Of a DNA stretch of 64,000 nt, positions 1 to 64,000 are shown piece after piece (within the stretch, counting starts at the first letter, position 1; each line of letters begins with the position of its first letter). The notes under the pieces are model-generated. The model was not told where the DNA came from. It saw nothing but the letters and a program-made list of their open reading frames with translations, and did no database searches. The DNA lies in NCBI GenBank assembly GCA_965203055.1, contig OZ241863.1, positions 832,001-896,000 on the forward strand, in the 5' to 3' direction. This DNA comes from Spirochaetia bacterium. GTDB taxonomy: Bacteria > Spirochaetota > Spirochaetia > SZUA-6 > Bin103. The position numbers were made by a program, and so were the translations under genes.

Positions 1-497
1 AGCTGGGCATCATGAACACCCGCTGGGCGATGCTGCTGCCAAGCGCGATGGGCGTGTGGAACGTGATCATCACCCGCACCTACTACCAGTCCTACGTCCC
101 GAGCGAGCTGCTGGAGGCGGCCAGGATCGACGGCGCCAGCGACTTCTCGTTCGTGTGGCGGGTGGTGATTCCGCTGTCGGGCGCCATCACCGCGGTGAAC
201 GTGCTGTTCTACGCGGTGGGTCACTGGAACTCCTACTTCCCGGCGCTGCTCTACCTGCACGATCAGAACCTGTTTCCGCTGCAGCTCTTCCTGCGCCAGA
301 TCCTGATCATCAATGACATCGACACCGACATGATGCAGAACCTCGACGTGGCGCTGATCGACGAAGGCCGGCTGGGGCTGATGGAGTTGATCAAGTTCGC
401 GATCATCATCGTGGCCAGCCTGCCGGTGCTGTGCATCTACCCGTTCGTGCAGAAACATTTCATCAAGGGTGTCATGATCGGCTCCCTGAAGGGTTGA
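1..497 (+). CDS. Carbohydrate ABC transporter permease (MalG/LplC-like), 5' truncated by window edge
   Basis: EAA loop ELLEAARIDGAS; typical C-terminus YPFVQKHFIKGVMIGSLKG. Confidence 0.9.
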   Translation, partial: LGIMNTRWAMLLPSAMGVWNVIITRTYYQSYVPSELLEAARIDGASDFSFVWRVVIPLSGAITAVNVLFYAVGHWNSYFPALLYLHDQNLFPLQLFLRQILIINDIDTDMMQNLDVALIDEGRLGLMELIKFAIIIVASLPVLCIYPFVQKHFIKGVMIGSLKG

Positions 498-565
498 CCC
501 GTGACCGGGCCGGCCCGCGGGCAACACGGCCGCCGGAGCGGCGGACGACGGACAAGGAGAAGGAC

Positions 566-2209
566 ATGCGACTGAGACGTGTGCCTCGGGGGAGCGGCCT
601 GGCGCTGCTCATCTTGCTCCTGACGGGAGCGCAGGCGGCCTTCGCCGGCGGCGAAGAGGAGGGCGCCGCGGCCGCCGGGGTGATGATCAACGGGGTGGGC
701 CAGTTGCCGATTGTCGACCAGCCCTACACCTTGAGCGTGGCGGCGATCATCCCGCCCAACATCGTCGACATCAGCACCAACACGGCCACGCAATGGGTCG
801 AGGAACGGACCAACGTCAAGATCGAGTGGCAGACCCTGCAGTGGGGCGGCGAGGGGCGCAACAAGGCGAACCTGATGCTGGCCAGCGGCGCCGACCTGCC
901 CGACGTCTTCCTCGGCAACCAGATCGTGCGCGGCGTCGACTTCGCCTACGGCTCGCAGCGGCTGCTGGTCCCGCTCAACGACTACCTCGAAGACGAGTCG
1001 GTGCACATAAGGAAGCTGTACGAGCAGCTCCCGCTCACCGCCAGCCAGATGACCATGCCGGACGGCAACATCTACTCGATCGGCTCGATGTCGCTGATCC
1101 GCCAGAACCGGCCCTACGCCAAGGCGTGGTACAACGACCAGTTCATGGAGACGCTGGGTCTGGGCATTCCCGACACCACCGACGGCTTCCTGGAGCTGCT
1201 GCGCAAGGCCAAGGTCACCGACGTGAACGGCAACGGCGACCCCAACGACGAGATCCCGTTTACCGGAGAGAAGGGCGAGATTCCGCAGCTGTTCACCATG
1301 AACGCGTTCGTGTACGTCGACGGGAAGCGCATCAACGTCGATGAGAACGGCGCCCTGTGGAGCCCGATCGTCAGCGAACAGTTCCGCGCCGGCCTGCGCT
1401 ACCAGCACCGGCTCTACGCCGAGGGGCTGTGGGATCGGGAGCAGTTCGTGCAGGACCAGCAGCAGATGAAGCAACTGGTGATGGGCGGCGACGCGGCGCG
1501 GCCGGTGATCATCTCCCAGCACATCAAGAACCGCTTCATCGACGCCGGCCACGCGACGTACCGGAACTGGTTCAACAACTACCCGCCGCTGCAGGGGCCG
1601 GACGGGCACCGCACCGCGGCGTTCAACCCGTTCTCCACGGTCCCGGGCTGGGGCGCCATCACCAGCGCCGCGCCGGAGCCGCTGGTCGCCTGGCGCTGGT
1701 TCGACTTCCTGGCCACCCAGGAGGCGCAGTGGCGCATCTATCAGGGCGAACAGGGGAGTGACTGGGACTATCCGGCGGAGGGCGAGGTCAGCTTCTACGG
1801 GACCCCGGCCAACCTGATCGAGAAGGTGTTCATGTGGGCCGAGCAGGAGCAGAACCGCGCCTGGCTGTGGCTCTACCCGCGCCAGGGGTACGAATTCCGC
1901 ACCGTCGACGACGGCGATCCCTACAACGAGGCGGGCCGCCTGTACCGCCAGTCACTCAAGTACTGGGAGTACGTGCCGGATGAAAAGCTGGTGCTGCCGG
2001 TGCTCAACATGACCGAGGACGAGAACGACGAGTACCAGGCGCTGCGCACGGAGATCATGGCGTATCACAACGAGAGCTGGGTGAAGTTCATCACCGGGGA
2101 TCTGAACGTGGCCGCCGACTGGGACGAGTACGTCGCCACCCTGGAGCGGATGGGCTTGAACCGCATGGTGGAGATCGCGCAGACGGTCTACGACCGCCAG
2201 TACCGCTAG
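566..2209 (+). CDS. Carbohydrate ABC transporter extracellular solute-binding protein
   Basis: RBS aaggagaagga before ATG 566; signal peptide; DxNGNGxxDEIPF and KFITG motifs of LplA-like SBPs; follows permease. Confidence 0.88.
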   Translation: MRLRRVPRGSGLALLILLLTGAQAAFAGGEEEGAAAAGVMINGVGQLPIVDQPYTLSVAAIIPPNIVDISTNTATQWVEERTNVKIEWQTLQWGGEGRNKANLMLASGADLPDVFLGNQIVRGVDFAYGSQRLLVPLNDYLEDESVHIRKLYEQLPLTASQMTMPDGNIYSIGSMSLIRQNRPYAKAWYNDQFMETLGLGIPDTTDGFLELLRKAKVTDVNGNGDPNDEIPFTGEKGEIPQLFTMNAFVYVDGKRINVDENGALWSPIVSEQFRAGLRYQHRLYAEGLWDREQFVQDQQQMKQLVMGGDAARPVIISQHIKNRFIDAGHATYRNWFNNYPPLQGPDGHRTAAFNPFSTVPGWGAITSAAPEPLVAWRWFDFLATQEAQWRIYQGEQGSDWDYPAEGEVSFYGTPANLIEKVFMWAEQEQNRAWLWLYPRQGYEFRTVDDGDPYNEAGRLYRQSLKYWEYVPDEKLVLPVLNMTEDENDEYQALRTEIMAYHNESWVKFITGDLNVAADWDEYVATLERMGLNRMVEIAQTVYDRQYR

Positions 2210-2281
2210 CGGCCCCGGCGGGGCGGCAGGGCAGGGGCTGCGGCAGGGGCAGGGCCGCGCAGCCCCCGCCCGCCGCCGGTA

Positions 2282-2308
2282 CGGCTGCCGCCGGCGGGGC
2301 GGCAGCCG
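2282..2308. terminator. GC-rich hairpin between convergent SBP genes, possible terminator
   Basis: 11-bp stem cggctgccgcc (2282-2292)/ggcggcagccg (2298-2308); no U-tract. Confidence 0.35.
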
Positions 2309-2368
2309 GCAGGGTTGCGCCACGCGCAGCCCCGCCGCGCCGCCCGCCGTCCGCGGACCGGAAGCGAT

Positions 2369-3964
2369 CTAGCGGTAGTCGCCGATCTCCTGCAGGAAGC
2401 GGGTGTGAGCCGCGTGATGCAGCTCGACGTAGCGGTCGATCTGCATGTTCTTCATCTGCTGCAGGTAGCCGTCCCACTCCCTGTCGAGGTCGCCGATGCC
2501 GGTGATCCAGCGCGCCTCGTTGCTCTTCCAGAGCGTCTCGATGTCGGTGCGCAGGTTGTTGACCTCGGTCTGCTCGTCGGACGCGAATTCGGCGCGCACC
2601 CACTGTTCCTTGGCCTTGAAGCGCACGTAGTGCTCGTAATACTGGTCGTACAGGAACTGGGTGGACTGATCCATCGCCAGCCGCGCGCCAAAATCTTCCT
2701 CCCGGAAGATGCTGGGAAACGTGCCGCTGGTGGAGATCTGAATCCGGCGCTCGGGGTCGATCGGCTGCGGCACCCATACGCCGTCCACCTGCTTCACCCC
2801 TTCCGGGATGACGCCGTATTGCGCCTGCACGCTGTTTTCCAGGGTGTAGAAGCGGTCCACCCATGCCATGGTGTGCTCGGGGTAGGGATTGGCGTCGGTC
2901 ATGAACCACACGTTCTTGATCGCCAGCCGCCCCGGATGCACCCACATCTCCGGTTCGTAGCCGGGGGCGCGCAGCGGCGGGATCGACACGAACTCGGCGC
3001 GGTTGGCGGTGACGTCGTTGACCGCGGTGAACCCGCGCCGCGCGATGACGAAGCCGTAGCTGTTGCCGGCGGGGTCGTCCACCTTGGCGTTGAAGTCGCT
3101 GGCGGTCTGGGTGAAGCTCTCCGGATCGATCAGTCCCTCCGCGTAGAGGCCGGCGAGATACTCGATCATGTCCCGGTAGGCGGGCGTGATCGGCGCGAAG
3201 TAGGCTTGGCCGTCGCGGATGGCGATGCCGTTCTTGGTGGGCATGCCCCAGATGCCGTACATCGAACGCAGGTGCTGGGCGAATCCGTCGTTGGCCACGA
3301 AGGCGAACGGGATCTCGTCGGCCTTGCCGTTGCCGTTGGGATCGCCGTCGCGGAAGGCGATCAGCACGTCGCGCAGCTCCCCGGTGGTGGCGGGAATCCG
3401 CAGCCCCAACGCGTCCAGCCAGCGCTGGTTGATCATGTAGTTCTGCTCCAGGTAGTTGGACTCCAGGAACAGGAACCGGGCCAGCGACTGCATCTGCCCC
3501 TGCGGGTTGAGCATGTAGGCCAGCGCCTCCGGCTTCTCGGCGAAGATGCGGTCCAGGTTGGGCGTGTAGCCCTTGCCGAGGTGCGGCCGCAGGTCGGCCA
3601 CCACGCCCTCCTGCAGCAGCTTGGCGATCAGGTTCTTCTCCAGGCCGCCGACGCCGAGCATCAGATGCGGGTAGTCATCGGAGGCGAACACGATCGACAT
3701 CTTCTCGATGTTGTCGATCGGCACGAAGTCGAGCGTGACGCCGGTCGGCTCCTCCCAGCTTTGGACCCACGGGTTGTCGTTGGGGTCATGCGGCCAACGT
3801 CCCGCGTGCCATCCGGCCACCAGGGTGATGCCCGGCTCCACCGGGAAGATCCCCGGCGCGGTCAAGTCGACGGCGCTGGCGCCCTCCTCGGCGCCGGCGG
3901 CGAACACGAGCAGCGGCGACGCCAGCAGCGCCCCCGCCAGAACGGCTCTGAGTGCAGTTGTCAT
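2369..3964 (-). CDS. Carbohydrate ABC transporter extracellular solute-binding protein
   Basis: ggagg RBS; signal peptide ending VFAAGAEE; DPNGNGKADEIPF motif; downstream of two permeases. Confidence 0.88.
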   Translation of the reverse strand: MTTALRAVLAGALLASPLLVFAAGAEEGASAVDLTAPGIFPVEPGITLVAGWHAGRWPHDPNDNPWVQSWEEPTGVTLDFVPIDNIEKMSIVFASDDYPHLMLGVGGLEKNLIAKLLQEGVVADLRPHLGKGYTPNLDRIFAEKPEALAYMLNPQGQMQSLARFLFLESNYLEQNYMINQRWLDALGLRIPATTGELRDVLIAFRDGDPNGNGKADEIPFAFVANDGFAQHLRSMYGIWGMPTKNGIAIRDGQAYFAPITPAYRDMIEYLAGLYAEGLIDPESFTQTASDFNAKVDDPAGNSYGFVIARRGFTAVNDVTANRAEFVSIPPLRAPGYEPEMWVHPGRLAIKNVWFMTDANPYPEHTMAWVDRFYTLENSVQAQYGVIPEGVKQVDGVWVPQPIDPERRIQISTSGTFPSIFREEDFGARLAMDQSTQFLYDQYYEHYVRFKAKEQWVRAEFASDEQTEVNNLRTDIETLWKSNEARWITGIGDLDREWDGYLQQMKNMQIDRYVELHHAAHTRFLQEIGDYR

Positions 3965-4051
3965 TTGCACCCTCCTTGTGTGTGATGTGTCCCGGCAGGC
4001 GGGACCGGTGGTGCCATTACGGCCCCCACTTCTTCGTATACCGGATAGCAG

Positions 4052-4954
4052 CTACCCCTTGATCGAGCCGACCATGATGCCCTTGACGAAGTGCCGCTGG
4101 ATGAAGGGGTAGAGGATCATCAGCGGGGCTATGGCGACTACGATTATACCGTAGCGCAGCAGGTCGGCGATGAACTGGCGGCGCTGGATCTCCTCCGGCG
4201 ACATGGTCTCCAGGCCCTCGCCGCCGCCGGTCAGGAGCTGGTTCAGAATCAGCAGCCGGCGCAGCACCAGTTGCAGCGGGTACTTGGACTGCTCGTTGAT
4301 GAACAGCAGGGCGTGGAAGAAGGCATTCCAGTTCTGCACCACGTTGAACAGCACCACGATGGCGATGATCGCCTGCCCCACCGGCAGCACGATGCTGATG
4401 AAGAACCGCGTATTGGTGCAGCCGTCGAGCTGCGCCGACTCCAACAGCTCGTCGGGGATGTTGGATTGGAAGAAGGTGCGCGCCACGATCAGGTTGAACA
4501 CGTTCACCGCGTTGGGAAGCATCAGCGCCCACACCGAGTTGTTGAGCCCGAGGCGCCGCACCACCACGTAGAACGGGATGATGCCGCCGGTGAAGTAGAG
4601 GGTGAACACGAAGTAGAACATGATCAGCCCGCGCGCGCGCAGGTCGCGCCGCGACAGGGCGTAGGCGGCGGGGATGGTCAGCAGCAGGGAGATGACGGTC
4701 TGGCCCACGGCGTAGATCAGCGAGTTGCGGTAGCCGATCAGAATGCGGTTGTCGCGCAGGATGTAGGAATACCCCTCCAGGTTGAAGCCGCGCGGCCACA
4801 GGTAGACGTGGCCGGCGGACACCATGGTAGGCGAGCTGACGGAGGCGATGACGACGAAGTAGACCGGATACAGGGTCGCCGCCAGCACCAGCGCCAGCAG
4901 CGTCACGTTCACCCCGTCGAACACCCGGTCGGCGCGGCTGCGAAAATCTACCAT
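4052..4954 (-). CDS. Carbohydrate ABC transporter permease (LplC/MalG-like)
   Basis: ELLESAQLDG EAA loop; multiple TM segments; YPFIQRHFVKGIMVGSIKG end. Confidence 0.92.
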   Translation of the reverse strand: MVDFRSRADRVFDGVNVTLLALVLAATLYPVYFVVIASVSSPTMVSAGHVYLWPRGFNLEGYSYILRDNRILIGYRNSLIYAVGQTVISLLLTIPAAYALSRRDLRARGLIMFYFVFTLYFTGGIIPFYVVVRRLGLNNSVWALMLPNAVNVFNLIVARTFFQSNIPDELLESAQLDGCTNTRFFISIVLPVGQAIIAIVVLFNVVQNWNAFFHALLFINEQSKYPLQLVLRRLLILNQLLTGGGEGLETMSPEEIQRRQFIADLLRYGIIVVAIAPLMILYPFIQRHFVKGIMVGSIKG

Positions 4955-4973
4955 CTGTCGTTGCCGGCTGCCG

Positions 4974-5963
4974 TTACCAGAGCGAGGCCTGCCCGAAGCG
5001 GCGGGCGAGGCGGTTGGCCAGCACCAGGATGCCGAAGTTGACGACGGTCTCCAGCAGCTCCACCGCGGTGGCGTAGTCGTACTGGGTCTGGCGGATGCCG
5101 GCGCGGTACACGTAGGTGGACACCACCTCCATGGTCGAGATGTTGAGGTCGTTCTGCATCAGCAGCACCTTCTCGAAGCCGATGGTGAGCAGTACTCCGA
5201 GGCGCATGATGAGCAGGATCGTGACGGTGGGCATGATCCAGGGGAGGTCGACGTGCCAGATGATCTGCAGCTTGTTGGCGCCGTCGCAGAACGCGGCTTC
5301 GCGCAGGGAGGAGTCGACGGCGCTGAGCGCGGCCAGAAAGATGATCGCATGGAAGCCGGCGTTCTGCCACAGCTCGGAGAGTACGTACAGCGCCGGCCCC
5401 CAGTTCGGGTTGGCCATGAAGAAGATGCGCTCGCCGCCGAGCAGCGCGATCAGCGAGTTGACCACTCCGATGCGGGGGCTCAGAAAGAAGTAGAGGATGC
5501 TGACCACCACCACCGTGGAGATGAAGTGCGGAGCGTAGGTCACCATCTGCACGCTCTTCTTGAAGAAGCGGCTGCGCGCCTCGTTGATCATCAGCGCCAG
5601 GGCCAGCGGGATCGGCCAGGTGGCGAGGGTGGAGAGCGCGATGACGACGGTGTTGCGCAGCACCGGGAGGAAGTACGCCGAGTTGAAGAAGCGGATGAAG
5701 TGGGCGAACTCGTTCCACTCCGGGGCCGAGCGCCCGGTGCGCAGCGAGAAGCCGTCAGTGAAGGCGATGCGCAGGCCGTAGATCGGCAGGTAGCGGAACA
5801 GCAGCACGTGGATCACCGCCGGCAGCACGAACAGGTACAGCTCCCACGAGCGCAGCAGGTAGCGCCCGAGTTCGCGGGCGCGCGCTGCCGCGCGCCCGCG
5901 GCCGGCGGCGCCGCCGGCCGGGGCCGGCGGCGCCGCCGGCCGGGCCGTCTGAGAGCGCCTCAC
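4974..5963 (-). CDS. Carbohydrate ABC transporter permease (LplB/MalF-like)
   Basis: YAPHFISTVVV, EAAFCDGA, GFEKVLLMQN motifs. Confidence 0.92.
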   Translation of the reverse strand: MRRSQTARPAAPPAPAGGAAGRGRAAARARELGRYLLRSWELYLFVLPAVIHVLLFRYLPIYGLRIAFTDGFSLRTGRSAPEWNEFAHFIRFFNSAYFLPVLRNTVVIALSTLATWPIPLALALMINEARSRFFKKSVQMVTYAPHFISTVVVVSILYFFLSPRIGVVNSLIALLGGERIFFMANPNWGPALYVLSELWQNAGFHAIIFLAALSAVDSSLREAAFCDGANKLQIIWHVDLPWIMPTVTILLIMRLGVLLTIGFEKVLLMQNDLNISTMEVVSTYVYRAGIRQTQYDYATAVELLETVVNFGILVLANRLARRFGQASLW

Positions 5964-6592
5964 TTCACCCCGGCGTGAGCGGCCGCCCGCTCGACCGCCG
6001 CGCGCAGGCCGCCGTAGCGCACCTCGGCCGCGGCCTGCCGCGGCGCGCGCCGCATCAGGGAGCGCAGCGCGTTGAGGCCGATCTTCTGCTGCGCCGGGCG
6101 CTCACGGTCCAGAAACGCCCGCCCGAGGACGTAGAATGCCCACTGGCGGACGTCGAGCGGGTCGGGACGATCGGTCAGATCGTCCCGACCGAGCACGCAG
6201 AAGACGTAGACCTCCGCCGGCCGCCGCGGCTGCGGGAACTCCCTGGTCGTATTGGTCGCCGGGTCCCAGACCTGCTGCCGCGGGGCGATGTCGAACTGGA
6301 TGGCCGACGGGCGTTGCTGGTGCCACGCCTGCACGTAGGCCGCGCTCTTTACCTCCACGGTGACGCCCGACCGGGTCCGCAGGTCGTAGCCCGCCCACTC
6401 TTCGCGCGGTTGGTGCGTCACGTCGAGCGCCCGGGCGATCAGGAACTCGGCCAGCACGCCGCGCTCCACGTTATTCAGCAGATCGGAGCGCGACCAGCGC
6501 CAGTAGTCCAGCAGCGTCGCGTCGCAGGAGACGCCGCCGGTATGGAAGGGTTCGTCGCCGGACCGGAGTCCGGCCCTCGGGTGATCCTGCAT
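5960..6592 (-). CDS. Putative PD-(D/E)XK restriction-endonuclease-like protein
   Basis: GVLAEF...GYDL...VEVKS catalytic pattern; extended -10 TGcTACTCT 8 nt upstream of ATG 6592. Confidence 0.6.
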   Translation of the reverse strand: MQDHPRAGLRSGDEPFHTGGVSCDATLLDYWRWSRSDLLNNVERGVLAEFLIARALDVTHQPREEWAGYDLRTRSGVTVEVKSAAYVQAWHQQRPSAIQFDIAPRQQVWDPATNTTREFPQPRRPAEVYVFCVLGRDDLTDRPDPLDVRQWAFYVLGRAFLDRERPAQQKIGLNALRSLMRRAPRQAAAEVRYGGLRAAVERAAAHAGVK

Positions 6593-6684
6593 TCCGCGCG
6601 AGAGTAGCACGCCGCCGCCGCCAAAGTCTTGAACCGGCCGCGCGGCCCGCGCGGCCCTTTACCGGCGCCCGATTCGGCGTCAAG

Positions 6685-7467
6685 GTGGCAGCCGTGAAGC
6701 ACAACACCATGAAACGCAAGATGCTGGCCGGCGAGCCGGTGGTGGGCGCCGAACTGGCGCTCGGTTGCCCCGTGATCGGCGAGATGTTCTCGCTGGCCGG
6801 ATTCGACTTCGTGCAGGTGGACTGCCAGCACGGGATGTGGGACGACGCCGCGGCGTTCGCCGCCTTCCACCATATCTGCCTGGGACCGGCGACGCCGGCG
6901 GTACGGGTGCCGGACAACGACTACGCGGCCATCGGCCGGCTGCTGGACCGCGGCGCCCTGAGCATCATCGTGCCGATGGTCAACAGCCCGGAGGAGGCGC
7001 AGCGCGCCGCGCGGGCGGTGCGCTACCCGCCGCGCGGGGCCCGTTCCGGCGGCGCGCCCACCGGCTACCTGACCTACGGCCGCGACTACGCCTCCCGCGC
7101 CGACGACGAAGTCCTGCTGATGGTGCAGATCGAGACCCGGCGCGCGGCGCAGGCGGCGGAAGAGATCCTGAGCGTAGACGGGGTAGACGGCTGCATGATC
7201 GGGCCGGGCGACCTGAGCCGCAGCATGGGCCTCGACCTGAGCCGCGCCCCCGACCGCGCGCGCCACGCGCACGCGATCGGCGAGATTCGCGACGCCTGCA
7301 TCGGGGCCGGCAAGCTGCCCGGCATCGCCACCGGCGGGCGCGGCGCCGAGCAGTACCTCAAGGAGGGCTACCTGTTCGTGCTGGCGATGGGAGACTACGC
7401 GCTGATCGCCGACGGCGCCCGCAACGTCCTGCAGTGGATCGACGAGGTGCGCGGGCGGCGCGCATAG
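6685..7467 (+). CDS. HpcH/HpaI family aldolase
   Basis: DCQHG, VRVP, RYPPRGARS, QIET, IGPGDLS motifs. Confidence 0.9.
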   Translation: MAAVKHNTMKRKMLAGEPVVGAELALGCPVIGEMFSLAGFDFVQVDCQHGMWDDAAAFAAFHHICLGPATPAVRVPDNDYAAIGRLLDRGALSIIVPMVNSPEEAQRAARAVRYPPRGARSGGAPTGYLTYGRDYASRADDEVLLMVQIETRRAAQAAEEILSVDGVDGCMIGPGDLSRSMGLDLSRAPDRARHAHAIGEIRDACIGAGKLPGIATGGRGAEQYLKEGYLFVLAMGDYALIADGARNVLQWIDEVRGRRA

Positions 7468-7478
7468 GCCGGCGTCCG

Positions 7479-10400
7479 CTACCCTGCGCGCGGCCGGGAG
7501 GCAAGCGTGAACACGGTGTCGGTGATCCAGCGCTTGAAGCCGGCGTTGTCCATGAACTGCTTGAAGAGCTGGGTGTCGTCGCGCATCAGCGCGGTCATCA
7601 CCCGCAGCAGCGCCCGGTCGTGTTCGATGCGGGCGTTCTGCCGGTCGGAGTTGCGCTGCGCGTTGCGGAAGGCGGCGTCCGCGGCCACGCGGGCGGGTAT
7701 GGTCTCGATGATGAGTTGCCGCACCCGGTCGGCGTCTTCCCAGTGGATGTCGCCGAAGTGCTCGTTGAAGGCGCGCAGGATGTCGGACAGCCGCTCCAGT
7801 TCCGGTTCGGGCCGGCCGCCGCCGCCGGCGGCCGGCACCGGGTCGATCGCCGCGTCCCGGTCCGGCAGCAGGAGCCGCTGCAGCGCCTGCTTCTCGACCC
7901 GGTAGCTGTCCAGGTCGATGGCGTCGAGGATGCCCTTGGCCAAGTCCTCCTCCTCGGGCGCGGGCAGCTTGGGCACCAGGAAGTTGAGGAAGATCGAGCG
8001 CTTCTCCCAGCCGGCGTCGGTGTACGGCAGGACGGCCGACAGAAAGCCGTAGGTGCGGATGAAGCCCTTGGCGTTGCCCTTGAACGCGACTTGCCCGTCT
8101 TCGTCCAGCTCGCGCCGGTAGACCGCCACGCAGGCGTCGAGGATCGGATCGAGGCGCTCGCGGCCGGCGCCGTCCAGGTAGCGCCGCACGAACTCTTCGA
8201 CCTGCTCGTCGGAATAGACCTGGGCGCGGTCCAGGTCGGCCTGCAGATCGTGCAGCCGGTTGGGGTCGGTCTCGTCGGCCAGGATCGTGGCGCGGTAGTA
8301 GTCCGCGAAGGCGCCGCGGATGGTGTCGGCGTCGTTGAGGAAGTCGAGCACGAAGACGTCGTGCTTGCCGGGATGCGCGCGGTTGAGGCGCGACAGGGTC
8401 TGCACCGCCTTGATGCCGGACAGCGGCTTGTCGACGTACATCGTGTGCAGCAGCGGCTCGTCGTAGCCGGTCTGGAACTTGTCCGCGCAGACCAGGAAGC
8501 GATAGGGCTCCTCCCGGAACCGGTCGGCGATCTGCGCCGCGGGCAGGCCGTTCAGCGGCGCCTCGCTCACCCTGGCGCCGCCGAACTCATGTTCGCCGGA
8601 GAAGGCGACCAGCGCCCGGTACGGGCTCTTGCGCTCCGCGAGGTAGGCGCGGATGGCGAGGAAGTATTGGACGGCGCGCTCGATGCCGCCGGTGACCACC
8701 ATCGCCCGCGCTTCGCCGCCGATCTTGCGCCGCGCCAGCACCCGGTCGTGGAAGTGGTCGACCATGATCTCGGCCTTGAGGCGGATCGCGTGGTCGCTCC
8801 CCTCCACGAAGCGGCGCAGCTTCTTCTGCGCCTTGCGGGCGTCGAACTCCGGGTCGTCCGCAACCGTCTTGGCCAGCCTGTAGTAGCTGGTCACCGGCGT
8901 GTAGTGGGCCAGCACGTCGAGGATGAACCCCTCCTGGATCGCCTGCTTCATGGTGTAGCTGTGGAAGGCATGGTGCCGCACGGCGCCGTCCGGCTGCGGG
9001 TCGGGAGCGCCGAAGATCTCCAGCGTCTTGTGCTTGGGGGTGGCGGTGAACGCGAAGTAGCTGGCGTTGGCCAGCAGCTTGCGCGACTCCATCAGGCGGT
9101 TGATCCGATCCTCGTCGGTCTCCTCCTCGTCACCCTCCCCGCCCGTCCCGCCGGCTTCCGAGAGCGCTTGCGTCATGGCCGCGCTGGTGCGGCCGCCCTG
9201 GCTGGAATGCGCCTCGTCGATGACGATGGCGAAGCGCCGGCGGCGGTGCTCGCCGCCGATCTCGTCCAGGATGAGCGGGAACTTCTGCACCGTGGAGATG
9301 ATGATCTTCTTGCCGCTCTCGATGAAGCGGCGCAGGTCGCCCGAGCGTTCGGCGTGCGCGACGGTCGCCCCCACCTGGGCGTATTGGCGGATGGTGTCGC
9401 GAATCTGCCGGTCGAGGATGCGGCGGTCGGTAACCACGATGATCGAGGCGAACAGCGGCGCGTCGTCGCGCGTCAGCCCGATCAGTTGGTGCGCCAGCCA
9501 GGCGATGGAGTTGCTCTTGCCGCTGCCGGCCGAGTGCTGGATCAGGTAGCGCCGGCCGGCGCCGTTGGCGGCGGCGTCGGCCAGCAGGTTGCGCACTGCG
9601 CCGAGTTGGTGATACCGGGGCCAGATCTGCGTCCGCTTGCTGCGGCCGGACTTGGCGTCCTTCGACGCCACTACCTGGGCGTAATTCTCCAGGATGTCGG
9701 CCAGGCTGCGGCGGGTCAGCACCTCGCGCCACAGGTACTCGATCGCCAGCCCGTGGGGGTTGGGCGGGTTGCCGGCGCCGTCGTTCCAGCCGCGGTTGAA
9801 GGGCAGGAACCAGGAGGTCTTGCCGGTCAGGTGGGTGCAGAAGCGAACCTCGCGCTCATCGGCGGCGAAGTGCGCCACGCAGCGCCCAAACTCGAACAGC
9901 CGCTCGCGCGGGTTGCGGTCCTGCCGGTACTGCAGTACCGCGTCGGCCACGGTCTGCTTGGTGAGGCTGTTCTTCAGCTCGAAGGTGAACACCGGCAGGC
10001 CGTTGATGAACAGGCCGAGGTCGAGCGCCCGCTGCGCCTCGTCCCGGCTGTAGCGGAGCTGGCGGGTGACGGTGAAGCGGTTGCGCGCGAACCGTTCCTG
10101 CGCCGGCCGGTTGCCGGGCGACGGGGTGCCGTAGAACAGGTCCAGGTGGCGCGCGCCGTGCTTGACGCCGCGGCGCAGCACGTCGATGGTGCCGCGCTTG
10201 GCGACCTCGCCCTGCAGGCGGGCCAGAAACCGGCGCCGCGTCGGGCCATCGCGCGCCAAGTCCAATGCCTCGGCGGCCTCGGGCTGGGTAGCGTGCAGGA
10301 AGGCGGCGAGCTGAACCAGATCGACGCAGTGCTCGCGGTCGTAGTCGTGGAAGTTGCCGGCGCTCCATCCCACTCCGCCGTACCCGTCGTCCGGCTCGGC

Positions 10401-10505
10401 GATGATCCCTTCCGTGGTCCCTTCCGCCGGCGGATCGCACGGGAGCCCGGTCAGCCCCATGCAGATCAGCCGCTCCAGCCCCCGCTCCGACGTATCCGTA
10501 CTCAT
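7479..10505 (-). CDS. hsdR: Type I restriction endonuclease subunit R
   Basis: NGLPVFTFELKN nuclease motif; HSAGSGKS Walker [23 protein letters not shown]. Confidence 0.95.
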   Translation of the reverse strand: MSTDTSERGLERLICMGLTGLPCDPPAEGTTEGIIAEPDDGYGGVGWSAGNFHDYDREHCVDLVQLAAFLHATQPEAAEALDLARDGPTRRRFLARLQGEVAKRGTIDVLRRGVKHGARHLDLFYGTPSPGNRPAQERFARNRFTVTRQLRYSRDEAQRALDLGLFINGLPVFTFELKNSLTKQTVADAVLQYRQDRNPRERLFEFGRCVAHFAADEREVRFCTHLTGKTSWFLPFNRGWNDGAGNPPNPHGLAIEYLWREVLTRRSLADILENYAQVVASKDAKSGRSKRTQIWPRYHQLGAVRNLLADAAANGAGRRYLIQHSAGSGKSNSIAWLAHQLIGLTRDDAPLFASIIVVTDRRILDRQIRDTIRQYAQVGATVAHAERSGDLRRFIESGKKIIISTVQKFPLILDEIGGEHRRRRFAIVIDEAHSSQGGRTSAAMTQALSEAGGTGGEGDEEETDEDRINRLMESRKLLANASYFAFTATPKHKTLEIFGAPDPQPDGAVRHHAFHSYTMKQAIQEGFILDVLAHYTPVTSYYRLAKTVADDPEFDARKAQKKLRRFVEGSDHAIRLKAEIMVDHFHDRVLARRKIGGEARAMVVTGGIERAVQYFLAIRAYLAERKSPYRALVAFSGEHEFGGARVSEAPLNGLPAAQIADRFREEPYRFLVCADKFQTGYDEPLLHTMYVDKPLSGIKAVQTLSRLNRAHPGKHDVFVLDFLNDADTIRGAFADYYRATILADETDPNRLHDLQADLDRAQVYSDEQVEEFVRRYLDGAGRERLDPILDACVAVYRRELDEDGQVAFKGNAKGFIRTYGFLSAVLPYTDAGWEKRSIFLNFLVPKLPAPEEEDLAKGILDAIDLDSYRVEKQALQRLLLPDRDAAIDPVPAAGGGGRPEPELERLSDILRAFNEHFGDIHWEDADRVRQLIIETIPARVAADAAFRNAQRNSDRQNARIEHDRALLRVMTALMRDDTQLFKQFMDNAGFKRWITDTVFTLASRPRAG

Positions 10506-10515
10506 TGCCGCTGCC

Positions 10516-12219
10516 TCAATTGAACCTGAGCCCGAACAGGCCGCCGGTGTCGGTCGCGTCCGTCAACCTCGTGCCGACCACGTACCGCTCCACGTCAAAT
10601 CCTTTCGAGAAACCCTCCCGCGGCATGGTATCGGAGTTCAGGGTAACGATGTATTGAAATCCCGCGCGGTCGGCTCGCTCGGCGCCGAGCTGCAGCGCCT
10701 TCGCAACCTGACGCTCGTCGACGCCGTCGAACAGATGGCTATCGTGGATGAGGAACCCGGGCGATCGGCCGCGCCGCGCACCCAGCTCCGCCAGCATGAG
10801 ATCGAAGCAGAATATCTGCATGTTGGTAATTCCCTTGCTGCGTTCCGCGTCGATATGCACCTCGAATTTCGGGCCGGATGGAGTATCGGCTATCGTCAAA
10901 CTTCCGGCCCGTTCATACAGCGATTCGGACAAGCTCTCGAACTGCAGAATCGCTTCGCGCACGATCTCCCCGCGCTCTCTGATATCATCGCGGAGAACTT
11001 GAACCAGCCGCGCTCGTTCCAGATCCTGTTCTGTCTTCGTGCGTTCCATCCGCTCGGCGAGCTCGAGGCGTTCTCGAAGTGACTCGCTTTGCGCTTCGAT
11101 CCGGCCGAGCTCCTCGCGCAAATCGGTGTAATGCTCCAGCGCTCCTCCGGACCGGAGTATCTCCATGACCTGGCGGCGCCGCTGATCGAGTTGCGCTTGC
11201 CGCGCGTCGCGCTCGCCGATTCGGCCTTCGGCGCTCTCGATCTCTGCCCGGAGATGTGAGCGCCGGTTCTCGACGACGGTCCGATGGAATCGATCCACCT
11301 GCTCAAGACGCCGGCGCGGCAGGTCCGGAAGTACGATACCAGCCTCCTCGTAGAGCTTGACGACGTCCCGATGGTCCGGCGCGTCCTCCTCCTCCAACGA
11401 GGACCGAAGCTCGCGAGTCAGCTCTCGATCGGCCACGTTCTCTATGCTCAGTTCACTGATCTCCGCAGTGATCCGATCGGCCTCGCGCTGCAGATCCTGG
11501 TATTCGGGGACAACTCGAAAATCACCAAGGCGGTCGCGCAGGCGAGATCCGTGCGCCTCGGAGAGCGTAAGACTGGTTCGCAGGTCGGCCGCCCTGCCGA
11601 AATACCGTCCCAGATCGCCGTCCCGGGCAGCTCGGCGAAGCTCCTTGACAACTCTCTCTTGCCCCCTGAGATCCTGAAACCGAGCAGGGACCGTCCAGTC
11701 GAGACCCAGGAGGTAGCATATGGTTACCTGTTGGTCCCATGGCTGCTGTTTGGACGAATGCTGCGTCGGCTGTTGAAAGCCGCCGTCCTGCTGGCGGCGT
11801 ACGACCATCGAGAACAGCGAGCGAAAACTAGGCTTCCATTTTTCCTCGGACTCCTCGGGAAGCCCGAAGCATGATTTACCAAGAATACCCTTCCACTCGG
11901 TATTGGAAAGCTCGTTGCTGTCGACCAGGACCCGACTTGCCTTCGACCCGCGGCGCGCGACGGTCATGGTAGTTCCGCCGATGTCGACCGATCCGGAGAA
12001 CCTGCATTTGCTCAACAGCGGTCCGCGGAATATGCTCTGCAGGCGTACGTCCGCGCCGAACAGAAAATGCACCAGTTCGATGAAGCTGGTCTTCCCTGCG
12101 CCGTTGCGAGATTGGCGGTCGGTGGCGCCTTCGCTCTTGTCCGACAGAATGATGTTCAGCCCCGGTCCGAAGCACAACGTCTTGAACGACCGCAGGTCGC
12201 TAGCCAACCGGTGAATCAT
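10516..12219 (-). CDS. lmuB: ABC-three-component/Lamassu SMC-like ATPase (DUF2326-type)
   Basis: RNGAGKT Walker A; long coiled coil; SKGITNMQIFCFDL and FLIHDSHLFDGVDERQ; true start MIHRL at 12219 overlaps upstream stop (ATGA). Confidence 0.85.
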   Translation of the reverse strand: MIHRLASDLRSFKTLCFGPGLNIILSDKSEGATDRQSRNGAGKTSFIELVHFLFGADVRLQSIFRGPLLSKCRFSGSVDIGGTTMTVARRGSKASRVLVDSNELSNTEWKGILGKSCFGLPEESEEKWKPSFRSLFSMVVRRQQDGGFQQPTQHSSKQQPWDQQVTICYLLGLDWTVPARFQDLRGQERVVKELRRAARDGDLGRYFGRAADLRTSLTLSEAHGSRLRDRLGDFRVVPEYQDLQREADRITAEISELSIENVADRELTRELRSSLEEEDAPDHRDVVKLYEEAGIVLPDLPRRRLEQVDRFHRTVVENRRSHLRAEIESAEGRIGERDARQAQLDQRRRQVMEILRSGGALEHYTDLREELGRIEAQSESLRERLELAERMERTKTEQDLERARLVQVLRDDIRERGEIVREAILQFESLSESLYERAGSLTIADTPSGPKFEVHIDAERSKGITNMQIFCFDLMLAELGARRGRSPGFLIHDSHLFDGVDERQVAKALQLGAERADRAGFQYIVTLNSDTMPREGFSKGFDVERYVVGTRLTDATDTGGLFGLRFN

Positions 12220-12461
12220 CGTGAGGCCCTGCGTATCACGCCGCGCTCGAAGTCGATCGCCCCGATCATGTACAGAAGGTCCAGCGCCAATACGAACCAG
12301 CGGTAATCGAGCACGGCGTTCGAATTCGATGCCGTGCGCCGCAATCGCAGATGGTCCCACAGTCCCGACATGGTCATCGGCTTCGCCAGCCCGGCCAGTA
12401 TGTCGGCGCCAATGCCCAGCAGCGCCCGATCCGGTCGAATGTGCTTGGTAGGAAGGATCAT
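12216..12461 (-). CDS. lmuC: ABC-3C middle component (LmuC-like, 81 aa)
   Basis: MILPTKHI...ALDLLYMIGAI pattern; 4-nt overlaps with both neighbours. Confidence 0.8.
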   Translation of the reverse strand: MILPTKHIRPDRALLGIGADILAGLAKPMTMSGLWDHLRLRRTASNSNAVLDYRWFVLALDLLYMIGAIDFERGVIRRASR

Positions 12462-13357
12462 GAATCGGTCCCAGGATCTTCGAAGATGTCGCAGCGTTCG
12501 AAGAAGTATGACAATACCGCAAGGGCGGCACCTTGACGCTTTGGCTCGCTTCCCGATCCGGCGTACTGCTGCAGATGGGCGAAGATCTCGTCGGGCGATC
12601 GGCCTTGATCCCGCAGACTTGCATACGTGCGGCGGAACGACTCCGCTATTCTTTCCCCCAAATCAGGCCGTGGATGGTTACGGAAATAGGAGTCTACCAG
12701 CGCCTCCTTGCGACGGCCCAAGGAAAGCAGAGCCGACGCTTCGGCGGACAGCTCGTTCTTTTCCAATTTGTCGGGTGATGGTGGCTTGAGAGAGACCTCA
12801 TACGGAGACGGATCCTCTCGTTGCAGGTGGTTGATGACTGGCGGAAGATCGTCCATGATCAGTGTCTCGACGCCGGTCCTGGACGGAGCGGGACCGAAGA
12901 GAGCCGCCTTCGCAGGCAAGTCCAGGCGTTCCGACAATGCGCTGAGTTCGGGCTCGCCCCATATGACTATCTTGACCGAAGGATGGGCGTTCCGCAAGGA
13001 ATCGATATATCGAAATACGTCCGGCGGTAGACCACGCTCATCATTATGGACGAAAGCCCATTCGGTCATCTCATGCCAATTATCGAGGGCACCGCGGAAA
13101 TCCTCGTCGATCTTCCTGGCAAGGCGATCAGCCCTCATTTCATACGGGGCATAACACTGAAATATCGTGCCCGTACTAAGACGGCGGCCGTCGCACTTTA
13201 GGTCGCCACGAGGTCCGTACGGGCGAACCGCTTCAAAGTCGGGGCCGAGAGCATAGCGGGCTAGGCGGACGAACCAGTCCTGAAATTCGACTCCCTTCTT
13301 GGTGCGGAATGCCAACAGAAAGTGAAGTCGATAGAAATCCGCCTGCACTTCATCCAT
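12458..13357 (-). CDS. lmuA: Lamassu/ABC-3C effector: REase-fold N-terminus plus ABC-3C C-terminal domain
   Basis: GDLKCDG...FQCYAP nuclease-like motif; KLEKNEL and YFFERCDIFE C-terminal signature. Confidence 0.78.
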   Translation of the reverse strand: MDEVQADFYRLHFLLAFRTKKGVEFQDWFVRLARYALGPDFEAVRPYGPRGDLKCDGRRLSTGTIFQCYAPYEMRADRLARKIDEDFRGALDNWHEMTEWAFVHNDERGLPPDVFRYIDSLRNAHPSVKIVIWGEPELSALSERLDLPAKAALFGPAPSRTGVETLIMDDLPPVINHLQREDPSPYEVSLKPPSPDKLEKNELSAEASALLSLGRRKEALVDSYFRNHPRPDLGERIAESFRRTYASLRDQGRSPDEIFAHLQQYAGSGSEPKRQGAALAVLSYFFERCDIFEDPGTDS

Positions 13358-13408
13358 CAGATGCACCCTCGCGCCCGAGCCGAAACACGTAGCGGGCGCA
13401 GGCACCCA

Positions 13409-13630
13409 TCACGTGTCTTGGTCCGGGCACCGGAGATGTGCTTTGGTATGATTCTCACCCAGACCGAGCTCGTCGAGATACAGCCTGATCGCGTCGGTGA
13501 CCAGGGCGCGCACCTCGGCCTCGGTCTCCCCAGCCACGCCGATGCCGGGAAGTTCAGGTACGTAGGCGCCGTACGCGCCAGGGCCGTACTGCTCTACCAC
13601 GGCCCGATATTCACTCCGCGCCATTTCCAC
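13409..13630 (-). CDS. hicB: HicB-like antitoxin (short, orphan)
   Basis: YGAYVPELPGIGVAGET motif; CATAAT 6 nt before GTG. Confidence 0.75.
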   Translation of the reverse strand: MEMARSEYRAVVEQYGPGAYGAYVPELPGIGVAGETEAEVRALVTDAIRLYLDELGLGENHTKAHLRCPDQDT

Positions 13631-13754
13631 GACCGGATTATGCTGCTACGTCACCAACGGGTAAACCACGTCCTGCCGGGCGCCCAATGGTCGGACGCCC
13701 GGCAGGGCAGTGGTTTGACAAATCGTCGTTTTGATGCTCAGATATCCGTGATTC

Positions 13755-14962
13755 ATGTGGATCGAACGGCTCATCGGGGAGCGGATCGAGCGGCTGGCGG
13801 CGGCGTTTCCGGCGGTCATCGTGACCGGCGCCCGGCAGACCGGGAAGACCTCGCTCGTCAAGCGGCTGTTCCGGAGCATCGCTACGTCAGCCTCGATCTG
13901 CGGCTGCTGGCCGAGCAGGCCGAGGAGGCGCCGGAGAGCTTTCTGCGCGATCATCCGCCGCCGGTGGTGATCGACGAGGTGCAGTACGCGCCCGGCCTGT
14001 TCCGGCATCTGAAGGTGGCGATCGATGGCGACCGCCGCCGCAAGGGGTCGTTCATCCTGACCGGCTCGCAGAAATTCACCTCGATGCGCGCCGTCAGCGA
14101 CAGCTTGGCCGGCCGGTGCGCGGTGGTCAGCCTGCCCGGCCTGTGCGTGGAGGAGATCCGCGCCGCGGGCCGGCAGCCGGAGACTGCGCCGTCCGGCGAC
14201 CTGCTGGCGCGCGGCGGCTTTCCCGAGCTGTGGGCGGAGCCCGCGATTTCGGCCCGCGAGTTCTATCAGAGCTACGTCAGCACCTACCTGGAGCGCGACC
14301 TGCGGCAGGTCGTCAACGTCGGCAGCCTGCGCGACTTCGAGCGCTTCCTGCGCGCCGGCGCGGTCCGCGCCGGCCAGTTGCTGAACAAGTCCAACCTGGC
14401 GCGCGACGTCGGCGTTGCCCAGACCACCGCGAGCCACTGGTTGTCGGCGCTGGAGGCGGGCAATCAGGTGACCTTGCTGGAACCGTTCTTTGCTAACGTC
14501 GGCAAGCGGCTGGTGAAGGCGCCCAAGCTCTACTTCAACGACACCGGGCTGCTGTGCTTCCTGCTGGGCGTGAACGCCGGCGACCTGGGGCCGTCGCCGC
14601 TCACCGGCGCGATATGGGAAAACTTCGTGTTTACCGAGCTGCGCACGTGGCTCGATCTGGCGCGCCCGGAGTGGTCGTTGTGGTATTACCGCGATCAACA
14701 GAACCGGGAAGCCGACTTCCTCATCCAGGGGCCGTATGAATCGATCCGGCTGCTCGACGCCAAGTGGACCGAGAGCCCGCGCCGGCCGGCGTTCGCGCAA
14801 CTCGACAAGGTCGCCGCGGTGGTCGGGAGCGCGCCGGGCGTGGCCCGCACCGAAGTTGCCATCGCCGGCCGCATGGCGGGCGTCCGCCAACTCGGAGCGA
14901 ACCGGTGCGCCGTGTCGGCCTACGCCATTGCCGACTACCTGCGTCCCCGCGAGAACACGTGA
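13755..14962 (+). pseudogene. AAA_14 ATPase + DUF4143 protein, split by a single-base frameshift near 13870 (real or sequencing error)
   Basis: GARQTGKT in one frame continues as PEHRYVSLD...DEVQ...LTGS...GGFP...KAPKLYFNDTG...EADF in another; adding one C to ttccggag restores the ORF. Confidence 0.8.
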
Positions 14963-15016
14963 ACGAGGGGCCGGTCACCGCGCATGCGGCTTACTTCCAT
15001 GGCGTGTCTCCGTCAT

Positions 15017-16330
15017 CTATTCGGCTTGCTCGACAGGATCGAACGCCGGCGGCGAGGTCGATACGTCGCGCACGTCGATCCTGCCGGCAATCACGTCGGC
15101 AATCAGGCGCGTACGGAATTCGTCCAACAGTGCGATCAGCTTTCGTGTAGCTGCAATTTGATGACGGATGAGTCGTTCGGTGTGGTCGAGGAAGCGAACG
15201 ATCGTGGTCTGTTCGGAAAGAGGCGGGACCGGGAGCGAGCAATTGCCATATTTCTCTCCATTGAGATTTTCGATGGTGGATGAAATCGCGTTTACCCTCA
15301 AGAAGTTGCCGAATGACCGTGTTTTCGTGAACCAGAACAGATACTTGGGCAGCACGACGCTCTTATCCGCTATGAATCGAACCAGGTATCCGGCATATGC
15401 GCACGGACCATGTTTCTTGCTATTGTAGATGAAGGAACGTCCAATGGTGCCACTTCTAGAGATCAGTAGATCTCCGTCCGACAGAATATAGTCCTCTACC
15501 AAATCAGCAGGAACGAACACTCCTTCGTCTCTGAGTTGTCCATCCTCCGTTATGTCGGTAGTCCGGAGAAAACGAACGCCGGCGTCCGCGTACGAACTTG
15601 CCGGCACGTTGGCCCCGTACAGCGCGGATCGAGAGCAGATCGACTTCAATCTGCGCACGGACCAATGCTTCGGAATCGTCCTCAGCCACTCGACACCGGA
15701 AGGTCGGTAGGCTGAGTACGGACGGCCGGTTCGCACCTCTATCTGGCCCGTGACGGCTTGATGGATGATGGCCTGCTTCTGCTCGGCGAGCAGTGCAATC
15801 AGCCTCTGCCTGGCGCGGATGTAGCGCTGGATGCGGTGGTCTGCGTGATCGAGGAAGCGGACAATAGCCTCTTGTTCAGAAAATCTCGGGATCGGCACGA
15901 CTCGCCGATAGGCTTCCTCGCGGTCGAGACCGGGTACCGCCGAATCTCTCGTTACGTCATCCAGCCTTAGCCAGCCAAGAAGAAAATAGAGCCAACGAAT
16001 GTGACCTGACGACCAACAGGGATCGACGAAGAACGTAGTGTCAATGGCGAATACGGGTGTAAGAGAGTAGTTTACCTTTCCAAAGGATCCCTTTCGACCG
16101 ACGATGATACAGGGAGCATTTGTGTTTGCTGCGTAATGAGAACCGACATATCCGTTTGATCCGAACACCGGTACGTTTCCTTTTCGACGATTTTCTTCGC
16201 TGAGAGAATCTCCATAAACCAATCGACAGATCCGCTTGAGACGTAGGACATCCCAATGCGCAGGTACCTTTCCCAGTGCTTCGACACCGGAGTCCTTCAT
16301 GTTCGGGTAGGGCTTGAGGTTGGCGGTCAT
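15017..16330 (-). CDS. hsdS: Type I R-M specificity subunit
   Basis: KDSGVE..GKVPAHW and SGVEWL..IPKHW repeats; two TRDs; PPLSEQ..IVRFLD conserved helices. Confidence 0.93.
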   Translation of the reverse strand: MTANLKPYPNMKDSGVEALGKVPAHWDVLRLKRICRLVYGDSLSEENRRKGNVPVFGSNGYVGSHYAANTNAPCIIVGRKGSFGKVNYSLTPVFAIDTTFFVDPCWSSGHIRWLYFLLGWLRLDDVTRDSAVPGLDREEAYRRVVPIPRFSEQEAIVRFLDHADHRIQRYIRARQRLIALLAEQKQAIIHQAVTGQIEVRTGRPYSAYRPSGVEWLRTIPKHWSVRRLKSICSRSALYGANVPASSYADAGVRFLRTTDITEDGQLRDEGVFVPADLVEDYILSDGDLLISRSGTIGRSFIYNSKKHGPCAYAGYLVRFIADKSVVLPKYLFWFTKTRSFGNFLRVNAISSTIENLNGEKYGNCSLPVPPLSEQTTIVRFLDHTERLIRHQIAATRKLIALLDEFRTRLIADVIAGRIDVRDVSTSPPAFDPVEQAE

Positions 16331-16379
16331 GGCTGAGAACCGCGGCGGTTTCTCATCAAACAAACGATCGGCGGCGGCG

Positions 16380-17759
16380 TCAGCTCGGGGGAACCGGGCC
16401 GGGTCGCTGCGGCAGGGGGTAGCGGGTTCCGGTGATGGCGATGCGGAAGCGGTCGTCCGGGCTGGGCAGAGGATTCATGGCGACGTGCAGCGCCTGGTCC
16501 GGCGGCTGCATTTCCACGTGGAAGTGGCGGAACAGCACCGCGGTGACGACCAGGTACAGGAGGTCGGCGACCGACGCCCCCAGGCAGGTGTGCGGGCCGA
16601 GGCCGTAGGGGCAGTAGACGTTCGGCTGCAGGTGTTCCTTGCGGTCCGCCGCGTAGCGGCCGACGTCGAAGCGTTCCGGGTCGGGAAAGTATTGCGGCAG
16701 GTGATGGGTCACCGTGTTGGCGATGATGCAGTACTCGTCCTTGGGGATCTCGTAGCCTTGGAATTCGAAGGCGGCTATCGACGTACGGGGAAGCGCGGGC
16801 GCCGGCGGGTGCAGGCGCAGAATCTCCATGGCCGCGTGCCTGGTGTGTACCATGGAGCGCAGCGATTCGCGGTCGGGAAAGCCGGCGGCGAACGCCAGAT
16901 CGGCCTCCGCCACGACCGCCCGGCGCAGCTCCGGATCGCGCAGGATGTGGTACAGCAGGAAGGAGGTGGCGCTGGCCGCCGTATCCATGCCGGCGATGAA
17001 CGGGCCGATGAGCGCAGCCACCGCGTCCCGCTCGTTCATCAGCCGCGGATGCTCGGCGTGGAACTTGCGGACCAGGTCGACGAAATCGCCGCCGCTTTCC
17101 AGGTAATCGCGTACGTGATGCTGGTCCCAGATGCGGCGCGCCATCGCGTGCACCGAGCGCTTGGCCGCGGCGTAGCGCGGCAGATACTTCATGGAGGAGG
17201 GCCGTACCCTCTGGATGTGGATCTGCACCAGCGCGCGAAAGAAATAGATCAGATCCTCCATCACTTCCGCCGGTTCCTGGTTCGTGGCCATCAATCCCAG
17301 CACGGACGAAACCAGACGCTTGACATACGGGAACGCGGCGATCGGCGTCCGCACGGGCCAGCTCCGCAGCAGGCCGAACTGGCTCCTGACCAGCTTCTCC
17401 ATCTGCGCGTAGAGCGTCCTGCCGGAGTAGCCCTCCTTGAGGCCGGCGCGCAGGGTGCGATGGTCGGGGCCGTCCAACTCGATGACCGTGGGGTTGTCGC
17501 CGCCAAGCACCTGGTGGATGTCCTGCATCACTTCACCGGAGGCGAACAGGCGATGGCCCTGTCGCTTCATCAGCGCATTCGCTTCGGGACCGGCCAGCAC
17601 CAGCAGACGGCGATTCAGGGCCCGCACGCGGAACACCGGTCCCAACCGCAGATACTGCCTGGTGAGGAAATCGCCCGTCGCCGTCACCATCTGCCGCATG
17701 TTGCCGATGATCGGAGGGCCCGGCGCCATCGGTATGGTCATGGTCGATACTGCCGCCAT
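16380..17759 (-). CDS. Cytochrome P450
   Basis: I-helix AGMDT, K-helix EILR, PERF, heme motif YGLGPHTCLG; TACTAT 8 nt before ATG 17759 (alternative start 17852). Confidence 0.93.
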   Translation of the reverse strand: MAAVSTMTIPMAPGPPIIGNMRQMVTATGDFLTRQYLRLGPVFRVRALNRRLLVLAGPEANALMKRQGHRLFASGEVMQDIHQVLGGDNPTVIELDGPDHRTLRAGLKEGYSGRTLYAQMEKLVRSQFGLLRSWPVRTPIAAFPYVKRLVSSVLGLMATNQEPAEVMEDLIYFFRALVQIHIQRVRPSSMKYLPRYAAAKRSVHAMARRIWDQHHVRDYLESGGDFVDLVRKFHAEHPRLMNERDAVAALIGPFIAGMDTAASATSFLLYHILRDPELRRAVVAEADLAFAAGFPDRESLRSMVHTRHAAMEILRLHPPAPALPRTSIAAFEFQGYEIPKDEYCIIANTVTHHLPQYFPDPERFDVGRYAADRKEHLQPNVYCPYGLGPHTCLGASVADLLYLVVTAVLFRHFHVEMQPPDQALHVAMNPLPSPDDRFRIAITGTRYPLPQRPGPVPPS

Positions 17760-17848
17760 CTGACCGGATAGTACGCACCCCTCGGACTCGGCGACAAGCA
17801 CATCAGCCCGTCGCGGTCGGCTCGCTGGCGGAGTGCCGAGTCGCTCGC

Positions 17849-18184
17849 TCATCGAACGATCCTCCGCTCCCGGATGTCCTGCGCGGTGAACAGACGCTGC
17901 CGGACCGCGTCGATATGCTTCCTCAGAGGCCGGTAAGTTATCCCTTCATAGCTAAAGATACTCACCGACACGGACAGATTGCTCTCGATGAAGAGCGTCC
18001 TCAGGCGATCGATAGCGGCTTCCCTGACTGCTCCATGTATCACCAAGTCGATGTCGGAGTGGCTCCGGTGCTTGCCGGTGGCGCGCGATCCGAACAGATC
18101 GACCTGCGTAATCTCATCGTTGCATTCGGCCAGCACTGTGCGAATCGTTTCGAGATCTGCGTCAGAAATGCCGTGCTCAGCCAT
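17849..18184 (-). CDS. Minimal nucleotidyltransferase (MNT antitoxin)
   Basis: LFGSRATG..SDIDL motif; 111 aa; overlaps HEPN gene. Confidence 0.88.
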   Translation of the reverse strand: MAEHGISDADLETIRTVLAECNDEITQVDLFGSRATGKHRSHSDIDLVIHGAVREAAIDRLRTLFIESNLSVSVSIFSYEGITYRPLRKHIDAVRQRLFTAQDIRERRIVR

Positions 18185-18602
18185 GTTCCGTATCCTTCGC
18201 CATCAGGAAACGGTAGAGAGCTTCCATGCAGCATAGGTAGCGTTCCGCGACATCCTCAATAACGCGGTTGGCGGCCGAAGCGTCATAGGTATGGGACATT
18301 TTGTTGCGAGCGTCGAGCGCATCCATCCACGTCGGTCCATGCTCGGTAAGTTTGGCCTCGTAAGCCTTTCTGATGACGGCTCGAGGCGTGATTTGATCGA
18401 ACGCCACTCCCTCATGTTCCAGATAGTCCTTCATGGCCTTCCACGCCAGCTCCATGGCAACCTCGAATCTCTGAATCGCGCCTTCTTTCTCCAATTGATT
18501 CAGGCCGAACTCGTTCCTTTTGTCCATCGCCTCTCGCAGCAGTATCAGGGCGTTCTTGTAGCTGGCAAACCGATACTTCCAACGCGGCGTGGCATCGGCC
18601 AT
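18177..18602 (-). CDS. HEPN toxin (HI0074-family nucleotidyltransferase substrate-binding subunit)
   Basis: EGAIQRFE..ELAWK and RNKMSHTY (Rx4H) motifs; start MADATPRW at 18602. Confidence 0.88.
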   Translation of the reverse strand: MADATPRWKYRFASYKNALILLREAMDKRNEFGLNQLEKEGAIQRFEVAMELAWKAMKDYLEHEGVAFDQITPRAVIRKAYEAKLTEHGPTWMDALDARNKMSHTYDASAANRVIEDVAERYLCCMEALYRFLMAKDTEHG

Positions 18603-18607
18603 TGGTC

Positions 18608-20581
18608 TCACCTGCCGAGGATTGCGGTGAGCAGTCCGGCGGTCTCCTGTTCGACCGACAGGATGTCGGCGCGGATTTCTTCCAGGGTGCGCGCCGGCGG
18701 CGGCCGGTAGAAGTAGCGGGTGAAGCTGATCTCGTAGCCGATCTTCACGCTGTCGGCCCGGTACCAAGCGTCGGCCGCGTAGGGCAGCACCTCGCGCCGC
18801 AGGAAGGCGTCGATGCCGCCGGCCTCCTGCAGCGGGACCTGTTCGGTGTCGCGCAGGTCGGGGTCGGGTTCGTACTCGACCACCGCCGGCCGGCCCTTGA
18901 CGGTGGCCGCGAACCGGCCGCGCAGCGGGTCGGCGGCCGTGCCCCGCCGGTGAATCTTCCGGATCACCGGCGGCGCGCTCGCGCTGCGTTCGCCGCTCTC
19001 CTTCAGCTTCCTGATCTCGGCGGCCCGGTAGGCGCGGTCGGGGTCGGCGCCGGCGATGCGCAACGGGCGCTCGACCGTCACCTTTCGGTAGCCGAAGGCG
19101 GCGTTGTCGAAGATACGGCTCCGCTCGCTCTCCTCGAACGCCAGGAACGTGTCGCAGATGCGGGCGATGTCCTCCTCGCCTAGCTCGCACGTCTTCTTGC
19201 CCAGGTTCTTGCGCAACGGCCGGTGCCAACCGGTGGCGTCGATCAGCTGCACCTTGCCGCGCCGGCGCTCCGCCTTGCGGTTGCCGAGCACCCACACGTA
19301 GGTGGCGATGCCGGTGTTGTAGAACAGGTTGAGCGGCAGCGCGACGATCGCCTCCAGCCAGTCGTGCTCGATGATCCAGCGGCGGATGTTGCTCTCGCCC
19401 TGCCCGGCGTCGCCGGTGAACAGCGAGCTGCCGTTGTGCACCTCGGCGATGCGGCTGCCGAGCGGGGTGCCGCGCTTCATCTTGGCGAGCTTGTTGGCCA
19501 GGAACAGCATTTGCCCGTCGCTGGAGCGGGTCACCAGCGAGTACTCGGCATCGCCGCCGTGCTCGATCACCAAGCGCGGGTCGCTCATGCCGCCCTTGCC
19601 GCCCATGCGCTCCAGATCGGTCTTCCAGCTCTTGCCGTACGGCGGATTGGAGAGCATGAAGTCGAACTCGTGGGCCGGAAAGGCGTCGTTCGACAGCGTG
19701 GAGTGCTCGGGACCGCCGACGATGTTGTCGGCCGCCTCGCCTTCACCCTTCAGCAGCAGGTCGGCCTTGCAGATGGCGTAGGTCTCGGCGTTGATCTCCT
19801 GCCCGTACAGGTGGGTGGAGACCTCTTTGCCGTGCTCGGCGGCAAGCTGCCGCAGCGTCTCCTCGGCCACGGTCAGCATGCCGCCGGTGCCGCAGGCGCC
19901 GTCGTACAGCAGATAGGTGCCGGAGGTGATGCGGTCGGCGACCGGCAGGAAGATCAGCCTGGCCATCAGCGTCACGGCGTCGCGCGGCGTCCAGTGCTCG
20001 CCCGCCTCCTCGTTGTTCTCCTCGTTGAAGCGGCGCACCAGCTCCTCGAAGATGGTGCCCATGCCGTGGTTGTCGAGGCCGGGCTGCTCGACCGAGCCGT
20101 CGTCGCGGCGCACCGGGGCGGGGCTCAGGTTGACGTCGGAGGCGGTGAGCTTCTCGATCAGCGTGCCGAGCGCGTCGGCGCGTGACAGGCGCGGGATCTG
20201 GTTGCGGAACTCGAAGTTGTCGAGGATGTCCTGCACGTTGGGCGAGAACCCGTCGAGCCACGCCTCGAAGTCGGCGGTGAGTTGCCGGCGGTTGGCGCGG
20301 GCGCGCAGGTCGCGCAACGAGAACGGCGAGGTGTTGTAGAACCCCTGCCCGGCGGCTTGGCGCAACGCCGCGTCCTGCTCGATCACGCCGGCGGCGTCGA
20401 GGGCGGCCTTCATGTCCAGCACCGCCTGCTTGCTGTCCTCCAGCACCGCGTCGAGGCGGCGCAGCACGGTCATCGGCAGGATCACGTCGCGGTACTTGCC
20501 GCGCACGTACAGGTCGCGCAGCACGTCGTCGGCGATGCCCCAGATGTAGTTCGCAATCCAGTTCAGGTCGCCGTTGCTCAT
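18608..20581 (-). CDS. hsdM: Type I R-M m6A methyltransferase
   Basis: IWGIADDVLR start; GEHWTPR; DGACGTGGML; NPPY. Confidence 0.95.
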   Translation of the reverse strand: MSNGDLNWIANYIWGIADDVLRDLYVRGKYRDVILPMTVLRRLDAVLEDSKQAVLDMKAALDAAGVIEQDAALRQAAGQGFYNTSPFSLRDLRARANRRQLTADFEAWLDGFSPNVQDILDNFEFRNQIPRLSRADALGTLIEKLTASDVNLSPAPVRRDDGSVEQPGLDNHGMGTIFEELVRRFNEENNEEAGEHWTPRDAVTLMARLIFLPVADRITSGTYLLYDGACGTGGMLTVAEETLRQLAAEHGKEVSTHLYGQEINAETYAICKADLLLKGEGEAADNIVGGPEHSTLSNDAFPAHEFDFMLSNPPYGKSWKTDLERMGGKGGMSDPRLVIEHGGDAEYSLVTRSSDGQMLFLANKLAKMKRGTPLGSRIAEVHNGSSLFTGDAGQGESNIRRWIIEHDWLEAIVALPLNLFYNTGIATYVWVLGNRKAERRRGKVQLIDATGWHRPLRKNLGKKTCELGEEDIARICDTFLAFEESERSRIFDNAAFGYRKVTVERPLRIAGADPDRAYRAAEIRKLKESGERSASAPPVIRKIHRRGTAADPLRGRFAATVKGRPAVVEYEPDPDLRDTEQVPLQEAGGIDAFLRREVLPYAADAWYRADSVKIGYEISFTRYFYRPPPARTLEEIRADILSVEQETAGLLTAILGR

Positions 20582-20585
20582 TGAC

Positions 20586-22331
20586 CTACGCCGCTTCGCA
20601 ATGCACCAGCTCCCAGCCGTGGAAGACCAGCGCCAGTCCGATGAAGCGCACGCCCGGGTACTGCCGCGCCAAGCGCTCGTCCGCCAGATAGCGCGCCAAC
20701 TGCGCGTGCGCCTGCTCGGCCGCGGCCGCGACCGCCGCCTGATCGACCGTCGCAGAGCGTTTGAAGTACTTGAGCTCGAGCAGGTAGCCGAGCCGCAGGT
20801 GCGGGTAGCGGGCCACGAGCGGTTCCAGCGCGATGTCGGCATGCCCCTTGCCCAGCTCCGCCTCCGAGCGGAACTCGTAGTAGTTGGTCACGCTCAGGTA
20901 GGCGCCCAGGAACCCCTGGATCACCTTCTCCCCGGCGATATAGTCCCGAATGCCCGTCTGCCGCGCGATCGCCTCGCTCAGATACTCGAACACCGGCCGC
21001 CACTCGCCTTCGTTCGCCATCCGGATCAGCAACTGCTCGACGCGAAACAGGTTGACCGAGAAGACATCCACGTCGCGGTAGCCGTCGCGCAGAAAGCCGT
21101 ACATCAGCCGCTTCACGGTCTGGTTGGGAATCGCCAGCCGCGGTATGTCCTGCGTCACGCCGCGGATGCTCAACAGCCCGAAGAAGTGCAGCAGCGAGAG
21201 GAAGTTTTCCGGCTCGGCAAGCCGCTCCAGCGGAAAGCTGGGCTGGATCTGGGTGGTGACCTGCTCCTCCCCGATCACGTCCCGCAGCCGATCGAAGTTG
21301 CCGTTCAAGCGCCGGCCGACCACCAGCAGGTGGCGCAGCTTGCCGTAGTCGATGCGCACGTTGGTGTCGATCAGGTACCTGGGCACCTGCCGGTTGGGGA
21401 TGGAGTGGTCCAGATAGTAGAGCACCATGTCGGAGTTGTAGAGGTCGGTGGCCGCTTCCTCGGAGAAGCGGTAGCCGTTGTACCATTCGCCCATGATGCC
21501 CAGCGCGGTCTCGACATCCTGGTTGAAGACGCCCAGGTCGCGGTAGGTCTCCACCAGATGCCGCACCTCCGCCGCGGTGAAGCCGACCATCTCGTTGAAG
21601 TCCGGTTCCAGGCTGATGTTCTTGCCGATGTTGAAGCCGCTGGTGACGTCGTCCATGGTGACCGGCGACACGCCGGTGATGAACAGGCGTTCGAGGCCGC
21701 CGCCGGCGCGGTCGGCGCCGCCCTTGAGGGCGGCGAAGAAGTTGCGGTAGAAGCCGCCGCCGTGGGTAAAGGAGTGGTACGCCTCGGCGCCGTGGTAGGC
21801 CAGCACGGTGTTGGCGAAGTTGTCGTACTCGTCGATCAGCACGTACAGCGGGATGTCGTGGTCGCCCGCGTACCGGAACAGCGCGGAAAGCCGCTCGGCG
21901 ATGGACGGCGGCGCGAGGATGCGCTGCAATGCCGCTTCGGGAAACAGGTCGGGATGCCGTTCCAGCGTCCCCCGCAGTTCGATGAAGCAGTAGCCTTCGA
22001 AGCGCTGTTCGAGCGTTTCGAGCTTGTCGTCGACCATCGAGAAGTTGAAGCGCAGGGTGACGTAGCGGCTGCGTTCCTCGGTCGGGCTGCGCCCGATGTC
22101 GGTGCCGGCGAACGTGGCGTCGAAGCGGTCGGCCCAGAAGCGGTCGTAGTAGCACTCCAGCAGCGCCACCCACAGCGACTTGCCGAAGCGGCGCGGGCGG
22201 ATCAGGAAGGCGTAGCGCTTCTGCTCCAGGCGCCGCAGGAAGCGGGTCTTGTCGACGTACAGCCACCGGTTCAAGCGGATGCGGCTGAATGACGCCTCGC
22301 CGTAGGGAATGCGCGGGTAGTCGGGGACCAT
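20586..22331 (-). CDS. AAA-ATPase-like + C-terminal PD-(D/E)XK (PDDEXK_9-type) protein
   Basis: YVDKT, RPRRFGKS, IDEYD, FITGV, IPN, GHADI...LELK. Confidence 0.88.
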   Translation of the reverse strand: MVPDYPRIPYGEASFSRIRLNRWLYVDKTRFLRRLEQKRYAFLIRPRRFGKSLWVALLECYYDRFWADRFDATFAGTDIGRSPTEERSRYVTLRFNFSMVDDKLETLEQRFEGYCFIELRGTLERHPDLFPEAALQRILAPPSIAERLSALFRYAGDHDIPLYVLIDEYDNFANTVLAYHGAEAYHSFTHGGGFYRNFFAALKGGADRAGGGLERLFITGVSPVTMDDVTSGFNIGKNISLEPDFNEMVGFTAAEVRHLVETYRDLGVFNQDVETALGIMGEWYNGYRFSEEAATDLYNSDMVLYYLDHSIPNRQVPRYLIDTNVRIDYGKLRHLLVVGRRLNGNFDRLRDVIGEEQVTTQIQPSFPLERLAEPENFLSLLHFFGLLSIRGVTQDIPRLAIPNQTVKRLMYGFLRDGYRDVDVFSVNLFRVEQLLIRMANEGEWRPVFEYLSEAIARQTGIRDYIAGEKVIQGFLGAYLSVTNYYEFRSEAELGKGHADIALEPLVARYPHLRLGYLLELKYFKRSATVDQAAVAAAAEQAHAQLARYLADERLARQYPGVRFIGLALVFHGWELVHCEAA

Positions 22332-22393
22332 GGTCACTGCTACCGCCGGAACGCATCGCCTCGGGCCGAAATCGGTCATCTCAATCCCGCAAT

Positions 22394-25300
22394 CTACAGT
22401 GTAACCGCTTCATAAAGTAACCGCTCCGCTCTGTGTACGCGCGCTCTCTTCAAAATAAATTTTTCGACATGTTGTGACATCTCAAGTAATTCTCTCTCCG
22501 AGAGCTCTCTCATAGTAGAGTCCTGAGATAGCCCAAGTGAGTTCCACGATGTTCCAAGGACAATTCCGCTCGCTTCGGATAGAATGCTTCGGTCATGTAT
22601 CGGTGATTTCCCAGAGGTCTCCAGTCCTACGACAACAATTTCGGCTTTCGGTGGAGTCTGGTCAGAGATGGTCTTCCATCCAGATCTGTAGGATTCAGAC
22701 AGCGACCTGATCGCACTTCGTTGATGACAATGTCGGCTGGTAAGCACAGTTATCTCAATATCTGGAACCGCTGATTGTATCAACATAAGTAGCTTTAGAT
22801 CAGTCGGTCGAAAATACTGATCACAAATGTAAAGATGACCGGAAGCCGATCGCCGCAACCACCGACTCAAAAAATCCTCCGCACGCCTTCTTTCACCGCT
22901 CCGTATGACCAAAGTCCCGTCGCTCGGTGTTACACGTAACGCTGACGCAGGTCGTCGGACGTTGATTGAAGCGCTTGTGGCCGCTAGTTCCACCAACTCT
23001 GTAGCGCTCATTGTGCCCTCAAAAATCAAGCGAATCACGGAACGAGAATCGCGAGACCCGGAGGACCGGCGTGCCACATTTTCAATGGCCCAAGCCAGAA
23101 TCGGAAACCCGTCCCGAAGCGCACACCGTCCGGCATACCGCAGCGCCGGCCTGAGTTGGTCCATAGCCAAAGTAGTCATTCGTCCAGCATTTAGAGAGCC
23201 AAGAGCAAGCCAGGCCGAACTAGGTAGATCTGGATAACCTGACTCCGATCCTTCCCATGATTCCAGTCCATCGACAATCGCTTTCTTTTTGCGCAAAATA
23301 TCCACGCGACGTTTCATCTCCTCACGAGCCATCGTACGGGCCGGATCGTCGTCCATAAGTGGAACAAGTGAAGCAGCGAAGTCCGCATCGATCTTAAAGG
23401 CCGTGTCTATTATCTCTCTGGTAATACGGCCTCCTGAGCTATCCCCAGCAGATTGGAATCCGGTGATGGCCTCTCTAAGACATTCTCGCGCAAGACGTGG
23501 GCTCCTCCGAACCATCATCCCTGCCAAATCGTTCAACCGCGCGAGTCGATCATAATTACAAGGGATCGCCCGAGCGTCCTCGATCGCATCTTCAAACAAC
23601 GACTCGACACGGTCCGACATCGAAGCCGGAAGTATCTTGCCGATTATGGCCGCTACATATGAACTGTCGGATTTGTTCGGAATGCGCTTTGCACGGTCTA
23701 TGGCTGTGTCCCACGATTTTCTAGGAGCCCGTACAATTCTGAGAAGCTGTGCGTCACTTGCGATCTTGAAACCGTCATGTTGGATATTGTCTTGATCTGG
23801 AAACTTCCGACCAGCAATCTCATTTATCATACTAACGAGGCGCGCCTGCTGCTGCCGAGAAAACCTGTTATTCGGGCCCTTGGACACAAGCGTATCTGCA
23901 AGCGCCACGATCAATGAATACACCAAACTATCGAGGTGAATCTCGCCTGCGAGTTCGGCTACGTCAATAGCATCCTGAAATGTGATCGAATAACCGCTCT
24001 CGTGTTCCTCGTATGGATCCGATGGAATGTGTTTCCCGAGTGTAAATTTGGCGCACGTCATAAGCGCGGAGTCTCTGTCGTGGCTCTCCAACGCACTAAA
24101 GGACTGCATTGCCGTAGTTTTGTGACTCCGAAACAGTGCTGGTGAAACAGCTATGATAGTGCTGCTCTTTGTCGGCCCTTCGGGTATTGAGTCTAACAGC
24201 GGCGTAACGTGTTCATATACTATTCGGTCGCCCTCATCAGAACGAGATTTTAGGTATAAGTGCATAGCTAGTTCGCCCCAAAGTTGGGCCTGCATAGAAG
24301 TATTGGGAAGTCGCTCTATTAGCTCTCCCAATCTTGATATGTCATTCTCGGCATCATACCCGTGACCGAGCTGGCCTGCGAAAGCGCGCATTGAAAGCCG
24401 CAGACACGCTTGAAAGGTCCACTCAGACGAGAAAGAAGATAGCGCCATCGTTCTGCGACTTTCGTCTGCGTCGCGGAGATATTCTTTTGCTTGTGCCGGA
24501 AGCCAGTTCGCAAATGCGCGAGCGAGACGAAATCGCACGTCGATTTCGATCCAACCGGAATCGAGATCGTTAAGTGTACGTTTGATCTGGCGAGATAGAT
24601 CGGTCTGTATATCTTCTGCATATATACCCTTTTCTGACAACGCATAGAGCAAACATAGCACGCGACACTTTTCTGTCGGACCAGAAACGGAGAAAAAGAC
24701 GTCACGGAATATCTCAAATCCACGCTCTGCAACGGAGGTCTTCCCCTCCGAAGCCTCTCGCACCAGATACTCGGCAACCGAAGCGGCGGCATGATCTCGA
24801 GAGTCGGACATATGGAGTAGTCCACACGCGTTACGAACAGCACTAAGGTCAACGCGTACCGTCTCGTTTTCCAGCGTGGCGTCTATCGCAAGTAGTCGAG
24901 CCTCCTCGCGACGGGATAACGTGTTTAGACGCCCTGCAAGAGCAAAGGCTTGATTCGGGTCGAAGGAGGCAAGCGCGTCTATGACTCTACGAGTAACATC
25001 GACTTGATACGCAGTATGTGCCAATAAGTCCGAAATTGATGCATTCATCGCTTCAATAGAAAGAGACTTTAGATGTTCTCTATCCTCAATTTCTCCGGAC
25101 GAGTCGATTGTCTGTAATGTCGATAGTAGCCAAGCAAAGCAACTCGATTTCGTCGAACTATCTATCAACTCGTCAATCGTCAGATAGACCTCTACTAGTC
25201 GGTTAGCACACGCTTCCTTATCGTATAGCGATTCTGCGAACGCGAGGTTCAACTGCATCCTCACTGCTTCTTCCGTCGGTCCTTGATCCTCAACAGTTGT

Positions 25301-27301
25301 ACGCTGTCCGTCGAACGATCTCACCAAAGATCTCGCCATCACCGAGTCTTCTACATGTGTCAATGAGGTTGAGAGCTCTCGAAGAACCCGCACGTTAGGG
25401 GCGTAATCAGTAGCCTCGACGATAGTCTCTAGCCCATACGCCGCTACGTCTACTGCATCGCCTCTCTTAGAATGCTCTAGAGACCACTTTCTCAAAACGT
25501 ACAGTTTGTCGGAGGTGGTCTCTAGTCTCTTAGCCTCCGCAATGACTTCCGCCGCTGTTTGAACGTTGCCGAACAGAGTAGAAGTATATCCTCGCAACTT
25601 TGGATCCTTGATACGTTTCCTAATTTTCTCAAGGTCGTCTTTATCATCATTTAGCCTGATTTGGCGTACCGCGGTCGCTATCGACAGTCGCAAGTACGCT
25701 ATATCCAGTTCGTTCTCGTGGTCGTTTTCTTGAGAACTGCGTTCAATCAACTTGATCGATAGATCCGGGAAACAAGGAAAAAGGTCAGCCGCAATGTCGA
25801 TCGCTTTATCATTAAACCCTAATGTGTTAACTTGGCCAAAAAGTAGCTTAATTTGATCTACAATATCGTCGCTAACTGGCATTCCTAATTCCTTCTCGCA
25901 ACGAGCTATTACTGCAAGCAGATGAAGCCGATCCTCTCGTAGTGGACAGTTGGCCGCAAGCGACAGGGCCTTTTCAATCTGATCAGTGGTAACTAACGCT
26001 TCGACCTCAGAACGGGATACTTGTGAGGTCTCGATCTCCCTGATCGCGCTACTTCCCAATCCGAAGCGTATGAGAGAACCATCATCACGACGCTGAGTAG
26101 ATACGTCTATACCAATCCGGAATTGTTTCCGAAGAGGAGCAAAAGACTCGGCCTTCTTCAAAGCATTTGAAAAATAGTCTGGTGAGAGAAAGGAAATAAC
26201 CTCCTTGGATCGACCTGACTCCTGAAGGTAAGTGGGAAGGCGATCGGCAGCATCGCTGCCTCCCGTGTCCAAAAGATGACCAACAAGCTTACCGATGACG
26301 TCTCCCTTACGATTCGACAACCTGTTGACCGCAAAGTCTGCGAAAGTGTGAGAGATAAACGACACATAGGAGGCGCTATCCAGTTGAAGAAATGGTATGT
26401 TTCGTAATCGTGACAAAAGCGACCTATCGTCAGATTTCAGAATTGCCGAAAGAGAATCAATAGTCAATCGGTGGCGCGAATGCGCAATTATCGCTACCAT
26501 TTCCTCAGAACGTTCGTCGGTTACGGCGTTCCGCCACTCCTGTTCAAAGAGACCTTTAATGCTCAGGCCTTGTAGATGCTCAAGGTCTATACCAGCAAGC
26601 AAGCTGCGCCGAATGCTTGACAGATTGGCAGGCACACCTTTTCTACACTCCTGGTAGACCTGCTTGACATCAGCGTCGGTTAGACTGAGATCGACTAGAT
26701 ACTGACGGACTTCCATCAGCGAAAAGTTGACAGTCTGAATGATCTTCGTTCGTCGACTGTTCGCAAGTCGAGATGGAAGCGACTTAGCCTCGCCAGATAC
26801 GATCACCGGGAAGCCTTGACCAATCGGGAGAAGGTTGGTAACTTCGCTCATTATAACGTCGTCGGTGATGTCCGTTAGTCCATCCAAGAGGAAGTAGTAA
26901 GTTGCGGCTCCTCGACGACGTTTGAGATTGTGGATGATTCTTTGCAGGACACCGTCTCCTGCTCGTTCTGGTGTGGATGATTTTCTTGGTTCCAATATAG
27001 ACAGTATCTGCGCAGTATAGTCGCGTATTAGCGTGGAATGGTCATAGTTATAGCGTGGATCAGGTGTAACGAACGAAGAAATCGATCTCGTCGGATAACG
27101 TCTTGCAAATTGCGATAGAAGTGTTGTCTTGCCGGTACCCTGGTCTCCTTCAAGTACAAGTAAATCAACCGGTCCAGAGAACATTCTTTCAAATGTGTCG
27201 AGTAGGTGATCGCGGTCAATTTCACAATCGGGCTGATTTGGAAATGTAGCGCACAATTCATGGAGCTTCGGTTGTTGAACCATCTGGTAGTCGTGCATCA
27301 T
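22394..27301 (-). CDS. 1635-aa P-loop NTPase (STAND-like) + helical repeats + C-terminal PLD-like domain; candidate defence protein
   Basis: GDQGTGKT Walker A; FLLDG Walker B; long helical region; ICDQYF...IHDRSIL...GTSWNSLG; GC clearly below flanks. Confidence 0.75.
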   Translation of the reverse strand: MMHDYQMVQQPKLHELCATFPNQPDCEIDRDHLLDTFERMFSGPVDLLVLEGDQGTGKTTLLSQFARRYPTRSISSFVTPDPRYNYDHSTLIRDYTAQILSILEPRKSSTPERAGDGVLQRIIHNLKRRRGAATYYFLLDGLTDITDDVIMSEVTNLLPIGQGFPVIVSGEAKSLPSRLANSRRTKIIQTVNFSLMEVRQYLVDLSLTDADVKQVYQECRKGVPANLSSIRRSLLAGIDLEHLQGLSIKGLFEQEWRNAVTDERSEEMVAIIAHSRHRLTIDSLSAILKSDDRSLLSRLRNIPFLQLDSASYVSFISHTFADFAVNRLSNRKGDVIGKLVGHLLDTGGSDAADRLPTYLQESGRSKEVISFLSPDYFSNALKKAESFAPLRKQFRIGIDVSTQRRDDGSLIRFGLGSSAIREIETSQVSRSEVEALVTTDQIEKALSLAANCPLREDRLHLLAVIARCEKELGMPVSDDIVDQIKLLFGQVNTLGFNDKAIDIAADLFPCFPDLSIKLIERSSQENDHENELDIAYLRLSIATAVRQIRLNDDKDDLEKIRKRIKDPKLRGYTSTLFGNVQTAAEVIAEAKRLETTSDKLYVLRKWSLEHSKRGDAVDVAAYGLETIVEATDYAPNVRVLRELSTSLTHVEDSVMARSLVRSFDGQRTTVEDQGPTEEAVRMQLNLAFAESLYDKEACANRLVEVYLTIDELIDSSTKSSCFAWLLSTLQTIDSSGEIEDREHLKSLSIEAMNASISDLLAHTAYQVDVTRRVIDALASFDPNQAFALAGRLNTLSRREEARLLAIDATLENETVRVDLSAVRNACGLLHMSDSRDHAAASVAEYLVREASEGKTSVAERGFEIFRDVFFSVSGPTEKCRVLCLLYALSEKGIYAEDIQTDLSRQIKRTLNDLDSGWIEIDVRFRLARAFANWLPAQAKEYLRDADESRRTMALSSFSSEWTFQACLRLSMRAFAGQLGHGYDAENDISRLGELIERLPNTSMQAQLWGELAMHLYLKSRSDEGDRIVYEHVTPLLDSIPEGPTKSSTIIAVSPALFRSHKTTAMQSFSALESHDRDSALMTCAKFTLGKHIPSDPYEEHESGYSITFQDAIDVAELAGEIHLDSLVYSLIVALADTLVSKGPNNRFSRQQQARLVSMINEIAGRKFPDQDNIQHDGFKIASDAQLLRIVRAPRKSWDTAIDRAKRIPNKSDSSYVAAIIGKILPASMSDRVESLFEDAIEDARAIPCNYDRLARLNDLAGMMVRRSPRLARECLREAITGFQSAGDSSGGRITREIIDTAFKIDADFAASLVPLMDDDPARTMAREEMKRRVDILRKKKAIVDGLESWEGSESGYPDLPSSAWLALGSLNAGRMTTLAMDQLRPALRYAGRCALRDGFPILAWAIENVARRSSGSRDSRSVIRLIFEGTMSATELVELAATSASINVRRPASALRVTPSDGTLVIRSGERRRAEDFLSRWLRRSASGHLYICDQYFRPTDLKLLMLIQSAVPDIEITVLTSRHCHQRSAIRSLSESYRSGWKTISDQTPPKAEIVVVGLETSGKSPIHDRSILSEASGIVLGTSWNSLGLSQDSTMRELSERELLEMSQHVEKFILKRARVHRAERLLYEAVTL

Positions 27302-27499
27302 CTTTCTCTTGTTAGGGCCTTGCGATTATGTAAGTCGCCCAATATCCACATTCTACGGAACAAGACCGCCATGCCAGGATCGGAGTGTGGCTATTCGGCA
27401 CAGAGTCTGCCATTGAATCTGCGAATCTGAGGGTCGGCTATCCGCGGCGGCGGTACGGGGAGGTGGAATCCACGCAGGTGCGGCAATCGAAGCACCGAT

Positions 27500-27758
27500 A
27501 CAGCGCACTATATGTACTGTCACGTACTGCCCGCTCCTCGTCCAGGTATAGCAACGAGTCCCGCTCCGTCAACGGCGGCGGCGGTCGGTAACGGTACGCT
27601 GTCTGGCTGCGTGCGCCACGCAAACCCACTCCGGAAGGGGGGCTATCATCGCGACCGGCGAGGTCCGATCGAGAACGGTCACCGACTCTCCCGCCCGCAC
27701 CCCGGCGCAACTCAGCGCTCAGCGTGGCCTTGAGGCTGGCGGTGGTGATGGTACGCAT
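27500..27758 (-). pseudogene. Frameshifted Phd/YefM-type antitoxin remnant
   Basis: MRTITTASLKATLSAELRR then, after removing one G, VRAGESVTVLDRTSPVAMIAP; DSLLYLDEER tail in another frame. Confidence 0.55.
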
Positions 27759-27827
27759 GTGACCATTACATGACCAACAGGTGATCCACGTCAAGCGGCA
27801 GGTGTGCTCCTGTCCCTGCCGGCGCAG

Positions 27828-29350
27828 GGGCGCACTTCCAATTTGTAGGTAGGCCCAAATAGAGAAGCCCTCCCAGCGACAGGTGATGTAACATCAGGCC
27901 GTCACTGGGAGGGCAACATATGTGTGATTCATTGGTAACCGAGATTCTCAACTACTGCAAGGCCACCTGTGGTCTCGAACTGGGCCGCGCTAGCGGTCCC
28001 CACGACCTGTTGCGGGCAGAACTGAGTCTCCTCAAGTGCTTGGTGCGCCTGTGCCGCGCCGCCATGGTGGAGTGGTTCAAGGAACTGGGCCGCGATTACC
28101 GCGGCGCCACGGTCCAGCGCAACGGGGTGTCGTATCGGTTTGTCGGCCACCGCTCCAAGACCCTGCACGGACTGTTCGGGACGGTACCCTACGAACGGGC
28201 CTACTACGCCAGCGGTAGCGGCCAGGGCTGGGCGCCGTTGGATGAGCGGCTCGGCATCAAGCGCGGCCATACGCCGGGCTGCCAGTACTTTCTGAGTCAG
28301 TTCGTAGCGCGCCAGGCGCACGCAGAGAGTCTGCGGCAGTTTCACGAGGTGTTCCGCGCCGACGGCGGGGAGCTGGTGTCGGAGAAGAAGGCGTTCACGA
28401 TGGTGCAGGAGGTAACGGAGGGGTTGGAACGGCAGCGCCAGCAGGAGGTGGACAACTACCAGCAGACTGCGGCGGGGCCGGAGCTGCACGAGCCGATTGG
28501 CGGGACGGTGGCGGTATGCATCGACGCGGGGAAGGTGCCGGTGCGCGGCAAGGAGCGGGTAGATGATGCCGGGAAGAAGCGCTACGAGCGGGAGTACCGG
28601 GACGCCAAGGTGGCGGTGGTGGCGGCGGTGGAGTGGGACGCTGAGGAGCAGGAGGCGCAGTGCAGCAGCAAGCCGAGCTACGTGGCGGCGAGCGAGCATG
28701 CCGACCAGTTCTTCCCGCGCATCGAAGTGGAGCTGAAACGGCGCTGCGGCGAGGGGGCGGCGCGGCAACTGGTAGTGCTGGCCGACGGGGCGGGATGGAT
28801 TTGGGATCGGGCGGAGACCTGGGCGGCAGGGGGGCTGCGGGTGTGGTACATCCTGGATTTCTGGCACGCCTGCGAGCATCTCGCGGAGGCGAGTCGGAGC
28901 GTCTACGGGGAGAGGAGCAAGCAGGCAGAGGAATGCTTTCGGAGGTGGCGGACGATGCTGCGCGGCAGTCGGGCGGGGGAAGTGATAGAGGAGCTGGAGG
29001 AGTTGCGCGACGGCGGGGGGTTGAGTGCCCGGCAGCGGCACGAGGTGCAGGGGGAGATCAACTACTTGAAGAGCAACCAGGGACGGATGGACTACCGGCG
29101 GTACCGGCGGGAGGGGCTGCCGATCGGCAGTGGGGCGGTGGAGAGTACGTGCAAGAACATGGTGGGGGCGCGGCTGAAGGGGAGCGGGATGATCTGGTCG
29201 TTGGGAGGGGCGCAGGGGATGCTGCAGCTCTGCACCTCGGTGAAGAGCGGGCGGTTCAAAAGGGACTACGCGAGCCTGCTGTCCGCCTCGGTGCCGCAGG
29301 AGGCCCAGCCACAGGCCGCCTGACGCTACCTACGTTTTGGAAGTGCGCCC
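27828..29350 (+). mobile_element. ISKra4/ISLre2-like insertion sequence
   Basis: TIRs GGGCGCACTTCCAATTTGTAGGTAG vs GGGCGCACTTCCAAAACGTAGGTAG; direct repeat CGGCGCAG at 27820-27827 and 29351-29358. Confidence 0.9.
27920..29323 (+). CDS. ISKra4-family DDE transposase
   Basis: CIDAGKV, LADGAGWI, LDFWHACEH, IGSGAVES motifs. Confidence 0.88.
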   Translation: MCDSLVTEILNYCKATCGLELGRASGPHDLLRAELSLLKCLVRLCRAAMVEWFKELGRDYRGATVQRNGVSYRFVGHRSKTLHGLFGTVPYERAYYASGSGQGWAPLDERLGIKRGHTPGCQYFLSQFVARQAHAESLRQFHEVFRADGGELVSEKKAFTMVQEVTEGLERQRQQEVDNYQQTAAGPELHEPIGGTVAVCIDAGKVPVRGKERVDDAGKKRYEREYRDAKVAVVAAVEWDAEEQEAQCSSKPSYVAASEHADQFFPRIEVELKRRCGEGAARQLVVLADGAGWIWDRAETWAAGGLRVWYILDFWHACEHLAEASRSVYGERSKQAEECFRRWRTMLRGSRAGEVIEELEELRDGGGLSARQRHEVQGEINYLKSNQGRMDYRRYRREGLPIGSGAVESTCKNMVGARLKGSGMIWSLGGAQGMLQLCTSVKSGRFKRDYASLLSASVPQEAQPQAA

Positions 29351-29358
29351 CGGCGCAG

Positions 29359-29457
29359 GAGGTTGCTGCCGGTGCCGCATCCGGACTAAGGATTGCCAAA
29401 CGATACCAGGTCCGCGCGGCGCGCGCGTTCCTGCAACGGATCGGAGTAACTCCATGA
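29359..29457 (+). pseudogene. hicA: 3' remnant of HicA toxin
   Basis: PHP..AKRYQVRAARAFLQRIGVTP* ending in an ATGA overlap with hicB. Confidence 0.6.
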
Positions 29458-29726
29458 GCAGCACCATGACCTACAAAGGCTATTCGGCGCGGATCGAATA
29501 TGACGACACGGACGGCATCTTCACGGGACGGATCGCGGGCATTCGCGATGGCGCAGGATTTCACGCCGAATCGGTGGGCGCGTTGCGGGCCGCCTTTCAC
29601 GAGGCGGTCGATGATTACCTCGACACCTGCGGCAGGATCGGAAGAGAGCCGCAGAAGGCCTACGCCGACCGCGAGGTTCCCGGCCGCGCTGCGAGCGAGC
29701 GCCGGTCGCCCGACCCCGCAGGGTGA
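29454..29726 (+). pseudogene. hicB: HicB antitoxin, apparently lacking the C-terminal RHH domain
   Basis: MTYKGYSARIEYD...FHEAVDDYL...EPQKAY, then unrelated tail. Confidence 0.7.
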
Positions 29727-29869
29727 CCGGGCAGGTCCCGCGGCCCGGCGCAGCCGCCCGCGCCGCCGCCCGCCACCCGCCACCCGTCGCCCCCGGGCCG
29801 TCGCCGCCGGCCCGGCGCAGGGAACGTTGACAGGCGGCGCGCCGGTCCCTACGGTAGCGGTGAGGGGAC

Positions 29870-30526
29870 ATGGCGATGTTGAGATTCGCGGAAGAGATCA
29901 TGCTGCTCCTGCTCGATGACGAGGGCGGGAGTTTCGTAGGGGTGCCGGAGTCGTCGCTGCAGTGCGCTCTGGCGGGCGCGGTGCTGATGGACCTGGCGCT
30001 GGAAAACCGGATCGACACCGATCCGCAACAGCTTCTGCTGATCGATGCGGCTCCGGTGGGGGACGACCTGCTCGACCCGACGCTGCAACGCATCGCGCAG
30101 GCTACCGAGACCAGCGACGCCCGCTACTGGGTGGAGCGCATCTCGGAGGATGCCGGCTACATCCGCGAGGCGGTCCTCCGGCGTCTCATCGAACGCGGCA
30201 TCCTGCAGCGCCGGGAGGATCGCTTCCTTTGGGTATTCCGGTCACGGCGCTATCCGATGATCGACGGCAAGGCGGAGCGCGAGGTCAAGCTGCGGATCAT
30301 GGAGGTGTTGTTCAGCGACGTGATCCCCGACCCGCGCGACGTCGTCATCATCTGCCTGGCGGATGCCTGCGGCCTGTTCCGCGAGCTGCTGTCGCGGCGG
30401 GAGCGGCAACACGCCGAGGAGCGCATCGAACAGGTACGCAAGCTCGACCTGATCGGGCAGGCGGTGTCGCAGGCGGTGTGGGAAATCGAAGCCTCGATCG
30501 CCCTCGCCATGCGGCCAATAGTCTGA
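29870..30526 (+). CDS. GOLPH3/Vps74 (GPP34) family protein
   Basis: AEEIMLLLLDD..G, ALAGAVLMDLALENRI, LWVFRSRRYP motifs. Confidence 0.85.
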   Translation: MAMLRFAEEIMLLLLDDEGGSFVGVPESSLQCALAGAVLMDLALENRIDTDPQQLLLIDAAPVGDDLLDPTLQRIAQATETSDARYWVERISEDAGYIREAVLRRLIERGILQRREDRFLWVFRSRRYPMIDGKAEREVKLRIMEVLFSDVIPDPRDVVIICLADACGLFRELLSRRERQHAEERIEQVRKLDLIGQAVSQAVWEIEASIALAMRPIV

Positions 30527-30555
30527 ACCAACGGTTCAGGCGGGGAGGAACGGCC

Positions 30556-31835
30556 ATGAAGAAGTACTTGGCACTCGCCGGTATCGCAGCGCTCGCCTCG
30601 GCGGGTCTTGCCTTTGCCGCCGGCGAGCAGGAGGCGGGGGCGGCGCAGACCGTCGACCTCAGCATGTGGCTGTCGGTGGACGTGTCGCCCGACCAGCTCT
30701 GGGGCGGCCCGGGCGCGAGTTCCTGGCCACGGTGGAGGCCAACTACCCGCACGTCGACCTGACCTTCACCACCGTCGGCGAGCGCGATCTGGTGCCGCAG
30801 TTCATCGCCGCCTACGGCGCCGGCGATCCGCCCGACATCGTGCAGCAGTACTCCAGCGGCACCACCAAGATGGTCAACGGCGGCTACTTCCGGGCGCTGG
30901 ACGATCTGTTCGCCGCCTATGAGGGCAAGGACAACTTCCGCGAGGGTACGCTGGACGCCTACACCTACGACGGCAAGCTCTACGGCATCCCCGCGATCGG
31001 CGGGCACCACTACATCTTCTACTACCGCAAGGACTGGTTCGCCGACGCCGGAATCCCCAATCCCAGGACCTGGGAGGAGGTGATCCGCGCCGGCCAGGCG
31101 ATGACCGGCGGCAACCGCTGGGGTTACGGCCACGCCGGCGGCCCCGGCTACGACCAGGGTCCGGCCTACTTTCAGATCATGCTGCTCAGCGCCGGCGGCG
31201 AGATCGTCGATGACGACGGCAATGCGGCGTTCAACAGCCCCGTCGGCGCCGCGGTAGCGGAGTTTCAGCGCGACTGGATCGCCAAGTACGGCATCAGCCC
31301 GGAGACCATCGCCGCGGCCGACGACGCCGAAATCGAAGCCGGGTTCCGCGCCGGGGTCTACGGCAGCTACATCGACGGCATCTGGGAGTACAAGCAGATG
31401 AGCCAGCAGGCCGCCGACATGTTCCCGCACGTCGGGGTGGCGCCGATTCCGAAGACCGTCGAGGCGGGCCGGCACGTTACCTACAGCGACAACTGGGCGC
31501 TGTTCATGCCGGCCAACATTGCCGCCGAGAAGGTCGCTCCGGCGTTCGAGCTGATGACCCTGTGGATCAACGTCACCGACGCGCCGTACGGCAAGCTGGG
31601 CGGCTTCCTGCCGATCCTCAAGGACGTGCAGCCCGACTTCGACGACCCGGAGGTGAAGCGCATCATGCTGGAGGAGATCGCGCCGACGGTGGTGCCGCTG
31701 CCGCGCCTGGAGAATCTGCCGGAGATGAACGATCTGTTGGCCAGCGCCCTTGGCAAGGTACTGCTGGGGGACGAGACCGCGCAGGCGGCGCTGGACGCCG
31801 CCGCCGACCGCTACGACACGCTGTTCGCCAACTGA
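30556..31835 (+). CDS. Sugar ABC solute-binding protein with a frameshift near 30700-30716
   Basis: RBS ggaggaa + signal peptide MKKYLAL..AFAAGEQE in one frame; PPDIV, YDGKLYGIP, YYRKD, PRTWEE in the other frame. Confidence 0.8.
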
Positions 31836-31944
31836 CCGTCGCGGCGGCCCCGCTCCCGGGCGGCCGCCGCCGCGCGGCGCGGGCCGCCGGCGGATCGTAC
31901 GGCCGGCGGGCGCGGCAGGCGCGGTTCCGGCGCCGCACTGAACC

Positions 31945-32835
31945 TTGAAACGCACCGGCGCGCCGCTGCTGCGCTACCTCAACCGGCACCGGTTCCAGTA
32001 TCTGTCGCTGGCGCCGGCCCTGTTCCTGATCTTCATGGTGTCGTTCTATCCCCTGGGGTACACGATCTACCTGTCGTTCTTCGAGGGCGGGCTGGCGCGG
32101 CTGCAGTACGTCGGGCTCGGCAACTACGCGTGGCTGCTGCGGGACGACTTCTTCTGGGAGTCGGCGCGCATCTCGGTGGTCTACACCTGCTTCACCGTGG
32201 CGCTGACCCTGGCGGCCAGTCTGGGGATGGGCATCCTGCTGGCCCAGCCGGAGCGGGGCAATCAGGTGTTCAAGTACCTCGCCATCCTGCCGTGGATCAT
32301 CTCCGCGGTGGTGGCGGGGATCCTGTGGAAGTGGATCCTGAGCGCCGAGTTCGGGGCCTTGAACGAGGCGCTGCTGCTGGTCGGACTGCAGCGGGTGAAC
32401 TGGCTCGGCAGACCCAACTCGGCGATGACCATGATCATCGCCGGCGGAGTGTGGAAGACGCTGCCGTTCACCGGCCTGCTGTTCTACGCCGCGGTGCTGT
32501 CGCTGCCGCAGGAGATCTACGAATCCGCGCTGACCGACGGCGCCGGCCCGCTGCAGCGCTTCGGGCGCCTCACCTTACCGCTGTTGCGGCCTGCCATTTT
32601 GGTGGTGCTGGTGATCCTCACCATCAACTTCTTCAACGAACTGACCATGCCGCTGACCATCACCAACGGCGGTCCCTCACGCGCCACCACGGCGCTGCCG
32701 CTGTACATGTGGCGGGTGGCGTTCCGCTACACCCGCCTGGGGCTCGGCTCGGTGATCGCCCTGGTGCTGTTCGCGGTGAACATCGGCCTTGCGGTCGGCT
32801 ACATCAAGCTGATCAAGGCGGAGAACCTGTATTGA
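31945..32835 (+). CDS. Sugar ABC permease (MalF-like)
   Basis: VGLGNY, IYESALTDGA, TNGGP motifs. Confidence 0.9.
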   Translation: MKRTGAPLLRYLNRHRFQYLSLAPALFLIFMVSFYPLGYTIYLSFFEGGLARLQYVGLGNYAWLLRDDFFWESARISVVYTCFTVALTLAASLGMGILLAQPERGNQVFKYLAILPWIISAVVAGILWKWILSAEFGALNEALLLVGLQRVNWLGRPNSAMTMIIAGGVWKTLPFTGLLFYAAVLSLPQEIYESALTDGAGPLQRFGRLTLPLLRPAILVVLVILTINFFNELTMPLTITNGGPSRATTALPLYMWRVAFRYTRLGLGSVIALVLFAVNIGLAVGYIKLIKAENLY

Positions 32836-32856
32836 CGGGGCGCGGGGTCGGCTAGG

Positions 32857-33690
32857 ATGCACCGCAGCACCGCCCTTACCGTGCTGGTCTACGCGCTGAT
32901 CGTGCTGGTCTCGCTGTGGTCGCTGTTTCCGCTGCTGTGGGGCGTCTCCACCTCGCTCAAGGTCGACCAGGACATCTTCACCTCGCCGCCGCGCTGGATT
33001 CCGGCGCGGGCTACTCTGGAGCACTACTACAGCACCTTCATCGTCGGGCAGTTCTACCGCAACGTGCTCAACAGCCTGTTCATCTCCGGGGCGGCGACCG
33101 CCATCTCCCTGGCCGGCGGGGTGCTGGCCGCCTACTCGCTGGCGCGCTTCCGGTTCGCCGGCAACAGCGTGATTCTGGTGCTGATCCTGGCCTCGATGAC
33201 GGTGCCGGGGCTCACCAACCTGATCCCGATCTACGTGATGCTGGCCAAGCTCAAGCTGTTGAGCACCTACACCGGCCTGATCCTGATCTACGGCGGCTGG
33301 GGCATCCCGTGGACGGTGTGGATCATGCGCGGGTTCTTCCAGTCGCTGCCGCGCGAGCTGGAGGACGCGGCCCGGGTGGATGGCTGCTCGCGGCTGCAGA
33401 CCCTGCTGCGCGTCATCCTGCCGCTCAGCGCGCCGGGCATCATCAGCACCACGATCTTCCTGTTCCTCAACAACTGGAACGAATACATCGCGGCGCGCAC
33501 CTACCTGCAGGCGGCGGTGGAGAAGCACACCGCGCCGGTGAAGATCTTCTTCGCCATGCACTCCACGCTGACCCAGAACTGGGGCGGCCTCAACGCCATG
33601 TCGTTCATCTCCTACCTGCCGGTGCTGCTGCTGTTCTCCTTCCTGTCCAAGTACTTCATCGCCGGCCTCACCACCGGTTCCTCACGCTGA
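32857..33690 (+). CDS. Sugar ABC permease (MalG-like)
   Basis: LPRELEDAARVDG; NWNEY; TM segments. Confidence 0.92.
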   Translation: MHRSTALTVLVYALIVLVSLWSLFPLLWGVSTSLKVDQDIFTSPPRWIPARATLEHYYSTFIVGQFYRNVLNSLFISGAATAISLAGGVLAAYSLARFRFAGNSVILVLILASMTVPGLTNLIPIYVMLAKLKLLSTYTGLILIYGGWGIPWTVWIMRGFFQSLPRELEDAARVDGCSRLQTLLRVILPLSAPGIISTTIFLFLNNWNEYIAARTYLQAAVEKHTAPVKIFFAMHSTLTQNWGGLNAMSFISYLPVLLLFSFLSKYFIAGLTTGSSR

Positions 33691-33740
33691 AGGTGCCTGG
33701 CAGCGCGATCTGCTCGACCGGATAGGAGGACCTCCAAGGG

Positions 33741-34040
33741 TCAAGTTTCCAAGTTTCGTTTGAGGTCTTCCAAAGCAACGATTCTGCCGGCTGCAAAGTC
33801 GTCATCCGATTCCGCAATTGCTTCGAGGTCGTCCTTGGTCAGGGGTTCGTCGTCCGCCGGAGCAGATGCAAGATTTCGGGCAACGGGATCGTTCATGAGG
33901 AACTGGTCAGCCGGTATGAAGGGCGGATCATTCATGAACCTGAGGAACTGCAGGTAGCGCCTGACGGCATGAAGCTCCTGGTCCGGCAGAACGTCGATGA
34001 GTCTCTTGATCTCTTCCCGTGACGTTGCCCGCCTATCCAT
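33741..34040 (-). CDS. Small acidic hypothetical protein, antitoxin-like
   Basis: LIDVLPDQEL...APADDEPLT..AIAES..DFAAGRIV resembles RelB/ParD-type partners; TAGCGT 8 nt before ATG. Confidence 0.55.
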   Translation of the reverse strand: MDRRATSREEIKRLIDVLPDQELHAVRRYLQFLRFMNDPPFIPADQFLMNDPVARNLASAPADDEPLTKDDLEAIAESDDDFAAGRIVALEDLKRNLET

Positions 34041-34119
34041 ATGGGGCCACGCTATATCATCAGGACGTCACGGTCAAGGTTTTGCGGGTTTGTCGACGAA
34101 CGTGGCAGGCTGCGAGGCG

Positions 34120-35949
34120 TCACCGGCCGGTGGTCCCAATTACCGGGGCGGTCTGGACGTATTCCAGGCTCTGGTGGCGGAAGTAGGCGTTGTACAGCTC
34201 GGCGTAGTGGCCGCCGGCCTGCAGCAGCCGCTCGTGGTCGCCCTGTTCGATGATCTCGCCGGCGCGCAGCACGACGATGCGGTCGGCCCGCTTGATGGTG
34301 GACAGGCGGTGGGCGATGACGATGGCGGTGCGCTCGCGCAACAGCTCCTCCATGCCCTCCTGCACCAGCGCCTCGGTGAGCGGATCGATACTGGCGGTCG
34401 CCTCGTCGAGGATCAGCACCGCGGGGTCCTGCAGCAGCACGCGGCTGAGGGCGATGAGCTGGCGCTGGCCGAGCGACAGGTTGCGCCCGCGCTCGGTCAC
34501 CTCGGTGGCGAGGCCGCGCGGCAGGGTGCCGATCCAGTCGCCGCCGCCCACCCGCGCCGCGGCGGCCGCCGCCTCCGCGTCACCGGCGGCGCTGCGGCCG
34601 TAGCGGATGTTGTCCAGCACGCTGCCGTCGAACAGAAACGGCACCTGGGTAACGAAGCCGAGGTGGGAGCGGTAGGCGGCCAGATCCAGGCTGCGGATGT
34701 CGCGCCCGTCGACCAGAATCTCACCGCCCTGAAACTCGTAGAAGCGGGCCACCAGCTTGGTGATGCTCGACTTGCCGGAGCCGGTGTGGCCCACCAGCGC
34801 CAGGGTCTCGCGCGGGTGGATGGTCAGCGAGAAGCCGTCGAACACGCGCTCGCCCTCGGTATAGTGGAAGCGCACGTTGCGCAGCTCGAGGCGGCCGGTC
34901 ACGGCCGGCACCGGGGCGGAGCCGGTCTGCACCACGTGCGGTTCGGCGTCGAGGAGGGCGAACACCCGCTCGCCGGCGGCCAGTCCGCGTTGGAACTGGT
35001 TCCAGAACGAGGCGATCATGGCGAGCCGGAACCACAACAGCCGCACCGTCAACAGGTACAGGTACCATTCGCCGATGCTCAGGCCGCCGAAGCCGGCGCG
35101 GATTCCGCCGGCGTACACCAGCGCCGCGGAGCCCAGGCCGGCGATGGAGATCAACAACGGCGTGAAGCTGGCAAACACCACGTCGTGCCGCCGGTTGAAA
35201 CGAAACGCCTGCTCGTTGACCGGCGCGAACTGGTCATAGAGAAGCTGTTCCTTGCGGAACGACTTGGCGACGCCGATCCCGCTCATCGTCTCGTGCACGT
35301 GACCGCTGACGCCGGCAACCGCGCGCCGCGACTGGGTCACCACGCGGCGGGAAATGCGCCGGAATCCCAGCGCCGCGGAGAAGCATGCCGGCACCATCAG
35401 CAGCGCGATCAGGGTCAGCGGCGCGTCGATGGTGAACAGGTAGGCGAAGATCAGGAGGGCCAGGACTACCTCGCTCACCACGTCGATGGTCATCAGCACG
35501 ACCTGGGAAAAAGTCTGGGTGTCGGACAGCACCCGGCTGACGATGCCGCCGGTGGGGTAGCGGTCGAAGAACGAGAGGTCGTGGCCGAGCACCGCGTCGA
35601 AGACGGCGCGGCGCAGGCGCAGCACGACGTTGCCCACGGCGCGGGTGCCTACCATGCGGCTCACGGCGCTGGCGCCCCAGTCGGAAACGCTCAGCAGCAG
35701 GATGGCGGCCGCCGCCAATGCCACCGCGGCGAAGGAGAACCCGGCGGTCGCCACCTGATCGATGGTGCGCGACAACACGATCGGCAGCGCCACGCCGATC
35801 AGCGATCCGGCCACGATGGCGGCCGACACCGTGAGCATGGCGCGGCGGTCGGCGCGGAAGTAGGAGAGGATGCGCCCCACCAGCTCGCGGTCGCGGTAGC
35901 TGCGGTCGTAGCCCTCGGCGGAAATGCGGTCGTCGGGCGAGGCGCTCAC
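34120..35949 (-). CDS. ABC exporter TMD-NBD subunit (heterodimer, consensus catalytic Glu)
   Basis: GHTGSGKS, LSLGQRQ, ILDEAT, IAHRLST. Confidence 0.92.
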   Translation of the reverse strand: MSASPDDRISAEGYDRSYRDRELVGRILSYFRADRRAMLTVSAAIVAGSLIGVALPIVLSRTIDQVATAGFSFAAVALAAAAILLLSVSDWGASAVSRMVGTRAVGNVVLRLRRAVFDAVLGHDLSFFDRYPTGGIVSRVLSDTQTFSQVVLMTIDVVSEVVLALLIFAYLFTIDAPLTLIALLMVPACFSAALGFRRISRRVVTQSRRAVAGVSGHVHETMSGIGVAKSFRKEQLLYDQFAPVNEQAFRFNRRHDVVFASFTPLLISIAGLGSAALVYAGGIRAGFGGLSIGEWYLYLLTVRLLWFRLAMIASFWNQFQRGLAAGERVFALLDAEPHVVQTGSAPVPAVTGRLELRNVRFHYTEGERVFDGFSLTIHPRETLALVGHTGSGKSSITKLVARFYEFQGGEILVDGRDIRSLDLAAYRSHLGFVTQVPFLFDGSVLDNIRYGRSAAGDAEAAAAAARVGGGDWIGTLPRGLATEVTERGRNLSLGQRQLIALSRVLLQDPAVLILDEATASIDPLTEALVQEGMEELLRERTAIVIAHRLSTIKRADRIVVLRAGEIIEQGDHERLLQAGGHYAELYNAYFRHQSLEYVQTAPVIGTTGR

Positions 35950-37799
35950 GGCGACGCCCCGGAAACGGCGCCGGCGGGCGCGGCGGCCGCGGCCGCCGCG
36001 CCGGACCCCGGGCCGCGCAACGGCGGCAGGTCGATGTCGTAGCGGCTGAAGATCCGGCGGTAGACCGGGGAGGTGGCGAGCAATTCGTCATGGGCGCCGT
36101 TGGCTGCGATCCGGCCGTGGTTCAGCACCACGACGCGGTCCGCCCACCGGATCTGCGACAGCCGGTGGGTGATGAGCAGCGTGGTGCGGCCGCGCTGCAC
36201 GTTATGCAGCGCGCGTTGAATCTCGTCCTCGGTGGCGCTGTCGATGGCGCTGGTGGAGTCGTCCAGGATCAGGATGCGCGGGTCTTTCAGAAAGGCGCGC
36301 GCCAGGGCGATGCGCTGCCGCTGGCCGCCCGACAGGGTGACCCCGCGCTCGCCGATGATGGTGTCGTAGCCGTTCTGAAACGACTCGATGAAGTCATGGG
36401 CGGCGGCCGCGCGCGCGGCGGCTTCGAGGTCGCGCCGGCCGGCGCCGGGGCGGGCGAAGGCGATGTTGTCGGCCACCGACAGCGAGAACAGGAATACGTC
36501 CTGTTCGATGGTGGCGATTTGCGAGCGCAGGCTGGTCAGGTTCCAGTCGCGCAGGTCGACGCCGTCGATGGCGACGCGCCCGGCGCCGGGGTCGTAGGTG
36601 CGGTTCACCAGTTGGGTGAGGGTGGTCTTGGCGGACCCGGTCTGGCCGACCAGCGCCACCGTTTCTCCGGCGGCGACGCGCAGGTCGACGTCGGCCAGCA
36701 CCGTCTGTCCCGGCTGGTAGTCGAAGGAGACCCGCTCGAAGGCAACGGCGCCGCGCATGGCGGCCCGGTGCCCGCCGGTGTTCTGATCCAGCTCGGTGGA
36801 GGCGGTGATCATGGTCAGGATGCGGCGCGCCCCGGCGATACCGTTGCGCACCTGCGAGAAGCACATGGTCGCCTTGTTGCTCGGGTTGCGAAACAGCGCC
36901 ATCAGCCCGACGAAGGCGATCAGTTCGCTCAATTCGATGCGGCCCGCGCGCAGCAACACGATCCCGTGCAGGAGCGCCAGCGCGGTAGCGACGCCGAAGG
37001 CGAGCAACGCCGCGTTCAACGCCTCGATGCGGCCTTGGCGCACCAGCAGGTCGCGGAACACGCCGGCGGCGCGGTGGAAGCGCTGCCGTTCCCAGGCCTC
37101 GCGCACGGTGGCCTTGACCACCTCGATGCCGGTAATCACCTCTTCCGCCACCGCCGCCAGCCTCCCGTATTGGGTGCGCTGCTCGGCGAGCGCCGGCGAC
37201 ACGCGCCGCATGTGGTCGCGCACCGCGGCGGCGAACGCCAGACCGTAGAGCGCCGGCACCACCGCCAGCCGGGGGTCGATCAGCGCCACGTAGGTGAGCG
37301 TCACCGCGAACCCGATCGGCAAGTCGGTCAGGTAGACGATGCCGGGGTTGATCATTTCGTTGACCAGGCGCGTGTCGTCGGTAGCGCGCGCCACCAGATC
37401 GCCGATCCGCTGCCGGTTGTGGAAGGTCTGACTCTTGCCCAGCAGGCCGCGGTACAGTTCGTCGCGCGCGTCGCGCTCCAGCCGGTGGCCCAGGGTCGTG
37501 GAGCAGACCATGACGCTGAGCAGCGCCGCGGCGTTGGCCAGCATGACGCCCAACAACCCGCCGGCCGCCAGCAGCAGCTCGCGGCCGCCGAGGCCGTCGA
37601 TCACCACCTGCGCGCCGCGCCCGATCATCACCGGGGTCAGGGCGAACATCGACCACGAGGCGAGCTGGCAGAGCACCGCCAGCGCGAACACCACCGGATA
37701 GCGGCGCAGGTGGGAGATGATCCAGCGGCCCGGGGTACGGGTATCGAACGCGGCGCTGCGCGGCGCCGAGCCGGCGGCCGCGGTGAACTCCGAGATCAT
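35946..37799 (-). CDS. ABC exporter TMD-NBD subunit (heterodimer, degenerate site)
   Basis: GQTGSAKT, LSGGQRQ, ILDDS (Asp for catalytic Glu), ITHR; TM287/288-like pairing. Confidence 0.9.
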   Translation of the reverse strand: MISEFTAAAGSAPRSAAFDTRTPGRWIISHLRRYPVVFALAVLCQLASWSMFALTPVMIGRGAQVVIDGLGGRELLLAAGGLLGVMLANAAALLSVMVCSTTLGHRLERDARDELYRGLLGKSQTFHNRQRIGDLVARATDDTRLVNEMINPGIVYLTDLPIGFAVTLTYVALIDPRLAVVPALYGLAFAAAVRDHMRRVSPALAEQRTQYGRLAAVAEEVITGIEVVKATVREAWERQRFHRAAGVFRDLLVRQGRIEALNAALLAFGVATALALLHGIVLLRAGRIELSELIAFVGLMALFRNPSNKATMCFSQVRNGIAGARRILTMITASTELDQNTGGHRAAMRGAVAFERVSFDYQPGQTVLADVDLRVAAGETVALVGQTGSAKTTLTQLVNRTYDPGAGRVAIDGVDLRDWNLTSLRSQIATIEQDVFLFSLSVADNIAFARPGAGRRDLEAAARAAAAHDFIESFQNGYDTIIGERGVTLSGGQRQRIALARAFLKDPRILILDDSTSAIDSATEDEIQRALHNVQRGRTTLLITHRLSQIRWADRVVVLNHGRIAANGAHDELLATSPVYRRIFSRYDIDLPPLRGPGSGAAAAAAAPAGAVSGASP

Positions 37800-38008
37800 G
37801 GCAGAGGGTATGCGGAAAGAGCCGCCATGTCGAGTGCGAGACCGCTCGTTCCCAAAGCGCCGGGCGCGCCGCCAATGTTCTTCCCGCACGCACGTACGCG
37901 CGCAGAGCGCGCACGCATCCGGGAGATTGACCGCGGGCGCATGATTGGCATAGAATCCGCGCCGAACGGTGGCGCTCCCGCAGTCGAAGGGCGTCAAGGA
38001 GGAACACT

Positions 38009-39985
38009 ATGGTGAAGACGATTTTGCTCGTTGCCGGAGTCTTTCTGGCCGCGCCCGTCGTTGCATTGGCGGGCGCCGCCGAGGAGCGAACCGGGGAGGC
38101 AACCGGGCAAGAGCAGGCGGCGGTCCCGAGCGGCAGCTATCGGGAGGCGCCGATGCTGACCGAGCTGGTGGCCCGGGGCGAGCTGCCGCCGGTGGATGAC
38201 CGGCTGCCGACCGAGCCGGCGCTGCTGGAGCCGATCGAGTCGGTCGGCCAGTACGGCGGTACGCTGTTCGTTCAAGCCACCGACAATTCTCCCTGGGGCG
38301 ATCTGCAGGAGGAGACGGAGCGCGGCAGCTATCTGGGGCGCTTCCGCTTCGACCGTCTGGAGGTCGAAGGCAATCTCGCCGAGGGTTTCGAGCAAGCCGA
38401 GGACGACAAGAGCATCACCATCTTTCTGCGGCCGGGGGCGAAGTGGTCGGACGGGGCGCCCTTCACGGCCGACGACATCCTGTTCATGTACGAGGACATG
38501 CACTGGCACGACGAGGTCGAGACCTGGATGTGGCTGCCGCAGGCGCGCCGCGTGGTCAAGATCGACGACTACACCGTACGCCTGGAGACCGATGAGCCGT
38601 ACCCGGTTTTGACCTTGAAGATGGCGGAGCCGGCCGGCGGGGATTGGCACTCCTACTATCCCAAGCACTACTTGCAGAAGTGGCACATCCGGTACAACCC
38701 CGATGCGAATGCGCTGGCCAAGGAGGAGGGGTTCGACTCCTGGGACGAGGCGTTCCGCCATCATTTCTGGTGGAATCCGCGCCAGGACATGAACTTTCCC
38801 ACGATGCAGCCGTGGGTGATAACGCAGTCCAACACCACCAACAAGGTGCACGAGCGCAATCCCTACTACTGGAAGGTGGATTCGCAGGGCCAGCAGCTCC
38901 CCTACGTCGACCGGATCGTGACCGACATCGTGGATTGGGAGACCTACCATCTGCGGATCATTTCCGGCGCTTCGGACGTGGCCTTCGTCAACACGCTGTT
39001 CGAGAACTACTCGCTGTACAAGCAGAACGAGCAGGCCGGCGGTTACCGCGTGGTGCTGTTGCCGGGAAACAAGGGAGCCGACGTCGGCTTCAGCATCAAC
39101 CAGAACCATCCCGATCCCGTCAAGGGAAGCGTCTATGGCGACGTCCGCTTCCGCCAGGCCATCTCGCTGGCGATCGACCGCGACGACTTGAACGAAGCCT
39201 TGTTCTTCGGCCTCGCCGTCCCGCGGCAGTTCACGATCCTTCCGAACGCCAGCTTCTACAAGCCGGAGTGGGGCGAGGCGTACGCTCAGTTCGACCCCGG
39301 CCGCGCCAACGAGCTGCTCGACGCCGTGGGCCTGGAACGGCGCGACCGCGACGGCTATCGGGTCGGCGCCGACGGCAAGACCTTCGAGATGGTCGTGGAG
39401 TACGGCGTCGGCGGCGAGGCGGCGGATCCTTCGAAGTCGCTGGAGCTGGTCAAGGAGTACTGGGAGGAGGTCGGGCTCAAGGTGTTGCTCAAACAGTGGG
39501 AATACGGCTACTTCGGGCAGCGTCGGGAAGATCCGGAGCACGAGATCATGTTCAAGGACGAACCGATGAAGGAGGTGCGCCACTTCATGGTGGAACGTGA
39601 GTCCTGGACCGCCGCCAGCACCTGGGCGCCGTTGTGGCATGTGTGGCTGCTGGCCGACGCCAACGTCAAGGACGGATCGCGCACTCTGGACGACTACGGC
39701 GGCGCGCTTCCGGGTGAGGAGCCGCCCGAGTACGTGAAGCAGCTCTTCGAGTATGGCGAAGCCCGAATCAGGACCGATCTTGGCTCTCCCGAATACCGGG
39801 AGTACTCGCAGAAGATCTATGACTGGCATGCCGAGCAACTGGTACACATTGGCGCCGTCGGCATGGCCCCGGCGGTCTACATTGCCAAGGACCACCTCGG
39901 CAACGTACCACAGGAGTTCTACACCGGGATCGGCGGTTCGATAGACCTCAACATCCTGGGCGAACAGCTCTTCTTCAAACAGTAG
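38009..39985 (+). CDS. Peptide/nickel ABC solute-binding protein (family 5)
   Basis: aaggagga RBS; GELPPVDDRLP, KWSDGAPFTADD, RNPYYWKVD..GQQLPY. Confidence 0.92.
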   Translation: MVKTILLVAGVFLAAPVVALAGAAEERTGEATGQEQAAVPSGSYREAPMLTELVARGELPPVDDRLPTEPALLEPIESVGQYGGTLFVQATDNSPWGDLQEETERGSYLGRFRFDRLEVEGNLAEGFEQAEDDKSITIFLRPGAKWSDGAPFTADDILFMYEDMHWHDEVETWMWLPQARRVVKIDDYTVRLETDEPYPVLTLKMAEPAGGDWHSYYPKHYLQKWHIRYNPDANALAKEEGFDSWDEAFRHHFWWNPRQDMNFPTMQPWVITQSNTTNKVHERNPYYWKVDSQGQQLPYVDRIVTDIVDWETYHLRIISGASDVAFVNTLFENYSLYKQNEQAGGYRVVLLPGNKGADVGFSINQNHPDPVKGSVYGDVRFRQAISLAIDRDDLNEALFFGLAVPRQFTILPNASFYKPEWGEAYAQFDPGRANELLDAVGLERRDRDGYRVGADGKTFEMVVEYGVGGEAADPSKSLELVKEYWEEVGLKVLLKQWEYGYFGQRREDPEHEIMFKDEPMKEVRHFMVERESWTAASTWAPLWHVWLLADANVKDGSRTLDDYGGALPGEEPPEYVKQLFEYGEARIRTDLGSPEYREYSQKIYDWHAEQLVHIGAVGMAPAVYIAKDHLGNVPQEFYTGIGGSIDLNILGEQLFFKQ

Positions 39986-40006
39986 GACGCTTGGCGTCGG
40001 CCGCGG

Positions 40007-41560
40007 CTAGGTGAGGAGGGTGGGGCGGAGGTTGGGGATGTCGGGGTCGGCGGGAAACCAGGGGCGCCGGAGGTTGCGGAACGGGACGCCCCGCACCGTG
40101 GCCGGGGTGGGGCCGGGGGTGTCGAGTACGTAGGTGGCGGCGGCGATGGGCGAGTAGGCCAGGTGGTAGTTCATCGGGTTCTTGGCGACGATGAACTTGG
40201 CGGCGGCGGGGTCGAGGCCTACGCAGCGGAACTGCTCGTCGGCCCAGTCGTAGGTGGCGTGGGTGGCCAGCAGGAGGTGCACCGCGCCCGGGCCGCCGCG
40301 CGCGGGGACCGCCAGTACGGCGCTGGGGCCCATGGCGCCCTCCACGCCGTCCCAGATGCCGCCGCGGTAGCGGAAGCGGCCGTCGCTGAGGCGGAGCACG
40401 TGGCCGGTGACGGTGACCGGCTGGCCCCACTGCGGATCGAGCCGGTGCCCTACCGCTACGGTGACGGCGTTCCCGGCGCCGGCGTCGTGGCAGGCGCGCG
40501 CCGCCGCCGGATCCACCACCGGCACCAGCGCGGGACCGGGCAGGTTGGCGCCGAGCAGCGCCTTGAGGGAGGCCGCGCTGTCGCCGGCGGCGCCGCCGCC
40601 GCAGCAGTCGGCGGTTTCCACCAGCAGCACCGTGCCCTCCACCTGCAGGCCGGCGGCTACCGCCTGCTCGGGGGTGTGGACTTGCGGCTCCAGCTCCGCG
40701 CGGCGCTGCCAGTATTCCTCCGCCAGCACGGCGGCGAGCCGGGCCGCGCGCTCCGGGTCGCCGTCGGTGATTACCAGGGCGCCGCTGCCCAGGTCCGGCA
40801 GATCGAGGTAGGGGTGCACCAGAAACATGCTGGTGGACAGCACGCCGGCAGCCGCCTCCAGCGCCTTGGCGCGGCGCATCAGGTCGGCGAACGGGCCGGC
40901 GCCTTCGGTCGAGCCGTTGATCGCGCCGGTCACCACCGGCACCTTGGCCATTGCCATGGTGGGCCGGCAGCGCCCGGCCATGGCGTCCGCCAGCAGCCGC
41001 GCGGCGCGCTCCCCGGTGGCGACCGCATCGCGGTGGGGATAGGTCTCCCAGGCCACCAGGGCGTCGGCGCCCCGCACCATCGCCGCCGTGACGTGGGCAT
41101 GCAGGTCGAGGGTGGCGACCACCGGCGTTGCCGCTCCCACCGTCGCGCGCACCGCGCCGATCAGGTCGCCCTCCGGGTCGCCGACGTGCTCGGCCGCGGC
41201 GGCGCCGTGCAGCGGCAACAGCACGCCGTCTACCGGCAGCGCCGCGCGCAGCCGCTGCAGCAGCTCGCCCTTCAGTTCCTCGTAGGTGTCTCTGGTAAGC
41301 GGGCCGCCGGAGCAGGTGCTGGCGTACAGCAACGGCACCGGCGAGAGGCGCCGCTCGCGCAGCACCTGCAGCATTCCCGCCACCGCGCCGGAGGCGCCGG
41401 CCAGCAGCTCCTCGCCGCGGAGCAGCTCGTAACGCTCATACCAGGAACGGTCGATCGGCGCGCCGCCGAGGTGGTTGCACTCGGTGAAGATGGCGCCGAC
41501 CGCTACCCGCAAGGGCGCGCCGGCCCGCGCGGCATCCGCTTGACTTGGCTTGGTCTCCAT
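40007..41560 (-). CDS. M81 family metallopeptidase (MlrC-like)
   Basis: LHGA, DPEGD, LDLHAH, YPHRD, DCCGGG motifs. Confidence 0.88.
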   Translation of the reverse strand: METKPSQADAARAGAPLRVAVGAIFTECNHLGGAPIDRSWYERYELLRGEELLAGASGAVAGMLQVLRERRLSPVPLLYASTCSGGPLTRDTYEELKGELLQRLRAALPVDGVLLPLHGAAAAEHVGDPEGDLIGAVRATVGAATPVVATLDLHAHVTAAMVRGADALVAWETYPHRDAVATGERAARLLADAMAGRCRPTMAMAKVPVVTGAINGSTEGAGPFADLMRRAKALEAAAGVLSTSMFLVHPYLDLPDLGSGALVITDGDPERAARLAAVLAEEYWQRRAELEPQVHTPEQAVAAGLQVEGTVLLVETADCCGGGAAGDSAASLKALLGANLPGPALVPVVDPAAARACHDAGAGNAVTVAVGHRLDPQWGQPVTVTGHVLRLSDGRFRYRGGIWDGVEGAMGPSAVLAVPARGGPGAVHLLLATHATYDWADEQFRCVGLDPAAAKFIVAKNPMNYHLAYSPIAAATYVLDTPGPTPATVRGVPFRNLRRPWFPADPDIPNLRPTLLT

Positions 41561-41651
41561 CAATTGAATCGGCTCGTTCTACCACGAGGAGGGCGCCCTG
41601 ACCACCGGCACGGGTCAGGCAGGCAACACGGGGCGGCGGGGCGGCCGGCCT

Positions 41652-43208
41652 TCAGGCGGATTCCGTTTCGAACGCCGTGACGGCACGCGACTTGGAGCTC
41701 ACCTCCACGCCGATCAGGTGGACGGCGCGTCCCGGCGCGCGGTGCTTGTCGGCATAGCGCCGATCCCGGAGCTGCGCCAGCGCCGCGCCCGGCTCCGAGC
41801 GCTCCGCTACCTTGATCTCGATCAGGTAGGCGTTGCCGGCCAGAAAGACCGCCATGTCGAGCCGGCCGCGGCTGGAGGCATCCTCCACCACCACGCCGTC
41901 CATGGACGCCTGGAACCATGCGTAGAACACGCTCGACCAATAGCCTTCGTAGCGGGCGATGTCATTGCGCCGGTGCCAGTCGTGGGGGATGCCGGCCAGC
42001 AGCCCGCGGAACAGCGTCTCCACGCCGGGCCAGTCCTGCGCGGCCAGCAGACGCCGCAGCGCGCCGCCGTCTCCGCCGGCCGACCGCCAGTTGGGCGCCA
42101 GCGCCTCCAGCAGGCTCTCGTTCAGGCCCCGCCGAACCTCCCGATTCGGATAGGTCAGCCGGTACTGTGGATAGCCGTCCGGATCGTCGTCTTCCCCGGC
42201 GATCGTCAGGTAGCCGGTCTGGAACAGCAGCGCTTCCACGGCGACGTGGTCGACGTCGAAGGATGACAGCAGCGCCTCGCTGGCGTGGACGCGCTCCAGG
42301 TTGGGCGCCGCGAAGCCGCGGCCGATCAGCGTGTCGACCAGGAACCGCGGCGTGGCGGTTTCGAACCAGTGCGCGCGGAATCGGCGGCTGGCGAACAGCT
42401 TGAGGATGCCGAACGGGTTATAGACGTGCTCGGCGCCAAGCCAGCGGTAGCCGTCGTACCACTCGGCTATCCGCTCCCGGTCCAGACCCGGCAGCTCGGC
42501 GGCGAACACCTGGTCCAGGTCGGCGTTCGTGTACCCGCAGATCGCCGAGTACCGAGGGTCGAGGGTGATGTCGGTAAGGTTGTTGAGGTCGGAGAAGAGG
42601 CTCACCTTGGAGAACCGGCTCACCCCGGTGATGAAGGTGAGTTCCACGTGCGCGTCGTAGTCCTTGATCGTCCCATACAGCCCGCGCAGGTCGTCCCGGT
42701 TGGCGGTCGCACGCTCCCGGTCCTCCAGGGCGTCCAGGATCGGCTTGTCATACTCATCGACCAGCACCACCACGCGCTTTCCTGCCTGCAGGTGCAGCTC
42801 TTTCAGAAGTCGCGCGAACCGCCCCGGCGCCGTCGCGCCGTCGTAGGCGGGAACCCCCGACTCGCGTTCGAGGTCCGCCAGTTGCTCGTTCATGCGCGCC
42901 GGCAGCACGCCCGGTCGCTTGAAGTTGCCGCTGCCGAAGCTCAGCCGCACCACCGGGTGGCGTGTGGTCCAGTCCCATCCGTCGTGAACGGCCAGGCCGC
43001 GGAACAGCTCCTCGCTCGCCTCGAACAGCTCCTTGAGGGTGTCGAGGAACAGGCTCTTGCCGAAGCGGCGCGGGCGGGACAGGAAGTAGTGCTTGCCGGG
43101 GTCGTCCACGAGCCGGCGGGCGTAGCCGGTCTTGTCGACGTAGTAGAAGCCCTCCTCGCGTATCTGGCGGAAGGTCTGGATGCCGACGGGGAGCTTCCGC
43201 TTGCCCAT
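41652..43208 (-). CDS. AAA-ATPase-like + PD-(D/E)XK (PDDEXK_9-type) protein
   Basis: LPVGIQTF, YVDKT, RPRRFGKS, VDEYDKP, QTGYLT, GRLDM..IEIK. Confidence 0.9.
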   Translation of the reverse strand: MGKRKLPVGIQTFRQIREEGFYYVDKTGYARRLVDDPGKHYFLSRPRRFGKSLFLDTLKELFEASEELFRGLAVHDGWDWTTRHPVVRLSFGSGNFKRPGVLPARMNEQLADLERESGVPAYDGATAPGRFARLLKELHLQAGKRVVVLVDEYDKPILDALEDRERATANRDDLRGLYGTIKDYDAHVELTFITGVSRFSKVSLFSDLNNLTDITLDPRYSAICGYTNADLDQVFAAELPGLDRERIAEWYDGYRWLGAEHVYNPFGILKLFASRRFRAHWFETATPRFLVDTLIGRGFAAPNLERVHASEALLSSFDVDHVAVEALLFQTGYLTIAGEDDDPDGYPQYRLTYPNREVRRGLNESLLEALAPNWRSAGGDGGALRRLLAAQDWPGVETLFRGLLAGIPHDWHRRNDIARYEGYWSSVFYAWFQASMDGVVVEDASSRGRLDMAVFLAGNAYLIEIKVAERSEPGAALAQLRDRRYADKHRAPGRAVHLIGVEVSSKSRAVTAFETESA

Positions 43209-43214
43209 GGCGGT

Positions 43215-43220
43215 ATTATG
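43215..43220 (-). promoter_or_regulatory. -10 element of a probable leaderless promoter
   Basis: CATAAT 6 nt upstream of ATG 43208; no SD. Confidence 0.5.
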
Positions 43221-43291
43221 CTCCCGGAGCCGCGACCGCGCCACCGGTGACGGACGACGGCAATCCGGTGGGCGCCTACGGTTCATCTTGC

Positions 43292-43302
43292 TACGATACG
43301 AT
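43292..43302 (+). promoter_or_regulatory. Probable native -10 of hsdM (overlapping TACGAT repeats), now separated from the gene by IS256
   Basis: TACGAT 43297-43302 lies 8 nt before the ATG (43311) in the left target-site copy. Confidence 0.45.
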
Positions 43303-43316
43303 ACCCGCTGATGCCT

Positions 43317-44720
43317 GAGATATAACCGGAAGTTGTGGATGGGATGAAAAGAGCGCATCCTCCCAAGAACGATTCAACCACGAATCAGGAGGAGTACGCT
43401 CGTGGAGAACAATACCGGCAGGACCACCGAGGCTCAAGGTCCTCAAGGTCCTGGTGCCATTCTGGATGAGATCGTACGCGCCGGAGCGCGGCAGATGCTG
43501 GCTGCGGCGCTGGAGGCGGAAGTGGACGAGTTCCTGGCGCGGTACGCTGACCAGCGGGATCAGCACGGCCACCGGCTGGCGGTCCGCAACGGCCATCTGC
43601 CGAAGCGCTCGTTGGTCACCGGGATCGGTCCGATCCCGATCCGGCAGCCGCGGGTCGATGACCGCCAGCTCGCCAAGCAGGGAGAGTCGAGGTTCAGCAG
43701 CGCGATCCTGCCGCGCTACGCGAGACGGACGCCGAGTGTGGACAGCCTGATACCGACGCTGTACCTGAAGGGGGTATCGAGCGGGGACTTCTCGCAGGCG
43801 CTGGCGGCGATCCTGGGAGAGCAGGCCGCAGGGCTGAGCGCGACCAACGTGGTGCGGCTGAAGAAGGTGTGGGAAGCGGAGTACCGGGAGTGGACGCAGC
43901 GTGATCTGAGCGGCAAGAGGTACGTGTACTTCTGGGCCGACGGCCTGCACGTGAACGTGCGACTGGACGAGGAGCGCAGTTGCATCCTGGTGATCATGGG
44001 CGCCGACGAGCAGGGGCGCAAGGAAGTGGTGGCGGTCAGCGACGGCTACCGGGAGAGCAAGACGGCGTGGTGTGAGCTGCTGTTGGACCTGCGGCGGCGT
44101 GGGCTGACGAAGGGGCCGCGGCTGGCGACGGCGGACGGGGCGTTGGGATTCTGGGCGGCGTTGCGGGAGGTGTATCCGGGAACGGAGGAACAGACCTGCT
44201 GGTTCCACAAGGCCGGCAACGTGCTGGACAAGATGCCGCAGTCGGTGCAGGGGCGGGCGAAGACGATGATCCGCGAGATGTGGCAAGCGCCGTCGTTGGA
44301 GCATGCTACCAGCGCCTACCACCAGTTCTGCACGGCGTGGGAGGCGAAGTACCCGAAGGCGGTCGCCAGCCTGCGCAAGGATGAAGGCTCGCTGTTCAGC
44401 TTCTATGGGTTTCCGGCGGCGCACTGGATCCATCTGCGGACCAGCAACCCGATCGAGTCGACGTATGCGACGGTGCGGCTGCGGACGAAGCGGACGAAGG
44501 GCTGCGGGTCGCGGGCGGCGACGCTGACGATGGTCTGGAAGCTGGCGCTGGAAGCGCAGCGGAGGTGGCGCCGGCTGATGGGCTTCAAACTCATACCCCT
44601 GGTGATGGAGGGGCGTGAATTCGTAGACGGCGAGCTGACGGAGGCAGCGGCTTAGAGAGACGACAGAACGATTGGAGATGCGCTCGCTGATTCTCAATCC
44701 ACAAGACTTGACAATATCTC
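43317..44720 (+). mobile_element. IS256-family insertion sequence
   Basis: Imperfect TIRs GAGATAT..TTGTGGAT at both ends; GCTGATGCC repeated at 43307-43315 and 44721-44729. Confidence 0.9.
43402..44655 (+). CDS. IS256-family transposase
   Basis: RNGH, LYLKGVS, WADG, ADGALGFW, CWFHK, TSNPIES. Confidence 0.95.
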   Translation: MENNTGRTTEAQGPQGPGAILDEIVRAGARQMLAAALEAEVDEFLARYADQRDQHGHRLAVRNGHLPKRSLVTGIGPIPIRQPRVDDRQLAKQGESRFSSAILPRYARRTPSVDSLIPTLYLKGVSSGDFSQALAAILGEQAAGLSATNVVRLKKVWEAEYREWTQRDLSGKRYVYFWADGLHVNVRLDEERSCILVIMGADEQGRKEVVAVSDGYRESKTAWCELLLDLRRRGLTKGPRLATADGALGFWAALREVYPGTEEQTCWFHKAGNVLDKMPQSVQGRAKTMIREMWQAPSLEHATSAYHQFCTAWEAKYPKAVASLRKDEGSLFSFYGFPAAHWIHLRTSNPIESTYATVRLRTKRTKGCGSRAATLTMVWKLALEAQRRWRRLMGFKLIPLVMEGREFVDGELTEAAA

Positions 44721-44724
44721 GCTG

Positions 44725-46710
44725 ATGCCCGAACACGGTTACTTCGCCAATCTGATCTGGCAGATCGCCGACCTGCTGCGCGGCCCCTACCGGCCGCCGC
44801 AGTACGAGCGCGTGATGCTGCCGATGACCGTGCTGCGCCGCTTCGACTGCGTGCTGGCGGCCACCAAGGGCAAGGTGTTGGCCGAGTATCGGCGGCGGCG
44901 CAAGGGCAGGCTGCAGGGCGAGGCCCTGGACCGCCGGCTCAACACGGTCGCGGGCCAGCGCTTCCACAACCATTCGGACCTCGACTTCGAGAAGCTGCAG
45001 GGCGACCCCGACCACATCGCGCAACACCTGGTCAGCTACATTCAGGGCTTCTCGGCGGAGGTGCGCCGCATCTTCGAGTACTTCGAGTTCCAGGCGGAGA
45101 TCGAGAAGATGCACGAGGCGAACATCCTCTACATGATCGTCTCGCAGTTCCGGTCGGTCGACCTGCACCCCGGCGCCGTGCCGAACCCGCAGATGGGCCT
45201 GATCTTCGAGAACCTGATCCGGCGCTTCAACGAGCTGGCCAATGAGACGGCGGGCGATCACTTCACCCCGCGCGAGGTGATCCGGCTGATGGTGAGCGTG
45301 CTGTTCATCCGCGACGACGACCTGCTGGCCGCGCCGGGCGCGGTGCGGAAGCTCCTCGACCCGGCCTGCGGCACCGGCGGCATGCTGGCCGAGGCGCAGA
45401 GCTATCTGCGCGACCATCATCCCGCCGCCCGGCTCTTCGTCTACGGGCAGGACTACAACAAGCGCGCCTACGCCACCGCCGCCTCCGACATGCTGATGAA
45501 GGAGGTGAGCCAGAACGGCGACGCCGACGGCGTGCGCTTCGGCGACAGCCTCACCGAGGACCGGTTCGACGGCGAGACCTATGACTACTTCCTGACCAAC
45601 CCGCCATTCGGCGTCGACTGGAAGCGGCAGCAGCGGGAGATCAGGCGCGAGCACGACCAACGGGGCTTTGCCGGACGGTTCGGCGCCGGGCTGCCGCGCG
45701 TCAACGACGGCTCGCTGCTGTTCCTGCAGCACATGGTCGCCAAGTTCGAGCCGGTACGCCTGTCCGAGCACCGGCACGGCTCGCGGCTCGCCATCGTCTT
45801 CAGCGGTTCGCCGCTGTTCGCCGGCGGCGCCGGCTCCGGCGAAAGCGACATCCGCCGCTGGCTGATCGAGAACGACTGGCTGGAAGCGATCATCGCCCTG
45901 CCGGAACAGATGTTCTACAACACCGGCATCGGCACCTACGTCTGGATCGTCACCAACCGCAAGGAGGAACGGCGCAAGGGCTGGATTCAGCTGCTCGACG
46001 CGCGCGAGCTCTGGACCCCCGGCGGCAGCGCGCAGAGCCGGCGCAGCCTTGGCGACAAGCGCCGCCACCTTGCCGACCATCAGATCGACCGGATCGTGCG
46101 GCTGTACGGCCGCTTCGAGGACGACGAGCGCTGCAAGCGCTTCCGCAACGTCGACTTCGGCTTCACGCGCGTCACCGTGGAGCGTCCGCTGCGCCTGCGC
46201 TTCCGGATGACGAATGAGGGCAAGGAGCAATTTCTGGAGGTCTGTCCCGAGTTGCTCGACGACGTGCTGGCCATCGACCAGTCTCTCGGCCCGGAACCGG
46301 CGTACGACTGGAACGCCGTACGGCGGCGCATCGCCGGCCTGCTGCGCGAACGCCGGTCGCGCTGGAAGGAGCCGCAGCGCAAGCTGTTCCGCCAGGCGTT
46401 CACCGCCAAGGATGCCCGGGCGGAACCGGTCGAGCAGGAGCGCGGCGGCGGCTTCGAGCCCGATCCTGCGCTGCGCGACTTCGAGAACGTACCGCTGGCC
46501 GAAGAGATCGCCGCCTACTTCGAGCGCGAGGTGCTCCCGCACGTACCCGACGCCTGGATCGACCGGAAAAAGGACAAGATCGGCTACGAGATCAACTTCA
46601 ACCGCCACTTCTACCGCTACGCCCCGCCCCGCCCGCTGGAGGCGATCGACGCCGACCTGAAGCGGTCCGAAGCCAAGATCGTCAGCCTGCTCAAAGAGGT
46701 AACGAAATGA
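44725..46710 (+). CDS. hsdM: Type I R-M m6A methyltransferase
   Basis: IWQIADLLRG, GDHFTPR, DPACGTGGML, NPPF. Confidence 0.95.
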   Translation: MPEHGYFANLIWQIADLLRGPYRPPQYERVMLPMTVLRRFDCVLAATKGKVLAEYRRRRKGRLQGEALDRRLNTVAGQRFHNHSDLDFEKLQGDPDHIAQHLVSYIQGFSAEVRRIFEYFEFQAEIEKMHEANILYMIVSQFRSVDLHPGAVPNPQMGLIFENLIRRFNELANETAGDHFTPREVIRLMVSVLFIRDDDLLAAPGAVRKLLDPACGTGGMLAEAQSYLRDHHPAARLFVYGQDYNKRAYATAASDMLMKEVSQNGDADGVRFGDSLTEDRFDGETYDYFLTNPPFGVDWKRQQREIRREHDQRGFAGRFGAGLPRVNDGSLLFLQHMVAKFEPVRLSEHRHGSRLAIVFSGSPLFAGGAGSGESDIRRWLIENDWLEAIIALPEQMFYNTGIGTYVWIVTNRKEERRKGWIQLLDARELWTPGGSAQSRRSLGDKRRHLADHQIDRIVRLYGRFEDDERCKRFRNVDFGFTRVTVERPLRLRFRMTNEGKEQFLEVCPELLDDVLAIDQSLGPEPAYDWNAVRRRIAGLLRERRSRWKEPQRKLFRQAFTAKDARAEPVEQERGGGFEPDPALRDFENVPLAEEIAAYFEREVLPHVPDAWIDRKKDKIGYEINFNRHFYRYAPPRPLEAIDADLKRSEAKIVSLLKEVTK

Positions 46711-46735
46711 TCTTATCCTCCGGCGGAGGTCCGGC

Positions 46736-48430
46736 ATGCAACTGACCAGCGTCCGTATCCGCAACTACCGGTGCATCAAGGACATCAGCATCGACCTGGA
46801 CCAAACTACCGTATTGATCGGAGAAAACAACTCCGGCAAGACCGCGTTCCTGCATGCGATACGTGCTTGTCTCGACGAGTTGCGAGCACGAAGCACGCGG
46901 TTGTTCCACGAGTACGACTACCATCTCCCGAATCGCGAATCCTCTCCCGTGGATTCGGATCCCATAGTGATCGAGCTGTCCTTCATCGAACCGGAGCCGG
47001 ACTCGTGGGATGGTGATCTCATCGGCGAAATCACTGACATCGCGGCCTTCGATAGCTCGAACCGCTATCGTATCGTATTTCGGTTGACGTCGGCCTTCGA
47101 TCGAGAGACCGAAGAATTCTCCGTCGAGTGGGCGTTTCTCGATGCCGAAGGGAACGAGCTTTCTGGTGCCGCAAGAAGTGCCGTGCAGCTTGCGATATTG
47201 CAGAGGATGGCACCGATATTTTATTTGCCTGCGCTGCGCGACTCGTCTCATTTTGGAACACGCGGCCGGTTCTGGCGTGACTTCCTTTCGGAGTCCGGCA
47301 TTCCGGAAGGTGACCGCAAGCGCTTCGAGAGGGCATTCTCAGAACTAAACGACGAACTGATCTCCACTCATGAGCCGCTGAATACCGTACGATCGAGACT
47401 CGAAGACGCGCGAAAGGTAATGGACTTCGGTCCAGCCGGCGATGCCGTGGCCATCGACGCACTGCCGACCAAGCTGTTCTCACTGCTGTCCCGAACTCAA
47501 GTGAGCCTCAGTGCCCCGTCGGGCGCGAAGATTCCCGTTGACCGCCAAGGCGAGGGTACGCAGAGTCTGGCAGTACTGCTGTTGTTTGGCGCGTTCTTGC
47601 GCAGCCAGCAATTGGACCGCCTGGCAAGTCCGATCACTGCGCTCGAAGAACCGGAGGCGCATCTGCACCCGTCGGCGATTCGCTCCTTGGCGCAGGTCGT
47701 CCGCGATCTGCCGGGACAGAAGCTGGTATCCAGCCACAGCGGCGACCTCCTCGCAAGCGTAGATATCCGGTCGATCCGGCGCTTCGTTCGTTCGGATGGC
47801 GACATCAGCGTGCATCGCATTCGTCCCGACTCGCTGACTCATGATGAGACAAGAAAGTTCGATTTCCACGTACGGCGGAGCCGCGGTGAGTTGCTATTCG
47901 CAAGGTGTTGGCTGCTGGTGGAAGGAGAGACCGAAACGGTGCTGTTTTCGGGTGCGGCCGAAGCGCTCGACTACGACATCGAGCGCAAGGGCGTGCGCTG
48001 TGTGGAGTTCAGCCAGACCAACGTCGGTATGCTGATCAAGGTAGCCGACCAATTGGGAATCGAGTGGTACTGCGTTCTTGACGATGACAGAGCAGGCAGG
48101 AATTATGGGCGGGCTGTACGGGCGCAGCATGACGGCGATGCGAGTAGCCGATTGATCACGCCGTATCAGAACGTCGAGCGGTTTCTTTGCGATCATGGTT
48201 TCGGCGACATCTACGTGTCCGGGATGTCCTCGCAGAAACCCCCTCCGTCCGCGCCGGAAGGCACTGCTGAGTACTGGCGACAGGTCCTTGCGGCGTTGCC
48301 GAGAGGATACAGCAAACCTCGGGCGGCGTTGGAGGCCGTGCTGAGGATGAAGGCGAAGGAGACGCCGGTCCCTGAATTGCTTCGGTCGATCCTCGACAGT
48401 TCGGTCGAATTGGCTCGGAAACGATCATGA
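46736..48430 (+). CDS. gajA: Gabija GajA-like OLD-family ATPase-TOPRIM nuclease
   Basis: GENNSGKT, QGEGTQS, EEPEAHLH, SSHS, VEGETE, LDDD; adjacent UvrD helicase. Confidence 0.85.
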   Translation: MQLTSVRIRNYRCIKDISIDLDQTTVLIGENNSGKTAFLHAIRACLDELRARSTRLFHEYDYHLPNRESSPVDSDPIVIELSFIEPEPDSWDGDLIGEITDIAAFDSSNRYRIVFRLTSAFDRETEEFSVEWAFLDAEGNELSGAARSAVQLAILQRMAPIFYLPALRDSSHFGTRGRFWRDFLSESGIPEGDRKRFERAFSELNDELISTHEPLNTVRSRLEDARKVMDFGPAGDAVAIDALPTKLFSLLSRTQVSLSAPSGAKIPVDRQGEGTQSLAVLLLFGAFLRSQQLDRLASPITALEEPEAHLHPSAIRSLAQVVRDLPGQKLVSSHSGDLLASVDIRSIRRFVRSDGDISVHRIRPDSLTHDETRKFDFHVRRSRGELLFARCWLLVEGETETVLFSGAAEALDYDIERKGVRCVEFSQTNVGMLIKVADQLGIEWYCVLDDDRAGRNYGRAVRAQHDGDASSRLITPYQNVERFLCDHGFGDIYVSGMSSQKPPPSAPEGTAEYWRQVLAALPRGYSKPRAALEAVLRMKAKETPVPELLRSILDSSVELARKRS

Positions 48431-50325
48431 CCGCACTGAACGGCATGAACGCGAACCAGTTGCAGGCGGTAAAGTGGGATCGGGGACCGATGCTCGTGCT
48501 GGCCGGACCGGGATCGGGCAAGACCGCGGTGCTGACCGAGCGCGTCGCCCGTCTGATTCGCGAGTATGCCGATGCTCGATTTCGGGTGCTGGGGTTGACG
48601 TTCACCACCAAGGCGGCGGACGAGATGCGGGAACGAGTGGAGCGGCGGCTCGGTACGAAGACCGGACGCGCCCGCATGGCCACGTTTCATTCCTTCTGCG
48701 CCGAGGTGCTCCGTCAACACGGCAGTCACCTGGGACTGCGTCCGGATTTCGAGATTCTGGCACGTGAGGAGGACAGGGTCCGCGTACTCGACGAGGCGAT
48801 CCGCAAGACGGATTCGCCGGAACTGCCGGCGGTCGGAGGCGCCGGTGTGGTACGCATGATCGATCATCTGTTTCGCGATGGTTTCGACGGTGAGGAGACT
48901 TCTCCGCTGCCGTTTTCCGGTACTCCCAAGGAGTGGATGCGGGCGGTCTACAATACCTATCTTGATACGCTTGTCGCCGGCAACCAGCTGGACTACGGAG
49001 CGCTTCTCGTATGCTGCTTGCGTCTGTTTCGTGAGCGTCCCCGTATAGCCCGGCACTATCGGATCGTCTATCGACACGTTTGCGTAGACGAGTATCAGGA
49101 CACCAACAAGTGTCAGGATCTGATCCTGAGAAATCTCTGTCCGGTGGACGGGACCGACTTGTTCGTCGTCGCCGATGACGATCAGATCATCTACCAGTGG
49201 AACGGCGCCAGCCCGGCGCGTCTCGAAGACCTGCGCCGTGATTACCAAATGCAGGTCATCCAACTGCCGCAAAGCTATCGCTGTCCTGCCGCGGTCATCG
49301 AATTGGCGAATAACCTGATACGATACAACCTTGACCGGTCGTCGAGCAAGGCGGCATTGACCGCGGCTGGTTCCGCTTCGTGCTCCGACCCCGTTCGCAT
49401 TCGTCGATTTCGTGATCAGTCGCGGGAGGTCGCTTGGGTGGCCGCTGATATTCGCGAACGCGCCCGCCCCGGCGACAGTGTCGTGCTGGCGCGGAGTACC
49501 AAGCTTCTCAAATCGGTCGCCGGGGCGTTGCGAAAAGCCGGTCTGGTCGCCTATCTTCGCAGGTCGAAGCATGATCTCGAGTCAGCGCCCTTGCGCTTCG
49601 CGTGCGCTGCGTTACGCTTGTCGATCGGTCCGCGCGAGATCGACCAGCTCCGAGTCATGTGCAAGGCGTTCTTCGATCTGACGGGAATCGACGTGCGTGT
49701 GGAGCAGGCTGAGGCGGAAGGAGACGCCCATGGCGGCTCGCTATTGCGGGGATTCCTCGAGGTCGTGGCGACAGACCAGAAAGCTGCCGGCCTGGTCGAT
49801 GCGCTGCGCGACAGACTTGTGGATCGTCTGCAATACCTGGAGTTTGTCGACGATGTAGTCGCTTGGTACCGGGATGTCGGTCGGCATCGCGCCCCCGATG
49901 GATTCGAGGACGACGCGGAGGAGGAGTTCGCTATCTGGAAGGAACTCCGGCAGAAGGTAGCGCGAGATGTTGGTAAAGAGCCGCCGCTGAGCAGGTTCAT
50001 TCAGGAAATGGACCTTCGGCCCAAGATAGCGTCACCGGGCCGAAACGCGGTGCAGTGCCTGACGATTCATGCTGCGAAAGGCGGTGAGTTTCGCCATGTC
50101 TATCTGATCGGGCTTGTCGAGGATCAGTTACCGTCGTATCATGCCACGAAGACCGGCGCAAGCCCACGGGTGCTCGAAGAGGAACGCCGGAACTGCTTCG
50201 TAGCCATCACGAGGACGCAGGCGACCCTTACCCTGACACACTCAGATTCGTACTTCGGCTGGCAGAAAAGGCCGTCCCGGTTTCTTCATGAGATGGGCAT
50301 GAACCTGTCCCAGGAGGCATCGTGA
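48427..50325 (+). CDS. gajB: Gabija GajB-like UvrD/PcrA helicase
   Basis: AGPGSGKT, DEYQD, DDDQIIY, QSYR, TIHAAKGGEF, EERRNCFVAITR; ATGA overlap with gajA. Confidence 0.85.
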   Translation: MTALNGMNANQLQAVKWDRGPMLVLAGPGSGKTAVLTERVARLIREYADARFRVLGLTFTTKAADEMRERVERRLGTKTGRARMATFHSFCAEVLRQHGSHLGLRPDFEILAREEDRVRVLDEAIRKTDSPELPAVGGAGVVRMIDHLFRDGFDGEETSPLPFSGTPKEWMRAVYNTYLDTLVAGNQLDYGALLVCCLRLFRERPRIARHYRIVYRHVCVDEYQDTNKCQDLILRNLCPVDGTDLFVVADDDQIIYQWNGASPARLEDLRRDYQMQVIQLPQSYRCPAAVIELANNLIRYNLDRSSSKAALTAAGSASCSDPVRIRRFRDQSREVAWVAADIRERARPGDSVVLARSTKLLKSVAGALRKAGLVAYLRRSKHDLESAPLRFACAALRLSIGPREIDQLRVMCKAFFDLTGIDVRVEQAEAEGDAHGGSLLRGFLEVVATDQKAAGLVDALRDRLVDRLQYLEFVDDVVAWYRDVGRHRAPDGFEDDAEEEFAIWKELRQKVARDVGKEPPLSRFIQEMDLRPKIASPGRNAVQCLTIHAAKGGEFRHVYLIGLVEDQLPSYHATKTGASPRVLEEERRNCFVAITRTQATLTLTHSDSYFGWQKRPSRFLHEMGMNLSQEAS

Positions 50326-51041
50326 GGACCATCCGCCACTTCAGAACACTGTTCTACTACGACGGTCCCCAGGTCTTCGAAGCCCGTGATGCCGACGGCA
50401 GGCACTACGTTGTCGTGCTGGTCGATTCGGACTCGATCGGCGGCGAGCGCTACCTCGTCACCGGAGTTGTACCCGAACGACTCGGACTGTTTCGTTCCGG
50501 CGGCCTTGACCTGAGATCGCTGCTGGTCGAGTCGGACCGGGGAGATCGTTACGTGGCGACCGCGGACGCCGGCCTCGACCAGCCGTTGCTGCTCGAAAAG
50601 CTGACCGATCCTATCGAAGACGGCGGGCTTCTCCCGGATTCCGGGTTCCTGTTGCACGACAGAGATCTGAACATAGATGGGCAAATCGAAGAACTGAAGC
50701 TGATCGAGGACGGCTGGCTGGAAGGAAGGGGCAGTGCTCTATCCCAGGCAGGTCTCGACTGGCTTCGAGGCGTCTTCGTCCGCCACGCTCCGGACGACGT
50801 ACCGAAACCGTATCTTTATCCGACGGAAGCAGGTGGAGTTCAAGCCGAGTGGTCACTTGGATCTCGGGAGGCTACGCTTGAGGTGAATCTCGAGACGCAC
50901 GATGCTCAGTGGCACGTGCTCGACTTGCAGGCCGATGAGGTTCAGGAGCGCACGCTCAACTGTGACAGTGATGATGACTGGAAGTGGCTGATCGGACAGA
51001 TCAAACGCTACAAATCGAGCCGGCTAAGGCAGGCGACATGA
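50322..51041 (+). CDS. Hypothetical two-domain protein (YYDGP, DUF6575-like N-terminus)
   Basis: GTGA overlap with gajB and ATGA overlap with hsdS; TLFYYDGPQVF; DGWLEG..PYLYPTEAGGVQAEW. Confidence 0.7.
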   Translation: MRTIRHFRTLFYYDGPQVFEARDADGRHYVVVLVDSDSIGGERYLVTGVVPERLGLFRSGGLDLRSLLVESDRGDRYVATADAGLDQPLLLEKLTDPIEDGGLLPDSGFLLHDRDLNIDGQIEELKLIEDGWLEGRGSALSQAGLDWLRGVFVRHAPDDVPKPYLYPTEAGGVQAEWSLGSREATLEVNLETHDAQWHVLDLQADEVQERTLNCDSDDDWKWLIGQIKRYKSSRLRQAT

Positions 51042-52297
51042 ACGATGAGTTGGTACGTCCGTTTCCACTCAAGCGCTTGAAGCACGTCGTTTCGCTGCGA
51101 AGGTCGCGTGTGGCTGGCATTGGCCACGGTGGGCCATATGTCGGACTGGAGAACATCGAGTCTCGGACCGACAAGTTACTCTCCGGTGCCACTGATGCGG
51201 ACGCGCTTCAGCCGCCACCATTGGGTGCCTCGCCGCTCAGCAATTTCTTCGAGCGGGACGACGTACTCTTCGGCAAGCTGCGTCCTTATCTCGCCAAGAC
51301 ATGGGTCGCTGAGTTTTCCGGCCGGTGCTCCACCGAGCTATTGGTTATGAAGCCCGCCGAGATCGCCCCTGGCTTTCTTCGGTACGTCTGCCTTTGGCCT
51401 GAATTTGTGGACGCGGTGGATGCTTCGACCTTCGGATCGAAGATGCCACGGGCTGATTGGGACTTCATCGGCAATGTGGCCGTTCCGGTACCTGAGAGAC
51501 GCAAGCAGCGGGCGATCGCCGACTACCTTGACAGGGAGACGGCGCGGCTGGATGCGTTGGTTGCGGAACACCGGCGGTTGCTGCACCTGCTGGACGAGAA
51601 GCGCGGCGCGCTTGTCACCGGTGCGGTCATCCGCGGGCTGGATCGCACTGTTCCCTTCGGTGACTCCGGCGTGTCGTGGATAGGGGAGATTCCGGCGCAT
51701 TGGGAACTGTGGAAGCTGGGCCACGTGGCCTTGATCGGGAACGGATCGACCCCCAATCGCGGGCGTCGGGAGGACGGCGACGTTCCGTGGCTCAACAGCA
51801 GTGTCGTGAACCGAGGAGAGGTCACCGGTGCGGAGCAGTTCGTGACGCGGCGGGCGGTGCGGGAGTGCCACCTGCCGATCGTGAAGCGCGGGGCGGTACT
51901 GATCGCTATCACCGGCCAGGGGAAGACGCGGGGCCGCGCGGCCGTTCTCTCTATGGACGCCACGGTCAATCAGCATATCGCGTTCATCAGCTCCGGAGGG
52001 TCGCGCTTGTCGCCGTGGTACTTGAAGTGGACACTTTCCGCCGCCTACGATTACCTCAGAAGCATCAGCGACGACGTTGGCGGCACGAAGGGTGCGCTAA
52101 CCTGCGAGGAACTGGCTAATCTGCGCGTGCCGGTTCCGCCGGCAGCCGAGCAGCGGGAGATCGTGAGGGAGATCGCGGCGCGCACACGGGCGATCGATGA
52201 GTTGGCGGCTGAGGCGGAACGCACGGCAGCTCTTCTCAGGGAGCGGCGCTCGGCTCTGATCGCTGCCGCGGTAACGGGACGAATCGACCTGGGGTGA
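51038..52297 (+). CDS. hsdS: Type I R-M specificity subunit
   Basis: GKLRPYL TRD; QRAIADYLD; DSGVSWIGEIPAHW; PPAAEQ; ALIAAAVTG. Confidence 0.92.
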   Translation: MNDELVRPFPLKRLKHVVSLRRSRVAGIGHGGPYVGLENIESRTDKLLSGATDADALQPPPLGASPLSNFFERDDVLFGKLRPYLAKTWVAEFSGRCSTELLVMKPAEIAPGFLRYVCLWPEFVDAVDASTFGSKMPRADWDFIGNVAVPVPERRKQRAIADYLDRETARLDALVAEHRRLLHLLDEKRGALVTGAVIRGLDRTVPFGDSGVSWIGEIPAHWELWKLGHVALIGNGSTPNRGRREDGDVPWLNSSVVNRGEVTGAEQFVTRRAVRECHLPIVKRGAVLIAITGQGKTRGRAAVLSMDATVNQHIAFISSGGSRLSPWYLKWTLSAAYDYLRSISDDVGGTKGALTCEELANLRVPVPPAAEQREIVREIAARTRAIDELAAEAERTAALLRERRSALIAAAVTGRIDLG

Positions 52298-52304
52298 CTT
52301 CGAT

Positions 52305-52838
52305 ATGAGGGTGACTGATCTGAAGCTCGCTAACGTCCGCTCGATCAAGGCGGCGGAGCTGCGCTTCCAACCAGGGTTCAATTGGTGGTTGGAGACAACG
52401 GCGCCGGCAAGACCACGGTTCTCGAAGCGCTGGCGGTGTGCGTATCGGAATATGTACGCGCCAGTGCGGGAGGCCCGGACGTAAGGCCGTTCAAGAAGGA
52501 TGCGATTCGCATCGGTGCCGCATCCCTGGACGTGGAGTGCGGCTTCGTGGGTAACGGATCGTACCGGTTCGTGCTGCACAAGCATCGCGGACAGAAGGGA
52601 GGGAAAAGGGAGTTTATCGGGAATCAACCTGCCGGCGGCGCCGGGAAGGAGGACGGCTCCGGCGCAGGAGCCGGCTGCACCGATCGAGCGAAGTGGGAGG
52701 GGCGCCCCCTGGGTGTGCTGTACTCGACCGCTCGGGCGCGCCCGGAGGTCGTTGAATAGGTTGATCGACCAGGTCGTCTGCAACGACGCAGAAGTGACGA
52801 GAGTTCGTACTCTTCTTGACTTCGTGGAAGATAGTTAG
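52305..52838 (+). pseudogene. Decayed PtuA-like ABC ATPase (frameshift plus internal deletion)
   Basis: MRVTDLKLANVRSI..FQPGFN / LVVGDNGAGKTT across a frameshift at ~52382; no Walker B or H-loop remains. Confidence 0.65.
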
Positions 52839-53108
52839 GCGGCGCTACGGGGGCGACGGTACTATTCGGTCGGACGAACAGCGGTTCAACCAGCAACTGA
52901 ACGACGTTCTGAACCTTAATTTGGCTGGATCAAAAGCCAGCGAAAAGCGATTCTCGACGCGGTGCTCCAGTGGTGGAGGAAACAGCGAGGGGCGGCATCG
53001 AGGCAACTTGTGGAGCGGGAGATCGCACGCCACAGTTCACCGCCGCTCGCTCCATACGTGCAGGTCGCGATCTGGTGGCTGGAGCGGAAGCTGGCTCGGA
53101 GCGCATGA
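52839..53108 (+). pseudogene. 3' remnant of a PtuB-like HNH endonuclease
   Basis: YGGDGTIRSD..QLNDVLNLN and PYVQVAIWWLERKLARSA*; HNH core missing. Confidence 0.6.
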
Positions 53109-53119
53109 TGACGGCGGTG
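53071..53119 (+). repeat. Imperfect 49-bp direct repeat, copy 1
   Basis: 39/49 identical to 54257-54305; core ctcggagcgcatga(t/c)gacggcggtg. Confidence 0.85.
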
Positions 53120-53197
53120 GCCGATCCGCGCGACTCGCCGCCGCGCGCGCCGGCTTGACGCCGGAGCATGGCGAGGCTACGTTCTCTGCCGGGTCTC

Positions 53198-54229
53198 ATG
53201 GCCGAGTATCAGAAGCCGGACCGACCGGAGTCCGCCGCGGCGGAACCGCCGGTCAGCCATCCGCACGATAAGTACTTCTACAGCGTGTTCTCCGACACCA
53301 GGAACGCCGCCGACTTATTGCTCCCTTACCTTCCGCAGGAGGTCGCCCGCACGCTGCGGTGGTCATCGCTCACCCATGTGCCCGGCCGCTTCGTCAGCGA
53401 CGACTGGCGCGGCCGGGAGGCTGACCTGCTGTTCTCGGTCGAGCGGCAGGATTCCGGCCCGCCGGTGCTCGTCTACGTGCTGCTCGAACATCAATCCACG
53501 CCGGACCGGTGGATACGGCTGCGGTTGCTGAACTACTGCCTGATGGCCTGGATGAGGTGGCACCGGGAGCACGAGAACGAGCCGCAGTTGCCGCTGATCG
53601 TGCCGGTGGTATTCTATCAGGGAGCTGAGCCGTGGCGGTATGATCGGCAGTTCGCGGAGCTGGTTGCGGGGGCGGAGTCGGACTGGGGCTGGGTGCCGCG
53701 GTTCGAGCACCTGCTGATCGACCAGACGCGGCAGAGCCCTGAGACAGTGGCGGGAGCGGTGGGAACGCGGTTGGCGCAGCTCACGATGATGGCCACGTTC
53801 CGGGACACCTGGGAGGAGGTGCTGGAACAGGCGGCGCGGTTGATGAGAGAGATTTACCATGTCGACGGGTTCGATGCGGTAGCGCTGCACGTGGAGTACG
53901 TGCTGGCGGCGCAGCCGGAGGAACGGCATCCGGCGTTCGGGGAGGTGCTGCGCCGCAACGTGCCGGGCCGTGGAGGAGAACTGATGAACTACGTGGAACA
54001 GATGGTCGAGCGAGGTCGCCGGGAAGGGATGAGCAACGTGGAACGGATGGTCGAGCAAGGCCGCCAGGAAGGCCGTCAGGAAGGCGAGCTGAGGGGGCGG
54101 TTGCAAGCCGCCCAGGGATTGCTGGGCCGCGATGTCCCGTGGTCGACCATCGAGGCTGCCACCGGTATCGACGAGACCGCCTTCCGGCGCCTCAAGCAGC
54201 AGCTCGACGATAACGGCGCCGCCGAGTGA
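53198..54229 (+). CDS. rpn: Rpn/YhgA-like recombination-promoting nuclease (PD-(D/E)XK)
   Basis: [35 protein letters not shown] repeats; alternative start 53168. Confidence 0.9.
53984..54229 (+). CDS. Putative intragenic small Rpn protein (RpnS antitoxin), in frame
   Basis: GGAGGAG at 53972-53978, 5 nt before in-frame ATG 53984. Confidence 0.65.
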
Positions 54230-54256
54230 TAGGGCGGCCGGGGGGCCGCTTCCCGG

Positions 54257-54305
54257 TCTGGTAGCTGAACCGCTCGGCGACTCGGAGCGCATGACGACGG
54301 CGGTG
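54257..54305 (+). repeat. Imperfect 49-bp direct repeat, copy 2 (contains hsdR start)
   Basis: See copy 1; ATG 54291 corresponds to ATG 53105. Confidence 0.85.
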
Positions 54306-57300
54306 ATGAAGCGGACCGGCGAGGCGGCGTTCGAGACGGTGATCGAAGCGCACCTGCTGGCGAACGGCTACGTGTCGGTTCCCGGTGACGCCTTCGACCG
54401 GGAGCGGGCCATCTTTCCCGCCGCGGCGCTCGACTTCATCCGCCGGACGCAGCCCAAGGAGTGGGGGCGGCTCGAAGCGCTGCTCGGGCCGCAGACCGGC
54501 GCGCAGATCCTGGCCGATCTGTGCTCCTGGATGGACACGCACGGCGCCTTGGCGACGCTCCGGCACGGATTCAAGTGCTACGGCAGGACCTTGTACGCGG
54601 CGTTCTTCAAGGCGGCGCACGATCTGAACCCGGAGCTGAACGCGCGCTACGCCGCCAACCGCACCGGCATCACGCGCCAGCTTCGCTTTTCGCCGCACTC
54701 GCAGCAATCGCTCGACGTGACGCTGAGCGTCAACGGCATTCCGGTCGCCACCCTGGAGCTGAAGAACCCGCTCACCGGACAGACGGTCGCGGACGCCCGC
54801 CGGCAGTACCGCGCGGACCGCGACCCGCGGGCGCCGATCTTCGCCTTCAAGCGGCGCACCCTCGTCCACTTCGCCGTGGATACCGAGTCGGTGCTGATGA
54901 CGACGCGGCTCGCCGGTGACGCCACGCGCTTTCTGCCCTTCGACCGGGGCTGCGCCGGCGGCGCCGGCAATCCTCCCGACCCCGACGGCCGCAGCTACCG
55001 CACCGCGTACCTGTGGGAGGAGGTGCTGCAGCGCGACAGCCTGCTCGACCTGCTGGCGCGCTTCATCCACCTGCAGGCAGCGGAGAAGCGCGACGACCGC
55101 GGCCGCAAGGTGAAGGCGGAGACGATGATCTTTCCCCGCTACCACCAGCTCGAAGCGGTGCGCCTCCTGGTCGCCGCCGCGCGCCGCGAGGGCGTGGGCC
55201 ACAACGCCCTGATCAAGCACTCGGCGGGCAGCGGCAAGAGCAATACCATCGCCTGGCTCACGCATCGCCTGGCGTCGCTGCACGACGCCGGCAACGCCCG
55301 CGTGTTCGACAGCGTGATCGTGGTGACCGACCGCGTGGTGCTCGATCAGCAGCTGCAGGACACCATCTACCAGTTCGAGCACAAGCGCGGCGTGGTGCGC
55401 AAGATCGACGAGGATTCGCGCCAGCTCGCCGAGGCGCTGGAGAGCGCGGCTCCGGTCATCATCACCACGCTGCAGAAGTTCCCCTTCGTCTCCCGACAGC
55501 TTCTCCGCATGGCCGAGGAGCGGGGCGCCGACGCGACCGGGGTGCTGCCGACCCGACGCTGCGCGGTGATCATCGACGAAGCGCACAGCTCCCAGGGGGG
55601 CGAGACCGCGACCGCGCTCAAGGAGGTGCTCGGCGGCGCGGAGCTGCGCGCGGAAGCGACCGCGCGCGCGGCCGGCGAGGGCCTGGAAGGAGAACACGCG
55701 CAGGAGCTGTTCCTGAGCATGGCCAAGCGCGGCCGGCAGCCCAACCTGAGCTGCTTTGCCTTCACGGCGACGCCCAAGCACAAGACGCTCAAGGTGTTCG
55801 GGCGCGGCGGCGAGCCGGTCCACCGCTACCCCATGCGCCAAGCGATCGAGGAGGGATTCATCCTCGACGTCCTGCGGCACTACACCACCTATGCCACCTA
55901 CTACCGGCTGCTCAAGGAGTGCGCGGACGATCCGCAGGTGGAGCGGAAGAACGCCGCCAAGGCGCTCGCGCGCTTTCTGAAGCTGCACCCGCACAACATC
56001 GCGCAGAAGACCGAGATCATGGTCGAGCACTTCCACGCCGTCACCCGCCACCGGATCGGCGGGCACGCCAAGGCGATGGTGGTCACCGGATCGCGGCTGG
56101 AGGCGGTACGCTTCAAGCAGAGCTTCGACCGCTACATCGCGCGCAAGGGCTATCCGATCAAGTCGCTGGTCGCGTTTTCGGGCGTGGTCGAGGACGACCG
56201 GATCGCCGGCGCGGCCTATACCGAGGAGCGGATGAACGCTGGCGTGCGCGAGAAGGAGCTGCCGGAACGCTTCGCGACGCCGGAGTATCAGGTGCTGCTG
56301 GTGGCCGAGAAGTATCAGACCGGCTTCGATCAGCCGCTGCTCCATACGATGTACGTCGACAAGCGGCTCGCCGGCATCCAGGCGGTGCAGACGCTGTCGC
56401 GGCTCAACCGCACCCACCCGCTCAAGGAAGACACCTTCGTCCTCGACTTCGTCAACGACCGCGACGAGATCCGCGCCGCCTTCGCCGCCTACTACGAAGG
56501 CGCGGAGCTGGGCGCCGAGGTCGATCCCGCCCGGATGTACGCGATCAAGGCCGAGCTCGATGCCTCCGGCGTGTACCTTCCCGAAGAAGTCGAACGCTTC
56601 TGCGCCGTGTACTTCAAGCCCCGGCAGCGCCAGAGCGCCGCGGATCATCAGGCGCTCAACGCCGCGCTGGACCCGGCGGCGTCCCGCTTCACCGCGCTCC
56701 TCAAGGAGGATGAAGCGGAGGCCGAGCAGTGGCGCGGCAAGCTGCGCGCGTTGCGCAACCTCTACGGGTTTCTGAGCCAGGTGATCCCCTATCAGGACTC
56801 CGATCTGGAGCGGCTCTACGTCTACCTGCGCCACCTTGCCGTCAAGCTGCCGCGGCGGCGTTCCGGGCCGGCCTACGATTTTGACGACGACGTGCGCCTG
56901 GAGTACTACCGCCTGCAGAAGATCAGCGAGGGCTCGATCGCGCTCGGCTCGGCTGCCGGGCAAGCCCTGGATGGGCCGACCGAGGTCGGCAGCGGCGCCG
57001 CCCGCGAGCAGGAGGTCCCGCTGTCGCGGCTCATCGATATCGTCAACGAACGGTTCGGTACCGACTTCATCGAGGCCGACCAGCTCTTCTTCGACCAGCT
57101 CGTCGCGGCGGCGGCCGCCGATGACGAGCTGCGGCAGACCGCGGCGGTCAATCCCGCAAGCAAGTTCGAGCTGGTGTTCCGCAGCCTGATCGACCGCCTG
57201 TTCGTGGAGCGGATGGACCAGAACGAGGATATCTTCGTCCGCTACATGAACGATGCGCCCTTCAGGCAGGTCGTGAGCGAATGGCTGGCCGCGCAGGCCT

Positions 57301-57878
57301 ACCGGCGGCTCCGGGAGGTTCGGGCCGAAGCGGAAGCGGAGCCGGCGGAGCCCGAACGCTTGCTGATCGTCGCCGGCCGGCCCGAGGAACGCTACGTTAC
57401 CTGCGTGCCCCTGGTCCCCCTGGCGGTGGCCGCCGGCGCCTTCGGCAATCCGCAGACCGTGGCCGCGGAGGATGCCTGGGAGTGGGTGGAGGTCGATACC
57501 GCGCGCCGGCTGCGGCCGGGCATGTTCGTGGCGCAGGTCGCCGGCCGCTCCATGGAGCCGCTGGTTCCCGACGGCGCCTATGCCCTGTTCCGTGCGCCGG
57601 TGGAAGGCACGCGGCAGCGCAAGACCGTGTTGGTTCAGCTGCGCGGCGCCGTCGACCCCGAAACCGGCGCGCGCTACACGCTCAAGCGCTACGCCGGCGA
57701 GCGGGTTGCGGACGGCGATTCCTGGCGCCACGCCAAGATCACGCTGCACCCGGTCAATCCCGAATTCGATCCCATCGTGTTCACCGCCGCGGACGCCGGC
57801 GAGCTGACCGAGGTCGCGGAGCTGGTGGAAGTGCTCGGGTTCACGGCAGCAAGGCGGGCCGGGGACGTCTCCCGATGA
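54291..57878 (+). CDS. hsdR: Type I restriction subunit R fused to a C-terminal S24 (LexA/UmuD-like) peptidase domain
   Basis: [32 protein letters not shown]; then [24 protein letters not shown]. Confidence 0.9.
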
Positions 57879-59662
57879 GATTGCTGCACTACCTGGAGAT
57901 CCGGAACTTCAAGCACTTCGGCGCAGGACAGCGCATCGAGCTCGATCACCCGGCGGTGTTGATCGGGCCGAACAACTGCGGCAAGACGACCGCGATCCAG
58001 GCGATCGCGCTGTGGTCGCAGGCGGTCAGAACCTGGTACGAAGCCAAAGGCCGATCCAGGCCGAAAGAGCGAACCGCAACGTCGCTCAACCGCCTGAACA
58101 TCGTCTCCGTTCCGGTGCAGCGCACGCGGTACTTCTGGCACAATACCGCCGTTCGTACCGGCAACCGGGATATTCCGATCCAGATCACGGTCGGAGTTCA
58201 GCGCGGCAACAGCGTCGAGCCGGTGACCATGCGGTTTCGCAATCAAGGCGAGGATCTGGTCTACTGCACGCCGGATGAAGTCACGCTGCGAAATCCCGAT
58301 GCCATCGCGGCGGCGGCCGGATTGAGCGTCCATCTGCTCTATCCGATGTCGGGGATGGAGACCGACGAGCCGATCCTCCAGCCCGGCCGCATCGACTACC
58401 TGCTGGGAAGGGGCCAGACCGCGCAGGTATTGCGGAACCTGTGTCTGCTGGTCTTACAGAACTCCCCGGAAGACTGGCAGGAGATCGTCCGTCTGATCCG
58501 GCGTCTGTTCTCGGTGGAACTGAGCGATCCCACGGAGAACGCCCGCGGCAGCATAGCCCTCTTCTACCGTCAGCCGGCCGTGAGAGAGGCGCTGGAAGTG
58601 TCGGTCGCCGGCCGCGGGCTGCAGCAGTTGCTCCTGATCTTCGCCTACCTCTATTCGCATCGGAACGCGGTGCTCCTGATCGACGAACCGGACGCTCACC
58701 TGGAAATCCTCAGGCAACGGCAGGTGTATGTCCTGCTGAGGGAAATCGCCGCTCAGAACGAATCTCAGGTCGTCCTGGTCACCCACTCGGAAGTCGTGCT
58801 CGAGGAAGCGCTCGGCCGTAACGTCACGCTATTGCTCGGCAGCAAAGCGGACAACCTGGCCGGCAAACCGGAGATCCGCAACGCCCTTACGTACTTCGGC
58901 GCCGAGCACTACGTCCGCGCCGTCCAGCACGGCTACGTGCTCTATGTCGAAGGCACGACCGACCTCGACATCCTGAGAGAATTCGCCATCAGAATCGACC
59001 ACCCGGTGGCAAAGCAATGGGATGAACGGATCAACGCGTTCTACGTCGCCGATGGCCACCCGCACGCCGATCTCGACGCGGAGCTGGAACGGGTCGAAGG
59101 CGGGTATGGACTGACACCGAAGCAGCACTTCTACACGCTGCGCGACCTGGTTCCCGGGCTGAGCGGCCTTGCCATCCTCGACGACGATGGACGGGCGCGG
59201 CAGGACTCCGACGAGGGAGGTCTCCGCACCGTCTATTGGAAGCGTTATGAGGCGGAGAACTACTTCGTCACGCCCGAGGCGCTTCGGCGTCACGTTGCCG
59301 AGCACTACGGGACCGGGTTGTTCTCGAACGCGGCCGAAGAAGTTCTCGATGCGCTGATCCGCGAACGCGTCTTCGATGCCCGGCAGTTCGCCGCCTGGAA
59401 GGGCGCCGACGCCGATACGGCTCAGGTGTTGTGGGATGCTAGGACGGAGCGCCTGAAGCTGAGCGAGTTTGCCGAGGAGTTCTTTCGCCGCCTGGGTCAA
59501 CGCCTGGGACACTCGATGCTGCTCAGGAAGGGAGAACTGTACCGCCTCATCCGCCGCGTGGATCCCGCCTCCATACTGCTGGAAGTAGAACAGAAGCTCG
59601 ACCTCATGCAGGCGCTCTTCAATCGCTCCAGGCATGGCGCTGGCGGCGGGCGCGCCCGATGA
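57875..59662 (+). CDS. ABC/OLD-type ATPase with C-terminal TOPRIM-like domain
   Basis: [43 protein letters not shown] overlap with hsdR. Confidence 0.82.
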
Positions 59663-59754
59663 GATCACGCTGCGAAGTCCCGACGGGGTCACGCGGTATC
59701 CGTTCCGGCGCCTGTTCTTCGTCGCGGTCCGCCGCTGACCGGCTTGGCCGCCGG

Positions 59755-61215
59755 CTACGGCGCGGCGCCGGGCAGGGTGACGTCGGGGAGCGGAAACCGG
59801 TCGCCGGTGGCCTCGATCCAGTGCGCGAGCAGGGCGTGGCAGCGCTCCTTCTGCTCCTGGAACGAGAGATCGTAGACGCAGTTGGCCTGCTCGTAGGGGT
59901 CGTTGGCGGTGTCGAACAGGAGCCAGTCGTTGCCGGGGGTGCAGGCGTACTTCCAGCCGTCGCGGGTCACCACCCCGCGCCACGGGCGGTGCACGGTGCG
60001 GGGCTGCAGCTTGGGCGGAATCTGCTGCAGAAACGCGCTCTGCGGTTCCGCCTCCGGCTGCGGCGCGGCGCGGTACTCCGGCGCGTCCGGCAGGATGCAA
60101 TGGGCGGAGTAGTCGTGCCCGGCCATGCCGCCGGGAACGTCGATGTTGCAGAGTCCGAGGCTGGTGGGCGCGATGTCGACGTGATTGAGCACCGCGCCGC
60201 TGGCGCCCACCGGCATGTGATAGGCGCCGCCCGCGCGGTGGACGATGAACGGAATCCTGATCGCCTCCTCCCAGGGGGCGGACTTCCCGTACTGGCCGTG
60301 GCTGCCGAGCATGTCGCCGTGGTCCGAGAAGAACACCACGTAGGTGTCGCGGTCGACGCCCATCTGCGTCAACGCCTGGCGGATGCGGCCGATGTTGTAG
60401 TCCAGATTCTCGATCATCGCGTAGTAGCCGGCGAGTTGGAGGCGGGCGCGCGCCCGGATGGCCGGCGCCGCCGGCACGTTGGGCCGCAGGCGGAGGCTGG
60501 CCGGGTGGATGCGCGGCGCGCCGTAGGCGGGGTTGGTGGGCGGCACGGTGGGGCCGTGCGGCGGCTGCACCGAGAGCACGGCGAAGAATGGCTGGTAGGC
60601 GGGGCCGGCGTCGGCCGGGGTCAGCGCGCCGCCCGCTTCGGCCCGGCGCCGGCCGCCGCCCACGTGGCTGCGCAGGTGGTCGATGAGCAGGTCGCTCAGG
60701 GCGTCGGTCTCGTAGCCGGGCAGCCGCTGCGGCCCCTCGCCGTCGCTGCCGTGCACGTAGCAGTCGTGCTGGTTGTTGTTGTTCTCGTAGCCCATCCAGT
60801 AGCGAAAGCCGCCGCGCCGCTCCGGGGGCACGTAGTGCGTGCGGTCGTTGCTGCCGTCCAGGTGCCACTTGCCGACGTACGCGGTGTGGTAGCCGGCGGC
60901 GGCGAACGCATGCGCCGCGGTGGGGAACTCCGGCGCCAGCGGCGACGGGGTGCGCACGGCGCCGGTCTGATGCGGGTAGCGGCCGGTAAGCAGCGCGGCG
61001 CGAAACGGCGTGCACCACGGCGCGCCGGCCACCGCGCAGTCGAAGCGCATGCCCTCCCGCGCCAGATTGTCGATGTTGGGCGTGAACACGTTGTCGTCGC
61101 CGCGGTAGCTGGTGGCGTGGGCGCGGTGCTGGTCGCCGAAGATCCACAGCACGTTCGGCGGCCGCGGGGTGCGCAGGGTGAGGCGTTCGCTCACGGATTT
61201 GCCCTCGGTGTCCAT
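59755..61215 (-). CDS. Sulfatase (formylglycine-dependent)
   Basis: PNVLWIFGDQHR, CTPFR..LTGRY, GKWHL, SDHG. Confidence 0.93.
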   Translation of the reverse strand: MDTEGKSVSERLTLRTPRPPNVLWIFGDQHRAHATSYRGDDNVFTPNIDNLAREGMRFDCAVAGAPWCTPFRAALLTGRYPHQTGAVRTPSPLAPEFPTAAHAFAAAGYHTAYVGKWHLDGSNDRTHYVPPERRGGFRYWMGYENNNNQHDCYVHGSDGEGPQRLPGYETDALSDLLIDHLRSHVGGGRRRAEAGGALTPADAGPAYQPFFAVLSVQPPHGPTVPPTNPAYGAPRIHPASLRLRPNVPAAPAIRARARLQLAGYYAMIENLDYNIGRIRQALTQMGVDRDTYVVFFSDHGDMLGSHGQYGKSAPWEEAIRIPFIVHRAGGAYHMPVGASGAVLNHVDIAPTSLGLCNIDVPGGMAGHDYSAHCILPDAPEYRAAPQPEAEPQSAFLQQIPPKLQPRTVHRPWRGVVTRDGWKYACTPGNDWLLFDTANDPYEQANCVYDLSFQEQKERCHALLAHWIEATGDRFPLPDVTLPGAAP

Positions 61216-61222
61216 TTGTCCG

Positions 61223-62011
61223 CTACACGCGGCCGGGAAAGGAGCGCCCGCGTACCTGCTTGAACGGCGGCATCCGGGGAGCGTCGGTCACCGTCTCGTC
61301 CTTCCAGGAGCCGGCGCGCATGTAGTGCACGGCGTAGGCGCGGCGGCGCTGCGCCGAGGTGTTGGGGCTGCTGGTGTGCAGCGTCAGGCTGTGATGGAAG
61401 CTGATGCTGCCGGCGCGCACCGGCACCGGCACCGCCGGCCAGGCCGCGGTCTCCAGGTCGGGGATGAAGTGGGCGAGGCGCGCCCGGTCGAGCATGCCCC
61501 AGCGGTGGGTGCCGGGCACGAAGCGCAGGCAGCCGTTGTCGAGGGTGGCGTCGTCGATCGCCGCCCAGGCGGTGACCAGATCCATCGGGAAGATGTCGCG
61601 CCAGGAGGCGGAGTCCTGATGCCAGGGCTGCGCCGAGCCGGTGACCGGCGACTTCATGAAGAGCTGGTCGCCGTACATCTTGAGGTCGTCGGTGCCGAGC
61701 AGGTCGGCGACGATGTCGACCACCGCGGGGTTGGTGACGTGGGCCCACAGCAGATCGTCGTACACCGCCATGTTGAACAGCTTGCGGGTGGCCAGCACGC
61801 GGTCGGCCACCGCGGCGCCGTCCCGGAACACCGGTTCGAGCTGCAGGCTGGAGGCGGGAATGTGCGGCGCCTTGCCGGCGGCGATCAGGTCGGCGTGTTC
61901 GCCGAGCGCGTTCACTTCGGAGGCGGTGAGCACGTCTTCGACCTTGAGGAATCCGTCGAGCTGGAATCCTTCCACCGCGGCGGGGGACAGCGCCCGTAGC
62001 TTCTGCTTCAT
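61223..62011 (-). CDS. Phytanoyl-CoA dioxygenase (PhyH) family protein
   Basis: WHQD, NGCL..VPGTH, TLHTSSPN..RR. Confidence 0.9.
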   Translation of the reverse strand: MKQKLRALSPAAVEGFQLDGFLKVEDVLTASEVNALGEHADLIAAGKAPHIPASSLQLEPVFRDGAAVADRVLATRKLFNMAVYDDLLWAHVTNPAVVDIVADLLGTDDLKMYGDQLFMKSPVTGSAQPWHQDSASWRDIFPMDLVTAWAAIDDATLDNGCLRFVPGTHRWGMLDRARLAHFIPDLETAAWPAVPVPVRAGSISFHHSLTLHTSSPNTSAQRRRAYAVHYMRAGSWKDETVTDAPRMPPFKQVRGRSFPGRV

Positions 62012-62074
62012 CGCGGAGCCCAGTCTACCGCAGCTCGTTCCTGCCGTCGACCTGGCCGTTGCGCCGCGCCGCGG

Positions 62075-63055
62075 CTACGCCGCTCCGGCGGGCCAGTGCC
62101 AGCGCATCAGGTCGTCGCTCCAGGCGATGCCGACGCTGGCTTCGCCGTGGTGGGCGCGTTCGCGGCGGCCGCGGCGGGTGGCGCCGTGGAACACCAGCAG
62201 GTAGCGGCCCACCTGCGGCTCGCGGCGCAGGTCCAGGACGTGGCCGGCGGTGATGCGGCCCTGCGCCCACGGCCAATGCCGCTGGCCGAGCGTGTAGAGG
62301 CACTCGTCGTACCAGTGCACCAGGTCGGTGGAGCGCTTGACGCCGATGCCGTTGGCCGGGGAGTGGATCAGCACGTACTCGTCCGCCGCGGCGTCGACCA
62401 GCACGCAGTAGTTCTCTTCGGCATCGGTCTGGGCGTAGGGCGTCCACTGTTCCAGGTCGCGGCTGAAGGAGAGTTGCATGCTCTGCAGCAGCAGCGCGTC
62501 GGGCGGAATCGGGACCCCGCCGAAGCCCAGGCCGTGGGCGCGGCCGAGCAGCACGCCGCCATGTTTGTAGCAGCACCACCAGCGCTGCGCGTCATCCTTG
62601 TCGCGGAACAGGTAGGGATCGAGGGCGCGCCCCGTTTGCCGCGCCGGGATGGCCGGCCCCTTGAGCCGCAGCACGCGCGGTTCCTGCCAAGCGCGCAGGT
62701 CGGGGCTGGTCATGGTCCAGCAGCGCGCGGCCTCGACGTCGGGTTGCGGATAGCTGCTCAGACAGAGTACCCAGCGGCCCTGATGGCGGACGATGCCGCC
62801 CGGCCCGCAGAAGTTGCGCCGGTCATCAGGGTCGGTCACGGCGCGCAGCGGACTCCAGGCGCGCAGGTCGCGGCTCTCGGTCACGCCGACGTGGAAGCGG
62901 TCGCGGCGGTCGGGCTGCGCCCGCACCACCGAGCAGAACAGCCGAAAGATGCCGGCGTGATAGTGGAGCAGGGGATCGCGGTAGGCGGTCTCCCGGTCGC
63001 CGGCCAGGAGAACCGGACCGGGAATCGTCGCCAGGTCGACGCGCGCGGGGCTCAT
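62075..63055 (-). CDS. Five-bladed beta-propeller glycoside hydrolase-like protein (GH32/43 clan-like)
   Basis: YRDP, SRDLRAW/SPDL/STDLVHW/SDDL Asp-box-like repeats, LDPY; start MSPARV at 63055. Confidence 0.7.
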   Translation of the reverse strand: MSPARVDLATIPGPVLLAGDRETAYRDPLLHYHAGIFRLFCSVVRAQPDRRDRFHVGVTESRDLRAWSPLRAVTDPDDRRNFCGPGGIVRHQGRWVLCLSSYPQPDVEAARCWTMTSPDLRAWQEPRVLRLKGPAIPARQTGRALDPYLFRDKDDAQRWWCCYKHGGVLLGRAHGLGFGGVPIPPDALLLQSMQLSFSRDLEQWTPYAQTDAEENYCVLVDAAADEYVLIHSPANGIGVKRSTDLVHWYDECLYTLGQRHWPWAQGRITAGHVLDLRREPQVGRYLLVFHGATRRGRRERAHHGEASVGIAWSDDLMRWHWPAGAA

Positions 63056-64000
63056 TCCGGCCAGTACCAGTTGGCCAGGTCGTCGCTCCACGCCAGTCCC
63101 AGGCTGGCGGCGCCGTGGACGTTGCTGGCCAGCTTGCCCTCCGGCGTGCAGCCGTGGAACACCAGCAGGTACTTGCCGACCGCGGGGACGTGACGCAGGT
63201 CGATCGCCTGGCCGCCGCTGAGCCGCCCCTGCGCCCACGGCCAGCGGCGCTGCCCCAGGGTGTAGATGCCGAGCTGATGCCAGTGCACCAAATCCGGCGA
63301 CAGCTTCACGCCGATGCCGTTGTCGGGGGAGTCGATGAGCACGTAGCCGTCCTCCTCCACCAGCATGCAGTAGCTCTCCTCGCTGTCGGCGCGGGTGAAC
63401 CAGGTCCAGTGCCGCAAGTCGTAGCTGAAGGACAGGTTCAGGCTCTGCAGCAGCAGCGAGCGGCGCGGCAGGTCGCGGCCGCCGAACGCCAGGCCGCGCG
63501 CCGGAGCCACGGTAAAGCCGCCCTGCTTGAAGGCGCACCACCACTTGCCGGGAATGCTGCGGTCGGGAAACAGACAGGGGCAGATGGCGCGGCCCATCTG
63601 CTCCAGCGGCACCTCCGGCCCCTTGAGCAGCATCGGTTCCGGCTCGCTCCAGTGCTCCAGATCGGCGCTGCGCAGCAGCCAGCAGCGCGTCGTCTCCGGG
63701 CCGCCGGAGGGGCTGAACGGCGTGCGGTAGTTCTCTACGGTCATGATCCACTGGTCGCCCAGGCGCACGATGTTGCCGGGATCGGTGAAGTTGAGGTCGT
63801 CGTCCGGCGGAGTGAGGGTGCGCGGCTCGCTCCAGTGGATCAGGTCGCGGCTCTTGATCAGCGCCAGTTGGAACGTCACCCGCCCCTGCTCCGGCGGGTC
63901 GATCAGCCGCGCCAGACCGTAGAACACGCGGAATACGCCGTCGTGATAGTGAATCGCAGGATCGCGGTGCGCCACCTCGGGCGTCCCGCGTATGATGATC
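63052..64000 (-). CDS. Paralogous beta-propeller glycoside hydrolase-like protein, 5' end beyond the window
   Basis: HRDP, SRDLIHW, SADLEHW; shares LGQR.WPWAQGR with the downstream gene. Confidence 0.7.
   Translation of the reverse strand, partial: IIIRGTPEVAHRDPAIHYHDGVFRVFYGLARLIDPPEQGRVTFQLALIKSRDLIHWSEPRTLTPPDDDLNFTDPGNIVRLGDQWIMTVENYRTPFSPSGGPETTRCWLLRSADLEHWSEPEPMLLKGPEVPLEQMGRAICPCLFPDRSIPGKWWCAFKQGGFTVAPARGLAFGGRDLPRRSLLLQSLNLSFSYDLRHWTWFTRADSEESYCMLVEEDGYVLIDSPDNGIGVKLSPDLVHWHQLGIYTLGQRRWPWAQGRLSGGQAIDLRHVPAVGKYLLVFHGCTPEGKLASNVHGAASLGLAWSDDLANWYWPE

Follow-up and report, generated by a model that had tools for sequence, protein, structure and literature searches.

A widespread, unnamed family of large STAND NTPases with a C-terminal PLD-fold domain, represented by a recently acquired gene in a Spirochaetia bacterium

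The question raised by this locus is what a low-GC gene encoding a very large NTPase does in the genome of a Spirochaetia bacterium. The window, which is the whole 64,000-nucleotide stretch of contig OZ241863.1 that was analyzed, contains an intact open reading frame with an ATG start at positions 22394 to 27301 of the minus strand, and both the open reading frame listing and the translation give 1635 amino acids plus a stop codon. The complete coding sequence has a three-part anatomy, with an NTPase, a long conserved middle region, and a C-terminal PLD-fold domain, and full-length collinear homologs were found down to 26 to 27% identity. We lean, with modest confidence, toward reading the product as an immune receptor of STAND/NLR type, complete in itself and spread by horizontal transfer, in which the NTPase would be followed by a recognition region of about 1100 amino acids and a C-terminal PLD effector.

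A large STAND protein family

Collinear homologs of about 1640 amino acids, always named "hypothetical," make up a large family to which the protein belongs and which occurs in many phyla. All 324 proteins retrieved were collinear with one profile, and 180 family proteins were at least 1500 amino acids long. The end domain alone gave 905 matches among 1.84 billion representatives and lay at the extreme C terminus in all of the best 150 of those 905. Environmental phyla such as Chloroflexota, Acidobacteriota, and Desulfobacterota, which current defense catalogs scarcely cover, commonly carry the family. It was recognized by none of PADLOC v2, Pfam, and NCBIfam, and no described system was matched over the full length in PADLOC or NCBIfam. 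Full-text literature searches likewise turned up no account of a STAND protein that ends in a PLD domain, and Kaur et al. 2020 mention neither PLD nor HKD in their main text. The STAND-PLD family is widespread and, as far as these searches go, unnamed. A 1647-amino-acid open reading frame upstream of the family gene at one locus (L037) was considered as a paralog and ruled out (BLASTP E value, 3.2).

Residues 1 to 330 (positions 26312 to 27301, minus strand) were assigned by AF2, Foldseek, and Pfam to a STAND NTPase module with nucleotide-binding, helical, and winged-helix domains. The AF2 model of residues 1 to 460 had a pLDDT of 82.7, and its best Foldseek matches in the PDB were an archaeal STAND-TPR protein (6mfv; 9e-11), Avs3 (8dgc; 1.4e-10), and MalT (8bob; 2e-10). 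Further matches included CED-4, Apaf-1, and NLRPs, with 1z6t and 3sfz among the chains, and the matches overall had E values of 1e-10 to 1e-6 and TM scores of up to 0.62. As modeled, the module follows the nucleotide-binding, helical, and winged-helix order of Apaf-1, NLRs, and MalT. Pfam AAA_16 and AAA_22 matched the window protein at 4e-8, above their cutoffs; the NACHT profile gave 14.1 bits against a cutoff of 26.7, and a precomputed Pfam NACHT match (PF05729) was present in 14 of 60 homologs.

Both nucleotide-binding motifs are in place. The Walker A motif GDQGTGKT (positions 27125 to 27148, minus strand; residues 52 to 59) is intact, and among the 25 and 38 family members aligned, G57 and T59 were invariant and G52, G55, and K58 were at least 90% conserved. 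In the Walker B motif YYFLLDGLTD (positions 26870 to 26899, minus strand), D140 and G141 were invariant in the same alignments. The first-pass annotation had remarked that a Walker A motif only some 50 residues from the N terminus leaves no room for an N-terminal effector, and the model bears this out: the NTPase begins at residue 30 to 50, at the very start of the protein, and no separate domain precedes it.

The middle region, residues 331 to 1455 (positions 22937 to 26311, minus strand), is presumed to be the sensor and is strongly conserved. It resembles no known family, and Pfam searches at E values of up to 10 returned no family for residues 301 to 1367 or 1101 to 1635; the AF2 models cover residues 1 to 460 and 1456 to 1635. 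Polar residues invariant in the family alignment include H1175, N1209, D1212, D1299, D1305, and D1319. About 1100 residues of helical repeat-like sequence had been described here, and that description was not supported for residues 461 to 1455: profile self-comparison of residues 440 to 1450 found no internal sequence repeats (best off-diagonal probability, 8%). The ESM Atlas gave weak TPR-like leads only, below 0.9. Judged by its unusual conservation and freedom from sequence repeats, the middle region may be something other than a plain sensor.

The C-terminal PLD-fold domain and its relatives

AF2 modeled residues 1456 to 1635 (positions 22397 to 22936, minus strand) with a pLDDT of 90.3 and a pTM of 0.84, and Foldseek matched the model to PLD and NucT at 3e-6. 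VIA-align Z scores were 12.9 for FAM83A, 12.8 for NucT (6ehi), 12.4 for FAM83B, 12.1 for Nuc (1bys), 11.2 for Zucchini (4ggj), 10.7 for SauUSI (7clg), 9.7 for MITD1, and 9.1 for BfiI (2c1l); 24 chains of the PLD superfamily scored 8.2 to 12.9, and the next unrelated chain scored 4.9. Thus, as predicted by the model, the end domain is a true PLD fold. The first-pass annotation had proposed such a fold with a variant of the HxK motif, and the variant is HxR. By sequence, full-length and end-domain profiles found nothing significant in the PDB, the best match of the right fold being phosphatidylserine synthase (E value, 0.15); this enzyme was weakly matched by hmmsearch, and its HFK lines up there with HDR. 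The window copy matched neither Pfam PLDc_2 nor MIT_C at E values of up to 10; PLDc_2 matched 5 of 18 family members (best E value, 0.0054), and MIT_C matched 0 of 18 at E values of up to 1.

The three motifs noticed earlier near the C terminus (ICDQYF, IHDRSIL, and GTSWNSLG) could each be placed within this domain, and conservation was counted over 286 distinct family end domains. The predicted active-site acid is D1494 (positions 22820 to 22822, minus strand) of ICDxYF, found here as ICDQYF at residues 1492 to 1497, and across 285 distinct domains the position is D 281 times and E 4 times. The equivalent of HxK is H1569-D1570-R1571 (positions 22589 to 22597, minus strand), in which histidine and arginine are each present in 284 of 284 sequences and aspartate in 270 of 284; lysine occurs in 0 of 284. 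GTSWNSLG (positions 22532 to 22555, minus strand; residues 1583 to 1590) supplies the GxSxN part, with G1583 kept in 282 of 285, S1585 in 282 of 283, N1587 in 227 of 285, and G1590 in 283 of 285. Position 1576, that of the HKD aspartate, is variable (E, K, N, D, or R). The canonical HxK(x)4D(x)6G(S/T)xN motif is therefore present only in altered form: the histidine is fixed, the lysine is replaced by arginine, the aspartate varies, and GxSxN is mostly kept. Lys-to-Arg mutants of classical PLDs serve as dead enzymes, and an active HxR site would run counter to them.

Among proteins of the same fold, the Nuc-type nucleases (Nuc, NucT, Zucchini, BfiI, and SauUSI) carry one HKD-type half-site per domain. 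They are 7 to 13% identical to the end domain, none is fused to a STAND NTPase, and they have HxK with a conserved aspartate four residues on, whereas the STAND-PLD family has HxR without that aspartate. A comparable site is found in the C-terminal domains of BrxL (BREX type 1), PB-PLD1 of Menshen NsnC, and MIT_C of MITD1, which share the fold and combine an acid that follows an early strand (I-x-D-P-Y) with an H-x-R that precedes a late one; in seven genome loci, the BrxL-type domains read ITDPYI or IEDPYI followed by HARH or HDRE. PMC12065111 and PMC12839542 predict a role as nuclease effector for PLD domains whose site reads D/E...HDR or "HRD," which occur in Menshen NsnC and in 1030 of 2913 BrxL proteins. 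These domains sit in defense systems, and their nuclease role is a prediction only. A specific tie to MIT_C was rejected: hhalign against seven BrxL-type MIT_C domains gave a probability of 1.3% and an E value of 0.04 over the N-terminal half only, and MITD1 ranks structurally below the Nuc-type nucleases (Z score, 9.7 versus 12 to 13). On the MIT_C tie, the ESM Atlas gave leads only.

By sequence, the end domain appears to be nearest to the core of VPA1262, or "Juno," as compared through profiles rather than through Juno sequences. Of 18 family end domains, 16 matched NF040700, which is the NCBIfam model of the N-terminal domain of VPA1262 (best E value, 4.7e-12; positions ~300 to 455), and 4 matched the full-family model NF040699 (best, 23.5 bits over ~100 profile positions). 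All scores were below the curated cutoffs, at no more than 45 bits against 80 for NF040700 and no more than 24 against 325 for NF040699. The window copy matched neither model, nor any Pfam PLD model, and is linked to Juno through the family only. A search for NF040700 and NF040699 in the bacterium's own genome, 401 genomes sampled from one class, and 14 control genomes gave a single match, to NF040700 and below threshold, in the Bacteroides thetaiotaomicron control genome. According to the available part of a 2026 preprint (bioRxiv 10.64898/2026.08.01.741415), Juno protects against phages, and it is thus the sole experimentally validated relative of the family. Both are single-gene units on mobile islands. 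The PLD-like core is all that they have in common, however: the Juno profile has 1026 positions, that part of the preprint mentions neither a STAND NTPase nor a mechanism for Juno, and the architectures differ.

A candidate receptor with its effector at the far end

How might such a protein work? Single-motif PLD enzymes pair two domains into one active site, which suggests oligomerization as the on-switch for the end domain. We infer a trigger, an oligomerization step, a catalytic activity, a substrate, and a protective effect as follows. At rest, the NTPase would be closed and the PLD domain masked or held apart. A molecule of a phage or other mobile element would bind the middle region, and the NTPase would then open, exchange its nucleotide, and form an oligomer. 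The oligomer would pair two single-motif PLD domains such that two H-x-R/G-x-S-x-N half-sites make one active site. The paired site would cut phosphodiester bonds, most likely those of DNA, and either the infection would be stopped or the cell would be killed.

A bolder version, which we put forward tentatively and rate somewhat short of even, would make the family the founding example of a cross-phylum one-gene antiphage system, in which a STAND switch governs a catalytically active HxR PLD domain. The PLD domain would then be an ancient effector module common to Juno, Menshen PB-PLD1, one in three BrxL proteins, and perhaps eukaryotic MITD1, and the repeat-free middle would be a new recognition module or a second enzymatic module rather than a TPR-like sensor.

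Alternatively, the protein may be a STAND immune or conflict protein in which the HxR PLD fold is not an enzyme and instead either dimerizes only or binds a partner, a lipid of the membrane, or the phosphate of a nucleic acid. Harm would then come from elsewhere, be it a host protein or, for example, the conserved polar motifs of residues 1150 to 1420. Arginine always replaces the motif lysine, and the noncatalytic PLD folds FAM83A, FAM83B, and MITD1 are among the nearest structures, the fold of MITD1 being described as membrane binding in PMC6015221; both points were counted against the receptor reading, as was the distance of ~1100 residues that separates the effector from the NTPase. The middle region, which matches no known family and yet has many polar residues that never vary, also fits a nonenzymatic end domain. 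We nevertheless consider this alternative unlikely. The histidine that acts as nucleophile in PLD enzymes is absolutely kept, and with GxSxN and the acid it suits a catalytic site better than a binding surface. Moreover, NucT, Nuc, Zucchini, and SauUSI score at least as high as MITD1, and for BrxL and Menshen, PMC12065111 and PMC12839542 predict an active HxR site.

If the STAND-PLD family protects against phages, it would add an NLR-like receptor that is widespread and bears its effector at the opposite end, and it would be a test case for a C-terminal enzyme switched on by STAND oligomerization. The family would also offer a tractable, switchable setting in which to ask whether HxR PLD domains have enzymatic activity and, if so, what their substrate is, a question common to Juno, BrxL of BREX, Menshen, and, by extension, human MITD1.

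Two groups of STAND defense proteins invite comparison. Like the window protein, Avs proteins are one-gene STAND NTPases with a very large non-NTPase region and a defense-island context, and Avs3 gave the second-best Foldseek match of the window NTPase model. The order of parts differs, however: Avs proteins have an N-terminal effector, a central NTPase, and a C-terminal sensor, whereas the window protein has the NTPase first and the effector-like domain last. Among Avs models, PADLOC gave only a local, nonsignificant match to Avs1b (E value, 1.2e-3; 98 residues, 245 to 342), and NCBIfam gave none. With bNACHT proteins, the window protein shares a Walker B motif of the form hhhhDG(L)xD. We know of no tested bNACHT protein that belongs to the STAND-PLD family. 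The reversed domain order remarked on by the first-pass annotation is real, and yet it is less novel than was implied, as a preprint (bioRxiv 10.1101/2022.07.19.500537) already describes some bacterial NACHT proteins with effectors at the extreme C terminus; the main text of that preprint contains neither "PLD" nor "phospholipase." Seven family accessions were not found in the portion of the supplements of the Avs7-21 paper (PMC13581612) that was covered, the clade-member lists lying outside that portion, and the family may be listed in the remaining supplements of that paper or in bioRxiv supplements.

Mobility and genomic neighborhood

The gene has a GC content of 0.494, whereas the remainder of the window stands at 0.661; at 200-nucleotide resolution, the step in GC coincides with the ends of the open reading frame. 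The low GC content had been noticed earlier and given as 38 to 45%, a range that holds for some 60-nucleotide lines only: the median line is 0.48, and 25% of the lines are at or below 0.45. Family genes were lower in GC than their flanks at 30 of 30 loci (median, -7.9 points). Moreover, a 5217-nucleotide block at positions 22341 to 27557, comprising the gene, 256 nucleotides upstream, and 53 nucleotides downstream, is absent from one sponge-metagenome contig (depth, 17.9), which has 40 other letters in its place and joins position 22340 to position 27558; the shorter of its two sides is 81 letters long. The ends of the missing block, too, coincide with the GC step. Because of the GC step and the gene-free contig, recent acquisition of the gene, as first proposed, is supported. 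No convincing target-site duplications or terminal inverted repeats were found at the block ends. Contig depths were 2 to 7 for the gene, 20 to 30 for the flanks, and hundreds for the neighboring AAA/PDDEXK gene, figures that are not comparable because the flanks are a multicopy transposase and a multicopy gene family. The gene-free contig represents an empty site in a related population.

No neighbor family was common to more than 3 of 31 loci, and the gene is thus supported as a single-gene unit, as had been supposed. Genes of PADLOC families lay within two genes at 10 of the 31 loci, or 12 of 31 when TniQ and a generic kinase were counted, and included Type I restriction-modification (R-M), Gabija GajA and GajB, DISARM-like DrmD and DrmMI, a DUF1156 methylase with a PLD-helicase, SIR2, and HNH genes. 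The probability of at least 10 of 31 defense-adjacent loci was 6e-4 under an assumed, generous null of 0.10. Integrase, transposase, or Tn7 genes lay within two genes at 9 of 31 loci, and the family is present on five plasmids. An association of homologs with defense genes and with mobile elements was supported; at 15 of 31 loci, neither a defense nor a mobile-element gene lay within two genes, and the neighbors were metabolic or unannotated.

Those 15 loci are what might be expected if the protein had no part in defense and were either a MalT-like signaling or regulatory STAND ATPase or a housekeeping phosphodiesterase carried on mobile DNA. MalT indeed ranks with the structures that the NTPase matches best, and the gene is absent from 50,697 phage records as well as from PADLOC v2. 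A nondefense role nonetheless seems very unlikely to us. Pfam found no DNA-binding output domain in the window protein, the family is low in GC relative to every host, and its distribution is patchy across phyla, with the window protein 63% identical to proteins of Latescibacterota and Nitrospinota genomes. Finally, Gabija, DISARM-like, R-M, SIR2, and Tn7 genes adjoin family members, and the end domain is kin to the Juno core.

The immediate neighbors bear on the autonomy of the putative receptor gene. The gene had been placed directly upstream of an R-M locus, and its co-orientation with that locus was confirmed, but the two are not adjacent: a co-oriented AAA-ATPase_like and PDDEXK_9 gene (positions 20586 to 22379) begins 15 nucleotides past the STAND stop codon, and hsdM (positions 18608 to 20842) comes after it. 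Slimmest of all is the prospect that the STAND gene is a nonautonomous part of one multigene system with the AAA-ATPase_like/PD-(D/E)XK and Type I R-M genes, since that arrangement, the lack of any terminator-like site found 3' of the STAND gene, and the presence of Type I R-M genes within two genes at L006, L007, and L014 also are set against the want of any neighbor family in more than 3 of 31 loci, a neighbor GC content of ~0.64 (the host level) versus 0.49, and the gene-free contig, which continues from position 22340 into the start of the AAA/PDDEXK_9 gene (81 letters) and so makes the two genes separable. A promoter-like site, CTGGCA-16-TAGAAT, lies 49 nucleotides 5' of the ATG (positions 27350 to 27377, minus strand); it is a consensus match only, in a region with 6 such sites versus 4.4 ± 2.3 expected.

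Domain organization of the 1,635-residue protein

The open reading frame at 22394-27301 on the minus strand is uninterrupted, starts with ATG and encodes 1,635 residues, and motif positions computed by script place Walker A (GDQGTGKT) at residues 52-59, Walker B (YYFLLDGLTD) at 135-144, ICDQYF at 1492-1497, HDR at 1569-1571 and GTSWNSLG at 1583-1590. A promoter-like site, of a kind no commoner here than chance, lies 49 nt 5' of the ATG. Only AAA_16 and AAA_22, both generic P-loop families, exceeded the Pfam threshold (4e-8 each); NACHT scored 14.1 bits, short of its 26.7-bit cut-off, and PADLOC v2 and NCBIfam scans of the protein gave no meaningful match. An AlphaFold2 model of residues 1-460, built from an alignment of 37 homologs (mean pLDDT 82.7), matched in Foldseek the archaeal STAND-TPR protein 6mfv (9e-11), Avs3 8dgc (1.4e-10; bound to terminase, by the structure title) and MalT 8bob (2e-10), with further matches to CED-4, Apaf-1 (TM up to 0.62) and animal NLRPs. 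In the model the first NTPase strand begins at residue 47, with no separate domain ahead of it, as the first-pass annotation had expected in seeing no room for an N-terminal effector. We conclude from the predicted structure that the protein is a STAND NTPase without an N-terminal effector.

The C-terminal end domain (residues 1456-1635) was modeled by AlphaFold2 within residues 1440-1635 (pLDDT 90.3, pTM 0.84), with disorder limited to the first 19 residues. Foldseek returned PLD-superfamily chains, including PLD 7e0m (3.1e-6) and NucT (3.8e-6), and a second structural alignment, made independently of Foldseek against 48,161 representative chains, ranked FAM83A (Z 12.9), NucT (12.8), FAM83B (12.4), Nuc (12.1), Zucchini (11.2), SauUSI (10.7), MITD1 (9.7) and BfiI (9.1) ahead of the first unrelated fold (4.9). 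On these two agreeing comparisons, the predicted fold is PLD beyond reasonable doubt, as had been claimed, and the motif is a variant. Among 286 distinct family end domains, H1569 and R1571 are each found in 284 of 284, lysine never replacing the latter (hence HxR, in place of the canonical HxK). D1570 (270/284), G1583 (282/285), S1585 (282/283) and N1587 (227/285) follow, D1494 of the early ICDxYF motif is Asp in 281 of 285 and Glu in 4, and position 1576, the place of the canonical HKD aspartate, is variable. A weak hmmsearch match to phosphatidylserine synthase, which aligned HFKGF...GASLN with the family's HDRWW...GTSFN, confirms the register.

The middle region (residues 331-1455) had been described as helical repeat-like, a description that was not upheld: profile self-comparison detected no internal repeats, and the ESM Atlas gave TPR-like leads only, all subthreshold. 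Moreover, the region matched no Pfam family even at an E value of ≤10 and no PDB entry by sequence. It is strongly conserved, with invariant polar residues such as H1175, N1209, D1212, D1299, D1305 and D1319, and its position alone suggests that it may be the sensor.

A putative ligand-gated phosphodiesterase and its relatives

STAND receptors bind a ligand, oligomerize and activate their effectors by proximity, and single-motif PLD nucleases must combine two domains to form one active site. In bacterial NACHT proteins the effector sometimes lies at the extreme C terminus and is presumed to reach the place of N-terminal effectors (bioRxiv 10.1101/2022.07.19.500537). Together with the anatomy of the protein, these precedents make a ligand-gated STAND switch, which would bring together two HxR PLD half-sites to make an active phosphodiesterase, the most economical model and one that we favor by a little. 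Lys-to-Arg mutants of classical PLDs are inactive, and the Lys-to-Arg change in the motif counts against this model, as does the presence of the noncatalytic PLD folds of FAM83 and MITD1 among the nearest structures. An end domain that serves a defense protein without catalysis is the strongest alternative and, in our estimate, an unlikely one. We consider a role outside defense improbable.

One-gene STAND defense receptors are an established kind of system, and effectors at the C terminus of bacterial NACHT proteins have been mentioned before (bNACHT preprint). None of PADLOC v2, Pfam and NCBIfam recognized the family, the HxR PLD domain at its C terminus or the conserved middle region, and full-text literature searches found no description of this STAND-PLD family. 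Seven family accessions were absent from seven of the smaller supplements of a 2026 STAND survey (PMC13581612), and the family may be one of the 589 clades in that survey.

Sequence statistics support a tie between the end domain and the core of Juno, the name given to the anti-phage VPA1262 proteins in a 2026 preprint (bioRxiv 10.64898/2026.08.01.741415). NF040700 ('VPA1262 family N-terminal domain') was matched by 16 of 18 family end domains (best E 4.7e-12) at profile positions ~300-455 of 478, every score falling below the 80-bit cut-off, and NF040699 (the whole VPA1262 family, 1,026 positions) was matched by 4 of 18. The window's own end domain matched neither profile, and the tie runs only through the family. 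Sites of this type appear in two comparative studies. The 'PB-PLD1' of Menshen NsnC has an Asp or Glu following strand 2 and, ahead of strand 5, an HDR motif, and the authors liken it to the MIT_C of MITD1 and many BrxL C termini (PMC12065111). In BrxL, 1,030 of 2,913 proteins carry 'HKD' variants with the Lys-to-Arg change ('HRD'), a form for which DNase activity is predicted (PMC12839542). Seven BrxL-type MIT_C domains taken from genomes have a site of similar kind (ITDPYI/IEDPYI ... HARH/HDRE), but profile-profile comparison of these seven with the family end domain was not significant (probability 1.3%), no family member matched Pfam MIT_C, and MITD1 stood below the Nuc-type nucleases in structural likeness. 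For MIT_C, then, the likeness goes no further than motif and fold.

Distribution and acquisition of the gene

A word-indexed search found 60 relatives, mostly 1,615-1,667 aa long and aligning collinearly with 97-100% of the query, with identities as low as 26-27% and none of them named. Against 1.84 billion representatives, the end domain gave 905 matches (689 at ≤1e-10), and in all of the best 150 of the 905 it sits at the extreme C terminus. Profile search of longer proteins recovered this STAND-PLD family only, under such names as 'hypothetical protein' and, once, 'MoxR-like ATPase'. One full-length profile covers all 324 collected proteins with at most 120 residues uncovered at either end; 180 are at least 1,500 aa long, and the shorter ones are collinear fragments. 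We found 47 family loci in GTDB species genomes, and the hosts are Latescibacterota, Nitrospinota, Desulfobacterota-type 'Deltaproteobacteria', Chloroflexota, Acidobacteriota, Armatimonadota, Verrucomicrobiota, Kiritimatiellae, Gammaproteobacteria and Bacillota. Proteins encoded in Latescibacterota and Nitrospinota genomes share 63% identity with that of the window. Among 72,556 plasmid records, 5 carry the family, with the annotation 'hypothetical' or 'ATP-binding protein'; a search of 50,697 phage records found none. On an Aromatoleum aromaticum EbN1 plasmid the gene lies amid IS elements and integrases, and on a Bacillus cereus plasmid it adjoins a TIR-domain gene. At 4 of 31 loci (L005, L013, L017 and L023) the gene is apparently split into at least two ORFs, in L013 into pieces of 1,060 and 689 aa with ~1.1 kb of other ORFs between them (13115-14219); the splits reflect either decay of the copies or errors of MAG assembly.

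The GC content is 0.494 in the gene versus 0.661 in the remainder of the window, and in 200-nt steps the drop runs from ~22400 to ~27400, both ends of the ORF. The low GC that the first-pass annotation reported is real, but its figure of 38-45% fits only the lowest 60-nt lines (median 0.48; 25% of lines at ≤0.45). Family genes are lower in GC than their flanks in 30 of 30 loci with enough flank (median -7.9 points), by at least 3 points in 26. Sponge and marine metagenome runs from several studies contain the stretch, and contigs of four runs were aligned to 20500-29500 at a 90% threshold; runs from four studies carry the STAND gene with 96-100% identity. A contig of the metagenome run X7 (787 nt, depth 17.9) joins 22340 to 27558, 40 other letters replacing 5,217 nt, and joins 27802 to 29394, skipping a UPF0236 (ISLre2-like) transposase gene. 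It is ~12% divergent in the intergenic piece and thus represents a related strain or species instead of the same clone. This single contig, at the 90% threshold, is an instance of the site lacking the gene, consistent with the GC step, and both accord with the recent acquisition first proposed. Neither target-site duplication nor terminal repeats were found at the ends of the block. Upstream of the gene, a 118-aa ORF at 27438-27794 on the minus strand had no family match and is probably no gene, as the contig's junction (27557/27558) falls inside it.

The transposase gene (27920-29323, plus strand; skipped interval 27803-29393) is absent from contigs of two runs. The joint 27802-29394 has a depth of 17.9 in X7, with 104 letters on its shorter side, and is weak in a second run, X3 (21 letters); thus the element is present or absent among related strains.

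Genomic neighborhoods and the local defense island

Neighborhoods were compared at 31 of the 47 loci, those with a near-full-length match (16 partial or weak ones were dropped), with ORFs called greedily. Within two genes, 22 of 114 ORFs, spread over 12 loci, match PADLOC families (E ≤1e-10), and defense neighbors remain in 10 of 31 loci once TniQ and a generic Ser/Thr kinase are left out: Type I restriction-modification (R-M; L006, L007 and L014), Gabija GajA/GajB (L041), a GajB-like helicase (L019), DrmD/DrmMI-like (L024), DrmMI-like with HNH and GajA-like (L033), a DUF1156 methylase with a PLD-helicase (L035), a methylase with SIR2 (L037) and HerA/mad8 (L002). A rough yardstick comes from the methods of the STAND survey, published in Nature (PMC13581612/bioRxiv methods), in which 0.0153 is the null probability that a random gene lies no more than 5 kb from a DefenseFinder system; at that null the probability of at least 10 of 31 is 2e-11, and even at a null of 0.10 it is 6e-4. 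Both figures are only indicative, as the methods differ. Integrase, transposase, recombinase or Tn7 genes lie within two genes in 9 of 31 loci (L003, L004, L007, L008, L015, L024, L031, L036 and L041). Defense or mobile-element neighbors occur in 16 of 31 loci and neither in 15. In L031 (Clostridium homopropionicum) and L041 (Gracilibacillus dipsosauri), the gene is directly beside Tn7-like tnsD/tniQ (and tniB), in L041 also adjoining the complete Gabija pair, an arrangement that looks like defense cargo of Tn7-like transposons.

No neighbor cluster recurs in more than 3 of 31 loci, and thus the gene is a stand-alone unit, as the single-gene system claimed at the outset; that its function depends on neighboring genes is very improbable. 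A 1,647-aa ORF in Propionispira arboris (L037, 6-4949, plus strand), ~5 kb upstream of the family gene, was rejected as a paralog: it is unrelated despite its equal size (BLASTP E 3.2) and had no PADLOC match.

In the window, the gene stands at one end of a ~20-kb minus-strand defense island, flanked on both sides by ABC-transporter permease genes (4052-5963 and 31945-33690). It had been placed directly upstream of an R-M locus; the shared orientation holds, but the two do not touch, since an AAA-ATPase_like and PDDEXK_9 gene (20586-22379) begins 15 nt past the STAND stop and only then comes hsdM (18608-20842), both on the minus strand. Farther along, hsdS (15017-16363) and hsdR (7479-10505) are also on the minus strand. 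Between them lie two minus-strand ORFs of ABC-three-component conflict systems (10516-13405), one with DUF2326 and CTD10 (10516-12624) and one with CTD10 (12458-13405), beside an AAA_14/DUF4143 ATPase gene (13322-14962, plus strand). Between hsdM and hsdS, an MNT nucleotidyltransferase gene (17849-18184) and an overlapping HEPN-type partner ('NTase_sub_bind', from 18177) form a toxin-antitoxin-like pair (17849-18600, minus strand). In the long ORF 18177-19295, which overlaps hsdM, the NTase_sub_bind domain is confined to the last ~130 aa. An odd passenger of the island is a cytochrome P450 gene (16380-17852, minus strand; Pfam p450, 3.7e-45), embedded in the Type I R-M operon with hsdS on one side and the MNT/HEPN pair on the other. 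Finally, the AAA-ATPase_like and PDDEXK_9 gene reaches contig depths of hundreds to ~1,500 in sponge metagenome runs, with many short joints, and thus belongs to a multicopy, variable gene family in sponge communities.
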